The notes under the pieces: generated by a model
What the model was told of the DNA's origin: nothing
Databases searched by the model: none
The model's input: only the letters and a program-made list of their open reading frames with translations
In this document: positions 1 through 64,000 of the stretch, piece by piece
Layout of the letters: each line of letters opens with the position of its first letter
Position numbering within the stretch: the first letter of the stretch is position 1
Position numbers and translations under genes: made by a program
NCBI GenBank assembly: GCA_001805055.1
Contig: MHDZ01000015.1
Coordinates: 1,263 to 65,262 of the forward strand
Length of the DNA: 64,000 nucleotides
Source of the DNA: Nitrospirae bacterium GWC2_57_13
GTDB lineage: Bacteria > Nitrospirota > UBA9217
Direction: 5' to 3'

Positions 1-495
1 TGGCACTTGCCGCAGGTCTTCATGGCGATGGAGGGATTGAAGGCCAGCGTTTCCGGATTCTTGTCGTGCCAGACGATGGCACGGTAATCGCGATTGTTCT
101 CGACCTCGCCGTCTATCATCTGCTTAGGGGCCAACTGCGTTGCACGATTATCGCCGCGCGGCTCAAGGGAAGGCCAGCCTTTCGCATCCTGTTCCGGCAT
201 CTGCGGCCGCGTAAGCGCCTTCCACTGCCTGTTCACGGCCATGACCGTGATCATGCCCGCATGAGCATCCTCCTTCGATTGCTTTTGCGGATCGCCGAGA
301 TGGCAGTCCTCGCACTGCGCGGGCATGCCTGACTGTGTAAGCGTATCCATGAGCCCGACGGTGAACTGCGGATATCCCTGCTTTGCCATTGCCGCGGCAT
401 TGCCGTGGCAGTCAACGCAGCTTCCCGCGGAAGCGCTGCCCGCTGCAAGGACCAGCGCGCACAAAAGCATTGTCACCGTGAAAAGAACACGCATC
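1..495 (-). CDS. Multiheme c-type cytochrome, partial (C-terminus lies beyond the window start)
   Basis: Minus-strand frame from ATG at 493-495 reads MRVLFTVTMLLCALVLAAGSASAGSCVDCHG...CEDCH...CGKC. It has a signal peptide and at least 2 CxxCH haem motifs (a third begins at the window edge). SD GGGAGG lies 6 nt upstream. It is absent from the ORF track only because it lacks an in-window stop. Confidence 0.75.
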
Positions 496-567
496 TTTCC
501 CTCCCCCGGCGCTGTACCGCCGTCTCCAGATGATGAGGTATTTATAGATTTTGAATGATTTCACTTT

Positions 568-573
568 ATTATA
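568..573 (-). promoter_or_regulatory. Candidate extended -10 promoter (TGcTATAAT on minus strand) for the cytochrome c gene
   Basis: Reverse complement of 566-580 reads ctgcTATAATaaag, lying in the AT-rich tract 540-600 about 65 nt upstream of the ATG at 495. No clear -35. Confidence 0.3.
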
Positions 574-627
574 GCAGAAACGGCATGATAAGAAGCGAAC
601 GGAAGGGAATAGCATTGCCTGCTGTTC

Positions 628-717
628 CGGTTCATCCCCGCACGTGCGGGGAACATAGAACAAAACGATGCGTCGATTGCGGCGAGGACGGTTCATCCCC
701 GCGCACGCGGGGAACAC
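628..717 (-). CRISPR. Orphan type I-E-like CRISPR remnant with 2 repeats and 1 spacer
   Basis: Two 29-nt repeats CGGTTCATCCCCGCACGTGCGGGGAACAT (628-656) and CGGTTCATCCCCGCGCACGCGGGGAACAC (689-717). Reverse complement is GTGTTCCCCGCGTGCGCGGGGATGAACCG, the canonical I-E hairpin repeat. A 32-nt spacer gives exact 61-bp periodicity. The distal repeat is degenerate but keeps its palindromic stem. No cas genes and no leader are present in the window. Confidence 0.6.
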
Positions 718-731
718 CACATCGGTGGTCG

Positions 732-1208
732 CTACAAGAACCGCCGTGCGTCGAGAAAATGCCTGCGCCAGTAGGCGTCCTCGACGCTGTCTGTCCGCAC
801 CGTCTTGCCGGTGCTCGGGGCATGGACGAAGCGGCTGTCTCCCACATAGATGCCGACGTGGGAATAGCTCTTGCCCCGCTGCTTGAAGAACAGAATGTCG
901 CCTTCCCGCATGCTCCGCTTCGGAACGGAACGGGTGTGCCTCCTCAGCTCTTTCGTGCTATGGGGGACCTTCTTCATGCCCGCAGACGCGTAGCTGTACT
1001 GGACCAGGCCGCTGCAGTCGAAGCCTGCGGGGCCGTTCCCCCCGTACCGGTATGGTCTGCCCAGCATGGTCAGCGACACCTCCGCTGCTCTTGCTCCGAC
1101 CGTGTACGAATACCCGTTCAGACGCACAGGCGGCCGCGTGTTGCCGCAGCCGGCGAGGGCGGCGAAAAGAGCGCCCAGCACCACGGCTGATATTTGAACT
1201 TTATTCAT
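732..1208 (-). CDS. NlpC/P60 (C40) peptidoglycan endopeptidase lipoprotein
   Basis: Lipobox LAGC in the signal peptide MNKVQISAVVLGALFAALAGCG. Catalytic-core motifs FDCSGLVQYSY, GDILFF and SHVGIYVG are present. Start re-assigned to ATG 1206-1208, inside ORF 732..1271. Confidence 0.85.
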   Translation of the reverse strand: MNKVQISAVVLGALFAALAGCGNTRPPVRLNGYSYTVGARAAEVSLTMLGRPYRYGGNGPAGFDCSGLVQYSYASAGMKKVPHSTKELRRHTRSVPKRSMREGDILFFKQRGKSYSHVGIYVGDSRFVHAPSTGKTVRTDSVEDAYWRRHFLDARRFL

Positions 1209-1279
1209 ACTCGTTATTTTCCGCATATTTAATAAAATGGAACGAGGCACTGCTTCAGGTCTTCGGGACATGCCAGAAG

Positions 1280-1398
1280 CCCCTCACCCCCCGTTAGAGG
1301 CTGCGCCTCTAACGGGGCAGGCCGGCCCTCTCCCCGGAGGGGCGAGGGACTTTGTTTATTTCCTCTCCCCTCAGGCGAGAGGATTACGGTGAGGGGCA
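1280..1398. repeat. Cluster of GC-rich palindromic (REP/MITE-like) elements, the 'GEG' family
   Basis: Nested inverted repeats ccgttagaggc/gcctctaacgg, ccctctcccc/ggggcgaggg and cctctcccctca/tgaggggcagag. Related copies occur at 5646-5684, 6011-6046 and 26438-26489. In translation they give PLPLGEG-like peptides that artificially extend ORFs. Confidence 0.5.
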
Positions 1399-1559
1399 GA
1401 GCCATAACAATTTCAAATGCGATTGTATTCGTTCCAAGTATAACATGGATAGAGTGAAAATATTCGCTACATCTTGAATGCGCCCTCCTGCCCAATGCAG
1501 AAAGTACAGCTGGGCATGATCAGACATTATCAGATCTGATCCGCGGCCAAATGCTTTTT

Positions 1560-2411
1560 TCAGGATCGAGGCCTCGCCGTTTCGCCCGTCTCCCAGGTCA
1601 GCATGGCCTTCTTCCGCTGACTGCCCCACCGGTAGCCGCCGATCGCGCCGGTCTTTCGGATCACGCGGTGGCAGGGGATCAGAAACGCCACAGGATTATG
1701 CGCAACAGCATTGGCCACTGCTCGAACAGCGCCGGGCCGTCCGATCTTCCGTGCAATGTCTTCGTAGGAAGCGACCGCGCCGCGCGGAATGTTCAAGAGC
1801 GCCTGCCAGACTTTCAACTGGAAGTTCGTGCCCTTGAGATGCAGCGTCAGCAGCTCGCCGGTCTTTGCCGCACCAAAGATTCTGTCCGCAACCGGTTTTG
1901 TCGCAGATCTATCTTCCAGAACCTCGGCATGCTTCCACTGCTTCTTGAACTCGCGAATTACCTTGGTTCGATCTCCCTGCGGCACAAAGGCAAGACTGCT
2001 GATCCCTCTGTCCGTAACGGCTACAAGACATTCGCCGAAGGGACTGGGATGAAAACCGAACCTGATCTTCAGACCGGCGCCCTGCTTCCGGAACTCGTCC
2101 GGTGTGACCGCCTCGATATTCACGAATAGGTCGTGCAAACGGCCCGGGCTTGACATCCCTGCCTCGAAGGTGACGTCGAGAAGACTGCCGGAACTCTTCA
2201 ATGCCTCCTTTGCTCGCTCCAGGGTCAATGCCTGCAGAAATCGCTTCGGACTGATGCCTGCCCAGCGCTTGAAAAGCCTATGGAAATGGTACTCACTCAA
2301 ATTCGCCGAACGCGCGATCTCTTTGAGCTCGGGCCGGCGACGAGCATTCTTCTCCAGAAAAAGGATCGCCTTCTCCACGCGCAGATAGTCATCGGCTGGT
2401 TGTGTCTTCAT
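1560..2411 (-). CDS. AraC-type HTH fused to methylated-DNA-protein-cysteine methyltransferase (Ada-like O6-alkylguanine repair/regulator, lacking the N-terminal Zn methylphosphotriester domain)
   Basis: N-terminal HTH_AraC signature (LSEYHFHRLFKRWAGISPKRFL). C-terminal MGMT active site PCHRV plus the usual conserved DNA-binding helix. ATG at 2409-2411 is preceded by GGAGGTG with a 6-nt spacer. The track start at 2420 is a GTG abutting the SD. Confidence 0.8.
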   Translation of the reverse strand: MKTQPADDYLRVEKAILFLEKNARRRPELKEIARSANLSEYHFHRLFKRWAGISPKRFLQALTLERAKEALKSSGSLLDVTFEAGMSSPGRLHDLFVNIEAVTPDEFRKQGAGLKIRFGFHPSPFGECLVAVTDRGISSLAFVPQGDRTKVIREFKKQWKHAEVLEDRSATKPVADRIFGAAKTGELLTLHLKGTNFQLKVWQALLNIPRGAVASYEDIARKIGRPGAVRAVANAVAHNPVAFLIPCHRVIRKTGAIGGYRWGSQRKKAMLTWETGETARPRS

Positions 2412-2667
2412 GCGGATCACCTCCCCTGCGTAAGATCATAACGCATCGTCGAGAAGGGAACAACCCGAATCTTGCTCTTTTCAAGGTAAACCTCTTTGCA
2501 GAACAATGATCCTTACTTCGTCCTCACAGCAGCTGATGCCGACAACGCCGCGAGGAATCCGAAGATCACAGCCATACCCACCTCCCTGTACACGTGCCCG
2601 ATGTTCAAAGCCCCTTAGTGCTTTCGATGATCACCGGCAATTCCTTCTTCCCCGCGTTTATGGTGTC

Positions 2668-3402
2668 TCAAGACCTTCGGAAATCGAAGGGTTCCGGAAA
2701 TCCCCGGATCGCATTGGCAAAGCACCGGTCCAGCGCCTCGGGTGCGTTCTCGATCAGCGCGCAATCGTCGAAATTGTTGTCCTTGACATGATAGGGCTTC
2801 TTGTCCTTCCTGGCGAAATCAAGAAGGACGAGATCGCCTTTGGCGCCGTAGACGATTATGCGGAGGTCGTGATCGCCGAAATCGCGGTTGATCTTGTTCA
2901 ACGTTGTTTTCTTCATATTGTTCATCTTGCGGTAATAGTCGATCTCCCTCCAGCCCGCAGGATTCGATGGTAGATCGTAATCGACAATCCCGTGCCCGGG
3001 ACCTTTCGGGACCGACATGCCGTCCATTTTCCCGTAATAGCACCGCAGCTCCTTCGGCAGGCACTCAAGATGCGGTCTAGCCTCGCGCACCGACGCGGCG
3101 GAAACCGGGATGTTGCAGATCACCAACCGTCCCTCGCACATGAGTCCCCAGTGGTAGTTTTTGTGCTCTTTGTTCCGCTGTCCCAGCCCAAGACCCCGCG
3201 AAACGACTTCCAACAGATGTATACGCCCACATTCTTGCGTTAACACCTTGTAGGCCTGCGGCTGGTTCCCGGCGAAATTTTCGAAAAAAGCCTCGTTGCC
3301 TTCATCGATCGCGTTCCAGAGGTCAGCGGGAACGCGGTCCCGCGCCTCTGGGGGAAACTCCGAAGAATGCTTGAATATGGCGCTGAAATCATCGAACGTC
3401 AT
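2668..3402 (-). CDS. Hypothetical protein (244 aa, cytoplasmic, no recognisable domain)
   Basis: Long ORF with even composition, ATG start, weak SD AGGACGG. Function unknown. Confidence 0.55.
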   Translation of the reverse strand: MTFDDFSAIFKHSSEFPPEARDRVPADLWNAIDEGNEAFFENFAGNQPQAYKVLTQECGRIHLLEVVSRGLGLGQRNKEHKNYHWGLMCEGRLVICNIPVSAASVREARPHLECLPKELRCYYGKMDGMSVPKGPGHGIVDYDLPSNPAGWREIDYYRKMNNMKKTTLNKINRDFGDHDLRIIVYGAKGDLVLLDFARKDKKPYHVKDNNFDDCALIENAPEALDRCFANAIRGFPEPFDFRRS

Positions 3403-3536
3403 ACGCTTACCGTCCTAAATATGAATTCAACCGACCTTGAAACGCTTTGCAAGGCGTTCCAATATTTTTCAACAGGCTCGTTCACAATGCGGAACCTGAT
3501 GCTCCCGTCTTCAGGGAAGGCCCGCCCATCACGCCG

Positions 3537-4313
3537 TCACTCCCTGACCAGCTCAACGCGCACCGGCTCTATGGCGAACGGTGATTTTCTGCCCACAAGC
3601 CTCACGCGGTCGCCGACCTGTACGCGATCAAAAAACGGTTTGTTTACACAGATGTCTTCAGGAAAGGATATGCCATCGAGGTTGATTCTCGGCTTGCATC
3701 GACGATACTTTGACCGGAAGTCGTATTTGGCCGTCACCGTCGTAACGACCACGCCGTTGTCCTTCTCGGCAGCATAATGGAGCGCCTTGGGCAGACCCCC
3801 GAACACAGCCCCGTGAAATACGAGTCCAAGGCCCAAAACGGCGACGATGAGTCGTGTGTACCGTGACAGCGGCTTCTTTCGTGCGAATTCCGGAGATCGG
3901 CGCGCCTTGATCAGCAGCAGGAACATGGGCGCATACAGGGCCAGGAATATCGTGAAAAAGGCGGGGTCAGCATCAGGGACGGTCGAGCTCAGGCTCCTCC
4001 GGTACATCCCGAACAAAGCAAGAGCAATAAGAAGACCGAAATACGCGGAAAAGGCCACCCCCCACGGACCGATTCGCTGCTTCACGATCCGGGGATGCGC
4101 CTCGACCTTGCAGGAATACGTCGTGTTCTTCCCCTCTCTTGTCACGTCGAACACGATCCTCTTCGCGTGCCGCAGGTCAGCGCCGCGCGACTGCATCTCT
4201 GCCACGCACTTCTGCCACTCGTGGCGGATATCCTCGGGCATGTCGGCCTCGGAACCGTACGGTACGCCGTTAATCCGGATAATGGGGGAAGTTTTCTTCC
4301 GTTTCAACATCAT
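3537..4313 (-). CDS. Hypothetical membrane protein (2-3 TM) with N-terminal I-x-I-N-G-x-x-Y-x-S...PED-x-R motif
   Basis: ORF 3537..4529 trimmed to MMLKRKKTSPIIRINGVPYGSEADMPEDIRHEWQK. The upstream 72 codons are Ser/Trp-rich read-through overlapping the neighbouring gene. Hydrophobic helices follow. It shares its N-terminal motif with the next gene. Confidence 0.5.
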   Translation of the reverse strand: MMLKRKKTSPIIRINGVPYGSEADMPEDIRHEWQKCVAEMQSRGADLRHAKRIVFDVTREGKNTTYSCKVEAHPRIVKQRIGPWGVAFSAYFGLLIALALFGMYRRSLSSTVPDADPAFFTIFLALYAPMFLLLIKARRSPEFARKKPLSRYTRLIVAVLGLGLVFHGAVFGGLPKALHYAAEKDNGVVVTTVTAKYDFRSKYRRCKPRINLDGISFPEDICVNKPFFDRVQVGDRVRLVGRKSPFAIEPVRVELVRE

Positions 4314-4389
4314 TTTCAGAATCAATGTCCGGTCGGTAATTTCCAACAGCCCTGCCCATGATTCACTCGGCCAAATGCGACTTTGAGGA

Positions 4390-4866
4390 TCAGAGATACC
4401 CCAAACGCGACAGGACGATTGCAGCGAGGAAGCCCAGGACGATGCCGAGGACAACGTTTCTCGCGGTCTTTCGTCGAGCTTGCTCACGCTCTCGTTCGCG
4501 CTCTTGCTCCAGCGCGAGAGGCGACACAAAGCCGGCGCTCGGTTTCCCAGCCATGAAAGCGCTTTCCGTGCGGGAAGTTCCAGCCTTATCTTTCAATCGT
4601 TTCATAATCTGCTCCAGCCCGGCCGCACGGTCGCCCTCAACGGTATAACTGAACTCGTTTTTCGTAGTTTTCGTTGTGTGCTTTGCCCCTTTGCCCAGAT
4701 TATCGAAGACGTCCGCTATGCCGTTTCCATCCTTGTCCTCCAAAAGGGATAGCGTGGATTCGAGCTGTTGCCGCTCGTCCTCGGGGATCTGCTCGATGCT
4801 GCTGTACTCTTTCCCATTGATCACGTATCGTTCGTTCTTGATCGCGGTTTTCGTCTTCTTGAACAT
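4390..4866 (-). CDS. Hypothetical tail-anchored protein (C-terminal TM) with the same N-terminal INGxxYSS...PEDxR motif
   Basis: Start MFKKTKTAIKNERYVINGKEYSSIEQIPEDERQQ with SD GGGAGG and a 6-nt spacer. It has an EREREREQARRK linker and a C-terminal helix VVLGIVLGFLAAIVL. Paralogous N-terminus to 3537..4313. Confidence 0.55.
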   Translation of the reverse strand: MFKKTKTAIKNERYVINGKEYSSIEQIPEDERQQLESTLSLLEDKDGNGIADVFDNLGKGAKHTTKTTKNEFSYTVEGDRAAGLEQIMKRLKDKAGTSRTESAFMAGKPSAGFVSPLALEQEREREREQARRKTARNVVLGIVLGFLAAIVLSRLGYL

Positions 4867-4960
4867 GTCCTGCCTCCCTACCCCCCGAGCAGTATAATCA
4901 CCGCACAGATCGGGAAGTCTTCTGCATCCATCACCACAGCAGCCCTCCTGCCGCCCCCGA

Positions 4961-5602
4961 TTAGCGTTTAATGGAATGGAGCGCGCCGTCGGCCTTGAGC
5001 TTCTTGAGATCGCCTGCATCGATCGAGAACGACTCTGCTGCAAAGTATCCTGCCTGGGTGGTCTCATGCTTCGTTATTGCCTGTTGCGCGCCGCCTGGAC
5101 GGTTATAGGCGTAATTGGCCACCATCACCTCAAGTTGGCCGCCCGATATGGTTTTAACCTTCAGGATGCCGTAGGGATGAGTAGGGTCAGACTTGGTGAA
5201 GAGCTTCGGCAGGTTCACGATGTAATAATCGTTCACTGCCGGCTGCTCCAGATAGGCAGCTTCCTTTTTCGACGTCTCATGCCCGGCATACCCGGCGAAG
5301 GCAAAGACAATTGCCAACAGCACCAGTCCCGAGAAGGCGGGCAGGACCCTGCCCTTGGTAAAGACCGCTTCCTTGATGTCCTGCCGCACCTGGTCAGGCA
5401 GCTCCTTGCCCATCAGCGTCTGCTTGCACTTCAGGCACTCCGTTCCCGGCGACTGCATGGTCGGAAAAAGCGGGATCCAGAAAATGTGAAAATGGCGCAA
5501 CACCCCGAAGGTGCTGTGCGACTGGCCTCCGCAGGATTTACACGCCATGTTGTTGATCTGCGCTCCCGGGATCACCTTCCCTCGTGTTCCATAGATGATC
5601 AT
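4961..5602 (-). CDS. Zinc-ribbon domain membrane protein (MIIYGTRG...CxxC...FWIPLFP...CxxC family) with a C-terminal extracytoplasmic domain
   Basis: N-terminal MIIYGTRGKVIPGAQINNMACKSCGG...FHIFWIPLFP...ECLKCK is typical of the small zinc-ribbon family. A TM helix follows, then a soluble domain of about 100 aa. SD AAAGGAG with a 6-nt spacer. Confidence 0.65.
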   Translation of the reverse strand: MIIYGTRGKVIPGAQINNMACKSCGGQSHSTFGVLRHFHIFWIPLFPTMQSPGTECLKCKQTLMGKELPDQVRQDIKEAVFTKGRVLPAFSGLVLLAIVFAFAGYAGHETSKKEAAYLEQPAVNDYYIVNLPKLFTKSDPTHPYGILKVKTISGGQLEVMVANYAYNRPGGAQQAITKHETTQAGYFAAESFSIDAGDLKKLKADGALHSIKR

Positions 5603-5645
5603 GTGCTGCTCCTTTCGCTGGTATAAGTAATGTCAAAAGTTATAT

Positions 5646-5684
5646 CCCCTCTCCCCTTGGGGGAGAGGGTTAGGGTGAGGGGTA
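5646..5684. repeat. GEG-family palindromic repeat copy
   Basis: cccctctcccc-ttg-ggggagaggg is a perfect inverted repeat followed by ttagggtgagggg. It overlaps the 3' end of the DUF559 ORF. Confidence 0.5.
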
Positions 5685-6002
5685 AGAAGGGCATCTCGGA
5701 TCAACTCCAAAACACCTTCTAAAGTTATTGAATACCTGGTTATCCCAAAATCGCAGTACTCTATACCCTTCGGCCCTGAGCCATTCATCTCGAATTTTAT
5801 CCTTCGTATTGTTCAAATGCTGACCGCCATCCAATTCAATTATCAGTTTATTTTCAAGATTTACGAAATCTACAATATATCCGCCAATTGGATGTTGACG
5901 TCGAAACTTATAACCCACTATCTGCCGATCTCCAATGTGCCGCCATAAATGCCGTTCGGTATGCGTGGGGTTTTTTCGAAGCCTTCTGGCAACTCCAATC
6001 AT
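5670..6002 (-). CDS. DUF559 endonuclease-domain protein (Vsr/Mrr-like restriction-endonuclease fold)
   Basis: RRLRKNPTHTERHLWRHIG...YKFRRQHPIGGYIVDFVN...LIIELDGGQH...RDEWLRAEGYRVLRFWDNQV is the classic DUF559 signature. ATG at 6000-6002 is preceded by GGGGG and an 8-nt spacer. The C-terminal tail is encoded by the GEG repeat. Confidence 0.75.
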   Translation of the reverse strand: MIGVARRLRKNPTHTERHLWRHIGDRQIVGYKFRRQHPIGGYIVDFVNLENKLIIELDGGQHLNNTKDKIRDEWLRAEGYRVLRFWDNQVFNNFRRCFGVDPRCPSYPSP

Positions 6003-6010
6003 AGCTTTCA

Positions 6011-6046
6011 CCCCCGCCCTATCCCTCCCCCCTCAAGGGGGAGGGT
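6011..6046. repeat. GEG-family palindromic repeat copy
   Basis: ccctccccc-ctcaa-gggggaggg inverted repeat immediately upstream of the DUF559 gene start. Confidence 0.5.
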
Positions 6047-6139
6047 TTTCTTTATTTTCCCATATATTACAGAACGGTCTTTCATAAAACTTTTGACATT
6101 ACCCTGATAAGCGTTCATTTTAAAAACCGCTGACCTATA

Positions 6140-6760
6140 CTACTTGATCCTCAGGGACTGAAGCGAGCGTTCCACCGCTGATCGGGTCATTGAATCATAT
6201 GCGCCGGAGCACTGGAGCAACAGGCCCCTGTTGAGAAGCGCGACGAACAAAAAACTACCCGGCTCGTTATTTTTCTTGCTGATCGAAAGCCGGTACGCCT
6301 CTTTGCCGCTGATTTCGATCTTCTCTGCCTTGGATATCGTGATATCCTTCTCGTATTTTCCGTAGGTAGCGTCAATGGTTGTTTCGAGCAGGAGCTTGAC
6401 ATCGCCAGGCTTGATATCCATAGACGGTGGGAGTGGTGATGCGACGCACGTCAAAAAGAAGCGTTCCGTCTCCGGTCCCGTGTAGGGGCTCGCCATGGTC
6501 ATGAACAATACTCCGGATTTGCTCAGGCCTTCCGCGACGGGCCGCTTCCAGAACCGTTCATTCGTTTCCAGCATGGTGCGTTTCACCTCATTCGGATCTC
6601 TCCGTTCCCACGCCTTCGGCAGCTCGATGCTGAGACCCGTCGCCTCGTCGAAGAAAACGTAGGTATCGGGGGCCTTGCCGGCCGCATCGCGGGAAACCGC
6701 AGCGCAGGAAAACAGGACCAGAAGGAACAATCCCTGTGCAAAAAGACGAAGTAATCTCAT
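6140..6760 (-). CDS. Hypothetical secreted protein / putative lipoprotein
   Basis: Start MRLLRLFAQGLFLLVLFSCAAVS (signal peptide with possible lipobox FSC). SD GGGAGAG with a 5-nt spacer. ORF 6140..6805 trimmed. Confidence 0.6.
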   Translation of the reverse strand: MRLLRLFAQGLFLLVLFSCAAVSRDAAGKAPDTYVFFDEATGLSIELPKAWERRDPNEVKRTMLETNERFWKRPVAEGLSKSGVLFMTMASPYTGPETERFFLTCVASPLPPSMDIKPGDVKLLLETTIDATYGKYEKDITISKAEKIEISGKEAYRLSISKKNNEPGSFLFVALLNRGLLLQCSGAYDSMTRSAVERSLQSLRIK

Positions 6761-6821
6761 GTAGCTCTCCCTGGCAGCTTCTGATATCAGAGCGGTGCAT
6801 TTCATGCGCGCCTATACGCGA

Positions 6822-8447
6822 CTAATCGCAAAGCCGGCCCTTGTCCAGCGCCTCGCGCAGGGGACCCGATACCGAGGATGCGCAGATCGGAAGTGCAACC
6901 GCCTTCGCCTCAGCGGAGTTGCCCTCCGCTAAAAGAGTGAATGCCAGCATGGTTCGCAAACGCAAACCGAGGTCCGGCGTAAATTGTGTTTTCAGGATTT
7001 CCTCTTCACGCAATCCGGCCCGCAGTTCGCGTTCGGCGCCCGCGGGATCACGGGTGTCCAGAAGTGCAGCTGCACGGAAAAGGCGCGCGCGGGGATCACG
7101 GGGAAAACGCGCAACCAGGTCCGCGGAACGCGTTTTCAACTCGGAATAAGTCTTCTGAAGCTCATTTCCCGGGATTAACATCGCGCTGAGGACGCAGGAG
7201 TGGAAGTTCCTGGTGACCGGAACAAATGCCAGGGTGAATGCTGCGAGGCCTGCAACAGAAAACGCTGTTGCAAGCTTAAGGAATCGGGGCAAAGGACTCG
7301 TCTCGCGCCAGGTCTTGAGCATCGCCAAACCCATGACAGCACCGCTCAACGCGCCGCCGAGATGGGCGCCGAAATCGATGTGGTGGCCGGTCCCGGTCGT
7401 CGCCAATGGGATCAGCGACGGGATCAATACGCGCAGAAGGCCCATCTGAACCTGGGTGCGGCTCGCATCCATGGGCAGACGAAAGCTGCATACGAATGCC
7501 GCGGCAAAAAGTCCCATGATCGCCCCCGACGCTCCTACGGACACCATTGTTGCCGGGTTGACCGCCAGCGACATGAACGAACCGCCTATTACGCCGATCA
7601 CAAAGAGCGCGAAAAACCAGGCGCGGCCAACGAGGCCTTCAAGGACATAACCTGCAAAAAAAAGGGCAATACCATTCATCAGCAAATGAAAGGCATCAGC
7701 GTGAAGGAGTGCTGCCGATAAGATCCGATGCCATTCGCCGGACTGGAGCACAAGGGCCGGGTTCAATCCTCCCCATGCCAGAAGCGTACGGATACTGGGT
7801 TCCAGAAGGCCCGTCGCCGGTCCGATGCCGTAGCGCAGCTCTCCGATAAAAATGGCGACGAGTAGTGCCAGCAGCGAAATGGTTATGAACGGGAAAACAT
7901 GCTGCGGCACGGCCACCGCAGGCCGTTGCAATTCCGCGTCGCTGACACGGGGTGTACGCAACAACCGTTCAATGAACGCGCGCCCCGCCAAACGTCCATT
8001 GAAGGGCACGTTGCTCCAGACCGAGGCCGTTGAGGTGTCAATAGCCCAGGCAGAGATGACTACTTTGGAAAAGATGGACCGACGTTTCAGCAGCTTCAGC
8101 CGGTCGCGGTCCGCGCCGGTGATCGGCGTCCGCCCGACCTCGATGATCTGGATCACCACCGGCATCTTCGCACGGTTTATCGTGCCGGAGTATTTGAGGC
8201 ATTGTTTGCCGATTGCTTCCACGGCGTCCCGTGAAAGTTCGAATCGTTTCCCTGCATGCGCTTCGCCGTCGATCAGGCAGAGGACCTGGAAGCTCATGCC
8301 GTCCGCGCGCGTAAGAACGATATCACTCCCTGAAACAAGACCGTTCGCCTCCGGCACTGTACCGGAAGTGAAGCCCTTCTTTGCCATGTACTGCTTGGCC
8401 AGGTAGGCCGCGAACGACTGAGTGCCTGCATTGCTCTGCGCTTCCAT
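6822..8447 (-). CDS. Rhomboid-family intramembrane serine protease with an N-terminal cytoplasmic domain and C-terminal TPR-like tail
   Basis: Rhomboid core HLLMNGIALFFAGYVLEG, catalytic GASGAIMGL and HLGGALSGAVMGL. Start MEAQSNAG with SD GGAGGAGGG. ORF 6822..8504 trimmed. Confidence 0.8.
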   Translation of the reverse strand: MEAQSNAGTQSFAAYLAKQYMAKKGFTSGTVPEANGLVSGSDIVLTRADGMSFQVLCLIDGEAHAGKRFELSRDAVEAIGKQCLKYSGTINRAKMPVVIQIIEVGRTPITGADRDRLKLLKRRSIFSKVVISAWAIDTSTASVWSNVPFNGRLAGRAFIERLLRTPRVSDAELQRPAVAVPQHVFPFITISLLALLVAIFIGELRYGIGPATGLLEPSIRTLLAWGGLNPALVLQSGEWHRILSAALLHADAFHLLMNGIALFFAGYVLEGLVGRAWFFALFVIGVIGGSFMSLAVNPATMVSVGASGAIMGLFAAAFVCSFRLPMDASRTQVQMGLLRVLIPSLIPLATTGTGHHIDFGAHLGGALSGAVMGLAMLKTWRETSPLPRFLKLATAFSVAGLAAFTLAFVPVTRNFHSCVLSAMLIPGNELQKTYSELKTRSADLVARFPRDPRARLFRAAALLDTRDPAGAERELRAGLREEEILKTQFTPDLGLRLRTMLAFTLLAEGNSAEAKAVALPICASSVSGPLREALDKGRLCD

Positions 8448-8500
8448 TATCCCTCCTCCATGTAAGACGGGCCGCTGCCACAGCAGAGGCAAGCATGCGG

Positions 8501-9004
8501 TCAAATCGGTGGAAGCTCAACCATGAGACCTTTTTCCCTGGCAAATGCGATGAGCTTCTGCGTGCTGCCCATTTTGTACTTATAGTCGCCGGCTTTCGAC
8601 TGCCATTTCAGTTTTCTGCTGTTCATAACGAACGTAAACCGGTGACGTTTTGGACTGAACATCAGACCGCCACCGAACATAAACGCGATTGCCAATGCAC
8701 CCACCGGCACACGAGTGCCTGCCGGAATGTCGGAACTAAGAATAAAGCCAACCAGAAGAACAAGGAACGCACCCAGCATCATGGGTAGAAACGCATGACG
8801 CGTTTCGTAGGTAATGCGCGAACATTGACCCAGAGGAAACTCGACCAACTCGAAGGGCTTCATCGCCAGTTCCTTGCGCTTCACAAATACGATCTTGCGC
8901 GTTGTAACGGAGGCCACCTGGTTCGGATTCCTGGCGTACTCATCGGGATGGACGAAGATGGCGATGGATTCTTCTTGCATGGTGGGTTGTTCCTGCGTGT
9001 TCAT
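8501..9004 (-). CDS. Hypothetical membrane protein (2 TM)
   Basis: Start MNTQEQPTMQEESIAIFVHPDEY preceded by GGAGGAA. Two hydrophobic helices in the centre. Function unknown. Confidence 0.5.
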   Translation of the reverse strand: MNTQEQPTMQEESIAIFVHPDEYARNPNQVASVTTRKIVFVKRKELAMKPFELVEFPLGQCSRITYETRHAFLPMMLGAFLVLLVGFILSSDIPAGTRVPVGALAIAFMFGGGLMFSPKRHRFTFVMNSRKLKWQSKAGDYKYKMGSTQKLIAFAREKGLMVELPPI

Positions 9005-9286
9005 TTCTCTCTCATTCCTCCAAAACTGACTGCCGGCTTTAGGACTCGGCATTATTTGCGCATCCGGGTTGGACGGCAGGTTGAACGAAAATTGAAACGA
9101 CATAATACGTACAGGTTCCGACAGCATATCAACTCTGCAGAAAAGACCGCACAGAAACTGATACAATCATCCATTCCATGGCTGCTCACCACCTCTCCTG
9201 AGCACCCGAAGGCACGGTGGAGCTCCCGACGTCCGCTCGATCCCGTGGCGAGCTATCTCTCTGCAGGACTAAGAATCTCCGACCAT

Positions 9287-10108
9287 TTATTTAAGCTTGT
9301 CTCCGCTCAGTTGCTTCGCCTTCTGGACTGTCTGCTGAAATCTCGAATCGTTTTTCAACTGCGGCTTCTTGTTCAGAATCAACGTGAGCGTATCTTTTGC
9401 CGCGTCGATGCTCCCCGTGGCTGCATACGCGATCGCGCAGGCATACATGAATTCTTCGTGAGAACTCACCGTTCTATTTAATGCATACGTCCGGTCGGCA
9501 GACCTTAGCGCCGCTTTGTAGTCCCCAGCGTTTGCATACGCTATGGTCAGGTTTCGGTATACGTCCCATCGATTGCCGTCTTCAAACTGGCTCATCTTTT
9601 CCAACGGACCGATGGCGCCGCGGTAGTCTCCGAGTTCCAGGCGAAGGTTCCCAAGGAACAGATAAAACGGCGAATAGTCCGGATGCTGCTCTATGAGCCT
9701 GGCGGCCCTTTTCTCGATTATCTCCAGTTGCTTGCGGTCCGGTTCCGTGCGGGCGTGCGCTTCTCGCGAATCAGCGTTCAGCCTGACCATTTCCATCATC
9801 GCGCGGTAATGACCCGGCAGCTTATCGTTCCTGAGTATGGGATCCAATACATCCCGTGCTTTCGCATATTGACCCAACAGGACATGCACCGTCGCCAGCC
9901 GCGCCTCATATAAGCCCGTTCCTTTGCACTTTGCCTCTAATTTCTGCCATTCCGCAAGCAGTTTGTTATAATCCTGCCCGCTGCCGCCACCCTGACCGGC
10001 AGACAATCGGTCCCACTGTTGGTCACACCACTCAGCGCTTTCTCCAGCGATGGAAAGTTGTGGTATGAGTACAAGCACTGCCAGAATCAATAACGATCGA
10101 GTATGCAT
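9287..10108 (-). CDS. Secreted TPR-repeat protein
   Basis: Signal peptide MHTRSLLILAVLVLIPQLSIAGES. Multiple TPR-like helices (LGQYAKARDVL, YANAGDYKAALRSADRTYAL). SD GGAGGGGG. Confidence 0.7.
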   Translation of the reverse strand: MHTRSLLILAVLVLIPQLSIAGESAEWCDQQWDRLSAGQGGGSGQDYNKLLAEWQKLEAKCKGTGLYEARLATVHVLLGQYAKARDVLDPILRNDKLPGHYRAMMEMVRLNADSREAHARTEPDRKQLEIIEKRAARLIEQHPDYSPFYLFLGNLRLELGDYRGAIGPLEKMSQFEDGNRWDVYRNLTIAYANAGDYKAALRSADRTYALNRTVSSHEEFMYACAIAYAATGSIDAAKDTLTLILNKKPQLKNDSRFQQTVQKAKQLSGDKLK

Positions 10109-10265
10109 TTATTCCCCCTCCAGGAGATTAAAAATTCAAAATCGTATAAGAGCACTCGCTATTATTGCAATTTTCAAGTTCTTAACTCAGTGCCTTTCAA
10201 AGAGCCATTGGCCTGGGGATGTGCAGGACCGCGCTTTCTACGGCAGCCGACCACATGGTTCGGCC

Positions 10266-10640
10266 CTAATTCTCGTTTACCCGCTTCTTCATCCTGATTG
10301 ATCGCAGCCATTCAAGGTCCTTCTTCGTCCCGTTATGGTATCTGATAATCTTGCCGTCACCCGTGATCTCCATCCAGCGAAAATCGCCCAACGTATTCAA
10401 GGGATAGGGCCCCCACGCAGTCACGATCCAGACACCATTCTGATGCGAGGTCACCTCCAGATGTACGCCCTCTGCCCAATAGGGCGGTTCCCTTCGCACT
10501 ACTTCCGCTCTCGCAATCTGGAGTATTGCCTGTTCCCGTATCTTTACTTCATCGCTCTTTTCGGCGTCCGTGAAGTAGTGAGACGCGCAGGAACACAGCG
10601 ACGCTATCGAGAGCATAACAATTATTATCAAGATTCTCAC
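10266..10640 (-). CDS. Small lipoprotein, hypothetical
   Basis: MRILIIIVMLSIASLCSCAS has a lipobox LCSC. GTG start at 10640, with an alternative ATG at 10616. About 105-aa mature domain. Confidence 0.55.
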   Translation of the reverse strand: MRILIIIVMLSIASLCSCASHYFTDAEKSDEVKIREQAILQIARAEVVRREPPYWAEGVHLEVTSHQNGVWIVTAWGPYPLNTLGDFRWMEITGDGKIIRYHNGTKKDLEWLRSIRMKKRVNEN

Positions 10641-10665
10641 AATAGTAGCTTTCCGGCCTGTAGGC

Positions 10666-12102
10666 TCAATCGAACATTTTCTCCAACTGCTTTCTCACCG
10701 TTCCTGACTCAGGCACCGCCGACCAGCTTGGATAACCCTTCTCACCAGTCGACTTCCACCACTTCAGGACCGCCGGCGGGATGGCACGATGAGGTGCAAG
10801 CCTTTCCGGGAACACGGGCGAGACAAAGGCGGCGCTCCGGGTATAGCTGTCCCAGAGCCCGTCCGAGCAGGCATAGCACGTCCCGCCCGTCAGAAGCACC
10901 TCGATGCCGAGCGCGTCGTTATGGACGATCGGCCGCACTTTGGTCAGGTCCAGCTCGGTTGCGCTCTCGATCATTTCATCATTGATCGCCTTGACAGCCT
11001 TTGCGCCAAGGGCCGTCATAACAGCGTCGTGTTCCGTCTGCGTGAACAACGTTTGCATGGATCCCCCGCCCTTTCGCTGCTGCTCATCAGCACGCTTTTT
11101 CTGAACTGGCGCTGCCAGGATCTTTTCGCCCGTCTCAACGTTCACAATGATCATCTCATGTCCCATGCCGCCGTGTGCCGCTCCGCAGCCATAATAATAC
11201 GTTTTCGGGACGACAAAGAGCCATGGGCCGACCATGCCGAGCACCTCAAATTCCGTGCTCCGGTCACCGTATTCGTCTCCCTCCGCCGCCACGATGACGG
11301 TCCGCGTCTCCTTGCCGTCCGGACCGGTCCTGATGATCGACAGTTCAGGCTCCTCGGCATCAACCAGCTTCGGCCTGGCATCAGGGTCCTTAATGTCAGC
11401 GGTGAAGCAATCAGCATTCTTGACCTTTCGCTTCTCGATCCTGACCTCAGAGAACGTTCCATTGATGATGCTGACAGGCAACGCGCCTTTCCTGCGTTTT
11501 ACGACGGTCCCTGAATCGTCGATCCACAGGAGTTCGCTCTGGAGAGGAGCCCCCTTTTTGTTCTCCTGCGATATTTTCCACACCAGAAAGCCATCACCGG
11601 ACACAGCATGCGGCGTCGACGCAGAAGGCGCATCCTTTTCTCCGAGAATTATGAACGCATCTTTCGTTTTTCGAAGCACCAGGGCCGTGCTTGCGTCGCC
11701 TTCTTTCACAACACCCTTGGCACTCTTTATCTTATAATGAAATGAGACGGCGACCTCCCTCTCACGATCAGTGACTACCGGCTGGACCTTGAGCGAGAGA
11801 AACAGATGCTCCCGGTTCGGCCAGCGGTCGAAGTACTTCTCCTTGTCCGCCGCAACAGCCGCCTTGCTTACCCGTCCAAGCTTGTAGAAATCCACCTCAT
11901 CGGCGTAGAGCTTCATGACCTCGTCGAAGTTTTCGTTCTTCTGGCTAAGGTCCAGCCACTTCGTAACAAACCTCAGCACCTCGACCTCACCTTCGATGTT
12001 CAAGGGGAAGTCCTTTGCCCACAGCATGCCGGGCTGAGTACATATAAAGACGAAGAGCATCAAGACAATTCTTCCCATGACCGCCGTGATCCATCGAGAC
12101 AT
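10666..12102 (-). CDS. Secreted protein, paralogue 1 of a 3-member family sharing an N-terminal ~120-aa domain (NTF2/SnoaL-like resemblance)
   Basis: Signal peptide MSRWITAVMGRIVLMLFVFICTQPGMLWA. Shared domain WLDLSQKNENFDEVMKLYADEVDFYKLGRVSKAAVAADKEKYFDRWPNREH...VLRKTKDAFIILGEKD. SD GGAGGA with a 7-nt spacer before ATG 12102. C-terminal ~300 aa is unique. Confidence 0.7.
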   Translation of the reverse strand: MSRWITAVMGRIVLMLFVFICTQPGMLWAKDFPLNIEGEVEVLRFVTKWLDLSQKNENFDEVMKLYADEVDFYKLGRVSKAAVAADKEKYFDRWPNREHLFLSLKVQPVVTDREREVAVSFHYKIKSAKGVVKEGDASTALVLRKTKDAFIILGEKDAPSASTPHAVSGDGFLVWKISQENKKGAPLQSELLWIDDSGTVVKRRKGALPVSIINGTFSEVRIEKRKVKNADCFTADIKDPDARPKLVDAEEPELSIIRTGPDGKETRTVIVAAEGDEYGDRSTEFEVLGMVGPWLFVVPKTYYYGCGAAHGGMGHEMIIVNVETGEKILAAPVQKKRADEQQRKGGGSMQTLFTQTEHDAVMTALGAKAVKAINDEMIESATELDLTKVRPIVHNDALGIEVLLTGGTCYACSDGLWDSYTRSAAFVSPVFPERLAPHRAIPPAVLKWWKSTGEKGYPSWSAVPESGTVRKQLEKMFD

Positions 12103-12217
12103 CCTTTTGTCCTCCATGACACAAAACATCTATTCATTGCTGCGCAGAGCCTGATAAAAACATACTGCTTCGCCGACTTCTTCCCCTCACGTAATCGGCC
12201 CCGGCAAAAACGCCCGC

Positions 12218-13090
12218 TCATCTAAAATAGATATCCACGTAATCAGTTGCCTGATCGCAAGGGTTGTCCATCTTCACAAGCCGCCAGTATTTCCGTTTGC
12301 CGGTTATCCGGAACGTCATCTCCCCTTCACGTATGCAGGGCTTGCCCCCGTTAATGTGATATACCTTTGTGACGATCGTACCCCTGAAGGTAAATTCGCC
12401 GGCGCCGACTTTTGTGATGATGCCGCTGATCGTGACGTAATCGTCGTTCTTCTCGCTTTTCTGTTCTCCTTTGATGGATAGTGCGCCGTTCTGCTCCGTA
12501 ACAACAGCCTTGCCAAAGTGGTCCCAGCTTATCCACTGGAGGGACAGGAGATGTTCTCCCAGCAGCTGCGTTTTCGCCTGCTCATCGTTTCCTGTGCCGC
12601 CGTCTGAGATGGCGCCGCTCTTCTCCCCCGCCCCTTCCTTCTCGCTCACAATCAAAATCCTGTCGTTCTGCTTCCGCAGCACGAGCATCGTTTTGGCATC
12701 GCCCTGACTCGATTTCTTGCTGTTGCTGATCTCGTAATGGAACACCACAGCCACCTTTATTTCATTCTCCCCATTTCCAGAAGACACGGTGATGGTCTCA
12801 GCAACATGCTCACGCATCGGCCAGCGGTCGAAATACTTGCGCTTGTCCGCCCTGACCACATCTCTAGTGACCCGGCCGAGTTTATAGAAGTCTACCTCGT
12901 CTGCATACAGCGCCATTACTCCAGCGAGGCTATTGTTGTCCTGGCTCAGCTCCAGCCACCGAACGACGACGGCCCTGGCCTCTTCTCCACCGGTCAACAT
13001 TGATTCCATTGCAGTCAGCGTGCCGGCCGGAATGTTAACTGACAAAAAAAGTATTCCGTAAACGATAAACCGCACTATGTGCTTTACCAT
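12218..13090 (-). CDS. Secreted protein, paralogue 2 (the shared domain followed by a Gly/Ser-rich region and a C-terminal domain)
   Basis: Signal peptide MVKHIVRFIVYGILFLSVNIPAGTLTA. Shared domain WLELSQDNNSLAGVMALYADEVDFYKLGRVTRDVVRADKRKYFDRWPMREH...VLRKQNDRILIVSEKEG. SD GAGGTG with a 6-nt spacer. Confidence 0.7.
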   Translation of the reverse strand: MVKHIVRFIVYGILFLSVNIPAGTLTAMESMLTGGEEARAVVVRWLELSQDNNSLAGVMALYADEVDFYKLGRVTRDVVRADKRKYFDRWPMREHVAETITVSSGNGENEIKVAVVFHYEISNSKKSSQGDAKTMLVLRKQNDRILIVSEKEGAGEKSGAISDGGTGNDEQAKTQLLGEHLLSLQWISWDHFGKAVVTEQNGALSIKGEQKSEKNDDYVTISGIITKVGAGEFTFRGTIVTKVYHINGGKPCIREGEMTFRITGKRKYWRLVKMDNPCDQATDYVDIYFR

Positions 13091-13123
13091 GCCATTCACC
13101 TCGCTCACGTAGAATCCAGGGCC

Positions 13124-13513
13124 CTACCTGGATTGCTTCCGAGCCACAATCTCAGCAAGCTTCCTGACGGACATTGTGGACACGATCTCCCTATTGTCTC
13201 TGCCGAGCTCATTGTCGGGTATTTCTATTTTATAGGCTTCTTCGAGCGCCATAACGATCTCTACCATATCCAGATCATCTGCGCGAAACTTCTGTTTTGA
13301 GAGCGGGACATCTGCGGCAATATCTCGGGGTTTAACCTGCAGAATATCGGCCGCGATCTTTCTCACCTGTTCCAGCAGTTTCGCGTCAACGGAGCGTACT
13401 GTCCTCGCCTTCGGCGCTGCCGGTCTCTGCTCCGCGCACACGCTGACCGGCGTCGCTGCAGTAACTGCGGCCGCAAGACACAGCATCAAGCGGATGATAG
13501 TACGAATGTTCAT
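13124..13513 (-). CDS. Signal-peptide-bearing acyl-carrier-protein-like protein with Asp in place of the phosphopantetheine-attachment Ser
   Basis: MNIRTIIRLMLCLAAAVTAATPVSVCA|EQ is an Sec/SPI-type signal. The mature part aligns to the ACP fold: LLEQVRKIAADILQVKPRDIAADVPLSKQKFRADDLDMVEIVMALEEAYKIEIPDNEL, compared with canonical [20 protein letters not shown]. The ATG overlaps the upstream gene's TGA (ATGA), indicating translational coupling. Confidence 0.6.
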   Translation of the reverse strand: MNIRTIIRLMLCLAAAVTAATPVSVCAEQRPAAPKARTVRSVDAKLLEQVRKIAADILQVKPRDIAADVPLSKQKFRADDLDMVEIVMALEEAYKIEIPDNELGRDNREIVSTMSVRKLAEIVARKQSR

Positions 13514-14085
13514 GACGGCAAGACCTCCTTCGTCGCCCCAGGCTGATCCAGGCGCTCTTGCGATGACTTCTCTCCTCCTCGCGTACGCCTCGAATTCACG
13601 AGCGTAACGACGGCGGCAAAGACAATTGTGATCTCGAACAAGAATGTCCAGTGAAACACAAAATTCCAGACCCACCAGCCGTATCTTGCGGGAACGTCGA
13701 ACATCACGAAATCGTGGCTCGAAAACGGCGCCAGCCAACGGACCTTGCCGACAATGGTATCAAGGCCAAGATGAATGAAAACATTCGAAAAAAAGATAGC
13801 TGCTGCGGGCAGGACCGATGGTTGCCTGAGGACGGCCCCTCCGGCCAGTACCAGTCCGAACAGCGCAAGCCAGAAAAGCGGGATATGCGTCCAGTAGCCG
13901 TGGTGCAGATACTGCCGGTCGTCGATAAGATAAAAATACAGCATGTCCAGATCAGGCAGCAAACTCCCAAGGAGGCCCAGCGCCATCAAGCGACCGTTGG
14001 ATTTAGTTGACGATTCGGTCTTGAACTGATTGCTGAGCAGCATGCGAGTCCAGAGATAGCCGGCAGGAAGATGTCCTATGAACAT
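13510..14085 (-). CDS. Membrane-bound metal-dependent hydrolase, YdjM/DUF457 family
   Basis: MFIGHLPAGYLW...LPDLDMLYFY...HHGYWTHIPLFW shows the His-rich DUF457 signature with several TM helices. SD AGGGGTG. Its stop overlaps the ACP-like start. Confidence 0.7.
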   Translation of the reverse strand: MFIGHLPAGYLWTRMLLSNQFKTESSTKSNGRLMALGLLGSLLPDLDMLYFYLIDDRQYLHHGYWTHIPLFWLALFGLVLAGGAVLRQPSVLPAAAIFFSNVFIHLGLDTIVGKVRWLAPFSSHDFVMFDVPARYGWWVWNFVFHWTFLFEITIVFAAVVTLVNSRRTRGGEKSSQERLDQPGATKEVLPS

Positions 14086-14246
14086 TCACGCACCCCTAAT
14101 ACGGGCAAGCCCCGCAAGCGGGACGAGGCCGGAAATGGAGATTGAACATTGTAAATTGCAGTAACGACCAGGCAAACGTCTTTTTTCTCCACAACTGCAC
14201 CGCTCAGTCGGGAAAAAATTCACATCCGTGCCTGTACCCATTTTTC

Positions 14247-14699
14247 TCAGGGGCTGGTTGCGATAAGCTTCGACTCCTCTACTCCCATTTTCCCTTTTTC
14301 TTTGTCCACGAGTTGCAGCTTGGAGCCGGCCGCCCATGTGCCCATCTTTACTTCCTGCCAGATATAATACGTTTCTCCTGCTTTGGCATCAAGGTTAAGC
14401 GTCGAGGTATTTTCCGTGACCGAGGCAAATTCGTGCTTTCCCGGAGGAAGCAGCCACATAAAATAGGTCTTCGAAGCCGTCTGACCTGCGAACCTGCCGT
14501 CCAGGTTCACGGTCATCTTGATGGCCGCGCCCATGGCTTCGTTGCGGTACAGATACACAAGCGCCTTGTCTTTCGGCGCCGTCATGCTCTTTGCCTTCAT
14601 GTCCATTTCGGGCGGCGCCATAGGCACCGACGCGCAGGCGCTGACCATCACGAGCATGGCGCCTGCAAGGACCAACAGCAACGACCTTTTCTTGTTCAT
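14247..14699 (-). CDS. Lipoprotein, DUF2846-like
   Basis: MNKKRSLLLVLAGAMLVMVSAC has a lipobox. ALVYLYRNEAMGAAIKMTVNLDGRFAGQTASKTYFMWLLPPGKHEF matches the DUF2846 pattern. SD AAGGAGGG with a 5-nt spacer. Confidence 0.65.
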   Translation of the reverse strand: MNKKRSLLLVLAGAMLVMVSACASVPMAPPEMDMKAKSMTAPKDKALVYLYRNEAMGAAIKMTVNLDGRFAGQTASKTYFMWLLPPGKHEFASVTENTSTLNLDAKAGETYYIWQEVKMGTWAAGSKLQLVDKEKGKMGVEESKLIATSP

Positions 14700-14751
14700 T
14701 CTATCCCTCCTTCTACCTCGTATTTGATTCGGGTTTCTCCCGACTGAGCGG

Positions 14752-15105
14752 TCATTTGATCAAAGCATCTCTCCCCCGTCCCAAGCACCATGTAGCGTAA
14801 TTCAACGGTTCAAAACCGGGGCACTCACTGGCCAGCTTCTGGGGATAGCTTACCACAGGACAGGGCCGTTCTCCGGTAAAATGATAGTAGTGTTCCCCGT
14901 CCTCGCCATAGAGCCACCAGTCGCCGGAGCCCGGATTCAGCACTGTCGGCTCGAAGCTGAATATCGAAGACTGCCTGGGAATAACAAAAAGCGGATCAAT
15001 CGCGAGAAGCCACACATTGCTCACAATAGGAGTCATCAGGAGAATAAGCAGAACCGCAAGTAGAACCGCTCCTGCTGCACCGCTTGCGATCTTTCTATTT
15101 CTCAC
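14752..15105 (-). CDS. Small membrane protein, hypothetical
   Basis: GTG start 4 nt after the stop of the upstream paralogue-3 gene. N-terminal TM helices (AAGAVLLAVLLILLMTPIVSNVWLLAI), then a Cys/Trp-containing tail. Confidence 0.45.
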   Translation of the reverse strand: MRNRKIASGAAGAVLLAVLLILLMTPIVSNVWLLAIDPLFVIPRQSSIFSFEPTVLNPGSGDWWLYGEDGEHYYHFTGERPCPVVSYPQKLASECPGFEPLNYATWCLGRGRDALIK

Positions 15106-15109
15106 CCTG

Positions 15110-16264
15110 TTACCGCTCCCTCTCGCTTACGATCACGAATCCCCTTTCCATCTTGTGCAGTACAAGCACGGCGCCTGCTCTCCCTTCAATGCTCTTTCTG
15201 CCGTCCGACAGAGTATAGTGAAATACCAAACTCACCATTTTGTCGCCGATCTCATTGTTGTCGGAAATGTCGATCGATTGCAACGCGTGCTCCCGCTTCG
15301 GCCATTTGTCGAAATATTTGTTCTTGTCTTCTTCAATAGCAGCCTTCTTTACTTTCCCTTGCTTGTAAAATTCCACCTCTTCGGCATAGAGCGCCATGAT
15401 GGCGCCGAAGTTCTCATTCTTCTCGCTCAATCGAAGCCAGACTTCGATGAATTGCATGGCCTCCTTATCCGTCGCCGGCTCCCCTGTCATCTGAGCCAGT
15501 GTGTAGACTCCGCGGTTGAATGTATAACGCCTTGTTCGATTTATTTTGATGATCCCATCACCCAGTCGTTCGGAATCAGTGCCCCTTGTCACAACAAGGA
15601 TGTCAAAGAACTCCCGAGGTAATGCGGGAAGAAACGAGATGGTTGAGTCGAAAGAGTAGCACTTTTCTTTTTCAGTGCAGGCGCCTGTATTGTCTCCCGA
15701 GGTGTCGTAGATAGAGAGATCTTTGAGTTTTCCCCGATGCTCATACACGAAGGCTTTTGACCCCGCGTAGTATCCTCGATTTCCACCGCCTGTCTCGAAC
15801 AGTACGCCGAATCGCTCGGCCCCGATTTTGACCAACTCTCCACCGTGCCCGTAGCCATGGGCGCCCTGGACGAGGACATTCCGCGCCACAGCATCGACCC
15901 GCCAGCCATTTGCCACTTTCGTCATCGCCGCGGCGCTGATCGTCGCGCCGCAGGTCTGGCACTCCCCGTGATCGGCACGCTGCGTGAAAAAGTATAGCCT
16001 CTCGACAGTACCCTGCTTGAACGGAATCGTCTTAAGCGGCCAGTCATCTTCCGGCGGAGGGGCCATCGGATCCTGCTTCTTCGGCTTCCATTCAGAATAG
16101 CTTTTTTTCGGGTCGTACTTTCCTTTGATGACGGCGAGTCCCTTGCCGGGGTTGAATTCGCCGACGATAATGGTTCCCGCCTGTGTCTTCTGACCGGCGG
16201 CGGATGCACCGGGATTCAGCATCAGGAACAGGAGTAGAGAGATTGATATAACACCGGTTTTCAT
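15110..16264 (-). CDS. Secreted protein, paralogue 3 (unique N-terminal ~230-aa domain, with the shared domain at the C-terminus)
   Basis: Signal peptide MKTGVISISLLLFLMLNPGASAAG. C-terminal WLRLSEKNENFGAIMALYAEEVEFYKQGKVKKAAIEEDKNKYFDKWPKREH...VLHKMERGFVIVSERER. SD AAGGAGGA with an 8-nt spacer. Confidence 0.7.
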   Translation of the reverse strand: MKTGVISISLLLFLMLNPGASAAGQKTQAGTIIVGEFNPGKGLAVIKGKYDPKKSYSEWKPKKQDPMAPPPEDDWPLKTIPFKQGTVERLYFFTQRADHGECQTCGATISAAAMTKVANGWRVDAVARNVLVQGAHGYGHGGELVKIGAERFGVLFETGGGNRGYYAGSKAFVYEHRGKLKDLSIYDTSGDNTGACTEKEKCYSFDSTISFLPALPREFFDILVVTRGTDSERLGDGIIKINRTRRYTFNRGVYTLAQMTGEPATDKEAMQFIEVWLRLSEKNENFGAIMALYAEEVEFYKQGKVKKAAIEEDKNKYFDKWPKREHALQSIDISDNNEIGDKMVSLVFHYTLSDGRKSIEGRAGAVLVLHKMERGFVIVSERER

Positions 16265-16286
16265 ATTCCTTGTCCTCCTTTGCTAC

Positions 16287-17861
16287 TCACTTCCCTTTTC
16301 CCGCCCCAGGGGCCCGAACGCTCACTCCACGCGCCTTGAGCATCTCGATCACTTGCTCTTTCCAGCGCTGTTGTGCGTGTCCGGCAGGGACCTGGACGGA
16401 ATTCACCACCGCGGCGAGATCTTGCAGGTTTTTATTCAGTCCCCGTTCGAGCAGGTAGGCCGCGAGCTCGAGCCGGCCTTTTTGCACGGCCTCTTCCGCG
16501 GCGGAATCCCTGCTCCACCGGTGAATGTTGATGTTCGCCCCGTGTTTGAGCAGGAGATCTATGCCTTCTTTTCCCCCGGTTCGGACAACGGCATACAGAA
16601 GCGGATCGCCCTCGGGTCCGTACAGGTTGGGATCGCCGCCGCGCCCGAGCAGCAGCTCGAGCAGCTTCAGGTCTCCCTTCGCGGCAGAGGTGTACATGGC
16701 CGAGCGTCCCTTCTGGTCTTTGTAGTTCGGATCAGCGCCCAGCTTGAGCAGGTATTCCGCGCCCCTGAGGCTGCCCGCTGTTGCCAGCCGCATGAGCGGC
16801 GTTGCGCCGTCAATGCCGACCATGTTCACGTGCGCCCCTTCGCGAAGCAGGCTGTCAACGCCTTTGAAGTCGCCCCGGGCGGCCTGCTCGACGATCTTCG
16901 CCACGAGCTCGTCTCCATGCTCCAGCAGCCAGGCGTTATAGGCGTCTTTGGCGTCGCCATCGTATTCGCGGAGCCAAGCCTCGCGCTTCGCGCGGTCCGG
17001 CATGACCTTTTCGAGGTACAGGCTGTAGTAGGCGTTCATGCCGTAACCATACTTCTGAATATAGGCATCACGAGCGCGAGAGTCAGGAAAGGCCCGTTCC
17101 AGCTCCTTCTGCAAGGCCGCAGAGTCCGGCTGACGGGACAAGCCGGCGATAAAAACGGGGAACTTGACCCCTCGCGCCCTGAGCATCTCGATCACCTTTT
17201 CTTTTGTTCGCTGCTGCTTTGACTCTTTGGGAACCTGTGTGATTTCCACGCCTTTTGCCAGGCCCCGCAGGTTATAGGTGAGACCGCGATCAAGGAAATA
17301 AACCACCAGGTCGAATCGGCCGAAGGTGAGGGCGTTGTCTGCTGCCGTGTGCTTCATCATGCCCGTGTGGCCGTTGATGTCCGCGCCGCGCTTAAGAAGA
17401 ATTTCGATGTTCTTCTCGCGCAACTGGCTGACGGCAATGTGCAACATCGGCTCATCGTGCTCCCCTCCGCGCAGGTTCGGGTCGCCCCCGTACTTGAGAA
17501 TGAGTTCGAGGAAATCCGGCCTGTCGCCTCCTGCCGCAAGGTACATAGCCGATATGCCGCGCTTGGCGTCCTCGTAGTTCGGATTCGCCCCTGCCTTGAG
17601 CAGATGTTCCATGCCCTTGAAATTGCGCGTGCCCATCACCCACAGAAGCGGCGTGATCCCGTCCCTGCCGACCGCGTTGACGTCGGCGCCGGCACGGATC
17701 TGCGCATCAACTTCCTGAAGGTCGCCGTGACTCGCGGTATCGACAAGCCTGGCCACGCGCTCGTCCGGGAATGCCTCTTTGACCGTCATGCCGCCGAATT
17801 TCTTTTCCCAGAAGCCGGCGAGCAATGCCGGAATGATCATCAAAAGTAGTATTTTTTTCAT
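16287..17861 (-). CDS. Ankyrin-repeat protein with N-terminal signal peptide (two 4-5-repeat ANK blocks separated by a helical linker)
   Basis: MKKILLLMIIPALLAGFW signal. Multiple ANK repeats (DGITPLLWVMGTRNFKGMEHLLKAGANPN, GISAMYLAAGGDRPDFLELILKYGGDPN, DGATPLMRLATAGSLRGAEYLLKLGADPN and so on). Start re-assigned to ATG 17861. Confidence 0.85.
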   Translation of the reverse strand: MKKILLLMIIPALLAGFWEKKFGGMTVKEAFPDERVARLVDTASHGDLQEVDAQIRAGADVNAVGRDGITPLLWVMGTRNFKGMEHLLKAGANPNYEDAKRGISAMYLAAGGDRPDFLELILKYGGDPNLRGGEHDEPMLHIAVSQLREKNIEILLKRGADINGHTGMMKHTAADNALTFGRFDLVVYFLDRGLTYNLRGLAKGVEITQVPKESKQQRTKEKVIEMLRARGVKFPVFIAGLSRQPDSAALQKELERAFPDSRARDAYIQKYGYGMNAYYSLYLEKVMPDRAKREAWLREYDGDAKDAYNAWLLEHGDELVAKIVEQAARGDFKGVDSLLREGAHVNMVGIDGATPLMRLATAGSLRGAEYLLKLGADPNYKDQKGRSAMYTSAAKGDLKLLELLLGRGGDPNLYGPEGDPLLYAVVRTGGKEGIDLLLKHGANINIHRWSRDSAAEEAVQKGRLELAAYLLERGLNKNLQDLAAVVNSVQVPAGHAQQRWKEQVIEMLKARGVSVRAPGAGKGK

Positions 17862-17952
17862 ATGGTATGCCCCTTGTTTACTCACTTACTTAATGCTTTT
17901 CGCCATCGTTCACTCCGGCGCCATGAGCCTTTTTACCCGGTCGTGGCTGCCA

Positions 17953-18234
17953 TCAATCCCTACAAGGGCCTTCGTCCACGAGTTCCTTCGTGATATATAC
18001 GTCCCGGCCGCCTTTTTCATCGGCTGTCCCGTCGCTGCCGCCTTGAGAAGCGCGTCGGGCTCCTTCTTCGAGATCGTCACCCGGATCGTGCTCCTCCATC
18101 TCCTTGACGGCCTTCTCATACTCCGGCCTGTAGACGATCTTCTTCTGCTTGATCATCTCTTTGGCGCTCAGCCACGCGCCGCGTTGACGTTCCAGATCCA
18201 GGAGCATCACCGGATCAAGTCTCTTATAAAGCAC
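17953..18234 (-). CDS. Small hypothetical protein (93 aa, GTG start), possibly the 3' part of a frameshifted or decayed gene
   Basis: Charged, non-low-complexity ORF. Its frame continues upstream without ATG to a TAG at ~18338. An adjacent frame encodes MYDSDFNRFCRGTGAHSEAVEYFQVHSGR* ending at ~18309. No SD. Confidence 0.3.
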   Translation of the reverse strand: MLYKRLDPVMLLDLERQRGAWLSAKEMIKQKKIVYRPEYEKAVKEMEEHDPGDDLEEGARRASQGGSDGTADEKGGRDVYITKELVDEGPCRD

Positions 18235-18465
18235 TCTCCGTTCTTCGGGAGTGAGCTTGGGGAAGTCGGCCCAGAACCGGAAGTACTGCTCCTTTGTGAG
18301 TTGCGCGTCAACGGCCAGAATGGACTTGAAAATATTCTACTGCTTCGCTGTGAGCTCCTGTTCCCCGGCAAAACCGGTTGAAGTCGGAATCATACATATT
18401 GTGCAGATTCCTATAAGCGTTATAAGTGGCCGTTACATGAAATTTTTCTCCTGATGCTGATCCAA

Positions 18466-19848
18466 TCACTTCTTCTGCCACGTCTTTCCACCGTCCTTGC
18501 TCACATACAGGTCCTTCGGCCCGCCGAAACCAACGGCTCGATCTCCACACTCGGTCGAGAGGTTGAGGCCCTCATTGTCGAGGAACCTGATATGCGCGCA
18601 GTTCGGCGTGGGCATGGAGCGCGGGTCCCAGGCCGTTTTCCCCGCAGCGCGGAAAAAGAACGGCCGCTTCTCGGTCTCCATATAGAAGGAGATCTCGCGC
18701 TCCGCGAACAGGCCCGCGGGCTTCTCACGCAGCAGTCCTATGCTTTTTATCTCTACGGGAAGTTCCACGGATTTGAATTCGGTCCGGCCGTAGGCACTGA
18801 ACAGCGCAAGGGGCGGCGTAGCGATGTAAGCATAATACCCCGTTGCTCCCGGCGAGACCTTCGCGTCCGATTTTTTCTCGGTCACGGACCCAAGGTACGA
18901 CTGCCACCGGTCCCCGTTGCTCGTACTGGCGTAGATCTCCAGCTTGTCGTCAACGATGACGAGGTCGCTCGTCCCCAGCGCATACACCTTGCCTGCCCGC
19001 AGTCCGTCAGGCGTCCGCTTCTCCGCGACCTTGCCGTTCTGGACGAAAAAGAGTCGGTTGTTCTTCGTCAGGAAGGCAAACCGGTCCTTCACGTAGTTCG
19101 GCGATTCGCTCTGGAGACTTGAAACCGTAGGAACGTCTATGAGTCTAACGCCGCTGACCTTGCCGTCCTTGTTTTTCTGCACTTCCGCCAGCGTACCCAC
19201 ATCCCCGGCTACATAGGTGGCATAACCGCCCGAAGAGGCCGCATCTTTTATTGCGATCTCCTTCCGCAGCGCCTCGAGCAGATTGGCCGGCATCAGATCG
19301 CCCGGGGCGAGGGTCATCGTGTCGGTCCTGAGCTTCTGCGCGAGCAGCGGATAGCCGCTCTTCAGAAAATGCTTCATATCCGATGTGTTGTCGACAAAGA
19401 GACGCATGAACTTCTTCTGTTCCTTGTCGCCCGGATCGGGATAGAGGACGATCAGCCCGAGGTTCGTTATCTCCTTCGACCGCACCACGAATTTCCGCTT
19501 GACCGGCAGCGTGGTCGTGTTCATCGTCGTGACCGTATAGCCGCCATATGAACTCGATCCGCCGTAGGACTCGCTGTACAGGCCGCTGAGCTCATATTCT
19601 CCCGGACTCAAAGGAAACGCGATGAACCCGTTCACTACCTTGCCTTTCTTCCGGTTATTGATCAGAACCTCTTTATAGATCGACCATTGCCACAGCCGGC
19701 CGATGCCCACCACCTGGCCGACCACGAGCCCCTTGTCCCCGATGTCCTCGGGCAGGTCGGGCCGGTAATCCGGCAGGCTTACGCAACCCGTCAGGAGCAC
19801 CATGCTGAGTGCACCCAGCATGACGAATAAGATCAACCGTTTTCTCAT
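18466..19848 (-). CDS. Lipoprotein with BNR/Asp-box repeats (beta-propeller-like), tandem paralogue A
   Basis: MRKRLILFVMLGALSMVLLTGC has a lipobox. Asp-box motifs STSNGDRW and SKDGGKTW. About 45% identical to the downstream gene. SD GGGGGAAG. Confidence 0.75.
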   Translation of the reverse strand: MRKRLILFVMLGALSMVLLTGCVSLPDYRPDLPEDIGDKGLVVGQVVGIGRLWQWSIYKEVLINNRKKGKVVNGFIAFPLSPGEYELSGLYSESYGGSSSYGGYTVTTMNTTTLPVKRKFVVRSKEITNLGLIVLYPDPGDKEQKKFMRLFVDNTSDMKHFLKSGYPLLAQKLRTDTMTLAPGDLMPANLLEALRKEIAIKDAASSGGYATYVAGDVGTLAEVQKNKDGKVSGVRLIDVPTVSSLQSESPNYVKDRFAFLTKNNRLFFVQNGKVAEKRTPDGLRAGKVYALGTSDLVIVDDKLEIYASTSNGDRWQSYLGSVTEKKSDAKVSPGATGYYAYIATPPLALFSAYGRTEFKSVELPVEIKSIGLLREKPAGLFAEREISFYMETEKRPFFFRAAGKTAWDPRSMPTPNCAHIRFLDNEGLNLSTECGDRAVGFGGPKDLYVSKDGGKTWQKK

Positions 19849-19898
19849 GAGCTTCCCCCTTTCGTGTTTCTGCGTGCCGCAAGAAACGCGGCACCAGC

Positions 19899-21260
19899 CT
19901 ACTTCTTCGTCCATCGGCGGCCGCCGTCGCTGCTCTGGAACGTCTCCTTAAGACAGAGGGTCTCCAGGTTATTGCCTGCATCATCGAGGAATCTGATTCC
20001 ATAACAGGAGATCATGGGCATGGCTCTTGTTTCCCAAGGCGACGCTGCATCCTTCTTTACATAGAAGGGAAAGGGCGTGTTCTTGGTCCAGGCAGTTATG
20101 TGCGTTTCGACGAACAGGCCGGCCTTCTTTTCCGTGACAGTCTGGATATTGCCGAGCTTTTCCGGAAGCACAAGCTTCGCGAGCTCCGTCTTGCCGTAGG
20201 CGCCCGCGATCAGGACCGGAGGGTAGGTGCTGTAGACATAGTAGGAGCGTTCACCTGTCACGAACTTCCTCTTTACAGGCTCTTTTACCACAAAGCCTTC
20301 ACTCGACTTCCACGTCTCTCCGTTGTCGTTGCTCACGTAGATCTCCAGGAGGTCGTCCACGATCACGATGTCCTTGCTGCCCAGGGCGTAGAGGTTACCG
20401 TCGCGCAGGGCCGCCGGCGGCCGCTTCTCTTTCACCGCGCCGCCCGTGACGAGGAACAGCCTGTTGTTCGCCGTCATAAAAACCAGCCGATCGCTATTGT
20501 GGTCCGACGACTTGGACACGATGTTCGACAAGGTTTCCACATCGAGCACTTGCACATCAGAGATCTTGCCGTCCTTGCCCCTCTTCACCTTCGCCACCGT
20601 GCCCACGTTCCCGGCAACATAGTCCGCAGCAGCGCGCGACGCAACAAATTCCTTGAGAGCAATGTCCCTCCTGAGCGCCTGCAGCAGCTTGGGGTCCTTC
20701 AAGTACTCTCCGGCCGACAGCGTCATTGCATCGACCTTCATGCTGGCTGAAAGCGCTGGATAGAAGGTCTTCAGAAAGCGCTTCATGTCGTCCCTGTTGT
20801 CGATGAAGAACCGGAAGAACCGCTTGTTTTCCTTGTCCTCGGGATCGGGGTACAGGAGAATGAGGCCGATGTTCGTGACCTCTCCCGGCCAAATGGTGAA
20901 CTTCCGGTTCAGCGGCATGGTCGTTGAATACTTCGTGGTATATGTCACGTTCCCGTTCGTGGTCGATCCACCATAGGTTACATAGTTCAAAGCATCGAGA
21001 GAATATTCGCCCTTGTCGAAAGGAACGGCGATGAGCCCCTTTACCAGGCCGTTGGTATAGGTCTTCTTGCCTATCACGATATTCCCGCTGTTCGTGGACC
21101 AGCCGGACAGCCGGTTGATGCCGACCACCTCTCCCACCACGATCCCTTTACCGCCGATCTCCTCGGGCAGTTCCGGCCGGTACTTCGGCGCAACAGAACA
21201 CCCGGCAAACATAATGATAGACAGTACGAGCACGCCCAACCCTGGTCCGCGTGTCATCAT
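19899..21260 (-). CDS. Lipoprotein with BNR/Asp-box repeats, tandem paralogue B
   Basis: MMTRGPGLGVLVLSIIMFAGCS has a lipobox. Asp-box motifs SNDNGETW and SSDGGRRW. Collinear with paralogue A. SD GGAGGAGA with an 8-nt spacer. Confidence 0.75.
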   Translation of the reverse strand: MMTRGPGLGVLVLSIIMFAGCSVAPKYRPELPEEIGGKGIVVGEVVGINRLSGWSTNSGNIVIGKKTYTNGLVKGLIAVPFDKGEYSLDALNYVTYGGSTTNGNVTYTTKYSTTMPLNRKFTIWPGEVTNIGLILLYPDPEDKENKRFFRFFIDNRDDMKRFLKTFYPALSASMKVDAMTLSAGEYLKDPKLLQALRRDIALKEFVASRAAADYVAGNVGTVAKVKRGKDGKISDVQVLDVETLSNIVSKSSDHNSDRLVFMTANNRLFLVTGGAVKEKRPPAALRDGNLYALGSKDIVIVDDLLEIYVSNDNGETWKSSEGFVVKEPVKRKFVTGERSYYVYSTYPPVLIAGAYGKTELAKLVLPEKLGNIQTVTEKKAGLFVETHITAWTKNTPFPFYVKKDAASPWETRAMPMISCYGIRFLDDAGNNLETLCLKETFQSSDGGRRWTKK

Positions 21261-21412
21261 GATCTGTATCTCCTCCATCATCCGGACATATTTTTTTCAG
21301 TATCGCCGACGATGGATGCCAGGTCAAGGTAATTTTCACATTTTCTTGAGGAGACCGCGAACAGCGGCCCGGTGTTTGCCTGAAAAGCTGCAACAGAATG
21401 CGCGATAAGGGC

Positions 21413-21449
21413 AAAAAAAACAGCGGGAACCTGATAATGGTCCCCGCTG
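21413..21449 (-). terminator. Rho-independent terminator (minus strand)
   Basis: Stem CAGCGGG/CCCGCTG (21421-21427 and 21443-21449) with a 14-nt loop, followed on the minus strand by a run of 8 U (A8 at 21413-21420 on plus). Confidence 0.45.
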
Positions 21450-21615
21450 ATGCGGCATGCCGCGCGATGGTGATCCTCGTGAGAGATCCTTTTGCCGATT
21501 CTTTATCCTCTTTAACGGCATTTGGACGCAGATGAACGCTGATAAATCAAGCAGAAGCCCATGATGAAACCTCGCCAAACAGACGACCGTCAACCATGAT
21601 TCGAGCTCCTGAAAA

Positions 21616-21642
21616 ATCCGTGTTCATCCGTGTCAATCCGTG
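21616..21642. promoter_or_regulatory. Three ATCCGTG direct repeats with 10-bp phasing (candidate transcription-factor binding array)
   Basis: aATCCGTGttcATCCGTGtcaATCCGTGgac. On the minus strand the array abuts a TTGACA hexamer. The 15-mer CCGTGTTCATCCGTG recurs at 38985-38999. Confidence 0.4.
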
Positions 21643-21702
21643 GACAAATGCTATTTTTTGCTTTATCACTGCTTCAACCCGCGACGTGCGATAGCGCGTC
21701 TA

Positions 21703-22239
21703 TCACAGGTCCGCGCTGCGAAGCAGCCCGACGATGCCTCGCTGCTCTTCAAGTGACAGCCTGCCCGTAGAGCGAATACCGCGGACATACTGCTTCACGC
21801 GGTCCCAATCCCGCGCAACCAGCTCCATCATGTACTCCCGCTGCCGGAGGGCATCCTGTTGATAACAAGCCTGCTGCATATTCTGCTCAATGGCGCTTAT
21901 GAGCCAGACAGCATCGAATACTCGCCAGATGCCTTCTTCACGCCGCAGGTTCTCATGGACCACCGGCGCAACCTCATATACGCAGATGCGTTCGAGCTCC
22001 TGCCAGTCGAACCGCGAGCGCGCCAGGATCCACGCAAGATCCTGCAGGTCCCGCTCAACCAGCACCTGGGCGAGCCAGAGGCGCGAGATCGCCCGCCATA
22101 CGGGCAGGCGCTCGTCCAGCTCACGGTTGGTGAACGGAAGGGCCCTCGCCGGGCAAATCGGGCACGTGTCCTTTGCCGCGTCCTCCCTGATGGGACCCAT
22201 CATCCCTTCGATCATTTTATCGATATCTTCGAGCACCAT
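21703..22239 (-). CDS. Hypothetical protein (178 aa)
   Basis: ATG start with SD AGGGGA. Contains CPICP and Trp-rich helical segments. No recognisable domain. Confidence 0.6.
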   Translation of the reverse strand: MVLEDIDKMIEGMMGPIREDAAKDTCPICPARALPFTNRELDERLPVWRAISRLWLAQVLVERDLQDLAWILARSRFDWQELERICVYEVAPVVHENLRREEGIWRVFDAVWLISAIEQNMQQACYQQDALRQREYMMELVARDWDRVKQYVRGIRSTGRLSLEEQRGIVGLLRSADL

Positions 22240-22424
22240 GTCCTTATCCCCTCTCCTGCAACTCTTTTTCGTCGCTGCAGCTCATGCCTGACCATGCGGT
22301 GAAATTTCACCTGAATGCCGTGCGTTCATGCACGTTGTTCCTTGCTCACACTATTACAAACAATCGTCTCGAACTCAAGGTACTATTCCCCGATCGAAAA
22401 ATTTATTTTTATACGATACGTGAT

Positions 22425-22448
22425 TATTCACTCACCGCCTGGTGAATA
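22425..22448. promoter_or_regulatory. Perfect 7-bp inverted repeat TATTCAC-N10-GTGAATA in the divergent ald intergenic region
   Basis: Located about 190 bp upstream of both the ald ATG (22636, plus) and the 21703..22239 gene start (minus). Candidate dimeric regulator site. Confidence 0.3.
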
Positions 22449-22635
22449 GTCCCATGAACCCGCACACAGTCCGCGCATGATCAATCCGATTGAAACAAAC
22501 GCGGGGCCATGATACTATGATGTCTGTCGCTGCGAGAGCACCCTGCTCTTGACTCATACCGCACGCCCGCCTGGAAGCCGTTCTTCGGCGTGGCGCAGCA
22601 GATAGTCCTTCGACCATTCCTCACAGGAGACGATC

Positions 22636-23727
22636 ATGATCATCGGCGTACCTAAGGAGATCAAGGCGGAAGAATTCCGTGTGGCAATAACGCCTGCGGG
22701 AGTCATGGAACTGGCTGCTGACAGCCATCAGGTTCTGATCGAACCGAAGGCAGGAGAAGGCAGCGGCTTTTTGGACGAGGAATATCAATCTGCCGGCGCT
22801 AACATCACTGACCGCGAGAATCTCTTCCGGAAGGCAGATCTGATCGTAAAGGTCAAGGAGCCGGTGTCGCAGGAGTACGAGCTTCTGAGGGAGGACGGAG
22901 CGGTCTTCACCTATCTCCACCTCGCGCCGAACAAAGAGCTGACCGAAGTGCTCCTCAAAAAGAAGATCACCGGACTTGCCTACGAAACGCTCGAAAAGGA
23001 CGGCGGCCTGCCGCTCCTTGCGCCCATGAGCGAGGTGGCGGGACGGATGGCCACCCTCATGGGCGCTTTTTATCTCCAAAAGTTCAGGGGGAGGTCAGGT
23101 GTGCTCGCAACAGGCGTGGGAGGGGTGAAGCCGGGCAGGGCGGTCATCCTGGGCGCGGGCGTGGTGGGGCTGAACGCCGCGCGGGTGGCGGTGGGGCTCG
23201 GTATGGAAACGGTGGTCCTGAACAAGGGCGAGGATCGGCTGCGGCGGATCGATGAGATATTCCTCGGGAGGGTGGAGACCGTGAACCTCACGCGCCAGGC
23301 TGTAGCTGAAGAGATCCGACACGCCGACATCGTGATCGGCGCGATCCTTGTGCCCGGCGGCAGGACGCCGGTCTTCATCACCCGGGAGATGCTCAAGACC
23401 ATGCGCAAAGGGTCTGTGATCGTTGACGTGTCCGTTGACCAGGGCGGGTGCTTTGAGACCACGAGACCCACGACCCACGACGACCCTGTGTACGAGGTGG
23501 ACGGCATCGTCCACTACTGCGTGGCGAACATGCCCGGCGCCTTCCCGCGCACCTCCACGCAGGCGCTCACGAACGCCACCCTTCCCTATGTGAAGCTCCT
23601 GGCAGGCACGGGGATCGAGAAGGCGATACAGGATAGCTCGGAGATCCAGAGCGCGCTGAATACCTACCAGGGAAAGATCATGAACAAGGCGCTGGAAGAG
23701 ACGCTAGAAGAGAGGGATGTTTTATAA
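22636..23727 (+). CDS. ald: Alanine dehydrogenase
   Basis: MIIGVPKEIKAEEFRVAITPAGV...GAGVVGLNAARVAVGLG...IGAILVPGGRTPVFITREM... is the full-length AlaDH/PNT family with an NAD Rossmann GxGxxG. SD AGGAGA with a 5-nt spacer. Confidence 0.9.
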   Translation: MIIGVPKEIKAEEFRVAITPAGVMELAADSHQVLIEPKAGEGSGFLDEEYQSAGANITDRENLFRKADLIVKVKEPVSQEYELLREDGAVFTYLHLAPNKELTEVLLKKKITGLAYETLEKDGGLPLLAPMSEVAGRMATLMGAFYLQKFRGRSGVLATGVGGVKPGRAVILGAGVVGLNAARVAVGLGMETVVLNKGEDRLRRIDEIFLGRVETVNLTRQAVAEEIRHADIVIGAILVPGGRTPVFITREMLKTMRKGSVIVDVSVDQGGCFETTRPTTHDDPVYEVDGIVHYCVANMPGAFPRTSTQALTNATLPYVKLLAGTGIEKAIQDSSEIQSALNTYQGKIMNKALEETLEERDVL

Positions 23728-23855
23728 CAACAGTATCGCGCACGGGAAGGACCAGCTCTCGCCGGTCTCGAACTATACTCTCTCCGGGGCTTTCCACCGG
23801 GGCTCGCGACAGCAATCGACTTCAGTGTCCTCCATGCCTTTACGTCTATCAGTCA

Positions 23856-24158
23856 TTATTCTCGTTCTTTCAGCCTCTCAGGGACGGCGGTGCTGCCGTG
23901 ACGGATGCGCTCCCGTGCCTCCTCGAGCTCATCCTCGCTGTACGCATAAGCAAGGCCAACGGAAAGGACATAGGGAAGCTGCTGTATCACCTTCATCCGC
24001 TCGATCTCCTCGTCGCCGTTGTTCCCCTCCACCGTCACGATGATCGTGCCCCCCGGGTCCTGGAAGAACACGTCGCAGAGTCCCGAGCGCTTCAGCGTCT
24101 CAGCGACCTCCTCCATCCGCTCCGGAGCTGTTTTGACTACCAGGCTCGATACGTTCAT
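23856..24158 (-). CDS. napD: NapD-like chaperone for periplasmic nitrate reductase
   Basis: 100 aa. N-terminal MNVSSLVV...G.CDVFFQDPGGTIIVTVEG...VIQQLPYVLSVGLAYAY fits the NapD beta-alpha-beta pattern. It is the last gene of the nap operon. Confidence 0.7.
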   Translation of the reverse strand: MNVSSLVVKTAPERMEEVAETLKRSGLCDVFFQDPGGTIIVTVEGNNGDEEIERMKVIQQLPYVLSVGLAYAYSEDELEEARERIRHGSTAVPERLKERE

Positions 24159-24160
24159 GA

Positions 24161-24709
24161 TCAGTCCGCCTTCACTCCTTCGTTCAGGTTTTCGAGCAGG
24201 TTTGAGCTCGTTTTCGCCTTCTTCGTTCGGAAGTCCGCCTTGAAGGTGTTCCTGATCGGCTCAGGGATGTTCACCTGGGGCACGTGGCATTGCATACAGT
24301 CAAAGCGTTTTCCATCCAGCTCGCCCTTCAGGTCCTTGCCCGTCTTGATATCGAAAAAATGCGACGTGGGAAGCGCCGTGGCGCCCATGGCCTCGGCAGC
24401 GGCGGGCATGTGACAGCCCATGCAGGAGTTGTTCGACTGGGCGATGGGCAGCATGCCGGTCAGGTCGTGGGGAATGAGCGGCGGACTGTTCTCGAAGGCA
24501 CGCCCGATCGGTTTGCTGGAGCCCGGATCCGCCTTCCCGTATTCACCATGGGCGGGCTTCACCGCCTTCTCATCGTAGAGCGTCTCATGCCTGATGCCGA
24601 TCTCTTCCTCGCTCTTCGCCTTATTGTCGGCAGCGCTGCCGACCGAGGCAAGACCGATGATGAGAACCGCGCAGAACAGGGCGATCGTGGTCTCTCGGAT
24701 TGCGTGCAT
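24161..24709 (-). CDS. napB: Periplasmic nitrate reductase dihaem cytochrome c subunit NapB
   Basis: Signal peptide, then two CxxCH motifs (CMGCH and CMQCH) with NapB-like spacing. SD AAGGAGG. Confidence 0.8.
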   Translation of the reverse strand: MHAIRETTIALFCAVLIIGLASVGSAADNKAKSEEEIGIRHETLYDEKAVKPAHGEYGKADPGSSKPIGRAFENSPPLIPHDLTGMLPIAQSNNSCMGCHMPAAAEAMGATALPTSHFFDIKTGKDLKGELDGKRFDCMQCHVPQVNIPEPIRNTFKADFRTKKAKTSSNLLENLNEGVKAD

Positions 24710-24712
24710 GGC

Positions 24713-25552
24713 TCAGCCTCCTTCGTGGTCCTGACGCGCCTTCGCGCGCGATACCGCTCCAAATCTCATCGCCCTTTCGGCGCAAACCTCTATGCACCGC
24801 CCGCAGTTCGTGCATTCACCGGATAGTACGGAGCCGTTATGCTTCCCCACCATGGGCAGGACCTGCGGCTCCGGACAATGCTTGAGGCATTCACCGCAGA
24901 GCGTGCAATGGTCCTTCAGATGACGCACGCGCAGAAACCCATAAGCGCCTGCCAGGGCATAGAACGCGCCGAGGGGACAGAGATGGCCGCAGAAACCCTG
25001 CCGCAGGACGACGAGGTCGAAAAGGAACAGGGCAAGCACCGCGGTCCAGCCCAGTCCCATGCCGAAGATGACCCCCCGGTGAAGCATCGAAATGGGGCTG
25101 ATCCATTCAAAGGCCGCGACGCCCAGGAGCGCCGAAAGCACAAGGCTCAGGCCCAGCACCCAGTAGCGCGCGTTTCGGCTGATCTGGAACCCGCTCAGAG
25201 CGGGGCTGCTGTGATCATCCCCAACAGCGCGCCGCAAACTGCCCGCGAGGTCGGTGACCATATTGACCGGGCAGACCCATCCGCAGAATACCCTTCCGCC
25301 GATGACAGCGAAGAGGACCAGCACAATGCCGCCGCCCAACATTGCCTCGACGGAGACCATAGTGCCTGTCGCGAAGATCTGGAGCAGCGCAAAGGGATCA
25401 GCAAGCGTCACAGCATCAAGCAGCCGGGAAGAACTGAGGTTGCCCCGCAGCACCTTCCATCCCAGCGCGTTGCCTGCGATAAAAAACAGCAGGATCGATA
25501 CCTGGACCAGCCTTCGAAGTACAAGATACCGGTTCGAGAAGAGCCATCCCAT
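24713..25552 (-). CDS. napH: Quinol dehydrogenase membrane subunit NapH
   Basis: Four TM helices. Two CxWxCP motifs (GRVFCGWVCP, GFCGHLCP). Two C-terminal ferredoxin CxxCxxCxxxCP motifs. SD AGGAGGGG. Confidence 0.85.
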   Translation of the reverse strand: MGWLFSNRYLVLRRLVQVSILLFFIAGNALGWKVLRGNLSSSRLLDAVTLADPFALLQIFATGTMVSVEAMLGGGIVLVLFAVIGGRVFCGWVCPVNMVTDLAGSLRRAVGDDHSSPALSGFQISRNARYWVLGLSLVLSALLGVAAFEWISPISMLHRGVIFGMGLGWTAVLALFLFDLVVLRQGFCGHLCPLGAFYALAGAYGFLRVRHLKDHCTLCGECLKHCPEPQVLPMVGKHNGSVLSGECTNCGRCIEVCAERAMRFGAVSRAKARQDHEGG

Positions 25553-25553
25553 G

Positions 25554-26339
25554 TCAGAACCCCTCCTGGTTCAGGTACTCGAGGGGGTCTTTTTTGCTCC
25601 TCGGCGTGGTCGTAGTCACGTCCCCTGCCGCATCCTCGATCCGCTTCTCATCGGCAGCGTCCCAGCCCCGCACATAGTGTTCCGACGGCTCGCCCAGCGC
25701 TAGCTCCCGGGGCAGGACAAAGATCGACGCCTTCCGCGTGACGCAGGCGTGTTCGCAGAGGCCGCATCCTGTGCAGTGTTCGCTGTGCACCACCGGCCCG
25801 AGGATCGCGTGCTTGCCGGTGCGGTCGTTCTTCAGATGCTCCACGGTGATGGCCCGGTCGATGACGGGACAGGCCCGGTAGCAAGCTTCGCACTGGATGC
25901 CCCAATAGGCGATGCAGGTCTCACGGTCGATTACGGCGAGGCCGATCCGCGCCAGGTTAATGTCCAGCCGCTGAATACCGGCATCGTCAGGGCCGCTCAC
26001 CAGAGCGGGGGCGAGGGCTCCCGTGGGGCATTCCGCAGCGCAGGGAATGTCCTGGCACATGCGGCAGGGGTCCTCGCGCATCAGAAAGTACGGCGTCCCC
26101 ACAGGTCTGCCGTCGCCCGGCTTTGCCATGATCAGGGCATCGTAAGGACAGGCTTCCGCGCAGAGACCGCACTTGGTGCATTTCGCAAGGAACCGCGCCT
26201 CCTCGACTGCCCCAGGCGGTCGAAGCACCGTGGGGTAAGCCTTCTTGCCGTCGATGAACCCGGCCCAGACCAGCCCGCCCACTGCTGCCGCACCTGCGCT
26301 GCGCGCCAGGCCAAGCAGGAACGATCTTCGTTCCGTCAA
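25554..26339 (-). CDS. napG: Periplasmic ferredoxin-type subunit NapG (Tat-exported, 4x[4Fe-4S])
   Basis: Twin-arginine signal (M)TERRSFLLGLARSAGAAAVGGLVWAG, then four CxxCxxCxxxCP clusters. The start is probably TTG at 26337-26339, with GTG at 26384 as an alternative. Track ORF 25554..26534 is extended through a GEG repeat and the 25-nt upstream element. Confidence 0.8.
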   Translation of the reverse strand: MTERRSFLLGLARSAGAAAVGGLVWAGFIDGKKAYPTVLRPPGAVEEARFLAKCTKCGLCAEACPYDALIMAKPGDGRPVGTPYFLMREDPCRMCQDIPCAAECPTGALAPALVSGPDDAGIQRLDINLARIGLAVIDRETCIAYWGIQCEACYRACPVIDRAITVEHLKNDRTGKHAILGPVVHSEHCTGCGLCEHACVTRKASIFVLPRELALGEPSEHYVRGWDAADEKRIEDAAGDVTTTTPRSKKDPLEYLNQEGF

Positions 26340-26437
26340 CGCCGGATTCCCGCCTTCGAGGGAATGACGCTTTTCATTCCGCACTCCGAACTCCGCACCA
26401 TGATGTCCCTCACCTTTGTCCTCTCCCGATGATGAAG

Positions 26438-26489
26438 CCCCCTCACCCTTTTTCCCTCTCCCCGAGGGGAGAGGGGCGGGGGTGAGGGG
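26438..26489. repeat. GEG-family palindromic repeat copy
   Basis: ccctcaccc...ccctctcccc-gag-gggagaggggcgggggtgagggg nested inverted repeats in the napA-napG intergenic region. Confidence 0.5.
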
Positions 26490-26506
26490 TTGTCCGCATT
26501 CCGTAT

Positions 26507-29275
26507 TTACGCCTTGTACAATTTCACCGCGCACTTCTTGAAGTCCGTCTCCTTCGAGATCGGACAGGTCGCGTCGAGCGTCACCTTGTTGATGAAGACC
26601 TTTTCGTCGAAAAAGGGCACGAAGAGCATGCCCCGGGGCGGAAGGTTCCTGCCGCGCGTCTCGACCCGCGCCTTCACCTTGCCCCTCCGTGACTCGATCC
26701 AGATAAGTTCGCCGTCCTTCATCTTGTTCTGCGACGCATCCCCGGGATGCATGAAGCAGACGGCTTCAGGCACGGCGCGAAAGAGCTCCGGAACCCGCAT
26801 GGTCATGGTGCCCGTGTGCCAGTGCTCCAGCACCCGTCCGGTGCTGAGCCAGAAGGGATATGCGGCGCTCGGCAGTTCCGGCGGATCGATGTAATGCCGA
26901 AGGAAGATCTTGGCCTTGTTCGGCAGCTTCACCTTGTCCCCTTCCTTCGGCCCCTTGAGGTCTCCCGCGGGGATCTCCTTCATGGCTTCGCCGTAAAAGG
27001 CGAACTTCCCGTGGTTCGCCGCCTTCGCGTAGGGATCGTACTCGGCGTTGAACCGCCAGGACGTTTCCTTGCCGTTGACAACAGGCCACTTGAGCCCGCG
27101 AACTTTGTGGTAGGTGTCGAAGTCCGCAAGGTCATGGGCCTTGCCGAGACCGAACTTACGGTATTCCTCCCAGAGAGACTTCTGGATGAAAAACCCGTAT
27201 CCCTTGAAACCTTCGACATTCCGACCGTCTCCCGCAGCTTCGGAGTTGAGGAACCCCTTGCCCACGGGGTCGGGCCACTTGTATCCTTTCGCCTCCTTGC
27301 CGGCGAAAAGCACGTCGAAGAGCGTGTCCGTCTCCTTGTACCCCATCTCTTTCGCTTTGGCCAGCACATCGGGCAGGACGGTCTTGTCGTCGATCTTCCA
27401 TTCCTTCCATACCTCTTTCAAGGTGAAGCGCTTCGCGAACTCCAGGGTCTGCCACGTATCGGACATGGCGTTCCCGACAGGCGTCACCTGCTGCCGCCAG
27501 TGCTGGGTCCTGCGCTCGGCATTGCCGTAGGCGCCCCACTTCTCGAAGATCATCGCTGCCGGCAGGATCAGGTCAGCCACCTTGGCAGAGATGCTCGGAT
27601 AGGCGTCGGAGACCACGATGAAGTTGTCCATCTCGCGCGCAGCCGTGATCCAGTGCCCGGCATTCGCGGAATTCTGCCAGGGATTGTTCACCTGGACCCA
27701 GACCCACTTGATCTTGCCGTCCTCGAGGTCCCGGAAGATCTGCATATAATGGGAACCCGCCACGGGATTGATCGTGCCCGCGGGAACGTTCCATATCTTC
27801 TCGCTCACCTCGCGGTGCTTGGGGTTCATCACGACCATGTCGGCCGGGAGGCGGTGCGCAAAGGTGCCCACCTCGCGCGCCGTGCCGCAGGCGCTCGGCT
27901 GGCCCGTGAGGCTGAAGGCGCCGTTGCCGGGCTGGGACTGCTTGCCCAGGAGAAGATGTATGGCGTAGATCTGCTCGTTCACCCAGGTGCCGCGCACGTG
28001 CTGGTTGAAGCCCATGGTCCAGAAACTCACGACCTTGCGGTCCTTCTCGGCATACAGATCGGCCAGGGCCTGGAGCTTCTTCTTGAAGTTCTCCAGGGAC
28101 TCGTCGGCGTCGCCCTTCGCCAGCGGCGCCGTGAAATCGAGCGTGTAGGGCTCGAGGCCTTTCTTGAAGTCCTCGAAGCTGATCGCCCAGTGGCTGCCCG
28201 CCTTTCCCGCGTTCTTCATCTCCATGCGATCGCCTTCCTTGTAGCCAAGGGACCCCATGGCAGTGGCCTCGTCCTTCGTAAGCACCTTGAACGCCTCTGT
28301 GGCCGCAGTATCCAGCTCGGCCTTCAGGTATTTCGGATGGTCGACTGCTGTCCGGAGACCGTATCCGATGTCCACGGGCCCCGTTGCGAAGATGCAGTTC
28401 TGGTCCACGAACTCCCGGTCCATCACGCCGGAACGGGTGGCCATTTCGCGGAGCAGATAGTTCTGGATAGCCAGGTCGGCGTTGGGCTTGATAACGATCT
28501 CGATATCGGCAAGGTTCGAACAGCGATTGGTAAAGGTCGTGACGTTCACGATCTTCACACGCTTGGGGTCGGAGAGCTTACGGTTCGTGATCTTGGACCA
28601 GAGCACCGGGTGCATCTCGGCCATGTTCGCTCCCCAGAGCACTACCGTGTCGGTATGGTGCATATCATCGTAGTTGCCTGCCGGCTCGTCGATGCCGAAG
28701 ACCTGCATGAAGCCCGCCACGGCGCTCGCCATGCAGTGGCGCGCGTTGGGGTCGATATTGTTGCTCCGGAAGCCGGCCTTCGTGAGCTTTACCGCCGCGT
28801 AGCCTTCCATGATGGTGTACTGGCCCGAGCCGAACACGGCAACGCCCCTGGGGCCTAGATCAGAGTAGTGTTTCTTGAACTGCTTCGCCATCTCGTCGAA
28901 GGCCTTTTTCCACGAGACAGGCCTGAACTTCCCCTTCTTATCGAATTGGCCCTTGGCGTTCACGCGCATGAGCGGCTCGGTCAGCCGGTCGGCGCCGTAG
29001 ATGATCTTGGCGTTAAAGTAGCCCTTGATGCAGTTCAGGCCCATGTTCACCGGCGCGATCGGGTCGCCTTTGACGGCCACGATGCGGTCCCCCTTGACAG
29101 CGATCATGATGCCGCAGCCGGTGCCGCAGAAACGGCAGACCGACTTGTCCCACCGCCACCCCGCCTCGGTCTGCTTTGCCGCGGCAAGGAGCTCTTCGGA
29201 CACGGCCAGGCCTGCGGCCGTCGCCGCAGCCACGGCAGCGGCTGTTTTGATGAATTCACGCCTTGAGAGTGACAT
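26507..29275 (-). CDS. napA: Periplasmic nitrate reductase catalytic subunit NapA (molybdopterin, Tat-exported)
   Basis: Twin-arginine signal [27 protein letters not shown]-terminal [4Fe-4S] motif CRFCGTGC. 922-aa molybdopterin oxidoreductase. SD AGGAGG with a 5-nt spacer. Confidence 0.95.
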
Positions 29276-29531
29276 GGAGGCCTCCTGTCGATGAATGCCT
29301 TATGTACCCGGCGCCGGGGCAACCGGTGTTCCTGAACCGAAGGTGGAAATACACCTGTTTTGTCATGAGGATCGAGGGAACTGGGAACTGATTGAGAAAC
29401 GCTTGTGCGCTTTTTTGAACGGGGATAAGCGATGTTCCGATGGTCCTGCATGGGGCCGGCAGCAGCAGGACCACTTGTTGAAAAGTCTATCTGGAAACAG
29501 GGCCTGTGTCAAGGCCCCGGAGCGCGGGATA

Positions 29532-30545
29532 TTATTGCACCGGTTTTATGTTCACATTGGTGCTCACGAGCTTCCACCCGGCGCCCTCATCGATGAAGGA
29601 CAGCTCGAACAAGACCCTCGAAGGGCGTGTGGGATAGTGTCCTTTGAGTGAAAGTACGCCTTCTTTCGAAAGGGAAGGCTTCTCATCAAAGACGGGCGTT
29701 AATTTTTCAACGACGGGCACCAGGTTGACATTGTTGTCCATGAAGGCCTTGAAGGCACTGTTAAAATACTCCACCGTGGCCTCGTTCTTCCACAGCAGGG
29801 AAACATGGCCGTGGAACTCGGTAAAATCGCTGGCATTCACGGAACGTGAAAAGCGCAGGAGGTTGTTCTTGACAAGAGCGGCCAGTTCATCCTTCCCTGG
29901 CACGCGGCCCGCCGCTTTCGCCCTCCTGGCCTGCGCAGCCGAAGTATATTTTATGATGCTCCGCGTGATCTGCTCGTGGGCCTTTCTCACATGCTCCAGC
30001 CCCGCCTTGTTCGAGCCGCCCACCACGATGATGCTCATGCCTGCCGTGAAGGGGATCTCGGTCTGGATGACCGATGTGGCCAGTGTTGGCACTTCATACT
30101 CGTAGGCAACGTACGTGATGCCCTGAAGTTCCGCGATGCCGCAGCTCTTCATCTTCACGGGGCCGCCAAAGAGCCTTGCAGCCTCGTCAGGCAGGGAAGC
30201 ACACGCATCCTGTGCGGCCTTCGCCGTGGGCTGCTGACCGCCCTCCATGAGCTGCACGCTGATGTTATTATTGAAATCCTTCGTGGAGTATTTCCGGTCG
30301 AAATAGAACTCCACCTTGCCCGTCTTGACCCGTTCGAGCACGGCCTTCATGTTCTCCTGATCGCCGTACTCCAGGCCCAGGCTCTTGAGCGTCTCTGTCC
30401 CGAACTTCCCGGCCGCCTCTTTTGAGGTCAACACAAGCCAGTCCTTCGACAGCTCAAAGGGGAACCCAAAGGTGCTTTGATATTCCGCAGCCGGCCCGGG
30501 AGCAGGCATGACCAAGAGCAGAAGGGTAAGAACGTATTTCCTCAT
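29532..30545 (-). CDS. Hypothetical periplasmic protein
   Basis: Start MRKYVLTLLLLVMPAPGPAAE is a signal peptide. SD GGAGG. 337 aa with no recognisable domain. ORF 29532..30626 trimmed. Confidence 0.6.
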   Translation of the reverse strand: MRKYVLTLLLLVMPAPGPAAEYQSTFGFPFELSKDWLVLTSKEAAGKFGTETLKSLGLEYGDQENMKAVLERVKTGKVEFYFDRKYSTKDFNNNISVQLMEGGQQPTAKAAQDACASLPDEAARLFGGPVKMKSCGIAELQGITYVAYEYEVPTLATSVIQTEIPFTAGMSIIVVGGSNKAGLEHVRKAHEQITRSIIKYTSAAQARRAKAAGRVPGKDELAALVKNNLLRFSRSVNASDFTEFHGHVSLLWKNEATVEYFNSAFKAFMDNNVNLVPVVEKLTPVFDEKPSLSKEGVLSLKGHYPTRPSRVLFELSFIDEGAGWKLVSTNVNIKPVQ

Positions 30546-30715
30546 GAGGCCTCCGATGGGGCTGCTAAACGATGAAGCGTACGGCCAAAACACGGGGCTG
30601 CTGGTCATGACGGCGCCGGCAACCACGTCTTCCCTTTAGCGAATAATGCCATTATCCTTCAGAAGTGATGTACAGTCAAGGCACTATTCACCACGCTGCC
30701 GTCTTTCTGCCATAA

Positions 30716-31453
30716 TCAGGATGAATATCCACGAGCCCTTTTTATTGTCTTCAGTCCATAGGGACACACAGCAGAGCAGATCCCGCAGACGCGCCCCTGC
30801 TGATACTGCAGGTAATGCTCTTTTTTCCATTGGTCGCACGCTTCGGGGTCCAGCATCTCTTCACGCTCCAGTCCCGGCGACCATGCACTCCCCTTCAGTG
30901 CCCCGGCAGGACAGGCTTCGACACAGATCATGCAGGTCCCACAGAACGCGCGCTCCAATGGAGGACCGCAAGGCAGATCCATGTCAATGAACACGGTCCC
31001 GAGACGGACCCAGGGGCCGAAGGATCGCGTGATGAGCTGACAGTGCCGCCCGATCCATCCCAGCCCCGCGCGGGTGGCCGCGGTCTTGTGCGGGAAGTCA
31101 CCTCTGAGATTGATCTGATCGGTCCGCACCGATGCTGCCAAAGCCAGTGATCGATGTCCGCGCTTCCTGATCTCCGCTGCCAGTAATGACGACACCTCAT
31201 TGATGCGTTCGTTCATCCGGGCATAGGCATTTCCATAGTCTTCAGTGGGTCCTGACCGGATATCGGCCATGATGTGCGGGTCCATGGGGAAGACCATCGA
31301 TACGGCGAAGGGGAACCCTTTTCCTGATTTGTCCACGGGCGTTGCGAACTTCCGCAGGTCTGCGGCGCCCCAGAGGGGGACGCTCTGCGCCGTCATCCAA
31401 GAGGAAAGCCAGGAAGGAAATAAAGTCTTGTTTTCGGTTGTCATAGAATGCAT
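30716..31453 (-). CDS. QueG-like 4Fe-4S protein (epoxyqueuosine-reductase family, short form)
   Basis: RAGLGWIGRHCQLITRSFGPWVRLGTVFIDMDL resembles the QueG core. Two ferredoxin motifs, CGTCMICVEACP and CGICSAVCP. Start uncertain: ATG 31453 chosen over 31483, which lacks an SD. Confidence 0.5.
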   Translation of the reverse strand: MHSMTTENKTLFPSWLSSWMTAQSVPLWGAADLRKFATPVDKSGKGFPFAVSMVFPMDPHIMADIRSGPTEDYGNAYARMNERINEVSSLLAAEIRKRGHRSLALAASVRTDQINLRGDFPHKTAATRAGLGWIGRHCQLITRSFGPWVRLGTVFIDMDLPCGPPLERAFCGTCMICVEACPAGALKGSAWSPGLEREEMLDPEACDQWKKEHYLQYQQGRVCGICSAVCPYGLKTIKRARGYSS

Positions 31454-31605
31454 AGTTGTCACAACTCCACCCTGCAAGTACATCCAGTCAGCTTTTCTCT
31501 ACTGTAGCAAATTGTGCCGGCTGCTGCAAAAGAATTTGTCAAGCCCTTCGTGCAATGAATTCCCGTTGCAATCGTTGACTTGGCATTATATAATCTTTCT
31601 GTTCC

Positions 31606-31640
31606 GAAAAAGGACAATAATAACTTTTGCCACAGAGAAC
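31606..31640 (+). promoter_or_regulatory. Candidate sigma70 promoter (TTGCAA-17 bp-TATAAT) for the PurH-like gene
   Basis: ccgTTGCAAtcgttgacttggcattaTATAATc lies about 115 bp upstream of the ATG at 31752. A structured leader follows. Confidence 0.35.
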
Positions 31641-31751
31641 ACAGAGATCACCGAGGAAGGCAAGATTTTGTCGTTTATTTATTAGGCCACGCGCTCCTCT
31701 GTGTCCTCGGAGACCTCTGTGGCATAACGCATTTTCAATCAGGAGGCTTCC

Positions 31752-33044
31752 ATGTCCGATATCAAGAAGATGTACAAGACCATCATGTCCGACAATTTCC
31801 CGCCCGAGATGACCATCACCTTCGGCGACCAGAAGCTTGTTTATAAAAAGCAGGCCTGGAAGCTGCCGGATGAAGGCACCGGCGAGGTGATCGAGAAGGG
31901 CCTTCGGTACGGCGAGAACCCGGACCAGCAGGCGGCCATGTACCAGCTCGCAGGCGGCAATCTGGAGCTTGCGGGTGTTAAGTTCATCAACCCCGGGTAC
32001 GGGCTCGTAACAAGTATCACAGAAGAGCAGATGCTCCAGGCAGGCAAACACCCGGGCAAGACGAACTTCACGGACCTGGACAATGCCCTGAACATCCTGA
32101 AATACCTGATGGACCGCCCTGCGGCAGCAATCATGAAGCACAACAACCCCTGCGGCGTGGCTTACGGCAGGACCATTGCCGAGGCCTATGACCGGGCGAA
32201 CATGGCGGACCGCATTGCCGCTTTCGGCGGATGCCTGGCCGTGAACCGGCCCATCGACAAGGAAACAGCAGAGATGGCGAATGCCAACTACCTGGAGGTC
32301 GTTGCCGCTCCGGACTACGAGGCAGGCGCCGTGGACATCTTGAAGAAGCGGAAGAACCTTAGAATCATCAAGCTCGAAAAGATCGCGGAACTGGCGAAAT
32401 ACCGCGACATGAGCTTCGTGGAGTTCAAGGCCCTGATCGACGGCGGCATCATCGTCCAGCAGTCGCAGAAGAACAAGATCAGAACAGCAAAGGATTTCCT
32501 GCCTGCAAAGACAACATACAAAGGCAAAGAATACGCCGTCGAGCGGCAGCCCACGGACAAGGAACTGGATGATATGCTTTTCGGCTGGAGCGTGGAACAG
32601 GGCATCACGTCCAACTCGGTGATCTACGTGAAGGACGGCACGACCGTTGGCATCGGTACGGGCGAACAGGATCGCGTCGGCGTGGCCGAGATCGCCATCT
32701 ATAAGGCCTATACCAAGCATGCCGACAGACTGTGTTTCAAGAAGCACGGCATCCCCTACAAGCAGTTCGAGCTGGAGGCGTCGCAAGGCAAGCGGGACAA
32801 GGCGGCGCTCAAAGAGATCGACAACCAGACAAAGAGGGACAAGGGCGGACTGATCGGCTCCGTCATGGTTTCTGACGCTTTCTTCCCCTTCCGCGACGGC
32901 GTGGATGTGGGAATAAAGGAAGGCATCTCGGCCATCGTGCAGCCTGGCGGGTCGGACCGGGACTTCGACATCATCACGGCCTGCAACGAGTCGAGCCCCA
33001 AGGTCACGATGGTCTTCACAGGCCAGCGGGTATTCAAACACTAA
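31752..33044 (+). CDS. PurH-like AICAR transformylase-domain protein (AICARFT/IMPCHase bienzyme family, formyltransferase domain only, no MGS-like cyclohydrolase domain)
   Basis: Signature KHNNPCGVA, also GGCLAVN, GIGTGEQDRV and the C-terminal SDAFFPFRDG...QPGGSDRD. SD AGGAGG with a 5-nt spacer. Confidence 0.8.
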   Translation: MSDIKKMYKTIMSDNFPPEMTITFGDQKLVYKKQAWKLPDEGTGEVIEKGLRYGENPDQQAAMYQLAGGNLELAGVKFINPGYGLVTSITEEQMLQAGKHPGKTNFTDLDNALNILKYLMDRPAAAIMKHNNPCGVAYGRTIAEAYDRANMADRIAAFGGCLAVNRPIDKETAEMANANYLEVVAAPDYEAGAVDILKKRKNLRIIKLEKIAELAKYRDMSFVEFKALIDGGIIVQQSQKNKIRTAKDFLPAKTTYKGKEYAVERQPTDKELDDMLFGWSVEQGITSNSVIYVKDGTTVGIGTGEQDRVGVAEIAIYKAYTKHADRLCFKKHGIPYKQFELEASQGKRDKAALKEIDNQTKRDKGGLIGSVMVSDAFFPFRDGVDVGIKEGISAIVQPGGSDRDFDIITACNESSPKVTMVFTGQRVFKH

Positions 33045-33114
33045 AGCATTGAACCGCAATGGACGCATCGGTTTACCTTTGTACCCTGATCGTCTTCGCG
33101 GTTCATCCTTTGAG

Positions 33115-34164
33115 TCACTTCAGCTTTTCCATATCAACCCTGTCAAACACCCGTGGAAACATCTTTTTCGCGCAGTCGGGGCACATGCCGTGAGTGAACT
33201 TCACGTCCGAGTGCCTGCTGATGTAGGTCTCCACCTGGTTCCAGTACCCCGAATCGTCCCGGATCTTCTTGCAACCCGCGCAGATGGGCAGCAGCCCGGC
33301 CAGGACCTTCACCCGGTCGATGTATTCCCGTAGCATGTCCCGCTCCTCGCGCAGCGCTTCCTCGCTCAGCTTCAGCTTCCGGAACAGGATATTGTAAGGC
33401 TTCACGACTCCCGTGTGGATGATGGCGCGGTATACGAAGTAGAAGGCCGCGATCTTGAACAAATGCCCGAACATGTTCGAAAGGCCGTAGAGGCTGATAT
33501 AAAAGGTAAAGAGCAGTTCCGAAGCAATGGTCAGGACGATGGAAACCATCAATAATTTGAGCACCGAAGGATCGAAGTCCGCACGCTTCCGGTAGAGATA
33601 GGCAAGAGACCCGGCCAGGAGCGCAGAGATGATGTATTCGCAGGTTTTCTTGAATCCCGTAAGGCCCTCTCCCTCAACGAAGCACGCGGGGAACAGGTCC
33701 CAGGCGAAGATGGAGGCCATGGCAACCGTTGTGAGGATCGCGTAGGCCGCGAACATGATCCCGGTCCTGAGGCGGCGCTTCACGAAGGCTGGAGCGATCA
33801 GGAGGGATACAGCCTGGAGCGCCCGCGCCGTGATCCAGAGCTGCGTCGGCAAATTGGCATCATAGCCGGGGAATACGCCCATGCCGGTGTAGGACAGGGT
33901 ATGCACCACGTCGATGACCCCGACGAAGAAATAGGCAATGCCGAGAAAAACAAGGTAGCTGCTATCCAGGAAGTCGCGGGCATTCCAAATGAGCATGAAA
34001 ATGCCGAAGGCGACAACAGCACTGAAGATCTCGGCGATGGAATGGAAGAGCAGAAAACTATAAAGACTTGTGAGATACAGGAGGCCTAGCCCGACGAGGC
34101 AGCTGCCCGGAAAAAGGATCCTCCGCGGAACTTCGCTCTCTTTCACGACTGGTTCATTCGTCAA
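33115..34164 (-). CDS. Polytopic membrane sensor-like protein (MASE3-like 6-7 TM region) ending in a Cys/His-rich C-terminal module
   Basis: TTG start with SD AAAGGGG. Multiple TM helices. C-terminal LPICAGCKKIRDDSGYWNQVETYISRHSDVKFTHGMCPDCAKKMFP is shared with the 36297..36746 protein. Confidence 0.65.
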   Translation of the reverse strand: MTNEPVVKESEVPRRILFPGSCLVGLGLLYLTSLYSFLLFHSIAEIFSAVVAFGIFMLIWNARDFLDSSYLVFLGIAYFFVGVIDVVHTLSYTGMGVFPGYDANLPTQLWITARALQAVSLLIAPAFVKRRLRTGIMFAAYAILTTVAMASIFAWDLFPACFVEGEGLTGFKKTCEYIISALLAGSLAYLYRKRADFDPSVLKLLMVSIVLTIASELLFTFYISLYGLSNMFGHLFKIAAFYFVYRAIIHTGVVKPYNILFRKLKLSEEALREERDMLREYIDRVKVLAGLLPICAGCKKIRDDSGYWNQVETYISRHSDVKFTHGMCPDCAKKMFPRVFDRVDMEKLK

Positions 34165-34224
34165 TCACTGCCCCTTTCCGTAACGCGGCCCTTGGCCGCA
34201 ATTGAAAACTGAAAATTGGAAATA

Positions 34225-34241
34225 TCAAATTGCAAATTTGA
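34225..34241. promoter_or_regulatory. Perfect palindrome TCAAATT-GCA-AATTTGA, 60-75 bp upstream of the membrane-sensor gene
   Basis: Lies in an AT-rich tract (gaaaactgaaaattggaaata...) and is a candidate operator. Confidence 0.3.
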
Positions 34242-34391
34242 TGCATTGCCGTAGGCCATTCCGTTCGCGTTATATACTTTTGCTCGCGCGTCAAATCTTA
34301 AAAAGAAATAGTATGCCGCGCAGACGATGCGGCTCGAACAATGGGAAACGCATAAGCCTTGCAGCTTCGTGCCCTTCGTGAACTTCGGAAA

Positions 34392-34430
34392 CAGGGACAG
34401 TCCCCCTGGAACCAAAGGGGACTGTCCCTT
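34392..34430. repeat. Palindromic hairpin repeat GGGACAGTCCCC-N11-GGGGACTGTCCC
   Basis: Perfect 12-bp stem immediately downstream of the stop of the 34435..36066 gene. A near-identical copy lies at 51292-51330 downstream of another gene. Confidence 0.5.
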
Positions 34431-34434
34431 GTCG

Positions 34435-36066
34435 TCAATACTCCGGCATCAGCAGTTGGTTCTCCCGGGACCGGCTCTCGCCCAGGCTCATGACATAGAT
34501 CGCCGGCCTGCCGAGCACAGGACACTTGGTCTCGCAGATGCCGCAGCCGATGCAGAGCTCCAGGTCCACGTGGGGCTGCATGACCGCCACGGTCCGTCCT
34601 TCCCGGTCCTTCACCTTCACATCCTCGAACCAGATCGCCTTCTTCGGCGTGGGGCAGACCTCTTCGCAAACGATGCAGGGCCTGCTGTGGGCCCAGGGCA
34701 GGCAGCGCCCTTTGTCGATCATGGCGAGCCCGATTTTGACCTTCGCCTTTTCCTCGAGCGTCAGGCGTTTGATCGCTCCCGTGGGACAGACCTGTCCGCA
34801 GAGCGTGCAGCGGTATTCGCAGTAGCCGATGCGCGGCACCAGCACGGGCGACCAGATGCCTTCCAGCCCCGCCTCCATGAATGTGGGCTGCAGCCCGTTC
34901 GTGATGCAGACCTTCATGCACTCCCCGCACTTCACGCAGCGCTTCAGAAACTCCTTCTCCTCAAGCGACCCTGGCGGGCGGATCAGTGCCGGGTTCTTTG
35001 AATTGGCCTGGGCCAGCGGCGTGACCCGCAGGAGAGGCACCGCCACGACGCCCGCGACCGCTGCTGCTATCACCCGCCGCCTGCCCAGATCAAGAGGCGA
35101 CGCGGGCCGGGGTTTACCGAAGCCGAACCGGACGGCATTCTCCGGGCAGATGTCGTCGCAGTTCCAGCACATGAGGCACTCGGAGATGCGCCAGTGCTCC
35201 TTCGAGTCGGGCTGCGCATTTCCCTGGCAGACCGAAGCGCAGGCCCCGCAGGATGTGCATCCCTCGCTCACCGACCGGCTCAGCACGGCGCGGCGCGAAA
35301 GGACGCCCAGCAGCGCGCCAAGAGGACAGAGATGCTTGCACCAGAACCGCTTCTCAAGCAGACTCAGGCCGAGGATGACCAGAAAGAGCAGGCCGATGAA
35401 CACGCCCTGGACGTAGAAGGACTGACCAAAGGACAGCACTGTGCTCTTCAGAACATCATAGACCGGTTCGGTCAACAGGGCGATGCCCAAGGGGTTCACA
35501 GCGTAGACAACATCGAAATAGGCGCGGACCGCGTAATTGAAGAGCGGATAGACGCTTACGGAAAAGGAACGGATCAGGAGCGACAACGGGTCCATGACGC
35601 CCACGAACTGGAGGGTAAAGACCGACGAGACGAGAAGGAAGACCAGGATGAAATACTTCCAGCGATACCACTTCACGGGCATGGACTCGGGCTTGCGCTT
35701 CCGGAGCGAACCCACCATATTGTTCAGCGTGCCCAGAGGACAGACCCAGCCGCAGAAGACCCTGCCGAACAGCACCGTGGCCACGACGGTGATGAGCGAC
35801 AGGAGGAAAGCCACGGGCAGGGCATGAGCCGCGAGCATGGTGCTGATGGAAATGAGAGGGTCGAAGTCCAGGAAAAGCCGCACAGGATATCCAAGCTCAT
35901 CGTTCCCCTTCGACTCGGTCTGAATGAAGAGGAAGAGGAACAGGAGAAGGAAGAGGCCCTGGGTTATTCTGCGGATATTTTGTGTGGTAAGCAGTTTCTG
36001 CAAATCCTGTCTCACTGTGAGTAGGTGTTTGTGAATTCGATCCGGAACAGCCAGGCACCAATACAT
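34435..36066 (-). CDS. NapH-NapG-like fusion polyferredoxin (membrane quinol-dehydrogenase-type iron-sulfur protein)
   Basis: N-terminal NapH-like part with TM helices, two CxWxCP motifs (GRVFCGWVCP, RFWCKHLCP) and two ferredoxin motifs. An internal Tat-like hydrophobic segment (LGRRRVIAAAVAGVVAV) follows. The C-terminal NapG-like part has four CxxCxxCxxxCP clusters. Start ATG 36066 (MYWCLAV) has no SD and is uncertain. The track ORF N-terminus is read-through. Confidence 0.7.
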   Translation of the reverse strand: MYWCLAVPDRIHKHLLTVRQDLQKLLTTQNIRRITQGLFLLLFLFLFIQTESKGNDELGYPVRLFLDFDPLISISTMLAAHALPVAFLLSLITVVATVLFGRVFCGWVCPLGTLNNMVGSLRKRKPESMPVKWYRWKYFILVFLLVSSVFTLQFVGVMDPLSLLIRSFSVSVYPLFNYAVRAYFDVVYAVNPLGIALLTEPVYDVLKSTVLSFGQSFYVQGVFIGLLFLVILGLSLLEKRFWCKHLCPLGALLGVLSRRAVLSRSVSEGCTSCGACASVCQGNAQPDSKEHWRISECLMCWNCDDICPENAVRFGFGKPRPASPLDLGRRRVIAAAVAGVVAVPLLRVTPLAQANSKNPALIRPPGSLEEKEFLKRCVKCGECMKVCITNGLQPTFMEAGLEGIWSPVLVPRIGYCEYRCTLCGQVCPTGAIKRLTLEEKAKVKIGLAMIDKGRCLPWAHSRPCIVCEEVCPTPKKAIWFEDVKVKDREGRTVAVMQPHVDLELCIGCGICETKCPVLGRPAIYVMSLGESRSRENQLLMPEY

Positions 36067-36296
36067 ATCAAAGCATACCCAATGAGTCGTGCAAGAAAGG
36101 GCTGCACGTAAATACTTCTCGCTGACCCGCCTATGAACTATATTCGCGCCCGGTAGTTTCTGGCATGGAAAGCAGCCACCTGCTTCGGATAACGAACATG
36201 AATGCTTCCAACGCCGATAATAATTGCTAAAAACACTAGAATCTCTATCCTCATGGATTCGTCCTTCAGAGCGCATCGAGCGCCCTGTTCCATCGC

Positions 36297-36746
36297 CTAC
36301 TCTTTCCGGAATTTCTCCATCATCGCTTCAGCGCATTCAGGACAGAGCCCATGAGTGAACGAAGCCTTGGAATGCTCCGATACATACCGTTCGACCGGAT
36401 ACCATTTATCGTCCCGCCCTCGTATCTTCTTACAGCTTGCGCAGATAGGGAGCAAGCCCCTGAGCCGGATGATCTCATTTGCCGCGTTCTCCAGACGATG
36501 AACATAGAGGAACACCAGGAAGAACAGCAATGCCGTCAAAAATCCGCTCACCCCGCCCACGATCAGGTGCTCTTCGTGAAAGTACGGGATATCGGGATGG
36601 ACCTTAAGATCGATAAGGGCGTTCAGGTTGGCCATGAGCAGGACCACGAAAAATGCAAACAACGCCCGCACCACAACTCTCCTGGGAGAATGCCCGGCAC
36701 GATCCTTCGTGTCCCTTCGCTGAACGATCTTTTCTTTGCTTTTCAT
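36297..36746 (-). CDS. Small membrane protein (2 TM) with the same Cys/His-rich C-terminal module
   Basis: Start MKSKEK at 36746, alternatively 36827 just 10 nt after the DUF362 stop. TM helices VVVRALFAFFVVLLMANL and GFLTALLFFLVFLYV. C-terminal LLPICASCKKIRGRDDKWYPVERYVSEHSKASFTHGLCPECAEAMMEKF. Confidence 0.6.
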   Translation of the reverse strand: MKSKEKIVQRRDTKDRAGHSPRRVVVRALFAFFVVLLMANLNALIDLKVHPDIPYFHEEHLIVGGVSGFLTALLFFLVFLYVHRLENAANEIIRLRGLLPICASCKKIRGRDDKWYPVERYVSEHSKASFTHGLCPECAEAMMEKFRKE

Positions 36747-36837
36747 CCCTGTCCACTGATTCCCCAGTATCGAGCCATGAGCATCTTCATCCGCTTCATT
36801 CCGCACTCCGAACTCCGCATTCCACATTCGGGCGCGT

Positions 36838-37734
36838 CTACACCTTCATTTTTCTGATATTCAACTTCGCCAGGTCCATCACCCCGAACCCCGTCTCGGC
36901 CCCGATCCGCACGTACCCCAGGTCGCTTCCCTTCATGCCGAAGAGCGTTGCGCCGTAGGAGTCGATGGCTACCTGGTCTGTGCCGGCGATCACCGTATCG
37001 AGCCTCTTCACGTCGTCCAGGTCCCCGCCCTGGGGCCCGTTGTCCGTCAGGATCCGCACGGCGTCCAGGACCGTCAGCTTCGGCCTGATCGCCCTGGCCA
37101 GGTCCACAATGCTCTCGTCGAGTTTCTGATGGATCATCCTGCGCGAACCGCCCATGACGCCCATCCAGTTTTTCATGGACATGGTGAGCTTTGCAAGGCC
37201 GTGATGCTTCGCTATGGGCACATTGATCACCGTGTCCGCCTCAATCACTTCGGTATAGAGCGGCCAGGTCTTGAGCGCGATCCCCTTGATCTCCATATCC
37301 TTGAACTTCCGGTCATCCATGAAAATCACATCGGCGCCCTTGTCGCGGGCCGCCTCGGCGATGCCGCTCTGCACATAGCAGCGCCGCGGATCGTTCACCG
37401 GCCGGTCGAAGACCTTCACCTTCTTCGCCCCTGCCTCGATGCAGAGCCGGACCACTTCAGCCACCACCTCGGGATTCGTGTCTCCCGCCTGCTCAGGCAC
37501 GCGGTCCCAGGCGATATTTGGTTTCACGACCACGATGTCGCCGCGGGAAACGAACTTCTTCATCCCGCCCAAGGCCTCGATGGCCGCGCGCGTAATGGCG
37601 GCCGCTGACGGCCCCTGCACCACGGCAAGGTCAGGGCCTGCCTGCGCCGCCTCGGCTGCCTGCTTCAGGCCGCCGGGGAACGAAAGGCCTATGCCGGCCA
37701 GCGCTGCCGATCTCAAGAACTTTCTCCGGTCCAT
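36838..37734 (-). CDS. Tat-exported DUF362-domain protein
   Basis: Twin-arginine signal MDRRKFLRSAALAGIGLSF. DUF362 motifs VKPNIAWDRVPEQAGDTNPEVV and NVPIAKHHGLAKLTMSMKNWMG. SD GGGAGGTG. Confidence 0.75.
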   Translation of the reverse strand: MDRRKFLRSAALAGIGLSFPGGLKQAAEAAQAGPDLAVVQGPSAAAITRAAIEALGGMKKFVSRGDIVVVKPNIAWDRVPEQAGDTNPEVVAEVVRLCIEAGAKKVKVFDRPVNDPRRCYVQSGIAEAARDKGADVIFMDDRKFKDMEIKGIALKTWPLYTEVIEADTVINVPIAKHHGLAKLTMSMKNWMGVMGGSRRMIHQKLDESIVDLARAIRPKLTVLDAVRILTDNGPQGGDLDDVKRLDTVIAGTDQVAIDSYGATLFGMKGSDLGYVRIGAETGFGVMDLAKLNIRKMKV

Positions 37735-38159
37735 GGAACACCTCCCGGTAGGGATCGTTTATGATCGCATTCCAGTAATAACGCGGCCAGACGGCAGCAA
37801 CGACAATCAGCCGCTAAGACGCAAAAAAAAGATCGATGTATTCTTGTGTTGCCCAGGCTTCATGAAGACAGTTTCAAAATGATGCAAATCCCAATGCGGA
37901 GGGAATAGATTCAGCTTGGAATGATTTAAATCAACTATATATGCAGATCAGCATACTGTCAAGTCGTGAACCCGGCCGCGCCACAGATGGATCAGCCCGA
38001 CATCATGCTGCCGGCTATGAACAAATTGCCGGAAGGCATCCGCTTTTTAGGCTATAATGAAACTATTCACTCTTGCTATTTCCAAAACATCCCATACAAC
38101 AAAAGTTGCATCAAGGTTACGCATGTTCCCATCCAGCTCTCAGAAAAGGAGGTCGCGCT

Positions 38160-38444
38160 ATGCCGCACTACGTTATCATGAGCAACCTGACGGACGAAGG
38201 AAGGAAGACGATCAAGGAGAAGCCGGAACGGATCCAGGAGGTGAACAAGGAGATCGAAAAGATGGGCATCAAGGTGCTGTACCAATATGCGCTCCTCGGC
38301 GCCTACGACTTCATGAGCGTTATCGATGCGCCGAGCAACGAGGCGGTCATGAAAATGTCCGTGGACCTGGGCTCCCGCGGTTCGGTCCAGATGATGAGCC
38401 TTCCGGCTCTGGCAGTCGAGGATTTCATAAAGAAGATCAAATAA
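38160..38444 (+). CDS. GYD-domain protein
   Basis: MPHYVIMSNLTDEGRKTIKEKPERIQEV...YALLGAYDFMSVIDAPSNEAVMK is the GYD family signature. SD AAAGGAGG with a 7-nt spacer. ORF 38073..38444 trimmed. Confidence 0.7.
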   Translation: MPHYVIMSNLTDEGRKTIKEKPERIQEVNKEIEKMGIKVLYQYALLGAYDFMSVIDAPSNEAVMKMSVDLGSRGSVQMMSLPALAVEDFIKKIK

Positions 38445-38465
38445 TATTTCAGGGGGGGTAATCCG

Positions 38466-38756
38466 ATGAAAATACTTTCCATACTGCTCCTGGCCGCCGG
38501 CCTGACCCTTGCGGCAATCGGCACGGTCCCTGCCGACGACCTCGTCACGGTAAAGGGAACGGTGACCAGCATCAGCAAGGACGCCGGCACCATCACGATC
38601 AAGCCGAAGTCGGGCGCAGAGGTCGCTATTGTCATGGAAGACCGGGACCTGCTCGGCAGAGTGCGGGCAGGAGAGGTCGGCGAGGTGCGGTACCGCGTGA
38701 AGGACGGTGTCAATTCCGGCGTGAACCTCCGCAGGCTCGTGCAGGGCTGCGAGTGA
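38466..38756 (+). CDS. Small secreted hypothetical protein
   Basis: Signal peptide MKILSILLLAAGLTLAAIG. About 70-aa beta-rich mature part. SD GGGGGG. Confidence 0.55.
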   Translation: MKILSILLLAAGLTLAAIGTVPADDLVTVKGTVTSISKDAGTITIKPKSGAEVAIVMEDRDLLGRVRAGEVGEVRYRVKDGVNSGVNLRRLVQGCE

Positions 38757-38976
38757 CGCCTCAAAAGCCTTTTCCGACCTCTGCAGCATCCGTCATTTCT
38801 TCAAGCAGGCAGGGCGCACTGCGCACTGCCTCATCTTTCATCCGCTCACCCCCATTGCTATAATCCTGAAAAAGCATTTAGCCGCGAATTGGCGCGAATT
38901 TTCAAAAACTTGATCCAAATGCACGAGTCACCTGATTGGTGAATCATCAGAAAGACAAGATGCCTTTGTTTTTTCA

Positions 38977-38999
38977 ATCCGTAACCGTGTTCATCCGTG
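38977..38999 (+). promoter_or_regulatory. ATCCGT[AG] direct-repeat site sharing the 15-mer CCGTGTTCATCCGTG with 21616-21642
   Basis: ATCCGTAaCCGTGttcATCCGTG overlaps the -35 region of a weak promoter (-10 TAGGATAAT at 39019-39027) upstream of the DUF1189-like gene. Confidence 0.4.
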
Positions 39000-39092
39000 A
39001 TAGTTCAACTGCCGTTTTTAGGATAATCCAGTTTACACCAGCCCGAAAATTTGATAGACTTCCCCTCATCTCATTCCTTTCCGGAGGCTCTC

Positions 39093-39869
39093 ATGAAAAA
39101 ATATTCACTGTTCCAGGCCCCATACCTGTCGTTCTTTTCCCGCGCTTTCTACCATGACGTGGGAAAGAACTGGAAGGGCGTGGCCTTTGGCTACCTGCTG
39201 CTGCTGCTCGCCGTGCTCTGGATCCCGGTCATGATCACCGCCCACATGAAGCTGTCGGACTTCATCACCCGTGAAGCCCCCAAGATCGTGAACCAGATAC
39301 CGAAGATAACGATCACGAACGGCGAAGTGTCCATCGATAAGCCTGTTCCCTACTCGATCATCGACCCCGAATCGGGAACAGAGATCCTGCTGATCGACAC
39401 ATCAGGACAGACCACCTCCGTCGATCAGACAGAGGCCCTGGCACTCCTCACGAAGGACAAACTGATGATCCGGCAGCAACACCGGTCGGAGATCAGGGTC
39501 TACGACCTCTCGTCGGTCGACGCCGTAACCATTGACAGCGACATGGCGCGCACCATTGTTGAGTCTTTCCGGCGCTGGTTCGCCGTTTTCGCCTATCCTT
39601 TCGCCCTTGCGGGATCCTACGCCTTCCGGATCGTCCAGGCGCTCATCTACGGGCTCTTCGGCATGCTTTTCGCGACCATCCTGAAGGTCACGCTTGATTA
39701 TCCTGCCCTGCTGCGCCTGTCGGTCATGGCCGTCACTCCCGTGCTGATCATCACGACGATCGCGACCGTTTTCAGCCTTTCCCTGCCCATGCCGTGGCTG
39801 CTGGGCTTCGGCATTGCCATGGCCTATCTGTTCTTCGGTGTACGGGCGCAGAAAGTCAATGCGGCTTAG
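39093..39869 (+). CDS. DUF1189-like polytopic membrane protein
   Basis: MKKYSLFQAPYLSFFSRAFYHDVGKNWKG. One N-terminal helix, a soluble region of about 120 aa, then 3-4 C-terminal helices. SD GGAGG with a 5-nt spacer. Confidence 0.6.
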   Translation: MKKYSLFQAPYLSFFSRAFYHDVGKNWKGVAFGYLLLLLAVLWIPVMITAHMKLSDFITREAPKIVNQIPKITITNGEVSIDKPVPYSIIDPESGTEILLIDTSGQTTSVDQTEALALLTKDKLMIRQQHRSEIRVYDLSSVDAVTIDSDMARTIVESFRRWFAVFAYPFALAGSYAFRIVQALIYGLFGMLFATILKVTLDYPALLRLSVMAVTPVLIITTIATVFSLSLPMPWLLGFGIAMAYLFFGVRAQKVNAA

Positions 39870-39881
39870 GTCCTCACGGGC

Positions 39882-40319
39882 ATGACCATACCGCTCAGAA
39901 CTAAGATCATCGGAGGCCTGGCCGCGCTCTGCGTGCTTGCCGCCGCCGCAGGCATCCTTCGCTTCGTGAAGCCTCTCGTGCCCTCTTCCGGCTTTGAGGT
40001 GATATACGCCGAGGGAGAGCACTTCCGCGGCGACGGCCGGATATCCACCCGGCTGTTCAGAAAAGATCCTCACTATCTCTATGTTCCCGAAGTTGATTCC
40101 GTGTCTCAGTGGTGGGTGATCGACTTTGAGAACATGATGGCCTATGAAGCGCGGCCGCCTCGCAAGTTCCTCTCGATCGTCTACGTATTGCGGAACGACC
40201 TCTGGGGTGTCCCGCTTGATGACCCTGCGAAGAAGAATGAATGGCAATGGCAGTTCACGGCCGAGGGGGTGTCCTTTGCCGGCGGGAAATTTATCGGAAT
40301 CATCCGCAGAAAAAAATGA
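39882..40319 (+). CDS. Hypothetical exported protein
   Basis: Signal-anchor LRTKIIGGLAALCVLAAAAGIL, then a Trp-rich domain (SQWWVIDFENMMAY...NEWQWQF). Starts 13 nt after the previous stop. Confidence 0.5.
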   Translation: MTIPLRTKIIGGLAALCVLAAAAGILRFVKPLVPSSGFEVIYAEGEHFRGDGRISTRLFRKDPHYLYVPEVDSVSQWWVIDFENMMAYEARPPRKFLSIVYVLRNDLWGVPLDDPAKKNEWQWQFTAEGVSFAGGKFIGIIRRKK

Positions 40320-40389
40320 TCTAAGCGTACCCGGCGCTTGGGCCGTTTGAATTCCAGCGTAAGCGCCTTGAGCTGCAACGGGAGGGGTT

Positions 40390-41073
40390 TTGTCTTCGAA
40401 AGTGAAAATTGCTGCGCTGGTTCTCCTGGCAACAGCGCTCTTTCTGTCCCCCTTCTTCTGGGATATGCGGGCGGTCTTCTCCGTTGATCAGATGAAGCAA
40501 TGGCTCGAGGGAGCAGGACCTCTTGCGCCGCTCCTGTACATGGCGGCCATGGCGATCGCCGTGATCGTGAGCCCCATCCCCAGCGTGCCGCTGGACATCG
40601 CTGCAGGCGCCTTCTTCGGCCCCTTCCTCGGAACGGTCTACTCCGTTATCGGAGCGCTCGCCGGAGCCGGAGCCGCCTTCCTGATCGCCCGCTTCCTCGG
40701 CCGGGAGTTCATGGAACGTCACCTGGGCGGCCATATCAACTTCTGCAGCGCCTGCTCGAACAAACTCCTCACGCGGATCGTATTCCTGTCGCGCCTGATC
40801 CCTGTTGTCTCCTTTGACGTTGTGAGCTACGGCGCAGGGCTCACGAAGATGTCCCTCTCCCGCTTCTCACTTGCCACCTTCTTCGGCCTGATCCCCCTCA
40901 CCTTCGCCTACAATTATTTTGGCTCCGCCCTGATCGTCCGCTCCCGGCTCGCCATCGTCCTCGGCATTGTTATGGTCGTTCTCTTCTTTCTCATACCGAA
41001 ATGGCTGGAGCGTAAAGGCTTTGAACATAAAAATAATGCGGCTGGAGCAAAAAACGTGAAGGGGGAGGAATGA
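40390..41073 (+). CDS. DedA/TVP38/TMEM64-family membrane protein
   Basis: SPIPSVPLDIAAGAFFGPFLGTVYSVIGALAGAGAAFLIARFLGREF is the DedA signature. TTG start 4 nt after GGGAGGGG. Confidence 0.75.
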   Translation: MSSKVKIAALVLLATALFLSPFFWDMRAVFSVDQMKQWLEGAGPLAPLLYMAAMAIAVIVSPIPSVPLDIAAGAFFGPFLGTVYSVIGALAGAGAAFLIARFLGREFMERHLGGHINFCSACSNKLLTRIVFLSRLIPVVSFDVVSYGAGLTKMSLSRFSLATFFGLIPLTFAYNYFGSALIVRSRLAIVLGIVMVVLFFLIPKWLERKGFEHKNNAAGAKNVKGEE

Positions 41074-41146
41074 GAGGATAAGCGCTTCTCGTATGCAGTG
41101 CTCAGGAATGCCTCTGTCTGCTGTTTACCGACTTCTGCCTCCTGAA

Positions 41147-44100
41147 TCATGCTTCCTGCGAGCCCCGCCCTTTGTCCAGCGCTGCCCGGACCGCTCCCAG
41201 CAGGTCGGAGAGGGAAACGGGCTTCATGATAACGGCCGGGGATGCATCGTCAAGACCCTGGCGCTGGATGATGTCCGCAGTGTAACCGCTCAGGAACAGC
41301 GCCCTGATGCCGGGACGCGCACTTGCGATCTCCCGGAGCACGTCCCGGCCGTTCTTTTTCGGCATGATCACGTCCAGCAGAAGCAGATCTATCCGCTCCG
41401 CATTCTCATGAAAGAGGCGGACCGCCTCCTCACCATCCCCGGCAGCGAGGACCCTGTAGCCGTACTTTCCCAGAACGTCCACAATAAGTTCTCGGACCGC
41501 CGGATCGTCCTCGGCCACGAGCACGGTCTCGGCCCCCCCGCGCAGCGGCTGCACATTGGTCACAACTGCCTCCCCCTTCGCGGCGGGAACGACGGGGAGA
41601 TGGACGCGGAATGTCGTCCCTGATCCCGGTATGCTCGACACCTCGATGAACCCGTCATGCTGAGCCACGATACCGTACACGATGGCAAGGCCCAATCCCG
41701 TACCGCGGCCCACCTCCTTGGTGGTGAAGAAGGGCTCGAAAATCCTGGACCGCACCTTTTCATCCATACCGGCCCCCGTGTCGGATAGGGCGACCAGAAC
41801 GAAGTCACTTGCCTGTTCCGGCACTCCGGAAGCCGCGCTGCCGCTTTTCCAGTGCACCAGCGAAGTCTCGATGGTCAGGGCGCCGCCATTCGGCATGGCG
41901 TCGCGGGCGTTGGTCGCGAGGTTCATGAGCACCTGCTGGATCTGACCGGAGTCCGCCATTACGGTCGGGTCATCAGGAGTCAGGACGGTGCGGAATTCGA
42001 TGTCCTCACCGATCAGGCGGCGAAGCAGCTTCTCCACGTCCCGGACCACGGCATTCACCTGCACCGGCTTCGGATTGATGATCTGCTTCCGGCTGAAGGC
42101 CAGCAGCCCGTGCGTAAGGTTCGCGGCGCGCTCGGCCGCGGCGAGGATGTTCTCCACGTTCATCCTGAGAGGATCGTCCTCGCTCATCTGCATCGTGGCC
42201 AGGTTCCCGTAGCCCACGATTGCCGTCAGGATGTTGTTGAAATCATGGGCCACGCCGCCGGCAAGCTGGCCAACGGCCTCCATTTTCTGGGCCTGGAGCA
42301 GCAGCTGCTCCAGTTTTTTGAGCTGGGTCACGTCGCGCATGGTGCCCCGGAACATCGAAATTCCACCCGCCTCGTCATGCTCCACCGTCGCCGTGATAAG
42401 AACGGTCACCGGTTCACCGTCCTTCTTTTTCATGACGACCTCGAAATCCTTCACATACCCCTTCTGTCCGTAATTGTCGATCAATCGCCTCCGGTCTTCG
42501 GCGTTCAGATAGAGGTCTTCCGGGATATCCATCTTCAGCATCTCGTCTTTTGAAGCGTAGCCGAAAAGCTCGATGCCTGCGGGATTGATGTCCAGGAACC
42601 TGCCTTCCCGGGAGCTGATGAACACCACGTCTTTTGACTGCTCAAAGAGGGTCCGGTACTTCTCCTCCGACTCCCGGATGGTGCGGTTTGCGCTTTCGAT
42701 CTCCTGGAATTTGCCGCTCAGGGCCTCGGCCATTGCCCGGAAATTCTTGATCAGGGAGTCGATCTCCAGCACCGGACTTTCGGGGAGGTCGACGCGCTCC
42801 CGGCCCGAGACCCGGGACGGAAGGTTGCTGGTCACAGCGGCAAGCCTTCGCAGAGGACCAACAAGCGCGCCGCTCAGCACCTGGGAGGCCGCCACGGCCA
42901 ACAGGATCAGCACCAGGATGAGCGTGAAGCTGCCGATCTGGCTCCGGTAGAGCCGTTCACGAAAGGGCGCGAGGGGAGACTCAACGACGACGGTCCAGGG
43001 AATGTCATCGGAGAACGGCAGCTCCCTGACAAAGTACGACTGTCTCCACTGTTCCATGGGGGGAAGCCCCGGTTCCGCAAGGGAGAAAAGAGAGACCTTC
43101 GTGCCCGGAGGACCAGGCCTCCTGGTCCTCCTTTGTTCAAAGGTCTGCAGCGGCTTGAGATCAGCGCGGGTACTGGCGATCACAGTGTTATTACGGTCCA
43201 GAAGCGTTGTCCTGACGAGCCATGGTTGATTAAAGGTCGCGAGACGGTCCCTGATGTGATCAAGGTTCACGGCGCCGAGGACATAGCCGCTGAATTTCCC
43301 TGCCTTCAGCATCGGAACACTTAATGTCACAATGGGAGAAAAGACGCCGCCCCGCCCCTCGAACACATCCGAGATAACCGGTCTGCCCGTTGTCTTCATT
43401 TCGCGGTAATAGGGGCGGTCGGAAAAATCGATGCCGATGGTGCTCTGTCCTTTTGCATTCACCGGCGGATGGAAGGCCACGGTCCTGGCCGAAGCCTCGG
43501 CTATATACATGTTATAGAAGTCGGGGAAGAGCCGTTTAGTGTTCTCAAGCGTTTCCTGGAGCCGCGCAGAGGGCTTCAGGGCTTCACGGGAGGCGGTGCG
43601 CGCAACTTCACTGACAGCGCGGAGCTGGTTTTTGAGCCAGAAGGCCAGTATCTCTTCGGTCTTTAATGCGACCGATTCCAGCTCCCGGACGCTGGTGGTC
43701 TCCATCTGCCTGAACTCACGCCGGCTGTCGGCGGCCGTGGTCATGAGCACCGGCACGATGGCCAGCAGCATCATGATATTGAAAAGGGTATGCCGCAGGG
43801 AACTGATCGGCCTGCCAGGAATGCCGCTCACCCACTGCACGAGCGGAGCGTGGCCGATAAGGAGGCTTGCCAGGACCGTGTTCAGGATCCCGTTCACGCT
43901 CTGCTTCAGCATGACCAGCAGCGTGGCCTGGGCGTCCATTTCCAGCGCCCCGAAATAGAAGAGCCATATCAGGGGCGTGCCTATGACCACCCAGTACGCG
44001 GCGTCCAGCAGCACAAGGTTGTTCCGGCCCCGACGCAGCATCGATCCGACAAAGAGCGCCTCTGCAGTCAGTATCAGGAGAGCGTAGGGATGGTTCCAGA

Positions 44101-44320
44101 GGATGAACGTATAGCTGCCCGCGATGACCGCAACAATGACTCCGGGAACAGCCCCGAAAAGACGGAGTACCAGCATCACGGCAATGCTGCCGAGGATGAA
44201 GTCCACGCCGAAAAAAAGGGGGATGCTGAGGTAGTTCCCTGCAAGCCCCGCGAGTGCGAGGACGCCGAGGGCCGCTGCTGCGCGCGGCGTGAATCCTCTA
44301 TATGACACGGGTGGTCTCAT
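41147..44320 (-). CDS. Hybrid sensor histidine kinase / response regulator (membrane N-terminal domain, periplasmic Cache-like domain, PAS, HisKA, HATPase_c, REC)
   Basis: PAS ([24 protein letters not shown]). H-box [12 protein letters not shown]1 and G2 boxes (DTGAGMD, GTGLGL). C-terminal REC ([12 protein letters not shown]...LLLLDVIMP). Confidence 0.9.
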
Positions 44321-44381
44321 GACTGAAAGGCGTTTACAGCAAACGTCTTATAGTATAGCAAAATTGCAGGCCAGTGATGGA

Positions 44382-45143
44382 TCAGTGAATGACCCGTTTC
44401 CGCATCAACCGGAAAGGAAAAGGAGCGAGCAGCAATGCCATCGCTGCGAGCCAGAACACGTTCAGCAGGATACCCGCGAGCGCACCGGCGGCAAGGCCCC
44501 GGCAGGCAGTCACGAGATGATAGAGGGGCGTGAAGGAGGCTATCTTCCCCACCATGTGCGGCAGCACGTCAAGGGGAAAAAAGATGCCCGAGAAGAGAAA
44601 GAGGGGCGTCATGAAGAGGGTGAAAAAATAACTGAAGGAATCGATGCCCGGTACGAGGGCCGCGAAGATGAGCGACAGCTCGGCAAAGATGATACCGCCC
44701 AGGAAGATCACGGGGATCACCAGGATGACGGCGAATGAGTCAACGAGCCCGAAGAGGACCACCACGAGGGTGATGGAGGCGCCGTAGATCACGCTCTTCG
44801 TGGCTCCCCAGAGAAGCTCTCCGGCCACCAGGTCGTTGATGCCCACGGGTGTGGCCAGGATGGCGTCGAAAGTCCTTTGGAATTCCATGCGCACGTAGGT
44901 GCCGTAGGAGCACTCATACACCGCGGCGAAGACCGAAGACGACGCGATGATGCCCGGCGCTATGAACCGGATATAGGGCATGCCGTTGATCTCGGTCACG
45001 TACACGCCGAGCCCCATGCCGAAGGCCACGAGATACAGCACGGGCTCGGCGAAGTTCAACGCGAAGCTGGATTTGTAGAGCTTGGTGTGAACGGTCCAGT
45101 GACGCTGCCAGACCCTGAATGCACGTATGAAGTTAATCCGCAA
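44382..45143 (-). CDS. ABC-2 type transporter permease
   Basis: Six TM helices with the ABC-2/NodJ-like pattern. TTG start with SD GGGAGGAG. Overlaps the ATPase gene stop by 11 nt. Confidence 0.8.
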   Translation of the reverse strand: MRINFIRAFRVWQRHWTVHTKLYKSSFALNFAEPVLYLVAFGMGLGVYVTEINGMPYIRFIAPGIIASSSVFAAVYECSYGTYVRMEFQRTFDAILATPVGINDLVAGELLWGATKSVIYGASITLVVVLFGLVDSFAVILVIPVIFLGGIIFAELSLIFAALVPGIDSFSYFFTLFMTPLFLFSGIFFPLDVLPHMVGKIASFTPLYHLVTACRGLAAGALAGILLNVFWLAAMALLLAPFPFRLMRKRVIH

Positions 45144-45864
45144 GGCTCCTCCCTGTCAGACGGAGATAGACCTGCTCCAGGTTCCCCCCGTGCCGCTCCA
45201 TCAGCGTTGCCGGCGGCTCTATGGTCACGATCCTGCCTGAATCCATGATCGCCACGCGATCGCAGAGGCGCTCCGCCTCTTCCATATAGTGCGTTGTGAG
45301 CAGCAGGGTGGTGTTCCTGGCCTTCAGGTCCTCGAGCTTCTCCCAGACGGCGCGGCGGCTGTGCGGGTCCAGGCCCGTGGTGGGCTCGTCCAGGATCAGC
45401 AACTCCGGTTCGTTGATCAGCGCACGGGCAAGCAGCAGCCGGTGTTTCATACCGCCCGACAGATGCTTGATCCTGACGTCCGTCTTGCCGCCCATCTCGA
45501 CGAACTCCAGAAGCGCCTTTGCCCTGGGCGTAGATGACCGTTTCGGAATGTCGAAATACCGGGCGTAGACGATCAGGTTCTCAAGGACGTTCAGATCAGG
45601 ATCGAGATTGGTCTCCTGGGGCATCACTCCGACGCGCGCCTTGATGCGCGCCGGCTCCCGCGCCGCGTCCAGGCCGAAGACCGAGACCGAACCGGCCGAC
45701 GGCGTCAGAAAACAGGAGATGATCCGCATCACCGTGGTCTTGCCTGCTCCATTCGGTCCCAGGAACCCGAAGCATTCACCCTGCCGGATCTCGAAATCAA
45801 CGCCGTCCACTGCGCGAAGAGAATTGTAATTCTTCGCCAGCTTATGCGCCGTTACGATGTTCAT
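45133..45864 (-). CDS. ABC transporter ATP-binding protein
   Basis: Walker A GPNGAGKTT. Signature LSGGMKHRLLLA. Walker B LLILDEPTTGLD. Start re-assigned to MNIVTAHKL. The track N-terminus runs through the 25-nt upstream element. Confidence 0.85.
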   Translation of the reverse strand: MNIVTAHKLAKNYNSLRAVDGVDFEIRQGECFGFLGPNGAGKTTVMRIISCFLTPSAGSVSVFGLDAAREPARIKARVGVMPQETNLDPDLNVLENLIVYARYFDIPKRSSTPRAKALLEFVEMGGKTDVRIKHLSGGMKHRLLLARALINEPELLILDEPTTGLDPHSRRAVWEKLEDLKARNTTLLLTTHYMEEAERLCDRVAIMDSGRIVTIEPPATLMERHGGNLEQVYLRLTGRSLAD

Positions 45865-45904
45865 TGCATTCAACGTTCTCTCCCCTTCATTCCGCACTCA
45901 ACTA

Positions 45905-46816
45905 TCATCCCAGAGTGGCGCGGTTCCTCCCGCCGGACTTGCTTTGGTACATGAGAGAATCAACACGGGCCAGAAGGCCGTCAATGCCGTCCTCGGGCCG
46001 GGCGAGGGTGGCGCCCACGGATATCGTGACGCGCAGGTCTTGTACACTCGAGAGGTTCGACTGCTCCACGAGGGCACGGAACCGGTTTGCCGTGGCGGCC
46101 AGCTCTTCCCGGTCCACGTTCGCAATGATAGCGAGGAACTCCTCTCCACCCCAGCGGCTCACGAGATCAAATGATCGTACGCTATTCGCCAGGGTTCTGG
46201 CAACCATTTTCAGCACCTCGTCGCCCGCCGCGTGTCCGTACCCGTCGTTGATCTTCTTGAACCGGTCGATATCGGCGAAGAGCACGCCGAAGATCCATCC
46301 ATAGCGCTCCATCTCCTCGTGCCGGGCCCTCAGGATGATCTCAGCGTATCGCCTGTTGGCAAGGCCGGTGAGCGGATCCACGTAGGCCATCCGTTCCGCT
46401 TCCGCGAGCCGCTGCAGGGCCGCGGCCTCGGGCGTGTTGTCGGAAAAAACCTCCACAGCGCCCACGACCCTGTCCTGGGCGTCCCGGATCGGCGCGACCC
46501 GGACCGTGATGGGCACACGGTGGCCGGCCCGGTGATGCAGGTACACTTCGGTGCTCCGGTGCGTGCCGTCTGCAAGCGTCTCACCCACGGGGCAGACGCC
46601 CTGGCACAGCACGTTCCCCTCGTGGTCCACGTGAACGAGAATGTTGTCCGCGCACCGCTTGCCCACGACCTCTGCGGAAGTATATCCCGTGATCCGCTCG
46701 GCGCCCTTGTTCCAGTAGGTGATCACTCGCTTTTCGTCGACGAAATAAACGCCGTCGTAGAGGTTGTCTAGTATCTCTTTATATATAATATCGTTTCGGT
46801 CCATAGAGTTCGTCAT
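45905..46816 (-). CDS. PAS-GGDEF diguanylate cyclase
   Basis: N-terminal PAS (YFVDEKRVITYWNKGAERITGYTSAEVVG). GGDEF domain with an intact GGEEF active site and RYGWIFGVLFADIDRFKKIND. Confidence 0.85.
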   Translation of the reverse strand: MTNSMDRNDIIYKEILDNLYDGVYFVDEKRVITYWNKGAERITGYTSAEVVGKRCADNILVHVDHEGNVLCQGVCPVGETLADGTHRSTEVYLHHRAGHRVPITVRVAPIRDAQDRVVGAVEVFSDNTPEAAALQRLAEAERMAYVDPLTGLANRRYAEIILRARHEEMERYGWIFGVLFADIDRFKKINDGYGHAAGDEVLKMVARTLANSVRSFDLVSRWGGEEFLAIIANVDREELAATANRFRALVEQSNLSSVQDLRVTISVGATLARPEDGIDGLLARVDSLMYQSKSGGRNRATLG

Positions 46817-47086
46817 CGAAGGGAGAGAACAGGCCCCAGGGCCGCGAGAACGCCGGACGCGATAGCTCGAGAAAAATCGTGCGGGAAATTCATGAGCATA
46901 TTTTCAACAACCGCCTGCGAGGTCTTCCATGGCTGACGCGCCGGCTGGAGGAAAATCACATACACCTGCACTCATATACCCATGCGGTCTCGATGAAGAC
47001 TTTTTCTCATGAGACCGCTCCCGCTGTTCAAGATCAGCATTCCGACTTCAGCGTGAGAGTGCAACGTGACCGTGCGCCCAGGGCGA

Positions 47087-47311
47087 TCAGGACTGCGCGT
47101 CGAGCGTTTTCAGTATCTTCTCCACTTTTTCCCTGAGACGCATGCGCAGGCCCTGGACGTGCTGCAGCGAAAGCGCCTCACGCTGCAGCGAAGCCAGTTC
47201 CTGCTCCAACTCGCGGATGCGCTTCTTCTGCCGCCTGTTCTCGGCAACGATCTTCGCGACCCGCTCCTCCAGCTCTCCGAGCGAGGCAGCAAGGTCCTTC
47301 TCTGGTTTCAT
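47087..47311 (-). CDS. Small coiled-coil protein (ZapB-like?)
   Basis: 74 aa, entirely heptad-like and charged (LEERVAKIVAENRRQKKRIRELEQELASLQREALSLQ). Lies downstream of the slt-like gene. No clear SD. Confidence 0.45.
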   Translation of the reverse strand: MKPEKDLAASLGELEERVAKIVAENRRQKKRIRELEQELASLQREALSLQHVQGLRMRLREKVEKILKTLDAQS

Positions 47312-47392
47312 GACTGCAATCCGATCGTGAGAATGTGCTTCAGGTCCGGCATGGGCGCGCAGCCCGCTCCGTCCCTGGGGGAGATGCCGTTC

Positions 47393-49807
47393 TTAGTGCG
47401 ACTTCACAGGCTGTTCAATGCTCCGAAAATGCATTTCAATGCCGCGGCGCGGCATGCCGCTGTCCTTCTCTGATGCGCCGTAGACCCGGCGGTACTCGCG
47501 ATAGTTCTGGAGCACTTTTTTCACATACCACCGCGTCTCGGTAAAGGGAATGGACTCGACGAACTCATCGCGCTCAAAGGCCTTCCCGTTCTTTTCGAGC
47601 CACGATGCCACGGCTGCAGGCCCGGCATTGTACGAAGCGGCGACGATGAGCGGATCGCCCTTGAAACGCTTCATCAGATAGCTGATATACCACGTGCCGA
47701 TATGGATGCTCGTATCGGAGTCCAGGAGCTTCCGGTGCGAGTAATCCTTCATCCGGACCATCTGTGCCACCCATTCGCCCGTGGCAGGCATGACCTGCAT
47801 GACCCCGCGGGCGCCGGCAGGCGACAGGGCGTCAATCTGGAACATGCTCTCCTGCCGGATGATAGACGCCACAAAAAAGGGGTCCTGATCGTACTGCTTC
47901 GCGTAGGACTGGATTGTCTCCCAGTACCCGAGGGGATAAGCGAGCAGCCAGAAATCTGCCGGTGTATCTCCTGCCGAACCGTCGAGATAGCGCGTATAGT
48001 TGCGCAACACCAGGAGCAGCGACCGGTGATAATCGCCCAGCTCGAAGAAAGTCTTGCTCAGACCCAGCAGCATCCCCTGCTTGCGCGGCACCCGGTCCTT
48101 CAGCGCCCAGAGCTCGGCGGCGGCCTCACTCTTCATATCGAGATACATCAGCTCCAGCGCCTTCCGGAAGGCGGGGTGCGAGGAAAGAGCACGCACGGCC
48201 TCCTCGGTCCAGACCGGCGGCCCGTCGGAATCCGGGAAGTCAGCCGGGTCTTCCTGCGCGGAACTGTCGGCAATCCCTGTTTCCTGCGCCGGCGTCGCAA
48301 CCGCCTGCGCTGCCTGGACAGGCATATCCCGCCCGGCAAGGCGTTCGGCGGCCCGGTAGCCGTAGTAACTGTACGGCGCCCGGTCGAGGACCCAGCGGTA
48401 ATGGCCTGCGGCCTTTCCTGTATCTCCTGCCCGCTCCGCTGACCGGCCCTGCCAGTAGCGTGCCTGATAGACCAGGAAGGATTTCGGGTAGAGAGCGATC
48501 AGCCGGTCAAGGGTCTGGATGGTTCGGGTGTAGTCTCCCGAAGTATAGTAGGTCCAGGCCTTCCACCACAGTGCACTGTCGGCAAATTTGCTGCGAGGAA
48601 AGTCCGCCACGAGCTGATCGTAGAACCGGAGCGCTTTTTTCGCCTCCCTGGCGTCACGGTAAATGTTGCCCACCAGGTACAGCGCTTCGTCGGCGAACTC
48701 ATGATCGGGATAGTTCGCGATCAACCGCAGATAGGAACCCACGGCCTCCTCGCGCTTGCCCAGCCTGCTGTAGGACCGGGCAAGCCACTTGAGCGCCTCG
48801 GCGCTGCCCGGCGCGGCCTTGCTGCCGTTGGCCATACCCTCGAGTGCCGCGGCTGCTTCCGAACGTCTGCCCAGATGGAAGAGCGCGATGCCCGAACGCA
48901 GCAGCACATCGGCCTTGCGCGGGTGCTCCGGGTCCCGTTCAAGCGCCAGCTCGAAGGAACGCAGCGCCTTTTCATGCTGCTTCGCCTTTACCAGGTTCTT
49001 GGCCCGTTCATACTGCTCTTCGGCCGTCAGCTCCGGCACTGCCGCGCCCTTCTGCTTCAGCTCGGCAAGCGCCTTCTCGACCTCTTCGTCCGTGGGACTT
49101 CCCGGGTAGCGCACATAGAGATCAACATAGGCCCGCGCGGCCTGGTCCGGCTTTCCTGCTGCGGCCAGGGACCTGCCCAGCCCGACGCCCATATCAGGAC
49201 AGCTGTCGGAACGGGGATGCGTTTTTAAAAAGTATTCGAAGGCCTCAGCCGCCTGGGAATACACCGCGGCATCGAACAGCGACTGCCCCAGCTTGATTCG
49301 CGATTGGACGAGCCAGAAGCTGTCGGGATAGCTTTCCGATATCCTGCGGTAATGCTTTGCCGCTTCAGCAGGGCGGCCGCCTGATTGGTGATATTCGGCA
49401 AGAAGATAGAACCCGTAGTCAGCCAGTTCCGGGTACTCTGCCGCGACGCGGACCATGACCGCCTCAGCCATGCCTGCCTTATCCTGGGCGATGAAGACCC
49501 TGCCGAGCAAAAAAAGCGAGCGCCGCGCCCAGGGCGTTTTCGGGAACTGGTCCAACACCTGGAGTGACGCGAGCCGGGCCTTCTCCATGTCGCCGGCTTT
49601 GAAGGCGTTCATGGCGGCGGTGAACCCCTCTTCGGGTCCATCCATAGGAACGGAGGCCGCACTTTCCGAAGGGACTGGTGCCAGAAGAAATGCAAGCGGA
49701 GAGACAGGATCCCCTGCGGCTGGAGAAGGGGCCTTGGTGGCAGCACAGGCGCTAAGGGTAAAAAAAATCAGAACAGCAAAAATTCTTCGAAAAACAGCCA
49801 TATGCAA
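47393..49807 (-). CDS. Soluble lytic murein transglycosylase (Slt70-like, N-terminal TPR/superhelical domain plus C-terminal SLT domain)
   Basis: Signal peptide. Many TPR-like repeats. SLT catalytic motifs ESMFQIDALSPAGARGVMQVMPATG and YNAGPAAV. SD GGGGGAG. Confidence 0.85.
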   Translation of the reverse strand: MHMAVFRRIFAVLIFFTLSACAATKAPSPAAGDPVSPLAFLLAPVPSESAASVPMDGPEEGFTAAMNAFKAGDMEKARLASLQVLDQFPKTPWARRSLFLLGRVFIAQDKAGMAEAVMVRVAAEYPELADYGFYLLAEYHQSGGRPAEAAKHYRRISESYPDSFWLVQSRIKLGQSLFDAAVYSQAAEAFEYFLKTHPRSDSCPDMGVGLGRSLAAAGKPDQAARAYVDLYVRYPGSPTDEEVEKALAELKQKGAAVPELTAEEQYERAKNLVKAKQHEKALRSFELALERDPEHPRKADVLLRSGIALFHLGRRSEAAAALEGMANGSKAAPGSAEALKWLARSYSRLGKREEAVGSYLRLIANYPDHEFADEALYLVGNIYRDAREAKKALRFYDQLVADFPRSKFADSALWWKAWTYYTSGDYTRTIQTLDRLIALYPKSFLVYQARYWQGRSAERAGDTGKAAGHYRWVLDRAPYSYYGYRAAERLAGRDMPVQAAQAVATPAQETGIADSSAQEDPADFPDSDGPPVWTEEAVRALSSHPAFRKALELMYLDMKSEAAAELWALKDRVPRKQGMLLGLSKTFFELGDYHRSLLLVLRNYTRYLDGSAGDTPADFWLLAYPLGYWETIQSYAKQYDQDPFFVASIIRQESMFQIDALSPAGARGVMQVMPATGEWVAQMVRMKDYSHRKLLDSDTSIHIGTWYISYLMKRFKGDPLIVAASYNAGPAAVASWLEKNGKAFERDEFVESIPFTETRWYVKKVLQNYREYRRVYGASEKDSGMPRRGIEMHFRSIEQPVKSH

Positions 49808-49926
49808 CCGCCGTACTCCCCCATGACTCCCTGTTTACGCCGTAGCGTAAAACAAAAAACGTATATCCAAAGTATATAGTTCTGCAATCTCCCTGTCAAC
49901 ACCTCTGAAGGGAATATCAAGCCTTT

Positions 49927-49956
49927 TTGGACTTGCATCTCTCTGCATTTTATACT
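49927..49956 (+). promoter_or_regulatory. Candidate sigma70 promoter TTGGAC-18 bp-TATACT
   Basis: Lies about 70 bp upstream of the ATG at 50029. A TTTACGC-cgta-GCGTAAA palindrome sits at 49834-49851 in the same divergent region. Confidence 0.35.
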
Positions 49957-50028
49957 ACCTTTACACCCAATCACAAAATCTCGTGAAGGAACGGATGGCC
50001 GTTACCCTTTACAGAAAGAGGATTGCTT

Positions 50029-51291
50029 ATGCACCTGTCCCGCATCGCCACGTTTCTGCTCATTCTCGCGCTCGTTCCCGCAGGTTCCGCTGATGCCTTT
50101 TCCGTCCCTGAACGGCGCAAGCCCCAGTTCGAAAAGGAACTGGGCTACTATGTCTTTCCCATGCCCTATAGTCTGCCCGGCATCGGCGACGGCCTGGCCG
50201 CCGTCGGCGCTGCCATGAACGTCGGAGGCACCTACACCGATCTGCTGGGCTTCGGCCTTACGGGCGACATGAAAGGCGGCGGTCTCGTGACCAAGGACGT
50301 CCATCTCCTGCCCGAGCTGCTGGTCCTGGACGTGACCTTCGAGCGGTTCTCAAAGGCCACGCTCACGAGCTACGGCCAGCGCGGCATGAATACGGACAAG
50401 CATGACTATTCCTACCTGGAACTGGGCAGCGTGGACTTCCTCGCCAGCAGGTTCACCGCAACCTTCCTGGAGCGACGTATCGAGCTTTTCGGCGGCGCCT
50501 ATGCCTTCAGTTCCAGCCTCGAGCGCCTGCTGGACAATGAGGGCACCGAGATCCTCGTTGTCACCGACCCCCAGGTGAACAGGAACCGGATCACGACCGT
50601 AGGAACCCGCATCGACGTGACCGATGACTATGCTGATCCGCGGAAAGGCACGCGGCTCGAGATCAGCCGATGGTATTCTCCGCCCCGCAGTGACAACAAT
50701 GCCGACTACTACTTCATGGAATACAATGCCAACGCCTACTTTCCCCTGGGCCGCAGGAATACACTGATCCTGAACGCCTTCCGTTCCGACGCCCACGTCA
50801 CGAGGCAGGGAGAGACAGATCGAACTGTGGTGAATGTGCAGGAAGGGCTCAATTGCCATACACTTTTAGACCCGGAGCAGATGTCCGAGTGCTGGAAGGT
50901 TGTCGATAATATCGTCGAAGCCAACACCTACGGCACCGTGGGCTCCCTGGGCGGCACAAGCAGGCTCCGGTCCTATCCCCACGACCGGTTCACCGCCGCC
51001 CATGCCCTGTTCTACGGTGCCGAGTTCCGGTGGAACCTCACCGAGGAACGGCAGCCTTTCGATATCGTGATCATGAAGGACATCAGGACGGTCTGGCAGG
51101 CGGCATTCTTCTACGAAGCGGGCACCGTGGCGGATAGAAGGGATGAACTGGGCGATGTGTGGCGCTCTTCATACGGCGTGGGGCTCAGGATGGTCACTGC
51201 GTCAGGCATTGTGTTCCGGGCGGATGTTGCATCGGGCAAGGAAGGGGTCGAGGCTTCGATCATCGTGGGCTATCCATGGGAAGCGTTGTAG
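50029..51291 (+). CDS. Outer-membrane beta-barrel protein, Omp85/bacterial-surface-antigen (D15)-like
   Basis: Signal peptide MHLSRIATFLLILALVPAGSADA. C-terminal barrel-like pattern DRFTAAHALFYGAEFRWNL...AAFFYEAGTV...SYGVGLRMVTASGIVFRADVA. SD AAGAGGA with a 6-nt spacer before ATG 50029 (track TTG at 50023). The family assignment is tentative. Confidence 0.5.
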   Translation: MHLSRIATFLLILALVPAGSADAFSVPERRKPQFEKELGYYVFPMPYSLPGIGDGLAAVGAAMNVGGTYTDLLGFGLTGDMKGGGLVTKDVHLLPELLVLDVTFERFSKATLTSYGQRGMNTDKHDYSYLELGSVDFLASRFTATFLERRIELFGGAYAFSSSLERLLDNEGTEILVVTDPQVNRNRITTVGTRIDVTDDYADPRKGTRLEISRWYSPPRSDNNADYYFMEYNANAYFPLGRRNTLILNAFRSDAHVTRQGETDRTVVNVQEGLNCHTLLDPEQMSECWKVVDNIVEANTYGTVGSLGGTSRLRSYPHDRFTAAHALFYGAEFRWNLTEERQPFDIVIMKDIRTVWQAAFFYEAGTVADRRDELGDVWRSSYGVGLRMVTASGIVFRADVASGKEGVEASIIVGYPWEAL

Positions 51292-51330
51292 CAGGGACTG
51301 TCCCCTTTGGTTCCCGGGGGACTGTCCCTG
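51292..51330. repeat. Second copy of the palindromic hairpin repeat GGGACTGTCCCC-N11-GGGGACTGTCCC
   Basis: Starts 1 nt after the stop codon of the Omp85-like gene and is the reverse complement of the 34392-34430 copy with 1-2 mismatches. Confidence 0.5.
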
Positions 51331-51422
51331 TCAGTGGAAATAGCTGTCAGCGGTCAGCAAACAGTAGGCAGCAGACAATAGAGTCATGCTGTATGCTGTA
51401 TCCCGCACGCCTCTCCGTTCGG

Positions 51423-51797
51423 CTAGCTTTTCTGCTCCAGGGCCGCGAAGATCATGTCGAGCACCTTCTTCTGCTGCCTTTCGAACTTGTTCAGCACAGC
51501 CAGGCAGCTGCCCATCGGGAACCGCTCATGCAGATAGTCGGCCTCGCGAGCCGAGAGAATGATGATCCGGTTCTTGTCGAGCCCCCTGGAAACGGCGTAG
51601 GACAGCACTTTGGACCCGTCCAGGCCCGGCATCTCCAGGTCGATCAGCAGAAGGTCGAGGTCATCGGTGATCAAGACCAGGCATTTTATCGGATCATTGC
51701 AGGTCAGGACCTCCAGTCCGGGAAAGCGCTCCTCCACATACTCTTCGAGCAGTTTCAGAAATGCCTTGTCATCATCGATCAGCAGGATCTTTCCCAT
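51423..51797 (-). CDS. Single-domain response regulator (CheY-like REC)
   Basis: MGKILLIDDDKAFLKLL...LLLIDLEMPGLDG...ILSA shows conserved D-D...D...K positions. Confidence 0.8.
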   Translation of the reverse strand: MGKILLIDDDKAFLKLLEEYVEERFPGLEVLTCNDPIKCLVLITDDLDLLLIDLEMPGLDGSKVLSYAVSRGLDKNRIIILSAREADYLHERFPMGSCLAVLNKFERQQKKVLDMIFAALEQKS

Positions 51798-51958
51798 GTT
51801 CAGTCAACCTTAGCCGTGCTCAAAGTACGACACATTTCATCTGCCAACCCGTGAAGCTGCCCTAACCACAATGCATGCATCGAACATCTCCGCCCCACAC
51901 TAGAAGATGCTGATTCGCATGCACGATATCGCGCGCGCTCTACAGCAGAGTTCTTGAT

Positions 51959-52567
51959 TCATTTGATCACAGCAAGTCTTTTCACCACATCGCCGGACTT
52001 GAGCCCGGGAATATTCATGCGGGGAAGATCCTTGAGCATCTGCCCGTACTCGTCCTGAACCGTGACGGAGAGCATGCGCTTTCCATCATGCTTATAGAGA
52101 ATCGTGCCGATATAAACCGCCTTTGCGTTGGCCGGGATATCGAGTTTTAAATTCCGATAAAACTTCAGCACATCGAACATGGTCGCGCCCATCGCATTAG
52201 TCCACCCGGTCGGCTTCATCACTTGAGTGTTCCTGATATACATGGTCCCGGGAGGAATGGCATAGTAAAAGGATTCGTACAGAGTTACATCAAGATTCAT
52301 ATCGGCCCGGTACATGGTATTTTCCTTGACCTTTTTGCTTAAATCCCTGGTCATGGCAACCATTATGTTCTGCATGTTCTCCTGTTTTTCTCCGGGTTCC
52401 GGTTTGCTGCCCTTCAGGTACCACGGCGGATCGATCATGAACTTCCCTATCACCAGCACCTTCCCAGCCGGGATCTCCTGGCCCGTCTGCAGAGGGGGCG
52501 TAAAAGAACCACAGCCCGCAAAAAAGACAAGGCCCACCAGGAACAGCACTCTCGATCTGAGCTTCAT
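51959..52567 (-). CDS. Hypothetical lipoprotein
   Basis: MKLRSRVLFLVGLVFFAGCGS has a lipobox. SD GAGGAGGTG with a 6-nt spacer. ORF 51959..52825 trimmed by 86 codons. Confidence 0.6.
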   Translation of the reverse strand: MKLRSRVLFLVGLVFFAGCGSFTPPLQTGQEIPAGKVLVIGKFMIDPPWYLKGSKPEPGEKQENMQNIMVAMTRDLSKKVKENTMYRADMNLDVTLYESFYYAIPPGTMYIRNTQVMKPTGWTNAMGATMFDVLKFYRNLKLDIPANAKAVYIGTILYKHDGKRMLSVTVQDEYGQMLKDLPRMNIPGLKSGDVVKRLAVIK

Positions 52568-52763
52568 GGATGCCACCTCCTCACGTTGACTTCTGGACTG
52601 AACGCCCCCCGCCTTGCTGAGGGTCAGCGGGTGAATACGATAATATTCTTCACCTCGACCTTGTTCCGCTTTTGGAGGGATACTGCAGGCCGCTTCACTC
52701 AGGCATCCGCCGCCTTGTCCTGCGCGGAATTCAATTATCACCCCTCCTGAGCGGCTCAGGCCG

Positions 52764-53246
52764 CTATTTCCCGAATTTCTTCGTGAGACGCTCCTCCACA
52801 ATGAGGGGCACCAGTCCGGCAACACTGCCGTTATACGTTGCGATCTCTTTCACGATCGTGGACGTAAGATAGGAGTACTCCTCGCTCGGCATCATAAAGA
52901 CCGTTTCAACGCTGCTGTCGAGCCTGCGGTTCATCAAAGCCATCTGCATCTCATACTCGAAATCGGAAATAGCCCTGAGACCGCGGATAATGGCAATGGC
53001 CTTCTTCTGCCTGAGATAATCGACCAACAGGTTGTCGAACCCCTCGATCACCACGCTTCCGCAGTCCCCTGTCGACTTCCGCAGCATGTCCACGCGCTCT
53101 TCCAGCGAAAAGAGCGGCTGCTTTTTCGGGTTCGTTGCCACGGCAACGATCACCTCATCGAACATGCGCAGGCTGCGTTCGATCAGATCGATATGGCCGT
53201 TCGTCACGGGATCAAAGGTGCCGGGATAGACGGCAATGCGCTTCAT
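52764..53246 (-). CDS. coaD: Phosphopantetheine adenylyltransferase
   Basis: MKRIAVYPGTFDPVTNGHIDLIERS...RGLRAISDFEYE...YLTSTIVKEIA is the canonical CoaD. Confidence 0.9.
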   Translation of the reverse strand: MKRIAVYPGTFDPVTNGHIDLIERSLRMFDEVIVAVATNPKKQPLFSLEERVDMLRKSTGDCGSVVIEGFDNLLVDYLRQKKAIAIIRGLRAISDFEYEMQMALMNRRLDSSVETVFMMPSEEYSYLTSTIVKEIATYNGSVAGLVPLIVEERLTKKFGK

Positions 53247-53461
53247 CTGTTCTCCTTTTTTCGCAAAACAACCGGAGGCCGGACGGTAGTCAGTTGCAAA
53301 TTAAACGATTCTCAACCAGAGAAGAACAAACTACTTTGACACTGATTTACGCTGATTAAAAAGACATGAAGAATCCTGATTTTGCATAGGCGTTAATCCG
53401 TCGCAATCCGCGTCCAGGGCTTTGTCTTTTTTGGTTCCCCATTCTGACTGCTGATCCCTGA

Positions 53462-54007
53462 TCACTGACTGCTGAACGTATAAAACGCCAGCACCGTGTC
53501 GCCGTACGTGGCTTCGCGATACAGCGCCAGCGGACCGGCGCTCTGCGGCGAAGGCTGTTTCTTGAAGTGTTCTGCGACAACGATCGCCTCAGGCTTCAGG
53601 ATGCCCGCCGCGGCCACGGCTTCGAGCAGCGGCAGGAGATCGTCCGCGTAAGGCGGGTCCAGAAACACGATGTCAAAAGATCCGCCGGACCTGCGCAGAA
53701 AGGCCAGGGCGTCCGCCTGCACGACCTGCGCCCGGGCCTCGAAGCCCGTCATGGTAAGGTTATCCCGGACAAGCCTGATCGAATCCTTTGACGCGTCAAC
53801 GAAGACGGCCTGCGCCGCACCGCGGCTGATCGCCTCGATGCCGATGCCGCCGGCGCCGGCAAAGAGGTCGAGAAAGACCGCGCCTTCAGGCCGATCGCCG
53901 AGAATATTGAACAGGGCCTGCTTCACCTTGTCCGATGTGGGCCGAACGCGCGATCCGCCTGGCGCCTTGAGCTTCCTGCCTCTTCCTGTGCCTCCGCTCA
54001 CCTTCAT
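53462..54007 (-). CDS. rsmD: 16S rRNA (guanine966-N2)-methyltransferase RsmD
   Basis: SAM motif LDLFAGAGGIGIEAISRGA and DPPY catalytic motif (FLDPPYADDL). Lies upstream of coaD, the conserved rsmD-coaD arrangement. Confidence 0.85.
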   Translation of the reverse strand: MKVSGGTGRGRKLKAPGGSRVRPTSDKVKQALFNILGDRPEGAVFLDLFAGAGGIGIEAISRGAAQAVFVDASKDSIRLVRDNLTMTGFEARAQVVQADALAFLRRSGGSFDIVFLDPPYADDLLPLLEAVAAAGILKPEAIVVAEHFKKQPSPQSAGPLALYREATYGDTVLAFYTFSSQ

Positions 54008-54318
54008 ACGTTCACCGCAAATGAGAGAATGCTACAGAATAAACCCTGTACAGTCAAGCAATTCTTGACACTGCACCCCGGCAAGGATATAATTCCGTAG
54101 TAATATATGCGCCGGAACAGTGCGCATTTCGCCGGCAGGCGGGATCGACGATCCTTCGCACTTTTTCATCCATTTATAGAGCTATCATAACATAAAAACC
54201 TCTCGACCTTTCCCAGGTCCCTTGTCTTTACGGGACCCTTTGAAACGAGGGGCGGGAGATTTTCTGATCCTGTTATTTCCCTTTTGAGACCCTATCATCC
54301 ATTGAGAGGCAAATACCT

Positions 54319-55761
54319 ATGCGAAAGAACGTAAGCCGGCTCATCTTTGCTCTTTCCCTATTTCTGATCCTCGCGGGAACCGCGGGGCTCGCGATCTCGG
54401 CCGGCGAAAAAAAGCCGGAGCCGCAGAAACAAGAAGCGCCCCGATCGGCAAAAGACGTATGGGAGAGAGCCAAGAAAAAAATTGCCGCAAAAGACAAGAA
54501 GGACGGAAAGCAGGCCAAGACCACAAAACCGGCTCCGATACAGCCCGATAGGGTCGTCTACCGAATTGCCATCGATGATGTGATAACGCAGGTGACCGCC
54601 GATTACGTCGCCAAATCGATCGACAAAGCAACAGAGGATAGTGCAGAGGCGCTTGTCATCGTGATGAACACACCCGGCGGCGTTGTTCCTGCCATGGAGT
54701 CGATCGTGCAGAAGATCCTTTCCTCCGACGTGCCGATTATCGCCTACGTCTCCCCGAGCGGCGCCCATGCTGCCTCGGCGGGGGTCTTCATCGTGCTTTC
54801 AGCGAACATTGCCTCCATGGCTCCAAGTACGCGCATGGGCTCCGCTCATCCCGTCACCGGTGAGGGACAGGATTTGAACAAAACGATGAAGGACAAAGTC
54901 GTAAACGATCTTACCGCGCTGATCCGTGGCATCGCGGAGAAGAGGGGCAGAAACGCCACGTGGGCCGAGCAGGCGGTGAGAAAGAGCGTGTCGGCAACGG
55001 AACGGGAAGCTCTGAAGCTCAAAATTATCGACCTTATAGCGGTTGACCTGCCGAGCCTGCTCAAAGAGATCGACGGCCGATCTGTTGAGGTTTTTCTCGG
55101 GAAGAAAACCCTCCGAACGGCAGGTGCGCAAATAAAGGACCTTGAGAAGGGCTTCCGCATTACCGTGCTGGAAATAATCGGCAACCCGAACATCGCCTAC
55201 ATCCTGATGATCCTCGGATTCTACGGCCTCTATTTCGAGCTGTCGAATCCCGGCGCCATTTTCCCGGGAGTCGTCGGGGCAATACTGATCATCGTGGGAT
55301 TCTACGCCCTCCACATGCTCCCGATCAACTATGCAGGCTTGCTGCTGATCATTCTCGGCATCAGCTTATTCATCGCCGAGGCCTTTATCACCAGCGGCGG
55401 CATCCTCGGCGTGGGCGGAGCTGTTGCCATGTTTATAGGTTCTGTCATGCTCATCGACTCGCCGCTTCCTGAGCTCCGGCTCTCCTGGGCCGTGATCATC
55501 CCGGTAGTGGGAATGTCAGCGCTCCTGTTCATCATCACCCTGACCCTCGCCATCAGGATCCACCGGGAACAGCCTGACACGGGCACCGAGGGCCTGGTAG
55601 GCCGTGACGCCGAAGCCAGGACCGACATCGCCGCTGAAGGCCAGGTCTTCGTGCACGGCGAGTACTGGAATGCCGTAAGCGATGAGCCCGTCAAGAAGGG
55701 CGAGCGCGTGAAGATCGTTGCCGTTGATGGACTCAAGGTCAAGGTGAAAAAGACAGGATAA
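54319..55761 (+). CDS. NfeD-like membrane-bound ClpP-class serine protease (stomatin-operon partner)
   Basis: Signal peptide. ClpP-like domain (VIVMNTPGGVVPAMESIVQKIL...GAHAASAGVFIVLSA). Central TM helices. C-terminal OB-fold domain (GEYWNAVSDEPVKKGERVKIVAVDGLKVKV). Confidence 0.85.
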   Translation: MRKNVSRLIFALSLFLILAGTAGLAISAGEKKPEPQKQEAPRSAKDVWERAKKKIAAKDKKDGKQAKTTKPAPIQPDRVVYRIAIDDVITQVTADYVAKSIDKATEDSAEALVIVMNTPGGVVPAMESIVQKILSSDVPIIAYVSPSGAHAASAGVFIVLSANIASMAPSTRMGSAHPVTGEGQDLNKTMKDKVVNDLTALIRGIAEKRGRNATWAEQAVRKSVSATEREALKLKIIDLIAVDLPSLLKEIDGRSVEVFLGKKTLRTAGAQIKDLEKGFRITVLEIIGNPNIAYILMILGFYGLYFELSNPGAIFPGVVGAILIIVGFYALHMLPINYAGLLLIILGISLFIAEAFITSGGILGVGGAVAMFIGSVMLIDSPLPELRLSWAVIIPVVGMSALLFIITLTLAIRIHREQPDTGTEGLVGRDAEARTDIAAEGQVFVHGEYWNAVSDEPVKKGERVKIVAVDGLKVKVKKTG

Positions 55762-55837
55762 GGCACCAATTCTGACAAAAAATAAAGCTCAACCGCAGCG
55801 TTATAAAATCAGCTTAACACCATAAAGGAGGCACATC

Positions 55838-56614
55838 ATGCCGCAAGCTTTTGGTCTCGGGTTCATGGTTGTTCTCGTTTTCGGCGCCTGGTTCCTGGCC
55901 AACGCCATCAAGATCCTGAAGCAGTACGAACGGGGCGTTATCTTCACCCTCGGAAAAGTGAGCCTCACCCACGGTGTGAAGGGGCCGGGGCTGATCCTCC
56001 TGATCCCCGGCGTCCAGAAGATGCAGCGCGTCAGCATGCGCACCGTCACCATGGACGTGCCTTCCCAGGACATCATCACCAAGGACAACGTAACGGTGAA
56101 GGTAAACGCCGTGGTCTACTTCCGGGTCATGGAACCGCGCAAGGCCATCATCGAGGTCGAGGACTTCTACTTCGCCACGTCGCTCATCGCCCAGACCACC
56201 CTCCGGAGCATCCTGGGCCAGAACGCCCTGGACGACCTGCTCTCGAACCGCGACGCTATCAATGCGGAGCTCCAGAAGGTGATCGATTACCAGACCGAAC
56301 CCTGGGGCGTGAAGGTCTCCACCGTGGAAGTGAAGAACGTTGACCTGCCCGTTGAGATGCAGCGCGCCATCGCCAAGCAGGCGGAGGCGGAGCGCGAGCG
56401 GCGTTCCAAGGTCATCCATGCCGAGGGCGAACTGCAGGCATCGGCAAAGCTGTCCGAGGCCGCCGGCGTCATCAGCAAGAACCCCATAGCGCTCCAGCTC
56501 AGGTACCTCCAGACCCTCACTGAGATCGGCACGGAAAAGAACTCCACCATCGTCTTCCCGCTGCCCATCGACCTTTTCACTGCTTTCCAAAAAATGGTAG
56601 AACGGAAAGATTGA
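55838..56614 (+). CDS. SPFH/Band-7 (stomatin-like) protein
   Basis: N-terminal TM, then the SPFH domain ([15 protein letters not shown]...[17 protein letters not shown]...EAERE). SD AAAGGAGG. Confidence 0.9.
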
Positions 56615-56666
56615 CCCTGAACTAGTAACTACTGGAGACCGGACGCGGGTACTGCCCGCGTCCGGC

Positions 56667-57269
56667 TTGCTTACCATGGACTGGAAAACGATCCTCGACC
56701 CTTTCCTGCTCAGCCTGATCCCCATCTTCGTGGCCGTGGACCCGCTCGGCATGCTGCCCATCTACGTGGCCATCACCGAGGGGCTCAAGAAGCGCCAGCG
56801 CAAGACCGTCATCTGGCACTCGATCCTCACGGCCTTTCTGATCACCGTGGGGTTCATCTTCCTCGGGAGCGCTGTCTTCACGGCCCTCGGCATCCTGGTC
56901 GAGGACTTTCTGATCGCCGGCGGGATTCTGCTGCTGATCATCGCCGTCATCGACATCCTTCGCGCTGGAGAAAAGAAGCTGCCGCCGAGCCCCAACGTGG
57001 GCGTGGTGCCCCTCGGCACGCCACTCATTGCCGGCCCCGCGGTTCTCACCACGGCCCTAGTGCTCGTGGGTCCCTACGGCTACGTTCCCGTCATTCTGGC
57101 GCTTTCCGTGAACCTCCTGCTGACCTGGATCGCCTTTGTCCTCGCCGACCGGATCATCAAGCTCATCGGTATCAACGGCGCCCGCGCCATCGCCAAGATC
57201 GCATCTCTCCTCCTCGCCGCCATCGCAGTCAAGCTTATCCGAAGCGGCATTGTCAAACTGCTGGAATAG
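56667..57269 (+). CDS. MarC-family (UPF0056) integral membrane protein
   Basis: LLSLIPIFVAVDPLGMLPIYVAIT signature with six TM helices. Confidence 0.8.
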   Translation: MLTMDWKTILDPFLLSLIPIFVAVDPLGMLPIYVAITEGLKKRQRKTVIWHSILTAFLITVGFIFLGSAVFTALGILVEDFLIAGGILLLIIAVIDILRAGEKKLPPSPNVGVVPLGTPLIAGPAVLTTALVLVGPYGYVPVILALSVNLLLTWIAFVLADRIIKLIGINGARAIAKIASLLLAAIAVKLIRSGIVKLLE

Positions 57270-57404
57270 TGGAGCGACAGACAAAGATTTTTGGGAGAAG
57301 AGGATTTATATCCCGCTTGAGAAGGCTTACCTGGCAGGACCACATGATTCTCCGGGATGATCAGTAGGCTTCGTACTTCACGAATAATTTTTTCAAAAGG
57401 TCAT

Positions 57405-57470
57405 CAGGCGCGGCCTGTCTCGAATAGATTGATGGAGCGCCGTTCCTGTATGGCCTGAAGAACGTCCATG
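57405..57470 (-). pseudogene. Possible remnant of a nitroreductase-family gene (N-terminal 21 codons only)
   Basis: Strong SD AAGGAGGA with a 4-nt spacer, then ATG-encoded MDVLQAIQERRSINLFETGRA* followed by a double stop. The leader M..L.AI..RRS.R.F is typical of the nitroreductase family. Confidence 0.25.
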
Positions 57471-57759
57471 ATGTCCTCCTTTTGTATTCAAAAACCATAT
57501 ACAAGGCACGATGTTTTCTCACCAAGGCGCAAAGAGCGCCAAGAAATGCCTGGCCTTTTTGATTTTAACCCTGAACTTACAGGTTTCCTTTGCGTCCTTT
57601 CTCCGTCTCCGTCCCGCATCCAAAAAATATTAGTCACGGAGCGGGGGCGGCTTTGCGAGAGACGCTTTTATCTTTTGAATTGATTCACGCCCAGTTGCGC
57701 AAGCGACCTAAGGCATTACATCGCTATCTCACGAAGAGATCACACATCTGCTCTGTCGT

Positions 57760-59730
57760 TCATATCGCAGCCGTGCCCAAAAGCTCCCGGATGGAACTCA
57801 CGAGCGCTTCCGGGGTTTCGACGGGGGAATAACAAGCCGTCCCGACGCAGGGGATCACCCTTCCCTGGTCCTGACCGTAGAGGATCGAAGTATAGGGTCC
57901 AGCGAGTAAGCGCGCGGAAAAAGCAAGCGGCGAGGCAGGATTCGCCTCCACCGTGAGTTTGACCATGGTGAAATAGGCGTCGAGGGCGCAGAAATAGGCG
58001 CCCGCATGAATGCCCATCTCTTGTGCCGGCACTGCGAACACGGCAAGGGACTCTTCAGCGGTCCGAAAGTAATCGTCCCTGCCTGTCATGAAGGAAAGCT
58101 TCAGCAGCAGTATGATCACCAGTGAATTCGCCGAGGGATGGGGCACGTCCTCGATGCGCTTGAGCCGCGTCCCGATCACCTCGCTGTCGGTATCGAAGAA
58201 CCCTCCGTCGCTCTTATCATGAAATTTTTCAAGGCAGGCGTCCATAAGCTCGGCCGCAGACCCGAGATACCTGCTTTCCGCCGTCGCTTCGAAGGCGGCA
58301 ACAAGCGCGTCGATAAGATTCACATAGTCATCAAGCACCGCGGGAATTCCTTCCGCGTGAAAGAGCACGCCGTCCAGAAGGCGCTCGCGCAGCACTCGTT
58401 CCAGGCTCCTGACCGCGAACTCCCGGATAGCACCGTCGCCCAGGGCCCGATAGGCCCGGAAGCTGGCCGCGATCAGCATCCCGTTCAGACAAGTATAGAT
58501 CGTATCATCAACAAAGGGCGACTCGCGCTGCTGACGGGCACGAAGAAGCTTTTCCCTGCCACGCTCAATGACCTGCTGCACTGCCTCGGGCGTCATGCCG
58601 AGCTTACCAGCGAGGACCTCGGGCTCCATTACCCGCGCCAGCACGCGCTTCGTGGGATCATGGTGCATGGTCCCTTTTTCGTTCAGGAGATAAAACGACA
58701 GGATCGGGTACTCGGTCTCGTTAAGCGTTTTCCGGAGGTCCTCATCGGTCCAGGTAAAAAAGCCCCCCTCGTCATCTGGCGTGATGTCCGCGTCCTGGCT
58801 CGCGAAAAAGCCTCCTTCAGGATCAGAAAGCGTTTCCCGCAAAAAGGTGATGATACCCCGCGCAACTTCGCCGAAGCGTTCGTCTCCATACAAAGAAAAA
58901 GCGTCGGCGTAGAGCTTCAGCAGCCAGGCGTTGTCGTCGGCCATCTTCTCGAAATGCGGTATGTTCCATCCCTCGTCCACGGAATAGCGATGAAACCCGC
59001 CGTCGAGCTGATCGTGAAAACCGCCGCGCGCCATGGCCGTCAGTGTCGTCCGCACAGCGCTCTCCCTGTCCTTGTTCCCTGTCAAAAAGGACCGGCGCAT
59101 CAGGAATTCCAGCGCACCGGGCATGGGGAACTTCGGCGCTGTGCCGAAGCCGCCGTGCTGTTCGTCATACTGGGACATGACGGACCTGGCTGCCTCATCG
59201 AGCAGAGATTCGTGCAATTCCCCGCGGCTGAGCCTTTCAGGCCGCAGCGTCTCCATCACACGGCCCGCATACTCGGCGGCGTCATTCTTCTTAACCTGAT
59301 AGAAATCGCTCACCGACTTCAACACCTTCTTGAATCCCGGCCTGCCCTGCCGGTCCTCGGGAGGGAAATAGGTCCCGCCGAAGAACGGCCGCTTGTCAGG
59401 CAGCAGAAATGCGCTGAGAGGCCACCCGCCTCCCGCTCCCATGGCCGACACGGCTTGCTGGTACCGGCGGTCTATGTCCGGCCGTTCATCGCGATCGAGC
59501 TTGATGCAGATGAAGCTCTCATTCAGCAGCGCTGCCACCTCGTCGTCTTCAAAAGACTCCTTTGCCATCACATGGCACCAGTGGCACCAGACAGCGCCGG
59601 TGCTCAGGAACACAGGCTTGTCTTCACGGACAGCCCGTTCAAAGGCCTCCTCGGACCAGGGATACCAATCGATCCGCTGGTTGGCGGCATGTCTGAGATA
59701 CGCTGATCGTTCGTTGGCAAGTTTGTTCAT
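57760..59730 (-). CDS. Thioredoxin-domain protein of the YyaL/DUF255 family (N-terminal thioredoxin-like plus C-terminal six-hairpin glycosidase-like domain)
   Basis: DKPVFLSTGAVWCHWCHVMAKESFED shows the CxxC thioredoxin-like DUF255 signature. 656 aa. Confidence 0.85.
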   Translation of the reverse strand: MNKLANERSAYLRHAANQRIDWYPWSEEAFERAVREDKPVFLSTGAVWCHWCHVMAKESFEDDEVAALLNESFICIKLDRDERPDIDRRYQQAVSAMGAGGGWPLSAFLLPDKRPFFGGTYFPPEDRQGRPGFKKVLKSVSDFYQVKKNDAAEYAGRVMETLRPERLSRGELHESLLDEAARSVMSQYDEQHGGFGTAPKFPMPGALEFLMRRSFLTGNKDRESAVRTTLTAMARGGFHDQLDGGFHRYSVDEGWNIPHFEKMADDNAWLLKLYADAFSLYGDERFGEVARGIITFLRETLSDPEGGFFASQDADITPDDEGGFFTWTDEDLRKTLNETEYPILSFYLLNEKGTMHHDPTKRVLARVMEPEVLAGKLGMTPEAVQQVIERGREKLLRARQQRESPFVDDTIYTCLNGMLIAASFRAYRALGDGAIREFAVRSLERVLRERLLDGVLFHAEGIPAVLDDYVNLIDALVAAFEATAESRYLGSAAELMDACLEKFHDKSDGGFFDTDSEVIGTRLKRIEDVPHPSANSLVIILLLKLSFMTGRDDYFRTAEESLAVFAVPAQEMGIHAGAYFCALDAYFTMVKLTVEANPASPLAFSARLLAGPYTSILYGQDQGRVIPCVGTACYSPVETPEALVSSIRELLGTAAI

Positions 59731-59807
59731 TAATTACGCTCCGTGTTCGACTGCGTCCTCTGCAATGGTTTCCACCGGGACATGATGCCGATGGAATGGC
59801 GAAGAGC

Positions 59808-60248
59808 TCAAAAAGTAGCAGGGTCCTCGGAAGGAAGTGATGTTTCGTCAAAGGGCATGACCCCCAACTGGGTCATGACCTGCTCCAGGCCGCGAACCAG
59901 TCCTTGGTGATCAAAGCCGCGCATCTCCTGCTGGAGCGCCCGTTCCACGACCCTGTCAAAGGAATCATAATCAAAGGTTCCGTCGAGCACGCCTGAACGG
60001 ACCAGCACGGCGTAGGCCGTCCGGTCGTCGCTCAGGTTCTCGCCGTCCTGTATTGTCAGCCCGCGGCGGGGAGCCGCGATATACCCTTGCATCGCGGCGC
60101 TCAGAGCGTCGGCAAGCGTAACAATGCCTGCCGCGATCTTGCCCTGACGCAGTCTCCGCCGGCCGCCGCGGATATGGAGCCGCGCGCGCTGCAGCGGCCC
60201 TTCCACGGGACCCAGTTCATTTTCGTCCATCAATCCGAAATGAGGCAT
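59808..60248 (-). CDS. Hypothetical protein
   Basis: 146 aa from MPHFGLMDENELGP. No recognisable domain. The start is uncertain. Confidence 0.4.
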   Translation of the reverse strand: MPHFGLMDENELGPVEGPLQRARLHIRGGRRRLRQGKIAAGIVTLADALSAAMQGYIAAPRRGLTIQDGENLSDDRTAYAVLVRSGVLDGTFDYDSFDRVVERALQQEMRGFDHQGLVRGLEQVMTQLGVMPFDETSLPSEDPATF

Positions 60249-60388
60249 ACCAGCACCCGCATAGCGCAAAGAGCATAGTGCAGAGGTAACAGGCCAAGAG
60301 CAGAGCGCAAAGTGTCCAACTCCATGCTCTATGCCCTATGCGTGTATTTCCTCTGCGCTATGCACCATGCCCTATGCTCCATGCATTT

Positions 60389-60919
60389 TTACGCAGCCGA
60401 GTGTTTAAGCGTGCCGTGCATCCGGATCAGCTTCATGGTCTCCCGCATAAAAGCAGGCAGATCCGACGGCTGGCGGGCAGTCACCAGCCGGCCGTCAACG
60501 ACCACTTCCTTGTCCTCGTACAACGCCCCGGCCGCCTGCAGCTCAGGCGCGACGGAATGGTAGCAGGTGGCGCGCCGTCCCTTCATGAGGCCCGCGGAGA
60601 TAAGTATCTGGGGGCCGTGGCAGATGGCCGACACGGGCTTGTCGCTGGCTAAAAAATGTTTTACTATCTCGAGCGCCCGGTCCTGCTTCCGCACCGTTTC
60701 CGGCGCTTTTCCGCCCGGCAGGATCAGCACGTCGTACTCATCAGGATTCACGTCTTCAAGCGCCTTCGTGACCTCGACCTCGTAGCCGCGCTTTCCTTTG
60801 ATCTTCCCTCGTTTCATCGAGGCGATATCCACCTCCATGCCCTCCTCACGGAGACGATAGTAGGGAACGAGCAGTTCAGTGTCTTCAAAATTGTCCGCGC
60901 TTATCATGAGCGCCTTCAT
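60389..60919 (-). CDS. DJ-1/PfpI-family protein (class I glutamine amidotransferase-like)
   Basis: MKALMISADNFEDTELLVPYYRL...AICHGPQILISAGL contains the nucleophile-elbow Cys. SD GGGAGG with an 8-nt spacer before ATG 60919. Confidence 0.85.
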   Translation of the reverse strand: MKALMISADNFEDTELLVPYYRLREEGMEVDIASMKRGKIKGKRGYEVEVTKALEDVNPDEYDVLILPGGKAPETVRKQDRALEIVKHFLASDKPVSAICHGPQILISAGLMKGRRATCYHSVAPELQAAGALYEDKEVVVDGRLVTARQPSDLPAFMRETMKLIRMHGTLKHSAA

Positions 60920-61162
60920 CTCCATCACCTCCCCCGCGGTCCCGCGGTCCTCGCGAAATGGCAGCGAGGATCCGCCTCAGACCAGAAAACAAGATCAAAA
61001 GCATCTCTCGCAAAGGACGCGAAAGGTTCTAACTTGTAAAGATCCTGTCTTTCTCTGCGATCTCTGCGCCTCTTCGAGACAAAAAGTGTCGTTGCTTTTC
61101 TTTGCGCACGCTCTTCTTACAGTATACCACGGACAGGACGGCAGGTTCATCCCAGGCGGGGA

Positions 61163-63946
61163 TCAGAAGGTATGACCGATGCTGAAGTGAAATTCACCAG
61201 GAGCTTCCCCTGCCTGGCGGTTGATCTTCTGGCCGTAATCCAGACGCAGCGGGCCCACGGGAGTATTGTATCTGATGCCGGCGCCATAGGATGCCCTGAG
61301 ATCGCCGAAATCGATATGGCTGTCAGCCCAGACATTGCCTGCGTCGTAAAAGAACACAAGGCCGAAGGACCCCTGGGGATTCAGCCGCATCTCGGCATTG
61401 AACACGACCATGCTCGAGCCGCCCGTGGGGATGGGGTTCCCTGCAGCATCGGAATTCGTCGGACCCACCAGGTCCTGCCGGTATCCTCTGACCGTTGTAC
61501 TGCCGCCGAGATAGAACCGCTCATGCAGAGGGATCTCGAGCGTGTCGCCGTGGGGCCAGGCCTTGCCGGCGCGGCCTGAGAGCGCAAACACAACTCTCCT
61601 TCCGGAGGGCAGGAACCAGCTGGTCTGCGCCGTGGCCTTGGTGAAATCCGCCTCTGAGCCGAGCGCAGTGAGGGCCTCTTTGACCGCGATGCTGTGGAAA
61701 GAACCGCGCATGGGATTGAGGAAATTATCGCGCAGGTCCCAGCTGATCCCGGGCGTCAGGCTGCTGATAAGCACGCGGCCCTGGTCTTCCTTGCTCGGCA
61801 CCACCTCGGGCTTAACGTTATAATTCTCCACGTTCTCGTACTGGTAGACCAGGGACGGCCGCAGGCCATCATAGTTTTTCTCGACGCCGAAAGACGCTGA
61901 TGTCTTCCGGGTCTCGTAGTAAATTTCCCGCGTATCGGTATCCAGTTTTTTCGAGTCCGACCAGGAAAGGCTGAAGGCGCTGTCCAGCTTTGCCCCCAGG
62001 AACCAGGGCTCCCGGAAATTGAAAATAGCCCGCTGCACGATGTCGCTCCGCTCAACGCGAAAGCTGGCGTATCGCGCCTGGCCCCAGAGGTTCCGGTGCG
62101 ACACCTCCATGAATCCACGGTACAGATCAACGTCGCCATACCCCAGGCCGAACTCGAAAGCCCCTGCGGGACGCTCTTCAACGGAGAGCAGCATGTCCTT
62201 CACCGGTTCCTTCTTGCCCGGATGCAACGGCTCGAACCGCGCAAGACCGAAGAAACCCAGCCGGTAGATGCGCTGCTGACTGCCGAGAATGCTCTCATAG
62301 TTGTAGGCATCTCCGGGCGCCACGAGGATCTCCCGCATGATCACGTGGTCCCGCGTCGCCTCATTGCCCCGCAGAATGATCTTCCCGATCGTTACCGGGT
62401 GATCCTCCGTGATGGCATACTGGATCGGAAACAGCGCTGTCCCGCTGCCCGACGCGGCCGTGCCGTTCTGCTTCTCCCCGTTCCGCGGTCTACCTGCCTC
62501 AACCCGTGCATACAGATATCCCTTCGCGGAATAGGCCGAGAGGATCCGATAGCGGTCCTCTTCCATCTGGCGTTCGCTATACGGCGCTCCCGGCCGGAGG
62601 CTCAGCCGGCCGAGCAGCTCAGCAGTGGTGAACACGGTGTTTCCCGAAAACGTCACATCGCCGGTAATGCTGCGCAGACCTTCTTCGATCTTGATCGATA
62701 CGATCGCCTTTTTCCCGTCGCCGGGCCGCAGTACCTTCCTGTCGACGCGTGCGTCAAGATAACCGGCATCGGCATAGCGCGCCCGGATATCATCAACATC
62801 GCGGTCGAGCACTTCCCTGTTCAGCAGGCCGGACCGGAACCATCCATCCTCGCGGGTCACCATGAACTCTTTCAACTGCTTTCCCGAAAAGGCGTGGTTC
62901 CCCTCGATAAAGATCTCCTGCACTGCAACCTTGGGCCCTTCGAAGATGCTGAAGGAAAGATGAAGCTTCCCGGACGCCTCGTCCTTTGCCAGCTTGACCT
63001 CACTGTCCGGATACCCCTCTTTCCGGTAGAGGTCCCTGATCTTGTCAATGCTGCTGTCAAGGACGGCCTCGGACACATCACGTTCAGCCCAGATCAGCAG
63101 CTCCTTTCGCAGCCGCTTGTCGCTGAAGGCCTCGTTCCCCGAGAAAGCTACCGTGACAAGCGGGCCTTCTTCACCGGAAATGTGAAGATAGGCCTTCTTA
63201 TCCCTGAGGCTCATATTCACCACGTCCGCCTTGGCCGCAGGATAGCCGGCGCCCGCGTATTTTTGCATGATGGCCTGCGTATCATGGTCCAGCAGCAGGT
63301 CCGTGCGGAGCGGCGAGCCCGGCCGGCTCTTCATCACCTTCAGCAATTGCTTTCCGGTGAATACGCGGTTTCCGGAAAACGTGATCTCTTCGATCAAGGT
63401 GGGCTCTGATTCGGCGATCTCAACGCGCAGAATGACCTGGCGGGGTTCATCGGCGGGCTCTGTGCGAAAAAGCACCCGGCCATCATAATAGCCCGCTTCC
63501 TGGTACAGTGCCGCGATATCCACCCGCAAGTCCGTATACCTGTCATCCCGAAGCTCTTTTCCCTCCAGCTTATCCAGCACTTTGCGCAGCGCTTTCGTGG
63601 ATATGACGCTATTGCCCGAGATCGCAACGGAGCGAACAATGGTCACAGGCACCAGGGTATACTCCAGCCTGACACCGACGCTGTCGGCAAATCCTTCGGC
63701 AATAACGTCCTTGAACAGTCCTTTGAGCATCAGGTATTCGATGCTCCGCCGGACGTCCTCTCGCGACAGGGGCAGGCCCGGCTTCGTCTCGATCAGCGGC
63801 ATCAGCCGTTCCGGCGAGGGCCAGTCGCGGCCCTGGTCGTCCTTCAATTTTACACTGGTCACGGGCAGGCCAACGAGATCAGCGGCAATGGCGGGAGAGG
63901 AGGACAGCAGAAAAAGAAGCGCCGCTGTTGTAACAAGCGATTTCAT
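61163..63946 (-). CDS. bamA: Outer-membrane protein assembly factor BamA (5 POTRA domains plus Omp85 barrel)
   Basis: Signal peptide MKSLVTTAALLFLLSSSPAIA. Repeated POTRA units. C-terminal barrel ending ...GEFHFSIGHTF with the terminal aromatic. Confidence 0.85.
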   Translation of the reverse strand: MKSLVTTAALLFLLSSSPAIAADLVGLPVTSVKLKDDQGRDWPSPERLMPLIETKPGLPLSREDVRRSIEYLMLKGLFKDVIAEGFADSVGVRLEYTLVPVTIVRSVAISGNSVISTKALRKVLDKLEGKELRDDRYTDLRVDIAALYQEAGYYDGRVLFRTEPADEPRQVILRVEIAESEPTLIEEITFSGNRVFTGKQLLKVMKSRPGSPLRTDLLLDHDTQAIMQKYAGAGYPAAKADVVNMSLRDKKAYLHISGEEGPLVTVAFSGNEAFSDKRLRKELLIWAERDVSEAVLDSSIDKIRDLYRKEGYPDSEVKLAKDEASGKLHLSFSIFEGPKVAVQEIFIEGNHAFSGKQLKEFMVTREDGWFRSGLLNREVLDRDVDDIRARYADAGYLDARVDRKVLRPGDGKKAIVSIKIEEGLRSITGDVTFSGNTVFTTAELLGRLSLRPGAPYSERQMEEDRYRILSAYSAKGYLYARVEAGRPRNGEKQNGTAASGSGTALFPIQYAITEDHPVTIGKIILRGNEATRDHVIMREILVAPGDAYNYESILGSQQRIYRLGFFGLARFEPLHPGKKEPVKDMLLSVEERPAGAFEFGLGYGDVDLYRGFMEVSHRNLWGQARYASFRVERSDIVQRAIFNFREPWFLGAKLDSAFSLSWSDSKKLDTDTREIYYETRKTSASFGVEKNYDGLRPSLVYQYENVENYNVKPEVVPSKEDQGRVLISSLTPGISWDLRDNFLNPMRGSFHSIAVKEALTALGSEADFTKATAQTSWFLPSGRRVVFALSGRAGKAWPHGDTLEIPLHERFYLGGSTTVRGYRQDLVGPTNSDAAGNPIPTGGSSMVVFNAEMRLNPQGSFGLVFFYDAGNVWADSHIDFGDLRASYGAGIRYNTPVGPLRLDYGQKINRQAGEAPGEFHFSIGHTF

Positions 63947-64000
63947 AAGGGATTTTGTAGCACATCAGGCGGGGAAAGTAAAGAAGAAGAACCTCGGGGT

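Follow-up and report, generated by a model that had tools for sequence, protein, structure and literature searches.

Two short direct repeats around a single spacer, set between an NlpC/P60 gene and a cytochrome c gene of a groundwater Nitrospirota, raise the question of whether such a unit is a working piece of type I-E CRISPR immunity, an RNA element that serves the chromosome in some other way, or a relic. We addressed this question in a 64,000-nt stretch of Nitrospirae bacterium GWC2_57_13 (GCA_001805055.1, contig MHDZ01000015.1, positions 1,263 to 65,262 of the forward strand), the whole of which is called the window here. The locus comprises the following features, in window coordinates.

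1-494, minus strand: 5' part of a multihaem cytochrome c gene (PF14522, PF22113), cut by the window edge
568-576, minus strand: possible extended -10 element TGCTATAAT for the cytochrome gene, read by eye in the AT-rich stretch downstream of R1
628-656, minus strand: R1, the downstream repeat in crRNA sense, 29 nt; plus strand CGGTTCATCCCCGCACGTGCGGGGAACAT, crRNA sense ATGTTCCCCGCACGTGCGGGGATGAACCG
657-688, minus strand: sole spacer, 32 nt; crRNA sense TCCTCGCCGCAATCGACGCATCGTTTTGTTCT
677-691, no strand assigned: 15-nt segment deleted in L034 (L034 9793-9867, JGI 3300025309, Ga0209212_1001044)
689-717, minus strand: R2, the upstream repeat in crRNA sense, 29 nt; plus strand CGGTTCATCCCCGCGCACGCGGGGAACAC, crRNA sense GTGTTCCCCGCGTGCGCGGGGATGAACCG
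718-731, minus strand: junction between the NlpC/P60 stop and R2, 14 nt, CGACCACCGATGTG, where a leader would be
732-1271, minus strand: NlpC/P60 lipoprotein gene (PF00877) as the longest ORF, with its stop codon TAG at 734-732

Along the minus strand the order is NlpC/P60, 14 nt, R2, spacer, R1, an AT-rich stretch (627-540) and the cytochrome gene from 494. The NlpC/P60 start likely lies near 1208, which gives a protein of 158 aa as called by JGI. The full-length cytochrome is 598 aa, the complete gene having been read from L001.

R1 and R2 start 61 nt apart with a 32-nt spacer between them, and are 89% identical over 28 nt. The first-pass annotation had described two 29-nt repeats at a 61-bp spacing around a spacer at 657-688, and we reproduced these coordinates. 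The locus thus has the direct repeats of ~29 nt, separated by 32- to 33-nt spacers in a 61-nt period, that are expected of type I-E arrays. Such arrays are also expected to have at least three repeats, and here there are exactly two: a degenerate third repeat was present neither at +/-61 and +/-122 nt nor in the remainder of the window. In computed folds R2 forms a hairpin with a 7-bp stem and a tetraloop (-14.4 kcal/mol), and R1 folds to the same hairpin. The core of this hairpin occurs elsewhere in the 64 kb at one unrelated site with 2 mismatches. The mini-array is carried by at least 11 independent assemblies and is therefore not an assembly artefact.

The strongest evidence on the nature of the repeats comes from other genomes. 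We searched one-genome-per-species contigs and, in a second scan, metagenome contigs for GTGTTCCCCGCGTGCGCGGGGATGAACCG, the reverse complement of the plus-strand R2, and the exact pattern matched 28 genome stretches and 76 metagenome stretches. Most of these stretches hold long arrays, with tens of repeat copies (81-92 in the largest) at a period of ~61 nt, and R2 is identical to the repeats of such genuine long arrays at 29 of 29 positions. The hosts of this repeat family include Tepidiphilus, Rhodospirillales, Desulfovibrionaceae and Bdellovibrionota, among other genomes. In L107 the array directly follows a complete cas3-cse1-cse2-cas7-cas5-cas6e-cas1e-cas2e operon, and in L006 an array with the same repeat follows cas6e-cas1e of a partial operon, in both cases on the same strand (cas genes assigned by NCBIfam equivalogs). 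Since R2 is identical to the repeats of arrays behind I-E cas operons, it is a bona fide type I-E CRISPR repeat; the fit to the canonical I-E hairpin repeat that had been proposed from the reverse complement is an exact one. R2 has the Cas6e hairpin and the 8-nt 3' handle of the I-E repeat family, and ends in crRNA sense in AUGAACCG, the prospective 8-nt 5' handle of the single crRNA. Judged by its repeat, the mini-array is type I-E CRISPR material, an assignment that we consider solid. The crRNA strand is the minus strand, an orientation set by the arrays downstream of cas2e; that of the L107 and L006 arrays agrees with the orientation inferred at the outset. Rfam gave no match in the window at gathering thresholds and CRISPR-DR28 alone at permissive ones, so that the identification as CRISPR rests on identity to real arrays.

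Type I-E arrays normally stand next to cas genes, and none were found around this one. The eight Cas proteins of L107 and two from L006, compared by tblastn with the window and with flanks beyond its start, gave a best E value of 0.29. No Cas family appeared in a Pfam scan of 40 window ORFs, or in precomputed Pfam annotation of the first 11 kb and of ~5 kb past the cytochrome gene. The earlier statement that 64 kb contain no cas genes is thus upheld, and extends over a further ~5 kb. The ORFs scanned with Pfam are respiratory, signalling and envelope genes, with products such as molybdopterin oxidoreductase, 4Fe-4S proteins, BamA, a histidine kinase, an SLT transglycosylase, and PPAT-like and RsmD-like proteins.

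Interspersed with the molybdopterin oxidoreductase and 4Fe-4S protein genes are long minus-strand ORFs of 364-509 aa for which no Pfam family was found (10666-12129, 15110-16264, 18466-21281, 29532-30626 and 31539-33068). They appear to encode proteins specific to this group of Nitrospirota, and a homologue of ORF 18466-19914 also occurs in a relative (L041).

A leader upstream of the first repeat is likewise missing. We collected 38 non-redundant leaders of arrays that carry this repeat. Common to them are a GGTAG motif ~55 nt upstream and a junction in which GAAGA or AAGT directly precedes the repeat. In the window this place is taken by the final codons of NlpC/P60 and the 14-nt junction. 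Neither the motif nor such a leader-repeat junction is present in the 14 nt between NlpC/P60 and R2, and a profile of the 38 real leaders, run with nhmmer against the whole window, found nothing (best E = 5.5). These results agree with the first-pass annotation, which had excluded a leader on the grounds that the NlpC/P60 stop codon is 14 bp away. A consensus scan detected no sigma-70-like promoter between NlpC/P60 and the repeats, and no intrinsic terminator was found there. Read-through from NlpC/P60 would be the only evident source of transcription for the mini-array. On the far side of R1, TGCTATAAT is a possible promoter element of the cytochrome gene; the consensus scan did not call it because it has no good -35 element.

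Comparison with relatives provides information on the history of the site. The closest homologue of the NlpC/P60 protein (88% identity; L118/L119, one contig of the same project) is also encoded behind an MGMT/Ada-like gene and is thus syntenic. The two genes align as far as the stop codon; homology ends there, and the 136 nt available beyond it in the relative contain no repeat. The closest homologue of the cytochrome is 68% identical and lies on a 247-kb contig (L041) in a rearranged neighbourhood with neither NlpC/P60 nor repeats. As the two nearest relatives are without repeats, there is no sign of an ancestral array or cas locus at this site. Measured against these two relatives, the mini-array is apparently not conserved beyond one population. 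The first-pass annotation had offered two readings, a minimal array used in trans and the tail that a deletion or insertion had left of a longer array. An orphan remnant is indeed the best-supported description, whereas the two nearest relatives show no ancestral array or cas locus from which a tail could have been left. On this evidence an ectopic or horizontally acquired fragment would be as likely as an array tail left by deletion.

Fourteen contigs encode proteins 100% identical to those flanking the repeats; their sources are groundwater metagenomes (PRJNA268031 and related samples), a JGI metagenome and two NCBI MAGs under the name Nitrospiraceae bacterium (GCA_003475985.1 and GCA_003483085.1). 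A contig of the same population was also retrieved from JGI by the repeat scan (L068). Contigs of this single Nitrospirota groundwater population are 99.6-100% identical to the window, and 10 of 11 carry the mini-array unchanged. At a diversity of 0.1-0.4% no SNP is expected in 90 nt, and the identity of the unit is therefore uninformative on constraint. The exception is L034, in which 3 nt at the end of R2 and the adjoining 12 nt of the spacer are missing, so that a 17-nt spacer is left. Over 10,509 nt this contig shows no other difference from the window, and no other indel appeared when more than 50 kb was compared pairwise within the population. The deletion is bounded by a 2-nt AA microhomology. 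Found in a single assembly, it could be an assembly error. If real, it would leave the variant without any crRNA function, and the variant could be used as a strain marker in the aquifer population.

R1 and R2 differ solely at positions 1, 12, 13 and 15: one change is at the first base, and the other three are in the four-base loop. The two repeats agree throughout the stem and the 8-nt 3' handle. It had been proposed that the leader-distal copy shows the usual terminal degeneracy while preserving the palindromic stem. The second part holds, R1 having an intact stem and a hairpin of -14.3 kcal/mol. The first part does not, given that the 65 terminal repeats of real arrays with this repeat have their mismatches mainly at positions 22-29, where R1 has none. 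Loop variants at positions 12-15 form a secondary class among those 65 array ends. The probability that at least three of four changes would fall in the loop at random is ~0.004. This bias could fit a constraint on the hairpin, perhaps selection for processability; it would be equally well explained by descent of R1 from a natural loop variant, common in real arrays.

The spacer had been put forward as a potential record of a past invader. A blastn comparison with 50,697 phage and 72,556 plasmid records returned partial matches only (best E = 0.06-0.3), and a search of IMG/VR viral contigs in which every sixth position was left free returned none. Within 534 kb of I-E loci that included cas operons, and that covered cas diversity to a limited extent, no match reached 22 of 32 positions. 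The spacer has no full-length self-match within the window, and seed-anchored matches there were without a PAM and inside coding sequence. The proposed record of an invader thus met with no significant match in any collection searched, phages, plasmids and IMG/VR included. This is a weak negative, because to our knowledge most environmental spacers match nothing known.

The first 15 nt of the spacer match at 14 of 15 positions at 57211-57225 (plus strand) and 4416-4430 (minus strand), both coding and both without an I-E PAM. Any such match was given by two of 300 shuffled 15-mers. The motif is GC-rich and codon-like (CTC GCC GCC ATC), and we take these matches as compositional.

Other isolated units of one or two repeats of this family, with both ends internal to the sequence, were present among the loci that we fetched: L014 (Tepidiphilus olei, 2637-2665), L064, L078, L084, L087, L094, L096, L110 and L112. 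No I-E Cas homologues were found in the fetched flanks of these relic loci, several of which are 8-12.7 kb long (for example, L014, L064 and L078). Stranded fragments of this I-E repeat thus recur in unrelated genomes. The literature describes small orphan arrays and mini-arrays as well as ectopic repeats that are gained and lost dynamically (PMC8616872, PMC10120712), and the locus described here adds one more stranded CRISPR fragment to this ordinary, well-known kind of object; it is most likely not a new system. With type I-E arrays of the E. coli K-12 type it shares the identical 29-nt repeat of the GTGTTCCCCGCGTGCGCGGGGATGAACCG family, the 32-nt spacer, the 61-nt period, the Cas6e-type hairpin and the AUGAACCG handle, but it differs in having two repeats only, no leader, no adjacent cas operon and no protospacer that we could find. 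Mini-CRISPR arrays of viruses and proviruses also consist of one spacer between two repeats that equal, or almost equal, those of complete systems (Faure 2019, Medvedeva 2019, reviewed in PMC8616872). By contrast, the mini-array described here lies in a chromosomal housekeeping context in which no phage genes were seen. In addition, the GTGTTCCCCGCGTGCGCGGGGATGAACCG repeat was absent from 2.9 million viral contigs.

With moderate confidence, we favor the view that the mini-array is a non-autonomous evolutionary relic that drifts and decays, and not a maintained immune or regulatory element. This reading draws on the identity of the repeat, the count of exactly two repeats, the lack of a leader and local cas genes and of a promoter or terminator behind NlpC/P60, the absence of the unit in relatives, the deletion variant, the failure to find a protospacer, the recurrence of comparable relics and the published record of small orphan arrays. 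The unit is a genuine I-E fragment of two repeats and one spacer, its leader and cas genes lost or never present, in the 3' untranslated region of the NlpC/P60 gene of a groundwater Nitrospirota chromosome. It may have come to lie there by ectopic copying, by horizontal acquisition of a fragment or by truncation of an array. Having no leader, it is unable to acquire new spacers by the normal route. Its transcription would be at most passive, as the tail of the NlpC/P60 mRNA, and the two hairpins may incidentally stabilize or punctuate the 3' end of that mRNA. We infer that the mini-array has no function of its own. Its repeat is otherwise seen in Proteobacteria, Desulfobacterota, Bdellovibrionota and other phyla, and its presence in a Nitrospirota chromosome is a hint that this lineage once had a type I-E system or came into horizontal contact with one.

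Among the alternatives, the one that fares best is a working minimal array used in trans, which we nevertheless think unlikely. Here, an I-E cas locus elsewhere in the genome would supply Cas6e and Cascade, NlpC/P60 read-through would supply the transcript, and the product would be one 61-nt crRNA directed against an invader, composed of 5'-AUGAACCG, the 32-nt spacer and AUGUUCCCCGCACGUGCGGGG-3'. In its favor, neither the two hairpins nor the 5'-handle sequence is damaged, the spacer length is canonical, and the changes in R1 avoid the stem and the handle. Against it are the lack of a promoter and of a protospacer in the collections searched, and the absence of the unit from the 136 nt that follow NlpC/P60 in the nearest relative. 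The missing leader and the L034 variant, in which the handle/spacer junction is broken, argue weakly in the same direction. As to a cas locus elsewhere, no Nitrospirota is among the 28 genome stretches with the exact repeat, and the mini-array itself is the sole match to GTGTTCCCCGCGTGCGCGGGGATGAACCG in the JGI sample that holds L068; both are weak negatives, as arrays assemble and bin poorly. In a search for Cas1e homologues the best 120 of 8,000 matches were 79-100% identical and none of them was named Nitrospirota; matches of at least 80% are ubiquitous, and the closest named relatives come from soil sites and not from this aquifer. Orphan or degenerate arrays that remain after cas loss are known, for example the orphan I-F CRISPR4 arrays of E. 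coli, which are described as constitutively expressed and as carrying spacers that match cas genes of the cognate type (Almendros et al. 2016, reviewed in PMC8616872). They are equally tiny, have canonical repeats and lie between housekeeping genes without local cas genes. The mini-array in the window differs from them in lacking a leader or promoter, a spacer match of at least 22/32 within the 534 kb of I-E loci, and conservation across lineages.

A Cas-independent role as an exapted or incidental RNA structure, in which the GC hairpins would act as a 3'-end stabilizer or as a partial insulator between NlpC/P60 and the cytochrome gene, appears distinctly improbable to us. The arrangement lends itself to such a role, in that two hairpins of about -14.3 kcal/mol begin 14 nt after the stop codon, no other terminator lies between the two co-directional genes, and the cytochrome gene apparently has its own TGCTATAAT element downstream of the repeats. 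However, neither hairpin is followed by a U-tract, so that neither is a canonical intrinsic terminator, and the 201-nt region around the repeats is not unusually structured overall (z = -1.09). The 3' region of the relative's NlpC/P60 gene has no equivalent repeat, and any effect would be a by-product of the repeats and would not testify to selection.

We would be surprised if the spacer transcript acted as a regulatory crRNA-like or antisense RNA that modulates expression of the 509-aa protein encoded by the Pfam-less ORF 31539-33068. Spacer positions 7-27 match 19 of 21 bases at 33054-33074 on the plus strand, inside the stretch 33048-33079. The matched segment covers the ATG and 5' UTR of this minus-strand ORF, and a minus-strand spacer transcript would be antisense to its mRNA and could pair with the translation-initiation region. 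The score was reached by only three of 500 shuffled spacers (p = 0.006). With 1,203 real spacers of other arrays as a more realistic null, however, 1.0% reached it against this same window, and the match is one of several that were tested. Moreover, seed positions 1-6 are unmatched, and Cascade-type binding is not expected. We conclude that the match is probably due to chance. In regulatory mini-arrays, crRNA-like RNAs and CreA-type elements a single spacer is likewise flanked by two repeat-like sequences, but these elements belong to cas loci, recur in related loci and are partially complementary, next to the PAM, to the promoters of cas or toxin genes (Shmakov et al. 2023, PMC10120712); the unit described here has neither a cas locus, nor conservation, nor PAM-proximal complementarity to a promoter. 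Were the antisense reading true, a CRISPR fragment co-transcribed with NlpC/P60 would have been exapted as a chromosomal small-RNA gene outside a cas locus.

Near the same site, a 10-nt GGATGAACCG, equal to the 3' end of the repeat, occurs at 33107-33098 (minus strand), ~30 nt upstream of the spacer match. We rejected it as a candidate feature because its local alignment score is within the random range.

That the repeats are not CRISPR at all, and form a chance palindrome pair or a REP-like element, might be suggested by the presence of two copies only and by the weak CRISPR-DR28 score (14.7 bits against a threshold of 35), but is effectively refuted by the identity of R2 to the repeats of dozens of long arrays by I-E cas operons, the exact 61-nt period, the absence of any match to R2 in 100 dinucleotide-preserving shuffles of the window and the lack of the further window copies that a REP family would show. 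The argument against chance that had originally been drawn from the period is thereby strengthened. Three further candidate origins were discarded: a neo-CRISPR that arose when Cas1-Cas2 integrated ectopically at a non-repeat site, since R2 matches the canonical repeat exactly and does not derive from local sequence; a homing array of a CRISPR-associated transposon, since transposase genes are absent; and a REP element, since there are two copies only.

Several minor observations were made in the course of this work. Between the Ada/MGMT-like gene and NlpC/P60, at 1279-1398 on the minus strand, lies a GC-rich nested palindromic element with outer arms CCCCTCACC and GGTGAGGGG and an inner perfect 13-bp hairpin, CCCCGTTAGAGGC-TGC-GCCTCTAACGGGG. 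A 212-nt region containing it reaches -95.3 kcal/mol when folded (z = -4.45), a stability that none of 200 shuffles attained. The element is present in a single copy in the window, has no Rfam match, and may represent either a structured part of the NlpC/P60 5' UTR or a small element of mobile or REP-like type.

Two other loci were also noted. At ~1274-1363 of OFHJ01002804.1 (L109), cas7-cas5-cas6e is followed directly, with no intervening cas1-cas2, by one exact and one 3'-degenerate repeat, possibly a two-repeat mini-array in an adaptation-less I-E locus. In Ga0066710_100014547 (L123, 2494-4534), an I-E cas2 gene and a three-repeat array are followed at once by two genes of the phage integrase family, an arrangement that suggests an I-E locus at or in a mobile element.

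Follow-up and report, generated by a model that had tools for sequence, protein, structure and literature searches.

A predicted exported acyl carrier protein fold with aspartate at the phosphopantetheine site in a Nitrospirota genome

The product of a gene at 13124..13513 of the window (the whole stretch of 64,000 nucleotides analysed here, from contig MHDZ01000015.1 of Nitrospirae bacterium GWC2_57_13; all the features described lie on its minus strand) displays the fold of an acyl carrier protein (ACP) with Asp in place of the serine that carries phosphopantetheine. In the reading that we prefer, to which we assign a probability of about 0.55, this protein of 129 amino acids is exported by the Sec pathway, is never pantetheinylated, and would act as a cofactor-free binding module of the cell envelope. 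The narrower statement that the protein is exported and is not a carrier is held with considerable confidence. As judged from sequence comparison, the protein belongs to a widespread and uncharacterised extracytoplasmic family composed mostly of lipoproteins. ACP is among the best-studied bacterial proteins and has been treated as strictly cytoplasmic and cofactor-dependent. What would be new here is an extracytoplasmic non-carrier branch, or several such branches, of the ACP fold, and the apparently convergent change from serine to a carboxylate residue would surprise a specialist.

Results

The ACP-like gene and its export signal

The stop codon of the ACP-like gene occupies 13124-13126 and the 129-residue product reads MNIRTIIRLMLCLAAAVTAATPVSVCA|EQRPAAPKARTVRSVDAKLLEQVRKIAADILQVKPRDIAADVPLSKQKFRADDLDMVEIVMALEEAYKIEIPDNELGRDNREIVSTMSVRKLAEIVARKQSR, the bar denoting the predicted signal cleavage. 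A Shine-Dalgarno sequence, AAGGAGG, was located at 13524..13530, 10 nt 5' of the ATG, and it was kept in the DNA alignment with the relatives L001 and L012. Values of dN/dS obtained against three relatives were 0.16-0.21 for the whole gene and 0.07-0.15 for the domain. The strong Shine-Dalgarno sequence and the low dN/dS indicated that this open reading frame, which was present in the ORF list and matched in Pfam, is a real gene under selection and not an annotation artefact.

Residues 1-27 (MNIRTIIRLMLCLAAAVTAATPVSVCA; 13433..13513) were predicted to form a signal peptide with Sec type I cleavage after VCA. The n-region contains R4 and R9, the h-region is LMLCLAAAVTAA, and the c-region is TPVSVCA|EQ, with V at -3 and A at -1; the positive n-region, the h-region of 10-15 residues and the small residues at -3 and -1 of a Sec type I signal were thus all found in a reading made by hand from sequence rules and from the lipoboxes of the family. 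Several positively charged residues come after the predicted cleavage. A lipobox of the form [LVI][ASTVI][GAS]C was absent from the window protein and from its clade, where the signal is type I-like. Lipoboxes were common across the family as a whole, and the hydrophobic N-terminus was kept in the relatives of the window protein. In the AF2 model the N-terminal 40 residues displayed a pLDDT <50.

ACP fold and the residue at the serine position

The Pfam PP-binding profile (PF00550) matched the ACP-like protein with 30.7 bits (gathering cutoff 20.8). With phmmer, the matches among PDB sequences were ACPs only, at E values of about 1e-7 to 1e-6 (best 8e-8), the best one being the complex I subunit NDUAB1-beta. 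The cutoffs of the NCBIfam ACP equivalogs (TIGR00517 / NF002148-51) were not reached by any of the scores, the best being 48.4 and 48.1 bits for cutoffs of 71 and 70.45. The AF2 model, which was built from the family alignment, gave a block pLDDT of 90-98 over residues 41-129. The four-helix core of ACP corresponds to residues 44-128 (13130..13384), with helices at 44-58, 80-94, 100-103, and 116-128 and an extra short helix at 107-113. The top 50 PDB matches in Foldseek were all ACPs, the topmost of them without exception AcpP structures (probability 1.0, TM normalised to the target 0.74-0.87).

Helix II, the "recognition helix" with which ACPs engage their partner proteins, was delimited by HMMER alignments to solved ACPs as D79-D80-L-D-M-V-E-I-V-M-A-L-E-E-A-Y (13232..13279). 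In every printed alignment the query ADDLDMVEIVMALEE stood opposite the D-S-L stretch of helix II of the solved ACPs, which places Asp80 (codon GAT, 13274..13276) at the position of the phosphopantetheine serine. An earlier note, made from the sequence of this DNA alone, had proposed the ACP fold, the replacement of Ser by Asp and a Sec signal in the same product, and the three proposals were borne out by these analyses.

The helix II equivalents of E. coli ACP D35, E41, and E47/E48 are retained in the window protein (D79, E85, and E91), and D79, L81, E85, and E91 are invariant or near-invariant columns of the family, in which helix II outside the serine site has hardly changed. In E. coli ACP these residues are contacts of AcpS and their neutralisation blocks modification by AcpS in vivo. 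As the contacts have been kept, a serine in the place of Asp80 would in all likelihood receive phosphopantetheine ahead of export, and selection against serine is therefore to be expected. Serine is almost always replaced by Asp or Glu, and not by Ala, Gly, Asn, or Thr, which calls for a further reason beyond the avoidance of serine. Acidic residues are favoured in the first turn of a helix; the preference could come from stabilisation of the helix N-terminus and would then say nothing on function, and mimicry of the phosphodiester of holo-ACP is another candidate. The pI of the mature protein is about 9.1 and that of the domain alone 6.6, so that the protein is not acidic overall; at a mature pI of 9.1 the likeness to ACP is confined to the face of helix II and does not amount to a full electrostatic mimic.

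A family of exported ACP folds with Asp or Glu

A word-index search yielded 24 homologues, all of them with Asp or Glu in the serine column (24/24) and with a hydrophobic N-terminus (24/24), which have in common the motifs PLSKQK..AD[DE]LD.VEIVM and [ST]VRKLA.IV. When 1.84 billion representatives were searched exhaustively with a profile, 183 of them scored E <1e-10, a value beyond which the matches merge with ordinary ACPs. For the best 172 of these 183, together with the window protein, the serine column contained Glu in 93 cases, Asp in 67, Ser in 8, and other residues in 5; this count and those for the signal are biased, because the retrieving profile itself contains the signal region and the Asp/Glu position. 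Among the 151 Asp/Glu members having an N-terminal extension, a hydrophobic N-terminal segment was found in 140 and a lipobox Cys in between 57 (PROSITE-style pattern) and 79 (loose pattern). By comparison, just two of the eight Ser-retaining matches displayed a hydrophobic N-terminus (Fisher p = 2e-4, for a list that is profile-biased).

Scans for sequence patterns in GTDB species genomes and in JGI metagenomes extended the family to at least seven phyla, with members in Nitrospirota, Acidobacteriota, Planctomycetota, Verrucomicrobiota, Myxococcota (Minicystis rosea), Bacteroidota, and Pseudomonadota. The N-termini of the members found in this way were mostly lipoprotein or type I signals, some being pilin-like, and Ser/Pro/Thr-rich linkers follow the lipoprotein or type I signals of the family. 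The earlier note had regarded a periplasmic and non-modifiable ACP fold as unusual. Relative to the literature this holds, as a full-text search returned no description of exported or serine-less bacterial ACPs; in sequence space it does not, because the exported Asp/Glu family is widespread. Conservation of the acidic residue in 24/24 homologues and in 160 of the best 172 representatives, with a signal or lipobox in most orthologues, also speaks for that note and against the case in which orthologues would keep Ser and have no signal peptide. Given the loss of Ser and a signal conserved across the family, the interaction role that it put forward in place of a carrier function is a reasonable reading.

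The upstream YdjM gene and the ATGA overlap

The gene upstream (13510..14085) encodes a polytopic membrane protein of 191 aa of the YdjM/DUF457 family. Like other members of this family (PF04307), the protein scores above the Pfam cutoff (48.3 bits vs. 29) and its conserved His and Asp residues are visible in the translation (H5, D44, D46, H61, H62, H67, H105, and D109); NCBIfam gave no match for it. Of the designation as a YdjM/DUF457 hydrolase in the earlier note, the family thus stands, whereas "hydrolase" is merely the family annotation; as far as our literature search showed, no biochemical function has been established for YdjM/DUF457 proteins. Between the window and L001 the identity was 67% for YdjM and 85% for the ACP-like protein. 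Unlike other YdjM/DUF457 proteins, that of the window carries a C-terminal extension of 17 residues which results from the loss of a stop codon: the ancestral TAA is TCG here, and the read-through of 17 codons (13510..13563) ends in the overlapping TGA.

The start and stop codons of the two genes do overlap in an ATGA at 13510-13513, as had been described. In relatives 83-85% identical, the YdjM gene terminates in TAA 46 nt before the same AAGGAGG-N10-ATG, and the overlapping arrangement was otherwise found only in L152 and L153, two contigs of 98% identity. The overlap is, as these alignments would have it, a recent accident of stop-codon loss. Translational coupling with YdjM, which the earlier note had deduced from the overlap, is contradicted by the 46-nt spacer of the relatives and by the ACP-like gene's own Shine-Dalgarno sequence, and since the stop loss is restricted to one lineage and the ribosome-binding site is the gene's own, "stoichiometric co-expression" fails as a conserved design.

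YdjM was adjacent and co-oriented in all the members of the Nitrospirota clade (the window, L001-L004, L012, L152, and L153), and the order YdjM, ACP-like, SnoaL/PM1083 was kept in L001-L004 and L012, which come from Nitrospirota MAGs and from groundwater metagenomes. Membership of the ACP-like gene in an operon with YdjM does hold within this clade. No YdjM neighbour was found at homologues of ≤61% identity with readable contigs, nor at about 100 other family loci, and the suggested co-occurrence with DUF457 genes is therefore limited to the Nitrospirota clade of ≥83% identity. A weak sigma-70-like promoter match at 14148..14175 (9/12 of the consensus) marks a possible start of the operon at a score not above shuffle expectation, and the terminator and promoter scans gave nothing above that expectation.

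The downstream gene, other neighbours, and fusions

Downstream and co-oriented, the gene at 12218..13108 (likely true start near 13090) encodes an exported or anchored protein with a SnoaL-like (NTF2-like) part and a PM1083 domain (PF27214). SnoaL_2 matched weakly in this downstream protein, and SnoaL_2 and SnoaL_3 matched in its L001 orthologue. PM1083, a precomputed Pfam assignment, was placed at the C-terminus (residues 163-296) by a profile made from 87 homologues, which ruled out that PM1083 might be the N-terminal SnoaL-like domain. PM1083 appeared beside ACP-like genes solely in the Nitrospirota clade. The neighbours of the ACP-like gene in the window are YdjM, SnoaL/PM1083, DUF2846, ankyrin, and TPR proteins; genes for FAS, PKS, NRPS, or PPTase were absent near the window gene and were not enriched near the family members.

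When 148 + 75 neighbour ORFs, taken from about 100 loci of the family, were profiled with Pfam, no partner family proved to be enriched; DUF4440 came first in the 75-ORF set, but three of its four matches were sequences included deliberately. An all-vs-all BLASTP around 50 loci returned mostly antisense-ORF artefacts, the real conserved neighbours being YdjM and SnoaL paralogues, in the Nitrospirota clade only. Most members of the family are stand-alone genes in unrelated contexts. A DUF4440 gene lies directly 3' of the ACP-like gene in the P0019 lineage (L010, L070, and L078), a DUF4440/SnoaL_2 gene lies 3' of it in the P0022 lineage (L007-L009), and in the natural fusion P0169 a degenerate domain of the family follows a signal peptide and is joined to SnoaL_3/DUF4440. 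An exported NTF2-like protein (SnoaL/DUF4440) is accordingly the sole recurring partner, in a weak association that extends to three lineages and one fusion. Among the other fusions, P0155 is an ACP-like lipoprotein with a STAS domain, P0115 combines TPR, thioredoxin and ACP-like parts, L037 is fused to a GlcNAc-2-epimerase-like protein, and others carry a Verrucomicrobia-specific C-terminal domain. The fusions would suit a module with a general binding or adaptor role, without defining a pathway.

Discussion

Since the phosphopantetheine serine has been replaced by Asp or Glu, the ACP-like protein cannot carry acyl groups. We propose that it would work in the cell envelope as a small binding or adaptor module free of cofactor, whose acidic helix II may dock on an envelope protein at a basic patch; this docking mechanism through helix II is put forward tentatively, being itself somewhat less likely than not. 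As for the carboxylate that has taken the place of serine, it would either do no more than stabilise the start of helix II or play the part of the phosphodiester in holo-ACP. The gene would here be co-transcribed with those of the YdjM-family membrane protein and of the exported SnoaL-like/PM1083 protein.

The window protein resembles AcpP (PF00550; TIGR00517) in its four-helix fold (TM to target 0.74-0.87, about 30-33% identity) and in a nearly identical helix II, D-x-L-D-x-V-E-[IL]-V-M-A-L-E-E, the AcpS contact residues included. It differs from AcpP by the Asp at the phosphopantetheine serine and the predicted cleavable export signal, by scores below all the NCBIfam ACP cutoffs (48 vs. 70), by a near-neutral or basic pI (about 4 in AcpP), by PLSKQK and a one-residue insertion in loop I, by about seven extra residues with a short helix before helix IV, and by the absence of FAS, PKS, NRPS, and PPTase genes from its neighbourhood. 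It does not belong among the functional ACPs, which differ from it in having the serine, in residing in the cytoplasm, in being strongly acidic, and in their biosynthetic gene context.

A serine-less ACP has been described in Plasmodium, where the mACP, devoid of Ser and phosphopantetheine, is an essential binding subunit (Falekun et al., bioRxiv 10.1101/2021.04.13.439690). In common with this and other apicomplexan mACPs, the window protein has lost the modified Ser, has kept the ACP fold, and bears an N-terminal signal that targets it to another compartment. This compartment is predicted to be the bacterial envelope, in contrast with the mitochondrion for the Plasmodium protein, which resides in a eukaryotic organelle and has as its partner the LYR protein Isd11 with Nfs1. 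The residue that replaces serine in Plasmodium mACP is, we assume, hydrophobic and not acidic. ACP also serves as a non-catalytic subunit in complex I (NDUFAB1/ACPM), MmpL5-AcpM, WaaP-acyl-ACP, and STAS-ACP. The likeness to these systems, in which ACP docks as a structural partner, is looser, the family member P0155 with its STAS domain being a parallel to STAS-ACP; unlike the window protein, those subunits are holo- or acyl-ACPs located on the cytoplasmic or matrix side, usually with the acyl-phosphopantetheine arm in the interface.

Other explanations place the protein with one of its gene neighbours. Adjacency and co-orientation throughout the Nitrospirota clade, together with the ATGA overlap of the window, would suit a dedicated stoichiometric subunit or regulator of YdjM, which we nevertheless find improbable: the overlap stems from a lineage-specific stop loss, a 46-nt spacer separates the two genes in the relatives, the ACP-like gene is served by a Shine-Dalgarno sequence of its own, YdjM is missing from readable loci of ≤61% identity and from about 100 others, and conservation between the window and L001 is lower for YdjM (67%) than for the ACP-like protein (85%). 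It is rather unlikely, too, that the protein forms a two-part envelope module with the exported NTF2-like protein, in which the acyl pocket of the ACP fold would hold a hydrophobic or lipid ligand non-covalently. An NTF2-like gene directly 3' in the window clade and in the P0019 and P0022 lineages, the fusion P0169 of the ACP-like domain to SnoaL_3/DUF4440 behind a signal peptide, and a Glycolipid_bind gene nearby in L005 and L007 all point that way, but the NTF2-like partner is missing at most loci, including those of the Acidobacteriota members of the PLSKQK sub-family, and NTF2-like domains are so common in these genomes that some adjacency is expected by chance.

Export and loss of the carrier function were weighed in the same manner. 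Five Arg/Lys within the 17 residues C-terminal to the hydrophobic segment, as against two N-terminal to it, and a Pro at the predicted -1 position in some close relatives might indicate that the protein is not exported and that an uncleaved N-terminal anchor tethers a cytoplasmic ACP-like domain to the membrane; we judge this very unlikely, in view of the classic lipoprotein or type I signals, with Ser/Pro/Thr-rich linkers after them, that form the N-termini across the family, and of the harm to be expected from an unmodifiable cytoplasmic ACP that keeps its contacts with AcpS and partners. Apo-ACP is toxic. That the protein is still a carrier, modified elsewhere (for instance at Ser72 in PLSKQK) or by unknown chemistry, is scarcely credible: Ser72 is invariant in the 24 closest homologues, but the wider family has Ala, Thr, Gly, or Val there, known PPTases target the serine at the N-terminus of helix II, CoA is confined to the cytoplasm and hence unavailable outside it, and PPTase, synthase, or ligase genes are absent nearby. 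The chances are very slim, finally, that the protein is a decoy or immunity protein, an ACP mimic which neutralises an incoming toxin acting on the envelope. Its gene belongs to a variable island that codes for exported proteins without known function, Imm70 and ankyrin-repeat genes are present in the syntenic island of the relatives, and the family is patchy and stand-alone, without conserved neighbours; against this, toxin domains and known immunity families are not enriched beside family members and the window shows no polymorphic-toxin architecture. An immunity island (Imm70 and ankyrin in relatives; rows of small genes in L019 and L029) had been entertained on its own account, and was demoted to this low-probability alternative when no immunity or toxin family was found to recur.

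For the cofactor-free envelope module that we prefer, the meaning lies in the ACP fold having a probable second life outside the cytoplasm. Source databases label the members of the family "acyl carrier protein" or "phosphopantetheine-binding protein", and the annotation of exported serine-less ACP folds as carriers is hereby flagged as systematic mis-annotation. The family does not yet open a long-standing question. Should a partner be found, this could bring new envelope biology to light in Acidobacteriota, Planctomycetota, Verrucomicrobiota, and Nitrospirota.

The evolutionary signal to be explained is that proteins with a signal peptide nearly always have Asp or Glu at the serine site, recent acpP duplicates included. 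Three exported Asp/Glu copies illustrate this by their identities over the aligned domain: L128 matched alphaproteobacterial AcpP at 75% and the window protein at 38%, L049b matched the neighbouring AcpP at 59% and the window protein at 33%, and L114 matched E. coli AcpP at 68% and the window protein at 38%. Gain of a signal and change of Ser to a carboxylate residue in lineages that are nearer to AcpP than to each other would amount to convergence; the pattern suggests that exported Asp/Glu copies were recruited from AcpP repeatedly, and it argues for a causal link between export and an acidic residue at the serine site. A stronger version, which we regard as unlikely, would have acpP repeatedly duplicated, provided with a signal, and altered from Ser to a carboxylate that mimics the phosphodiester, thus giving rise to a convergent class of "phosphomimetic holo-ACPs" for cofactor-free docking on envelope proteins. 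If true, it would represent an unrecognised ACP-dependent layer of the periplasm or outer membrane, possibly handling lipids and acting here with YdjM and/or NTF2-like proteins. In Rubellimicrobium mesophilum the order of genes is fabD, fabG, and acpP (with Ser), followed immediately by the signal-bearing Ser-to-Glu copy L049b.

Genes surrounding the ACP-like gene

Positions 6140-22239 of the window hold, on the minus strand, a long series of genes in the same direction, whose products are mainly functionally uncharacterised membrane or exported proteins. Among them are a rhomboid-TPR fusion (6822-8504), a TPR protein (9287-10108), a small lipoprotein (10266-10640), a DUF2846 lipoprotein (14247-14699), an ankyrin-repeat protein of 532 aa with a hydrophobic segment at its N-terminus (16287-17885), two paralogous proteins of around 470 aa (18466-21281) and a DUF7079 protein (21703-22239), all encoded on the minus strand. 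Relatives differ in gene content; the Nitrospirota contigs L001-L004 have Imm70 and further genes in addition. In the YdjM gene, TCG replaces the ancestral TAA stop, which adds a C-terminal tail of 17 residues (13513-13563, minus strand). Groundwater contigs L152 and L153, which are 98% identical, show the same stop loss and tail.

The minus strand also encodes three exported SnoaL-like paralogues (10666-12129, 12218-13108, and 15110-16264), whose SnoaL-like domains have in common the motif ..W[LI].LS[QE].N....[VI]M.LYA[DE]EV[DE]FYK.G.V......A[DE]K.KYFD[RK]WP.REH and whose second region is different in each. PM1083 (PF27214) occupies residues 163-296 of the 296-aa product of 12218-13108 and is present in this paralogue only. 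Among homologues of that protein, stand-alone PM1083 proteins of about 165 aa are widespread, appearing in Acidobacteriota, Lysobacter, Glaesserella, and Bacteroidaceae (P0194, P0196, P0218, P0230, P0253, and P0291), and fusions of PM1083 to an esterase (PF00756), to TIR (PF01582/PF13676), and to SH3_3 were also detected.

Variants of the ACP-like family

An acidic residue (Asp or Glu) also replaces the serine in short ACP-like proteins lacking a signal peptide, encoded in contigs L053 (5986-6222), L123 (352-621), L144 (2911-3144), L119 (628-867), and L067 (5899-6138), as well as in L058, L065, L136, and L149. Within the region that aligns, the L053 protein is 91% identical to E. coli AcpP; its gene is located close to a transposase-like ORF on a contig from a "Nostoc" MAG. 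A conserved 79-aa type of these proteins was found in Gammaproteobacteria/Rhodanobacteraceae ("[27 protein letters not shown]"). Such unmodifiable cytoplasmic ACPs might play an inhibitor or regulator role.

Signal-bearing ACP-like proteins (lipoprotein or type I) that keep the serine (GADSLD), represented by P0147 and P0146, were rare exceptions among the profile-search matches, and would be useful test cases for asking if pantetheinylation of an exported ACP is possible.

The Asp/Glu ACP-like module was also found fused to SnoaL_3/DUF4440 (P0169; L071 2057-2830), to STAS in a lipoprotein (P0155), to TPR and thioredoxin (P0115), within a signal-bearing GlcNAc 2-epimerase-like protein (L037 5584-7164) and, in Planctomycetes, after a DUF1559/pilin-like N-terminus (L030 and L051). 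Verrucomicrobiota ACP-like lipoproteins (L028, L035, L040, L043, L047, and L066) carry a conserved C-terminal extension of around 110 aa with the motif NEPQDGGLR..QVG.[FY].[ED]LS[QK]LPNPRG[HY]ELVFVP, for which no Pfam match was obtained.

In Rubellimicrobium mesophilum DSM 19309 (L049 3654-6712), a fabD-fabG-acpP cluster is directly followed by a second acpP-like gene, whose product has Glu in place of the serine and begins with a type I signal peptide; this gene looks like a recent tandem duplicate that is now an exported non-carrier.

Follow-up and report, generated by a model that had tools for sequence, protein, structure and literature searches.

Results

Short arrays at three gene junctions

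The window, by which we mean the whole stretch of 64,000 nucleotides analysed here, contains three gene junctions that share a short sequence. A 25-mer (TTCATTCCGCACTCCGAACTCCGCA) matches exactly at 26373-26397 and 36795-36819, with no match in 100 shuffles when up to three mismatches were allowed. Its first 14 nt (TTCATTCCGCACTC) match exactly at 26373, 36795 and, as a third site, 45886 (45886-45899), against 0.07 matches expected with up to one mismatch; an earlier note on this DNA had pointed out the same two full copies and the shorter third one. All genes adjoining the three copies lie on the minus strand, on which, as the coding strand, the 25-mer reads T-GCGGAGT-TCGGAGT-GCGGAAT-GAA. Copy 1 is found in a napA-G-H-B-D operon, between its napA and napG genes, copy 2 between a DUF362 gene and the gene for a small membrane protein, and copy 3 between a PAS-GGDEF gene and an ABC ATPase gene (Table 1).

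The earlier note described three tandem heptads located 34 nt (TTG 26339), 49 nt (ATG 36746) and 22 nt (ATG 45864) before the starts of the downstream genes. These distances are correct, as is the division into heptads, with copy 2 actually running to five of them (36798-36832). What the note missed is the link to the stop codon on the other side: every copy in the window starts 2-6 nt past the stop of the preceding co-directional gene, copy 2 at 6 nt from the TAG (36838-36840) of the DUF362 gene and copy 3 at 2 nt from the TGA (45905-45907) of the PAS-GGDEF gene. At the napA-napG junction this position is taken by a degenerate mini-array, which is probably the other half of the copy 1 array, split by a REP-like insertion; for comparison, two related loci (L127 and L262) carry uninterrupted arrays at their napA-napG junctions. 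Assemblies of one population differ by a 26-nt indel (TACCGACAGATAAACTCCCCTCACCC) in the REP-like copy of this spacer.

DNA identical to the window region is present in Rifle groundwater assemblies and in GCA_001803725.1. The copy 2 array is unchanged in 9 assemblies of this population and the copy 1 array in 5, with no polymorphism in unit number found in either set, and because of this invariance we do not consider the arrays phase-variable.

Table 1. Repeat arrays, short open reading frames and palindromes at the three junctions
Feature	Position	Strand	Description
Copy 1	26373..26397	-	GCGGAGT-TCGGAGT-GCGGAAT + GAA, in the napA-napG spacer; SD-like GGAG, in-frame GTG 26382-26384, ATG 26375-26377
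Mini-array	26492..26506	-	Degenerate two-unit ACGGAAT-GCGGAC, begins 2 nt past the napA stop (TAA 26507-26509)
Copy 2	36795..36832 (five heptads 36798-36832; 25-mer 36795-36819)	-	CCGAAT-GTGGAAT-GCGGAGT-TCGGAGT-GCGGAAT + GAA
Copy 3	45886..45902	-	Degenerate two-unit GTTGAGT-GCGGAAT + GAA
Array-ATG ORF at napG	26336..26377	-	13 codons, MKSVIPSKAGIRR and stop, ends TTGA on TTG 26339
Array-ATG ORF at small protein	36743..36799	-	18 codons, MKRMKMLMARYWGISGQG and stop, ends ATGA on ATG 36746
Array-ATG ORF at ABC ATPase	45870..45890	-	6 codons, MKGRER and stop, then two-codon MQ whose TGA stop overlaps ATG 45864
REP-like palindrome	26430..26490		CCCCTCACCC..CCCTCTCCCC-TCGG-GGAGAGGG..GGTGAGGGG, between the two array parts of the napA-napG spacer
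Palindrome	26344..26368	-	GTCATTCCC-N8-GGGAATCC, separates the array from the twin-arginine codons of napG; NapG-frame translation RHSxxGGNP

A heptanucleotide repeat in many phyla

We write the repeat unit as KCGGART, its G-rich strand, which in the window is the coding strand and corresponds to AYTCCGM on the plus strand. Three tandem AYTCCGM units were found at at least 120 loci in species-representative genomes (one per species, 596 Gb), where our arithmetic gives about 17 expected, and the matches listed come from Acidobacteriota, Verrucomicrobiota, Planctomycetota, Clostridia, Cyanobacteria, Gemmatimonadota, Nitrospirota, Desulfobacterota and others. In metagenomes, at least 118 loci with unrelated and unique flanks (GC 37-72%) carry an exact match to the 21-mer of the element, and given so many unrelated contexts the "element" is a common word of the KCGGART repeat; the full 25-mer accompanies only 11 of the 120 occurrences of the 21-mer listed from metagenomes. 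Viral contigs gave no match to the 25-mer. The alternative offered by the earlier note, a third small repeat family, was thus correct, the family being one of heptanucleotide simple-sequence repeats. With at least 120 genome and 118 metagenome loci, KCGGART is seemingly among the most widely distributed heptanucleotide repeats. A full-text literature search for tandem strings of the family returned no match, and heptamers are not mentioned in a 2025 survey of STRs.

Arrays among the matches listed have 3-7 strict units, mostly 3-4, with four unit variants mixed, and in the heptad just before the array only the last three bases, A-R-T, are kept. Related contigs differ by whole units (L218 and L247 from L219; L140 and L202 from L148), a signature of slippage, and we infer that arrays would arise and be resized through slipped-strand gain and loss of units. 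At most 28 of the 143 listed genome arrays lie deep inside genes, by our own gene calls, which include some clearly fused ORFs and are not curated annotation; the window copies are all intergenic.

Arrays are oriented with respect to gene ends

Gene positions in 238 loci were assigned with our own crude codon-usage caller, trained on those loci, together with ORF rules. Read in the KCGGART sense, 42 of the 143 genome arrays start 0-15 nt past a co-directional stop, counting stops of same-strand open frames that span 100 codons or more, compared with 8 for the complementary reading (p = 1e-6, among the matches listed), and the metagenome matches listed replicate this adjacency (24 vs 5, p = 5e-4). 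There are junctions at which the stop codon itself falls within the first, degenerate heptad (TAG-gaat, TGA-at, TAA-t). The earlier note had tied the element to downstream starts, whereas family-wide, among the matches listed, the 31 arrays in a co-directional arrangement lie a median of 7 nt from the stop and about 147 nt from the next start. Another 18 arrays, among the 79 classable as intergenic, sit between convergent genes, at a median of 9 nt from the stop, and 19 arrays with the C-rich reading on the sense strand lie 8-67 nt upstream of a start.

The arrays keep a fixed orientation, with the G-rich strand running 5' to 3' away from the adjacent gene, and most therefore begin at, or within about 12 nt after, a co-directional stop. 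It is the shortness of these operon junctions alone that makes the window copies resemble "upstream elements". Inverted pairs, none of which is in the window, have the G-rich arm first and then the C-rich arm (56 vs 1 among the matches listed). Their arms mirror one another beyond the family consensus (0.673 vs 0.566, p<0.0005); their folding energies are -30 to -60 kcal/mol, and the spacers between them, of 0-231 nt, are mutually unrelated. Unrelated heptad families beside stops also carry more G than C on the sense strand (25 vs 7), and the stop-adjacent positional rule holds for heptads without GGA as well.

Several simple causes or roles were considered and set aside. Replication direction cannot account for the polarity, given that inverted pairs place the two orientations within about 100 nt of each other, and a transcription-strand mutational bias was rejected because post-stop and pre-start arrays are opposite in sense. 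A role as three-frame backup stops finds no support, since about 13 of the 35 other post-stop heptad units hold a sense stop, about the chance value of 0.33, and KCGGART holds none. Canonical intrinsic terminators lie downstream of post-stop arrays in 6 of 78 cases, against 4 of 78 on the antisense control.

Start codons and short open reading frames within the arrays

The repeat unit carries its own initiation signals. In GGAGT-GCGGA-ATG and GGAGT-TCGGA-GTG a start codon stands 6 nt after GGAG, built into the unit junctions, and the arrays have no stop codon in any of the six frames, so that short ORFs and 5'-extended gene calls follow automatically. The three uORFs of 6-18 codons are as first described, each opened by an SD-like GGAG and an ATG, with their overlaps with the main starts (Table 1). 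An extension of the gene frames through all three copies as AEFGVRNE had also been reported; it is present at copies 1 and 2, whereas copy 3 lacks AEFG and its ORF opens at the in-element GTG (VRNE...). From this GTG (GGAG-TTCGGA-GTG) an open frame continues in phase into each of the three window genes.

A GGAG-type sequence 5-9 nt before a frame-opening start is thus present in the sequence, although for the ABC ATPase gene its use is contradicted by the lengths of homologues; the resemblance to an SD sequence is genuine, and some junctions probably make use of it. With such built-in SD/start pairs, the array in the tight junctions of the window would be co-opted as, or would overlap, the region where translation of the following cistron is initiated. 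The uORFs are best seen as likely by-products of the repeat unit rather than a conserved regulatory device. Their peptides, of 6-18 codons, are unrelated between the three copies, and in a rough family-wide test 12.8% of uORFs end on a start, compared with 5.3% in a poorly matched control (all ATGs; matches listed), an excess that is suggestive at most. Independent arrays would be expected to agree somewhat less than is seen here, where two copies separated by 10 kb are identical over 25 nt, the +1 frame relation is common to the copies, and NTGA overlaps link array ORFs to candidate starts.

The start of napG is where the array matters most directly. Gene callers start NapG (276 aa, P0001) at the in-element GTG 26384. 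The N-terminus M/V-R-[SNI]-A-E-x-K-N-R-R of many Nitrospirota NapG homologues corresponds to the translated array, and a second group has the MRNEKRHSLEGGNP...RR pattern of the window. At L127 the 20-nt napA-napG spacer consists entirely of array, and NapG has no in-frame start ahead of its twin-arginine motif other than the array GTG. At L262 the only NapG start is an ATG 2 nt past the napA stop, and NapG is read through a GCGGAGT-TCGGAGT array and an ATTCCC-N8-GGGAAT palindrome, in a different frame of the array from that of the window. Three other NapG relatives, without an array, start M-P-E-R-R, matching TTG 26339 of the window (M-T-E-R-R). Arrays recur at the napA-napG junction across about 25% protein divergence, and in some nap operons, as read from these genes, the array holds the start codon or is translated. 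By comparison with these relatives, the NapG start in the window would, on balance, be the in-element GTG 26384, and since relatives translate the array or start in it, the napG "uORF" is probably an out-of-frame ORF within the NapG coding sequence.

The other two junctions differ. ABC ATPase homologues are essentially all 243 aa long, the organism's own database entry included, a length that corresponds to ATG 45864; comparison thus supports the downstream ATG as the start, with the array only part of the 40-nt spacer. Relatives of this ATPase at 94% and 77% identity have no array at the junction. The N-terminus of the small membrane protein is not conserved among homologues, the protein being called at 169 aa (P0121, starting at the in-element GTG) or at 176 aa (L249-L256), and a relative with 67% identity lacks the array, its gene overlapping the DUF362 gene directly through ATGA. 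Different pipelines have given the same genes the array-derived N-termini MRNE... and MWNAEFGVRNE.... Because arrays are open in six frames and contain SD/start pairs, gene callers extend or start ORFs within them, an annotation problem that we flag or correct here for array-bearing genes.

An array at L203, from the same metagenome, lies 6 nt past a cheR stop and is followed by a REP, with no uORF/start overlap and no open GTG frame. The locus shares a 37-nt palindrome (97% identity) with the window, and its array is a probable fourth copy from the same community.

Discussion

Our main reading, to which we give a probability of about 0.6, takes the element to be KCGGART, a heptanucleotide simple-sequence repeat, in a short array of 2-5 units; it would then belong, as an ordinary case, to an already known class of G-rich heptamer repeats and not be a dedicated uORF-coupled regulator. 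The array does not reveal a new regulatory element, and a candidate "regulon" joining nap, the small membrane protein and the ABC transporter is thereby removed.

The closest known systems are the G-rich heptamers GGGAATC of Xanthomonas and GGGGAYT, the STRR type, of Nostoc (Rehm et al., 2015; PMC4692102). These repeats are 89-93% intergenic, have mean distances of 28 nt to the 5' neighbour and 160 nt to the next ORF, form many convergent pairs and accompany functionally random genes, with no regulatory role found (PMC4692102). KCGGART resembles them in its tandem 7-nt units with a GGA-N-T core (CGGGAAT vs GCGGAAT), mostly 3-4 to an array, in its apparently intergenic location with the G-rich strand close to an ORF, either downstream of one on its coding strand or upstream of one on the non-coding strand, and in its frequent inverted pairs. 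It differs from them, each described from one genus, in occurring in many phyla, in that some copies overlap starts or NapG N-terminal coding sequence, and in having GG rather than GGG or GGGG, the 25-mer containing only three GG tracts. With GG only, the G-quadruplex rationale is not applicable to KCGGART, which is a sister motif of the Rehm G4 subfamily and not a member. Since it nevertheless obeys the geometry of G-rich heptamers, the G4 explanation of that geometry is weakened, and the gene-border rule extends to a non-G4 motif over many phyla.

Other repeats share some of these features. Enterobacterial REP and BIME elements, imperfect palindromes of 35 nt, occupy 3' UTRs, many of them no more than 15 nt from a stop. 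KCGGART arrays are likewise short, abundant, apparently non-coding and located just past stops, and paired arrays form long hairpins, but they have no palindromic unit, GTAG head or known RAYT link, and the window copies are unstructured. The TAACTGA heptamers of marine Beggiatoaceae, Cyanobacteria and Bacteroidetes, for which a role in translation initiation was proposed (MacGregor, 2015; PMC4679880), are also tandem (2-6 units), intergenic, associated with unrelated genes and present in several phyla; they are start-proximal, however, whereas KCGGART is anchored to upstream stops and its unit itself holds GGAG. Finally, phase-variable SSRs of promoters or 5' UTRs, such as the 7-bp repeats of H. 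influenzae hmw (PMC8262952; PMC12721329) and the TTTTGAT repeat of V. cholerae ctx (bioRxiv 10.1101/2021.05.14.444153) also have 7-nt tandem units near gene starts, where copy number can alter expression. These are locus-specific, long and hypervariable within populations, while the window arrays are short and invariant in 9 assemblies.

The other reading offered by the earlier note was a shared cis-regulatory or RNA element, possibly working through the uORFs. As a dedicated leader, the array would launch a uORF from its GGAG-ATG, and termination on the main start would couple translation to the three genes. All three array ORFs do end on or beside a candidate main start, with GGAG 6 nt before the ATG, similar short-ORF/ATGA layouts follow arrays at L171, L183, L100, L231, L003 and L061, and, given the direct ATGA overlap of the DUF362 and small-protein genes in a relative, such a relay would restore coupling across an inserted spacer. 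We still consider a leader of this kind improbable. Arrays follow stops rather than starts family-wide, 18 of the 79 intergenic ones lie between convergent genes, opposite-sense arrays occur upstream of other genes, and start codons and GGAG are intrinsic to the unit, so an in-element GTG start predicts the frame relation equally well. The peptides are unrelated, the enrichment of coupled uORFs is weak and poorly controlled, the L203 copy has no overlap, and the napG "uORF" probably lies within coding sequence that NapG relatives translate as array or begin inside it. No Rfam family matched at gathering thresholds anywhere in the window, no promoter or terminator signal was found around copy 1, and the RNA structure prediction that had been suggested as a check gave no common fold, the three spacers folding no better than shuffles (z = -0.65, -0.73, -1.29). 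A related proposal, that the arrays are sites for GGA-binding (CsrA/Rsm) or heptanucleotide-binding (cold-shock/S1 domain) proteins and that the three operons form a post-transcriptional regulon, draws on the three GGA motifs at 7-nt spacing, some over an SD-like site, and on such proteins having been proposed for the TAACTGA heptamers (PMC4679880). It seems to us very improbable, as the GGA is not presented in a hairpin, the positional rule also applies to heptads without GGA and the downstream genes are functionally unrelated. The arrays are also present in Cyanobacteria, which to our knowledge lack CsrA. A likeness to the NarL heptamer (TACYYMT) was dropped because the motif is spread over whole genomes and many phyla.

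Two further explanations concern the arrays as gene-border DNA rather than as leaders. They could be a functional RNA or DNA signal, acting as a G-rich, C-poor 3'-UTR head that keeps Rho from loading on the sense transcript, as a C-rich complement that loads Rho on antisense transcripts running into the gene, or as arms of a post-stop hairpin by which transcripts are stabilised or terminated. The polarity of the pairs (56 vs 1), the anchoring to stops, the G excess in unrelated stop-side heptads (25 vs 7), the mirrored arms with their stable folds (-30 to -60 kcal/mol) and the recurrence at napA-napG over about 25% protein divergence all argue for such a signal. The majority of arrays, and every one in the window, stand alone and have no structure, however, and at just 21-28 nt they are short for a rut site. 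Together with the lack of an excess of canonical terminators downstream (6/78 vs 4/78) and a sister family without regulatory effect (Rehm et al., 2015; PMC4692102), this leaves a border signal rather unlikely. A small mobile or copied element of REP or MITE type, inserting after stops, would make the identical 25-mers copies of each other; two copies are indeed identical over 25 nt, arrays are missing from orthologous junctions in relatives, REP-like palindromes lie beside two copies, and the inverted pairs resemble terminal inverted repeats. Yet neither the ends nor the length of the arrays are fixed, and no target duplication accompanies them. Paired arms enclose unrelated spacers ranging in length from 0 to 231 nt, the copies in the window are not palindromic, and the exact 21-mer turns up in at least 118 unrelated contexts, as expected of a low-complexity word. 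With length differences that come in units and point to slippage, mobility appears extremely improbable.

With the simple-sequence repeat as our preferred reading, the anchoring to stops and the strict polarity go beyond what slippage alone would give, and there may be a function behind them, or a process of polar growth. In its broadest form, KCGGART and G-rich heptad arrays generally would be a pan-bacterial, orientation-locked gene-border device, or else the footprint of a polar process that adds units, an idea that we consider speculative and rather doubtful. A device may be a signal read as ribosomes or RNA polymerase leave or enter a gene, with possible roles in post-termination ribosome capture and re-initiation, or in asymmetric Rho access that spares sense and kills antisense transcripts. 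Alternatively, an unrecognised polar addition of units may grow the array toward the adjacent gene until the stop codon halts growth. Either version, if true, would explain the general, long-noted excess of heptameric repeats in bacterial intergenic DNA (Mrazek, 2007, as cited in PMC4692102). The geometry of KCGGART sharpens the question of what causes 7-nt repeats to build up at bacterial gene ends.

Neighbouring repeats and other features

The REP-like palindrome belongs to a family, CCCTCTCCCC-N4-GGGGAGAGGG..GGTGAGGGG, with copies at 1361-1397, 5647-5683 and 26454-26490 of the window and at about 8870-8910 of L203. A second palindromic family, CAGGGACAGTCCCC-N9-GGGGACTGTCCCT, is found at 34391-34429 and 51292-51331, two window copies that are 95% complementary, and at 12431-12467 of L203, the copy there being 97% identical. 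The GTCATTCCC-N8-GGGAATCC palindrome stands at the same place in several Nitrospirota, including L262 at about 1245-1270, and is read as ...RHSRExGNP... in the n-region of the NapG signal peptide in P0010, P0019, P0025 and P0060. Palindromic repeat DNA appears to have been recruited into the napG coding sequence. At L087 (about 3640-3750) and L114 (about 3720-3830), both Verrucomicrobiota- or Planctomycetota-like, the array occupies the loop that a different, long hairpin repeat forms (GCAGCCGACGTAAGGAGGCTC...GAGCCTCCTCACGTCGGCTGC).

Two other heptad arrays are present in the window. A GCATRGN family at 60259-60388 on the minus strand lies 3-4 nt past the stop (TAA 60389-60391) of the gene at 60389-60925 and forms an inverted pair (GCATAGC.. 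/ ..CTATGC), keeping the gene-border rule with an unrelated unit. An A/T-rich array, AATTGAA x5.6, at 34200-34238 is upstream of the gene at 33115-34164 (minus strand). Near the window edge, two copies of CGGTTCATCCCCGCRCRYGCGGGGAACA at 628-655 and 689-716, with 61-nt spacing, look like the end of a type I-E-like CRISPR array.

The small membrane protein (36297-36746, minus strand) has a C-terminal region of about 60 residues (LPICxxCKKIR...W...FTHGxCPxC) without a match in Pfam. Many response-regulator and PAS proteins end in this region as their C-terminal module, which suggests an undescribed Cys-rich output domain.

Follow-up and report, generated by a model that had tools for sequence, protein, structure and literature searches.

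A DUF362–polyferredoxin gene pair adjoining two membrane proteins with a shared four-cysteine C-terminal module in Nitrospirae bacterium GWC2_57_13

Gene content and layout of the locus

In the window, i.e. the whole stretch of 64,000 nucleotides that was analysed, the region from 33115 to 37734 was found to carry four adjacent minus-strand genes, flanked on both sides by plus-strand genes. The ORFs and their translations confirmed the coordinates that an earlier, sequence-only reading had given for all four, which encode, in order, a DUF362 protein, protein B, the polyferredoxin PFD and protein D. The intergenic gaps within the set measured roughly 230-280 nt and 270 nt. A weak promoter-like site was observed between B and PFD (36137-36166, minus strand; 9 of 12 consensus positions, by consensus match only). 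Directly 3' of the PFD stop lies a terminator-like, GC-rich hairpin with a 13-bp stem and an 11-nt loop (34393-34429), which has no clear T-run and for which the terminator scan made no call.

The DUF362 protein (36838-37734, minus strand; 298 aa) matched PF04015 (E = 1e-53) above the Pfam gathering score, with 182.8 bits for a cut-off of 24, and covered positions 1-199 of the 200 in the model. Its N-terminus, MDRRKFL, includes a twin-arginine motif of the Tat type (DRRKFL, residues 2-7; 37714-37731, minus strand), as the sequence-only reading had claimed. In the alignment, a motif of the RRxF[LI] type was present in 73 of the 74 DUF362 orthologues, and its two arginines (R6 and R7 in the trimmed alignment numbering) were at least 97% conserved. 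Upstream of the gene, a sigma-70-like promoter candidate, TTGACA-17-TATAGT (37934-37962, minus strand), agreed with the consensus at 11 of 12 positions and is likewise a consensus match only. The protein had no PDB relative by sequence and no obvious redox-cofactor motif; in the open-access literature, DUF362 was found as an outgroup or in incidental mentions only, with no characterised member.

Protein B (36297-36746, minus strand) appears, from hydrophobicity and the family alignment, to be a small sensor with two transmembrane helices, a conserved HPDIPYF(D/H)xEH loop, a linker helix and a C-terminal cysteine-rich module, referred to below as the tail. Apart from its two hydrophobic helices, it gave no match in Pfam or NCBIfam. 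An alternative ATG start at 36827 lengthens it to 176 aa; the gap of 10 nt previously described after the DUF362 stop holds for this ATG and not for the start at 36746. In the AF2 model (mean pLDDT 73), the second transmembrane helix continues as one helix (residues 58-98) into the tail. Orthologues of B were found in varied contexts, next to PrmA/RsmE, a peptidase, a PAS protein, or a histidine kinase with a REC–HD-GYP protein, and one lies inside a [NiFe]-hydrogenase operon, directly after the cytochrome b gene. This operon is another quinone-linked periplasmic redox system.

Protein D (33115-34164, minus strand) consists of a full MASE3 membrane sensor domain (residues 33-256), a coiled linker and a tail. 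Its MASE3-like identity, proposed beforehand, was borne out by the match to PF17159 (E = 1e-88; 297 bits for a gathering cut-off of 31). The TTG start of D is preceded by GGAAAGGGG, and its start region is conserved in the closest relative, L002. No PAS, HisKA or HATPase domain was found in D, and its assignment as a MASE3_PAS_HK protein (NF047874) was rejected, with a score of 221.7 for a cut-off of 560 and only model positions 3-256 of 655 matched. The AT-rich palindrome reported upstream of this sensor gene is present as an 8+3+8 inverted repeat, ATCAAATT-GCA-AATTTGAT (34224-34242), 60-78 nt upstream of D; as many such repeats were seen in only 3% of shuffles, and in L002 the repeat has no conserved counterpart. 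A sigma-54-like reading of the same upstream region was dropped by eye, its spacing being off by one.

The polyferredoxin and its pairing with DUF362

The third gene (34435-36066, minus strand) was assigned to the PFD family of NapH–NapG fusion polyferredoxins on the basis of TIGR02163, NF007012 and its motifs. Since homologues are 513-525 aa long, the true start is probably the GTG at 36015 or the TTG at 36003, and not the ATG at 36066. The NapH-like half matched TIGR02163 at 1e-30 (107 for a cut-off of 213) and the NapG-like half matched NF007012 at 1e-31 (110 for a cut-off of 269); against the NapH equivalog model, the score was 91.6 for an NCBIfam cut-off of 234. The protein has a CGWVCP motif at 105, a CKHLCP motif at 243 and six four-Cys clusters. 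Two of these, at 270-280 and 297-307, belong to the NapH-like half, which gave two Fer4_5 matches; the remaining four, at 377-387, 416-427, 455-471 and 505-515, belong to the NapG-like half, where the NapG model spans 328-528. Hydrophobic segments were located at 70-112, 136-161, 213-242 and 330-352. The last of these is directly preceded by GRRRVI at 328-333, so that hydrophobicity and alignment define an internal twin-arginine motif (RRR, 329-331) with a fifth, Tat-type transmembrane segment (35011-35082, minus strand); R330 and R331 were invariant in 24 homologues. More than 7,600 homologues were found, the best 120 of which showed 70-79% identity, with one 100%-identical copy; the named members were Nitrospirota.

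In architecture, the protein is thus the NapH–NapG fusion with an internal twin-arginine segment that the sequence-only reading had described. Of the two CxWxCP motifs announced there, the first stands as CGWVCP and the second is of the form CxHxCP. The fusion is already known from the work of Tooke et al. (2017, eLife, PMC5449189), who described it as a polyferredoxin of dual Sec/Tat insertion, namely the polytopic polyferredoxin "PFD" of the delta proteobacterium MLMS-1. Joint insertion by Sec and Tat was shown by experiment in that study, with Tat-dependent translocation of the C-terminal part established for the MLMS-1 protein only, and the family was reported in Nitrospirae, Chloroflexi and Euryarchaeota.

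A role of PFD as the Nap quinol dehydrogenase was also considered and was rejected: it scores far below the NapG and NapH cut-offs, its partner is DUF362 and not napA, and a true napA-napG-napH operon is located 5 kb away (24713-29275). In this operon, napA (26507-29275) scores 1376 bits, and the separate napG (25554-26534) and napH (24713-25552) genes score 325.7 and 352.5, respectively.

Co-occurrence of DUF362 with NapGH-like fusions, a check suggested in the sequence-only reading, was examined in the loci of PFD homologues, drawn from Nitrospirota, Syntrophales/Smithella and Acidobacteriota (three phyla). In 74 of 80 species, the gene immediately 5' of PFD, in the same orientation, encodes DUF362; any other gene family was common to at most 16 of the 80 loci. 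Of 73 loci, 69 have the two ORFs abutting, and the median gap at the boundary is 4 nt. At the present locus, B is wedged on the same strand between these two genes.

The gene pairing and the Tat motifs were demonstrated here from the sequences; for electron flow and catalysis, we infer the following. The cassette would pair a DUF362 protein, exported by Tat, with a NapH–NapG fusion polyferredoxin that has five TM helices. By analogy with NapGH, the NapH-like half would be embedded in the membrane and would expose two Fe-S clusters to the cytoplasm, and the twin-arginine segment would form the fifth transmembrane helix and place the four-cluster NapG-like half in the periplasm. The most likely function of PFD is electron transfer between menaquinone and DUF362, its putative catalytic partner in the periplasm for some substrate. 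This near-obligate pairing offers a first contextual handle on DUF362, and likewise on what the dual Sec/Tat polyferredoxin does physiologically, a protein so far studied for membrane insertion only.

The tail module and its partner domains

The tails of B (LRGLLPICASCKKIR…FTHGLCPEC; 36324-36464, minus strand) and D (LAGLLPICAGCKKIRDD…FTHGMCPDC; 33151-33303, minus strand) were compared by BLASTP. They share 29 of 51 residues (57% identity over 51 aa, E = 5e-20) and a CxxC-x29-CPxC arrangement, in agreement with the common Cys/His C-terminal module noticed in the sequence-only reading. These are the only two copies within the 64-kb window. With two tail genes in 3.3 kb, the region exceeds the background density of about 1-2 tail genes per Mb of PFD flanks.

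The tail (~45 aa) has the consensus LPICAxCKKIRDDxGxW…ExY…HS…F(S/T)HGxCPxC. The two cysteine pairs were separated by 29 residues in all 138 modules compared, and CPxC was present in 126 of them. The conserved residues other than cysteine (KKIRDD, G, W, E, Y, HS and H) exceed the needs of a purely structural Zn site. A profile of the tail matched 25,047 representative clusters, of which 20,693 reached E ≤ 1e-10; no Pfam model (E ≤ 10) or NCBIfam model matched it, and we found no description of it in the open-access literature, although it may be described elsewhere. One of the carriers, P0371, a small multi-TM protein, has been misnamed "cytochrome c553" by JGI.

Partner domains, which the sequence-only reading had suggested listing, were obtained from a search of the representative library, as searching for homologues with the tail by itself had yielded nothing but short proteins and fragments. 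PAS was found in 85 of 110 proteins, and GAF, REC, HAMP, HisKA_7TM, MASE6 and PocR were also recovered. The tail ended at most 15 residues from the C-terminus in 104 of the 109 single-copy proteins. The MASE3–tail architecture of D recurs in L133. Among neighbouring genes, the only recurrent one was a histidine kinase, directly upstream in 19 of 80 tail loci; genes for REC–tail proteins follow GAF/PAS histidine kinases with stop and start overlapping or adjacent (L095 and L097).

Modelling with AF2, also among the suggested checks, gave the same fold for the tails of D and B: a knuckle, a β-hairpin and a helix, with CPxC at the N-terminus of the helix. For D, the mean pLDDT of the tail was 80.8, with a core of about 90. 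The sequence-profile search of the PDB returned no match, the best E value being 0.17; this hit, a β-hairpin of glutamate dehydrogenase (IRRDDGSWEVIEGYRAQHS), was dismissed as a chance resemblance.

Operationally, the tail was found C-terminal to sensor and receiver domains, in exchange with known outputs, and as the effector of response regulators. P0444 carries the 2-TM module of B (40% identity over 89 aa, E = 4e-22) with GGDEF attached to it, and in L149 a fusion of MASE3 with HisKA/HATPase is encoded 1.5 kb from a REC–tail gene. Together with the REC–tail genes that follow histidine kinases, these fusions agree with the earlier suggestion of an output domain replacing a kinase or GGDEF. 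As judged from domain organisation, the tail behaves as a signalling output domain.

Interpretation and comparison with known systems

The region is probably made up of two independent things that adjoin each other, a DUF362–PFD redox cassette and two membrane sensors ending in the output-domain tail, and the placement of the sensors beside the cassette is specific to this lineage. The sequence-only reading had taken the four genes as a single quinol-linked periplasmic electron-transfer unit, with the Cys-rich tails of B and D reading its redox state. This is very unlikely. The four genes do stand together on one strand between plus-strand genes, with B positioned between DUF362 and PFD; the B orthologue beside cytochrome b in the hydrogenase operon would also fit such a unit, as would the 3/30/3 spacing of the tail cysteines, which is that of rubredoxin. 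However, a tail was found near PFD homologues in just 2 of 80 species loci, one being an 88%-identical relative and the other a contig edge, and neither DUF362 nor PFD occurred near the tail in 80 unrelated tail loci. The other orthologues of B lie in the unrelated contexts listed above, and L002 keeps PFD and D and has no DUF362 or B upstream of PFD. At the locus itself, the gaps, the promoter-like site and the hairpin separate the genes. A conserved DUF362-B-PFD-D module is therefore unsupported, because conserved synteny, on which the sequence-only reading had itself staked the proposal, is absent in relatives; the idea that the tails read the redox state of the DUF362–PFD unit falls with the same counts and with the contexts of B. 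The location of B between DUF362 and PFD could reflect a functional link specific to this lineage, and the high local density of tail genes likewise speaks for a link between sensors and cassette. At this region, same-strand adjacency in one genome did not predict a functional module, which calls for caution.

How the tail acts is a separate matter, for which two other readings were weighed against a partner-binding effector. It might be a zinc finger that binds DNA or RNA, in which case proteins of the REC–tail and PAS–tail types would be transcription factors and B and D membrane-tethered regulators, possibly of their neighbours. Response-regulator outputs mostly bind DNA, and the invariant basic KKIR patch with conserved W and Y, the dimerising helix before the tail, the lack of a conserved partner gene nearby and the inverted repeat upstream of D are all in keeping with this reading. 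Nevertheless, we hold it to be unlikely: the carriers include many integral membrane proteins (2-4 TM modules, MASE3, MASE6, HisKA_7TM), which is unusual for DNA binders, acidic DD and E are conserved beside the basic patch, the repeat is missing from L002, and the tail model shows no similarity to any solved nucleic-acid-binding finger. Distinctly unlikely, in our view, is a rubredoxin-like Fe(Cys)4 centre or redox-labile Zn-thiolate switch, which would make the tail a redox input or modulator. The CxxC…CPxC pairs have the exact spacing of rubredoxin (3/30/3 in that of C. pasteurianum) in every one of the 138 modules; CPxC corresponds to the knuckle of rubredoxin, and the hosts are mostly anaerobes. 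Homology to rubredoxin was itself rejected, with an hhalign probability of 1.5% and no profile similarity beyond the CPxC knuckle.

In the output-domain reading that we prefer, the last transmembrane helix of B and D would run into a linker helix that ends in the ~45-aa Cys4 module. The tail is probably a general output domain, C-terminal, cytoplasmic and interchangeable with GGDEF or histidine-kinase outputs, which also serves as the effector end of REC response regulators. A single metal ion, probably Zn, is predicted to be coordinated by its four cysteines within a knuckle–hairpin–helix fold that resembles a treble clef. We infer that it may bind a widely conserved protein or nucleic-acid target that is not encoded alongside, and that the upstream helix would control this binding.

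Sensors that use the tail, whether one-component, two-component or minimal membrane proteins, may number in the tens of thousands, in a class that may span at least Nitrospirota, Desulfobacterota, Chloroflexota, Acidobacteriota and Calditrichota. Its action, perhaps a metal- or redox-dependent binding to a universal target, may be unlike that of kinase, cyclase, phosphodiesterase, HTH or methyl-accepting outputs. If the tail is a true effector, a large part of the PAS, GAF and REC proteins of anaerobic and environmental bacteria that now count as "output-less" would gain an output, and a new signalling mechanism would become testable with a 45-residue construct. We put forward only tentatively the joint proposal that the tail is a major undescribed bacterial output class with a novel action and that, separately, Tat-DUF362 and PFD form a new quinol-linked periplasmic oxidoreductase of anaerobes.

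Among known systems, DUF362 belongs to the clan of the LarA/DUF2088 lactate-racemase superfamily (Pfam CL0471; PMC11770544), where it served as an outgroup only; the subfamily described here differs in carrying a Tat motif and in being paired with a polyferredoxin. PFD has the same organisation as the MLMS-1 protein, with a NapH-like four-TM half whose clusters face the cytoplasm, a twin-arginine motif directly before TMD5 and a NapG-like four-cluster half in the periplasm, here recognised from sequence and with the two locations predicted. That a Tat-DUF362 gene nearly always accompanies PFD emerges from the present analysis and is absent from that paper (PMC5449189), in which DUF362 is mentioned 0 times. 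NapGH of E. coli and Wolinella succinogenes, the quinol dehydrogenase of the periplasmic nitrate reductase, is assembled from the same two parts and presumably connects quinol to periplasmic Fe-S clusters in the same manner; in PFD, however, the two halves are fused in one polypeptide, and the partner is DUF362 instead of NapA.

As for the tail, PknG of M. tuberculosis has a rubredoxin-like regulatory domain. With rubredoxin and PknG, the tail shares the 3/30/3 tetrad and the use of a small metal-binding module (its metal being predicted) on signalling proteins; unlike rubredoxin, its second cysteine pair sits in the AF2 model at the N-terminus of a helix, treble-clef-like, and not in a second knuckle of the rubredoxin style. 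MASE3–PAS–histidine kinases (NF047874) have the full MASE3 domain in common with D, whose linker runs straight into the tail. The haloarchaeal HalOD2 (Galperin et al. 2018, PMC5847659) is likewise a small C-terminal domain after REC with paired CXXC motifs, predicted to be a Zn finger, but is set apart by its description, with a spacing of 20-25 residues and an occurrence in few halobacteria. Unlike HalOD2, the tail has a fixed 29-residue spacing and a long non-Cys signature, is bacterial, with clusters that number in the tens of thousands, and occurs behind PAS, GAF and membrane modules as well.

Arrangement of the four genes

Four minus-strand ORFs are flanked on both sides by plus-strand genes: a PurH-like gene (31752-33044; AICARFT_IMPCHas) and a GYD-domain gene (~38073-38444). 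The ORFs encode a DUF362 protein (36838-37734; PF04015, E=1e-53; N-terminus MDRRKFL), a small protein with two hydrophobic helices, here called B (36297-36746, with an alternative start at 36827), a NapH–NapG fusion polyferredoxin (PFD; 34435-36066), whose first half is matched by NapH models and second half by NapG models, and a protein with a full MASE3 domain, here called D (33115-34164; E=1e-88). B had no match in Pfam or NCBIfam, and neither PAS nor kinase domains were detected in D with the same collections. Apart from minor corrections, these genes are as an earlier sequence-only reading had described them.

The four genes are not tightly packed. B and PFD are separated by ~230-280 nt, within which there is a weak promoter-like site, and PFD and D by 270 nt, with a 13-bp GC hairpin located directly 3' of the PFD gene. 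The top promoter-like site (11/12 positions) lies upstream of the DUF362 gene. The palindrome reported upstream of D was found as an 8+3+8 inverted repeat (34224-34242), which is not kept in the nearest relative.

Three other minus-strand ORFs were observed in this region. Opposite the PurH-like gene runs a 509-aa ORF (31539-33068); it is almost certainly not a true gene but the shadow ORF of a GC-rich one. A 364-aa ORF (29532-30626), located between the nap operon and a QueG-like Fe-S gene (30716-31483), had no Pfam or NCBIfam match. Finally, at a distance of 3.4 kb on the upstream side of the DUF362 gene there is a gene for a large hybrid sensor kinase (dCache–HAMP–PAS–HisKA–HATPase–REC; 41147-44320), for which a search of the surroundings gave no cognate regulator.

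Conservation of the DUF362–PFD pair and of its neighbours

The surroundings of PFD homologues were compared across 80 species loci (Nitrospirota, Syntrophales/Smithella, and Acidobacteriota). ORFs from all six reading frames of these loci were searched with the proteins of the window and an HMM of the tail, the ~45-aa C-terminal Cys4 module (CxxC-x29-CPxC) common to B and D. In 74 of the 80 loci, the gene directly upstream of PFD, in the same orientation, encodes a DUF362 protein; L021, labelled Thermodesulfovibrio yellowstonii, carries this pair. Of 73 loci, 69 have the two ORFs abutting, the median gap at the boundary being 4 nt, and a twin-arginine motif is present in 73 of the 74 DUF362 orthologues. 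No other family was common to more than 16 of the 80 loci, and the inserts that separate DUF362 from PFD in four loci are unrelated. The conserved unit is DUF362 plus PFD, both proteins carrying Tat motifs, and this pairing is one of the two parts worth following.

In an alignment of the window DUF362 protein with its 74 orthologues, the residues conserved in at least 97% of sequences included KPN, WDR, TNP, one Cys, RR.Y.QSG and K.WP, as well as N.P.AK.H and K-N-x-M-G … R … H-Q. Such a dense pattern resembles an active site or a cofactor site. Among the relatives that can be detected by sequence, none has a solved structure.

The sequence-only reading had proposed the four genes as one candidate redox or signalling module, with the tails reading its redox state, and had made conserved synteny one test of this claim. 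Only two of the 80 PFD loci showed the tail in the neighbourhood of PFD, namely L002, and L056, where it lies at the edge; reciprocally, none of 80 metagenome loci picked via the tail contained DUF362 or PFD. B does have true orthologues, in which the tail, two TM helices and the conserved loop HPDIPYFDxEH are all present; their contexts vary. One, 51% identical to B, lies in a [NiFe]-hydrogenase operon (L082, 5001-5486), between the cytochrome b subunit gene, which it follows, and the maturation genes hycI/hypA/hypF/hypC/hypD. Others adjoin a PAS protein or a peptidase and a lactamase-fold gene, have prmA and rsmE on either side, or are flanked by genes for a hybrid kinase and a REC–HD-GYP protein. 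The four-gene unit (DUF362–B–PFD–D) therefore fails on synteny. The sequence-only interpretation is partly supported, with good domain-level calls and a module-level claim that fails.

The L002 locus, from the closest relative and ~88% identical at the DNA level, keeps PFD, D, and purH; upstream of PFD, however, it carries a different, unrelated 476-aa gene (124-1551), with neither DUF362 nor B, and its PFD–D intergenic region contains an insertion of ~345 nt. These differences therefore indicate a recent rearrangement exactly at the DUF362–PFD cassette. B or D may have a regulatory link to the cassette that is specific to this lineage, as B is inserted into a gene pair that otherwise abuts and has an orthologue in a hydrogenase operon; the comparison of loci lends this link no support.

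In three loci (L092, 1005-1361; L093, 1463-1819; L099, 130-561), the gene that directly follows a B-family orthologue encodes a REC–HD-GYP protein. In L093, the orthologue is preceded by a HisKA–HATPase–REC hybrid kinase which may have no sensor of its own, hinting that the small B-type sensor may work with this two-component pair.

An abundant C-terminal module in the position of an output domain

The tails of B and D, already recognized as a shared module in the sequence-only reading, have 29 of 51 residues identical (E=5e-20), and no further copy occurs in the 64-kb window. A profile of 71 tails, searched against 1.84 billion representative proteins, gave 25,047 matches (E≤1e-3), of which 20,693 reached E≤1e-10. 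The best 150 matches included 109 single-copy proteins, and in 104 of these the tail ended at most 15 residues from the C-terminus; the Cys pairs were 29 residues apart in all 138 modules, with CPxC in 126 and the histidine of H[GS]xC in 120. In an alignment of 110 single-copy representatives, the residues P, C, C, D, G, W, H, C, and C were invariant, and KKIR, Y, Q, E, Y, and HS were at least 90% conserved. The tail had no Pfam or NCBIfam model and no PDB sequence or fold match; no description was found in the searchable literature, though one may exist elsewhere. The tail has the Cys spacing of rubredoxin, but homology to it was rejected by profile comparison.

A PDB profile search also returned a segment of mammalian glutamate dehydrogenase, IRRDDGSWEVIEGYRAQHS, which resembles the tail hairpin IRDDxGxWxxVExYxxxHS (E about 0.4). 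This likeness is probably due to chance, but is consistent with the predicted β-hairpin conformation.

The tails of D (pLDDT 80.8, with a core of about 90) and B share one topology in the AF2 models: a Cys knuckle, a β-hairpin, a short helix, and a last helix with CPxC at its N-terminus, a predicted fold that is treble-clef-like. In the model of B, TM2 runs on as one helix to residue 98; more generally, the linker before the tail is helical and coiled-coil-like.

Tail partner domains were PAS (85/110), GAF, REC, HAMP, and HisKA_7TM, and small 2-4-TM modules were also common carriers. About 40 of the best 150 matches (P0190-P0229) were two-copy proteins, in which membrane module, helix and tail occur twice; their partners were MASE6 (20/40) and PocR, and P0190 consists of a 2-TM+tail unit duplicated in tandem. 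The MASE3–tail architecture of D was found again in L133. The only recurrent neighbour of tail genes was a kinase (19 of 80 tail loci). REC–tail genes come after GAF/PAS histidine kinases; P0444 has a B-type 2-TM module and linker fused to GGDEF (from residue 84; E=4e-22); and L149 encodes a MASE3–HisKA/HATPase fusion 1.5 kb from a REC–tail gene. The tail thus holds an output position, interchangeable with GGDEF or kinase outputs.

From this anatomy, the tail would bind one metal, Zn or Fe, through its four cysteines, and the helix before it would drive it. Many residues other than the ligands are conserved as well, which suggests a specific target that is itself widely conserved; this target, presumably not encoded nearby, could be a protein, a nucleic acid or a small molecule. 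Carriers are often membrane-anchored, a mild argument against DNA binding. The tail is an uncatalogued, very abundant output domain that is worth following.

The fusion polyferredoxin and the nap operon

PFD contains the motifs CGWVCP and CKHLCP and six four-Cys clusters, and its NapH and NapG model scores are far under the curated cut-offs. An internal RRR precedes a hydrophobic segment (residues 330-352), and 24 homologues showed no variation at R330 or R331. Because homologues are 513-525 aa long and align from ~residue 25, the start is more likely to be the GTG at 36015 or the TTG at 36003. PFD has more than 7,600 homologues, of which the best 120 are 70-79% identical, plus one 100%-identical copy; the source-named members among these 120 are Nitrospirota.

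The window also holds a complete napA–napG–napH operon (24713-29275, minus strand), in which all three genes score over the NCBIfam equivalog cut-offs: NapA (26507-29275; 1376 bits versus 904), NapG (25554-26534; 325.7 versus 269), and NapH (24713-25552; 352.5 versus 234). The genome therefore holds unfused NapGH besides the fused PFD, which is thus not Nap itself but a paralogous system with another partner. By analogy with NapGH, PFD would link the quinone pool to its own periplasmic Fe-S domain, which would in turn serve the Tat-exported DUF362 protein.

The nap operon agrees with that of related Nitrospirae (PMC5812927). The sequence-only reading of PFD as a NapH–NapG fusion was borne out by its architecture, with a twin-arginine motif directly before TMD5, which is that of the polytopic polyferredoxin shown to be inserted by Sec and Tat together, explicitly called a NapH–NapG fusion and reported in Nitrospirae (Tooke et al. 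2017, PMC5449189). The fusion polyferredoxin is an already known family.
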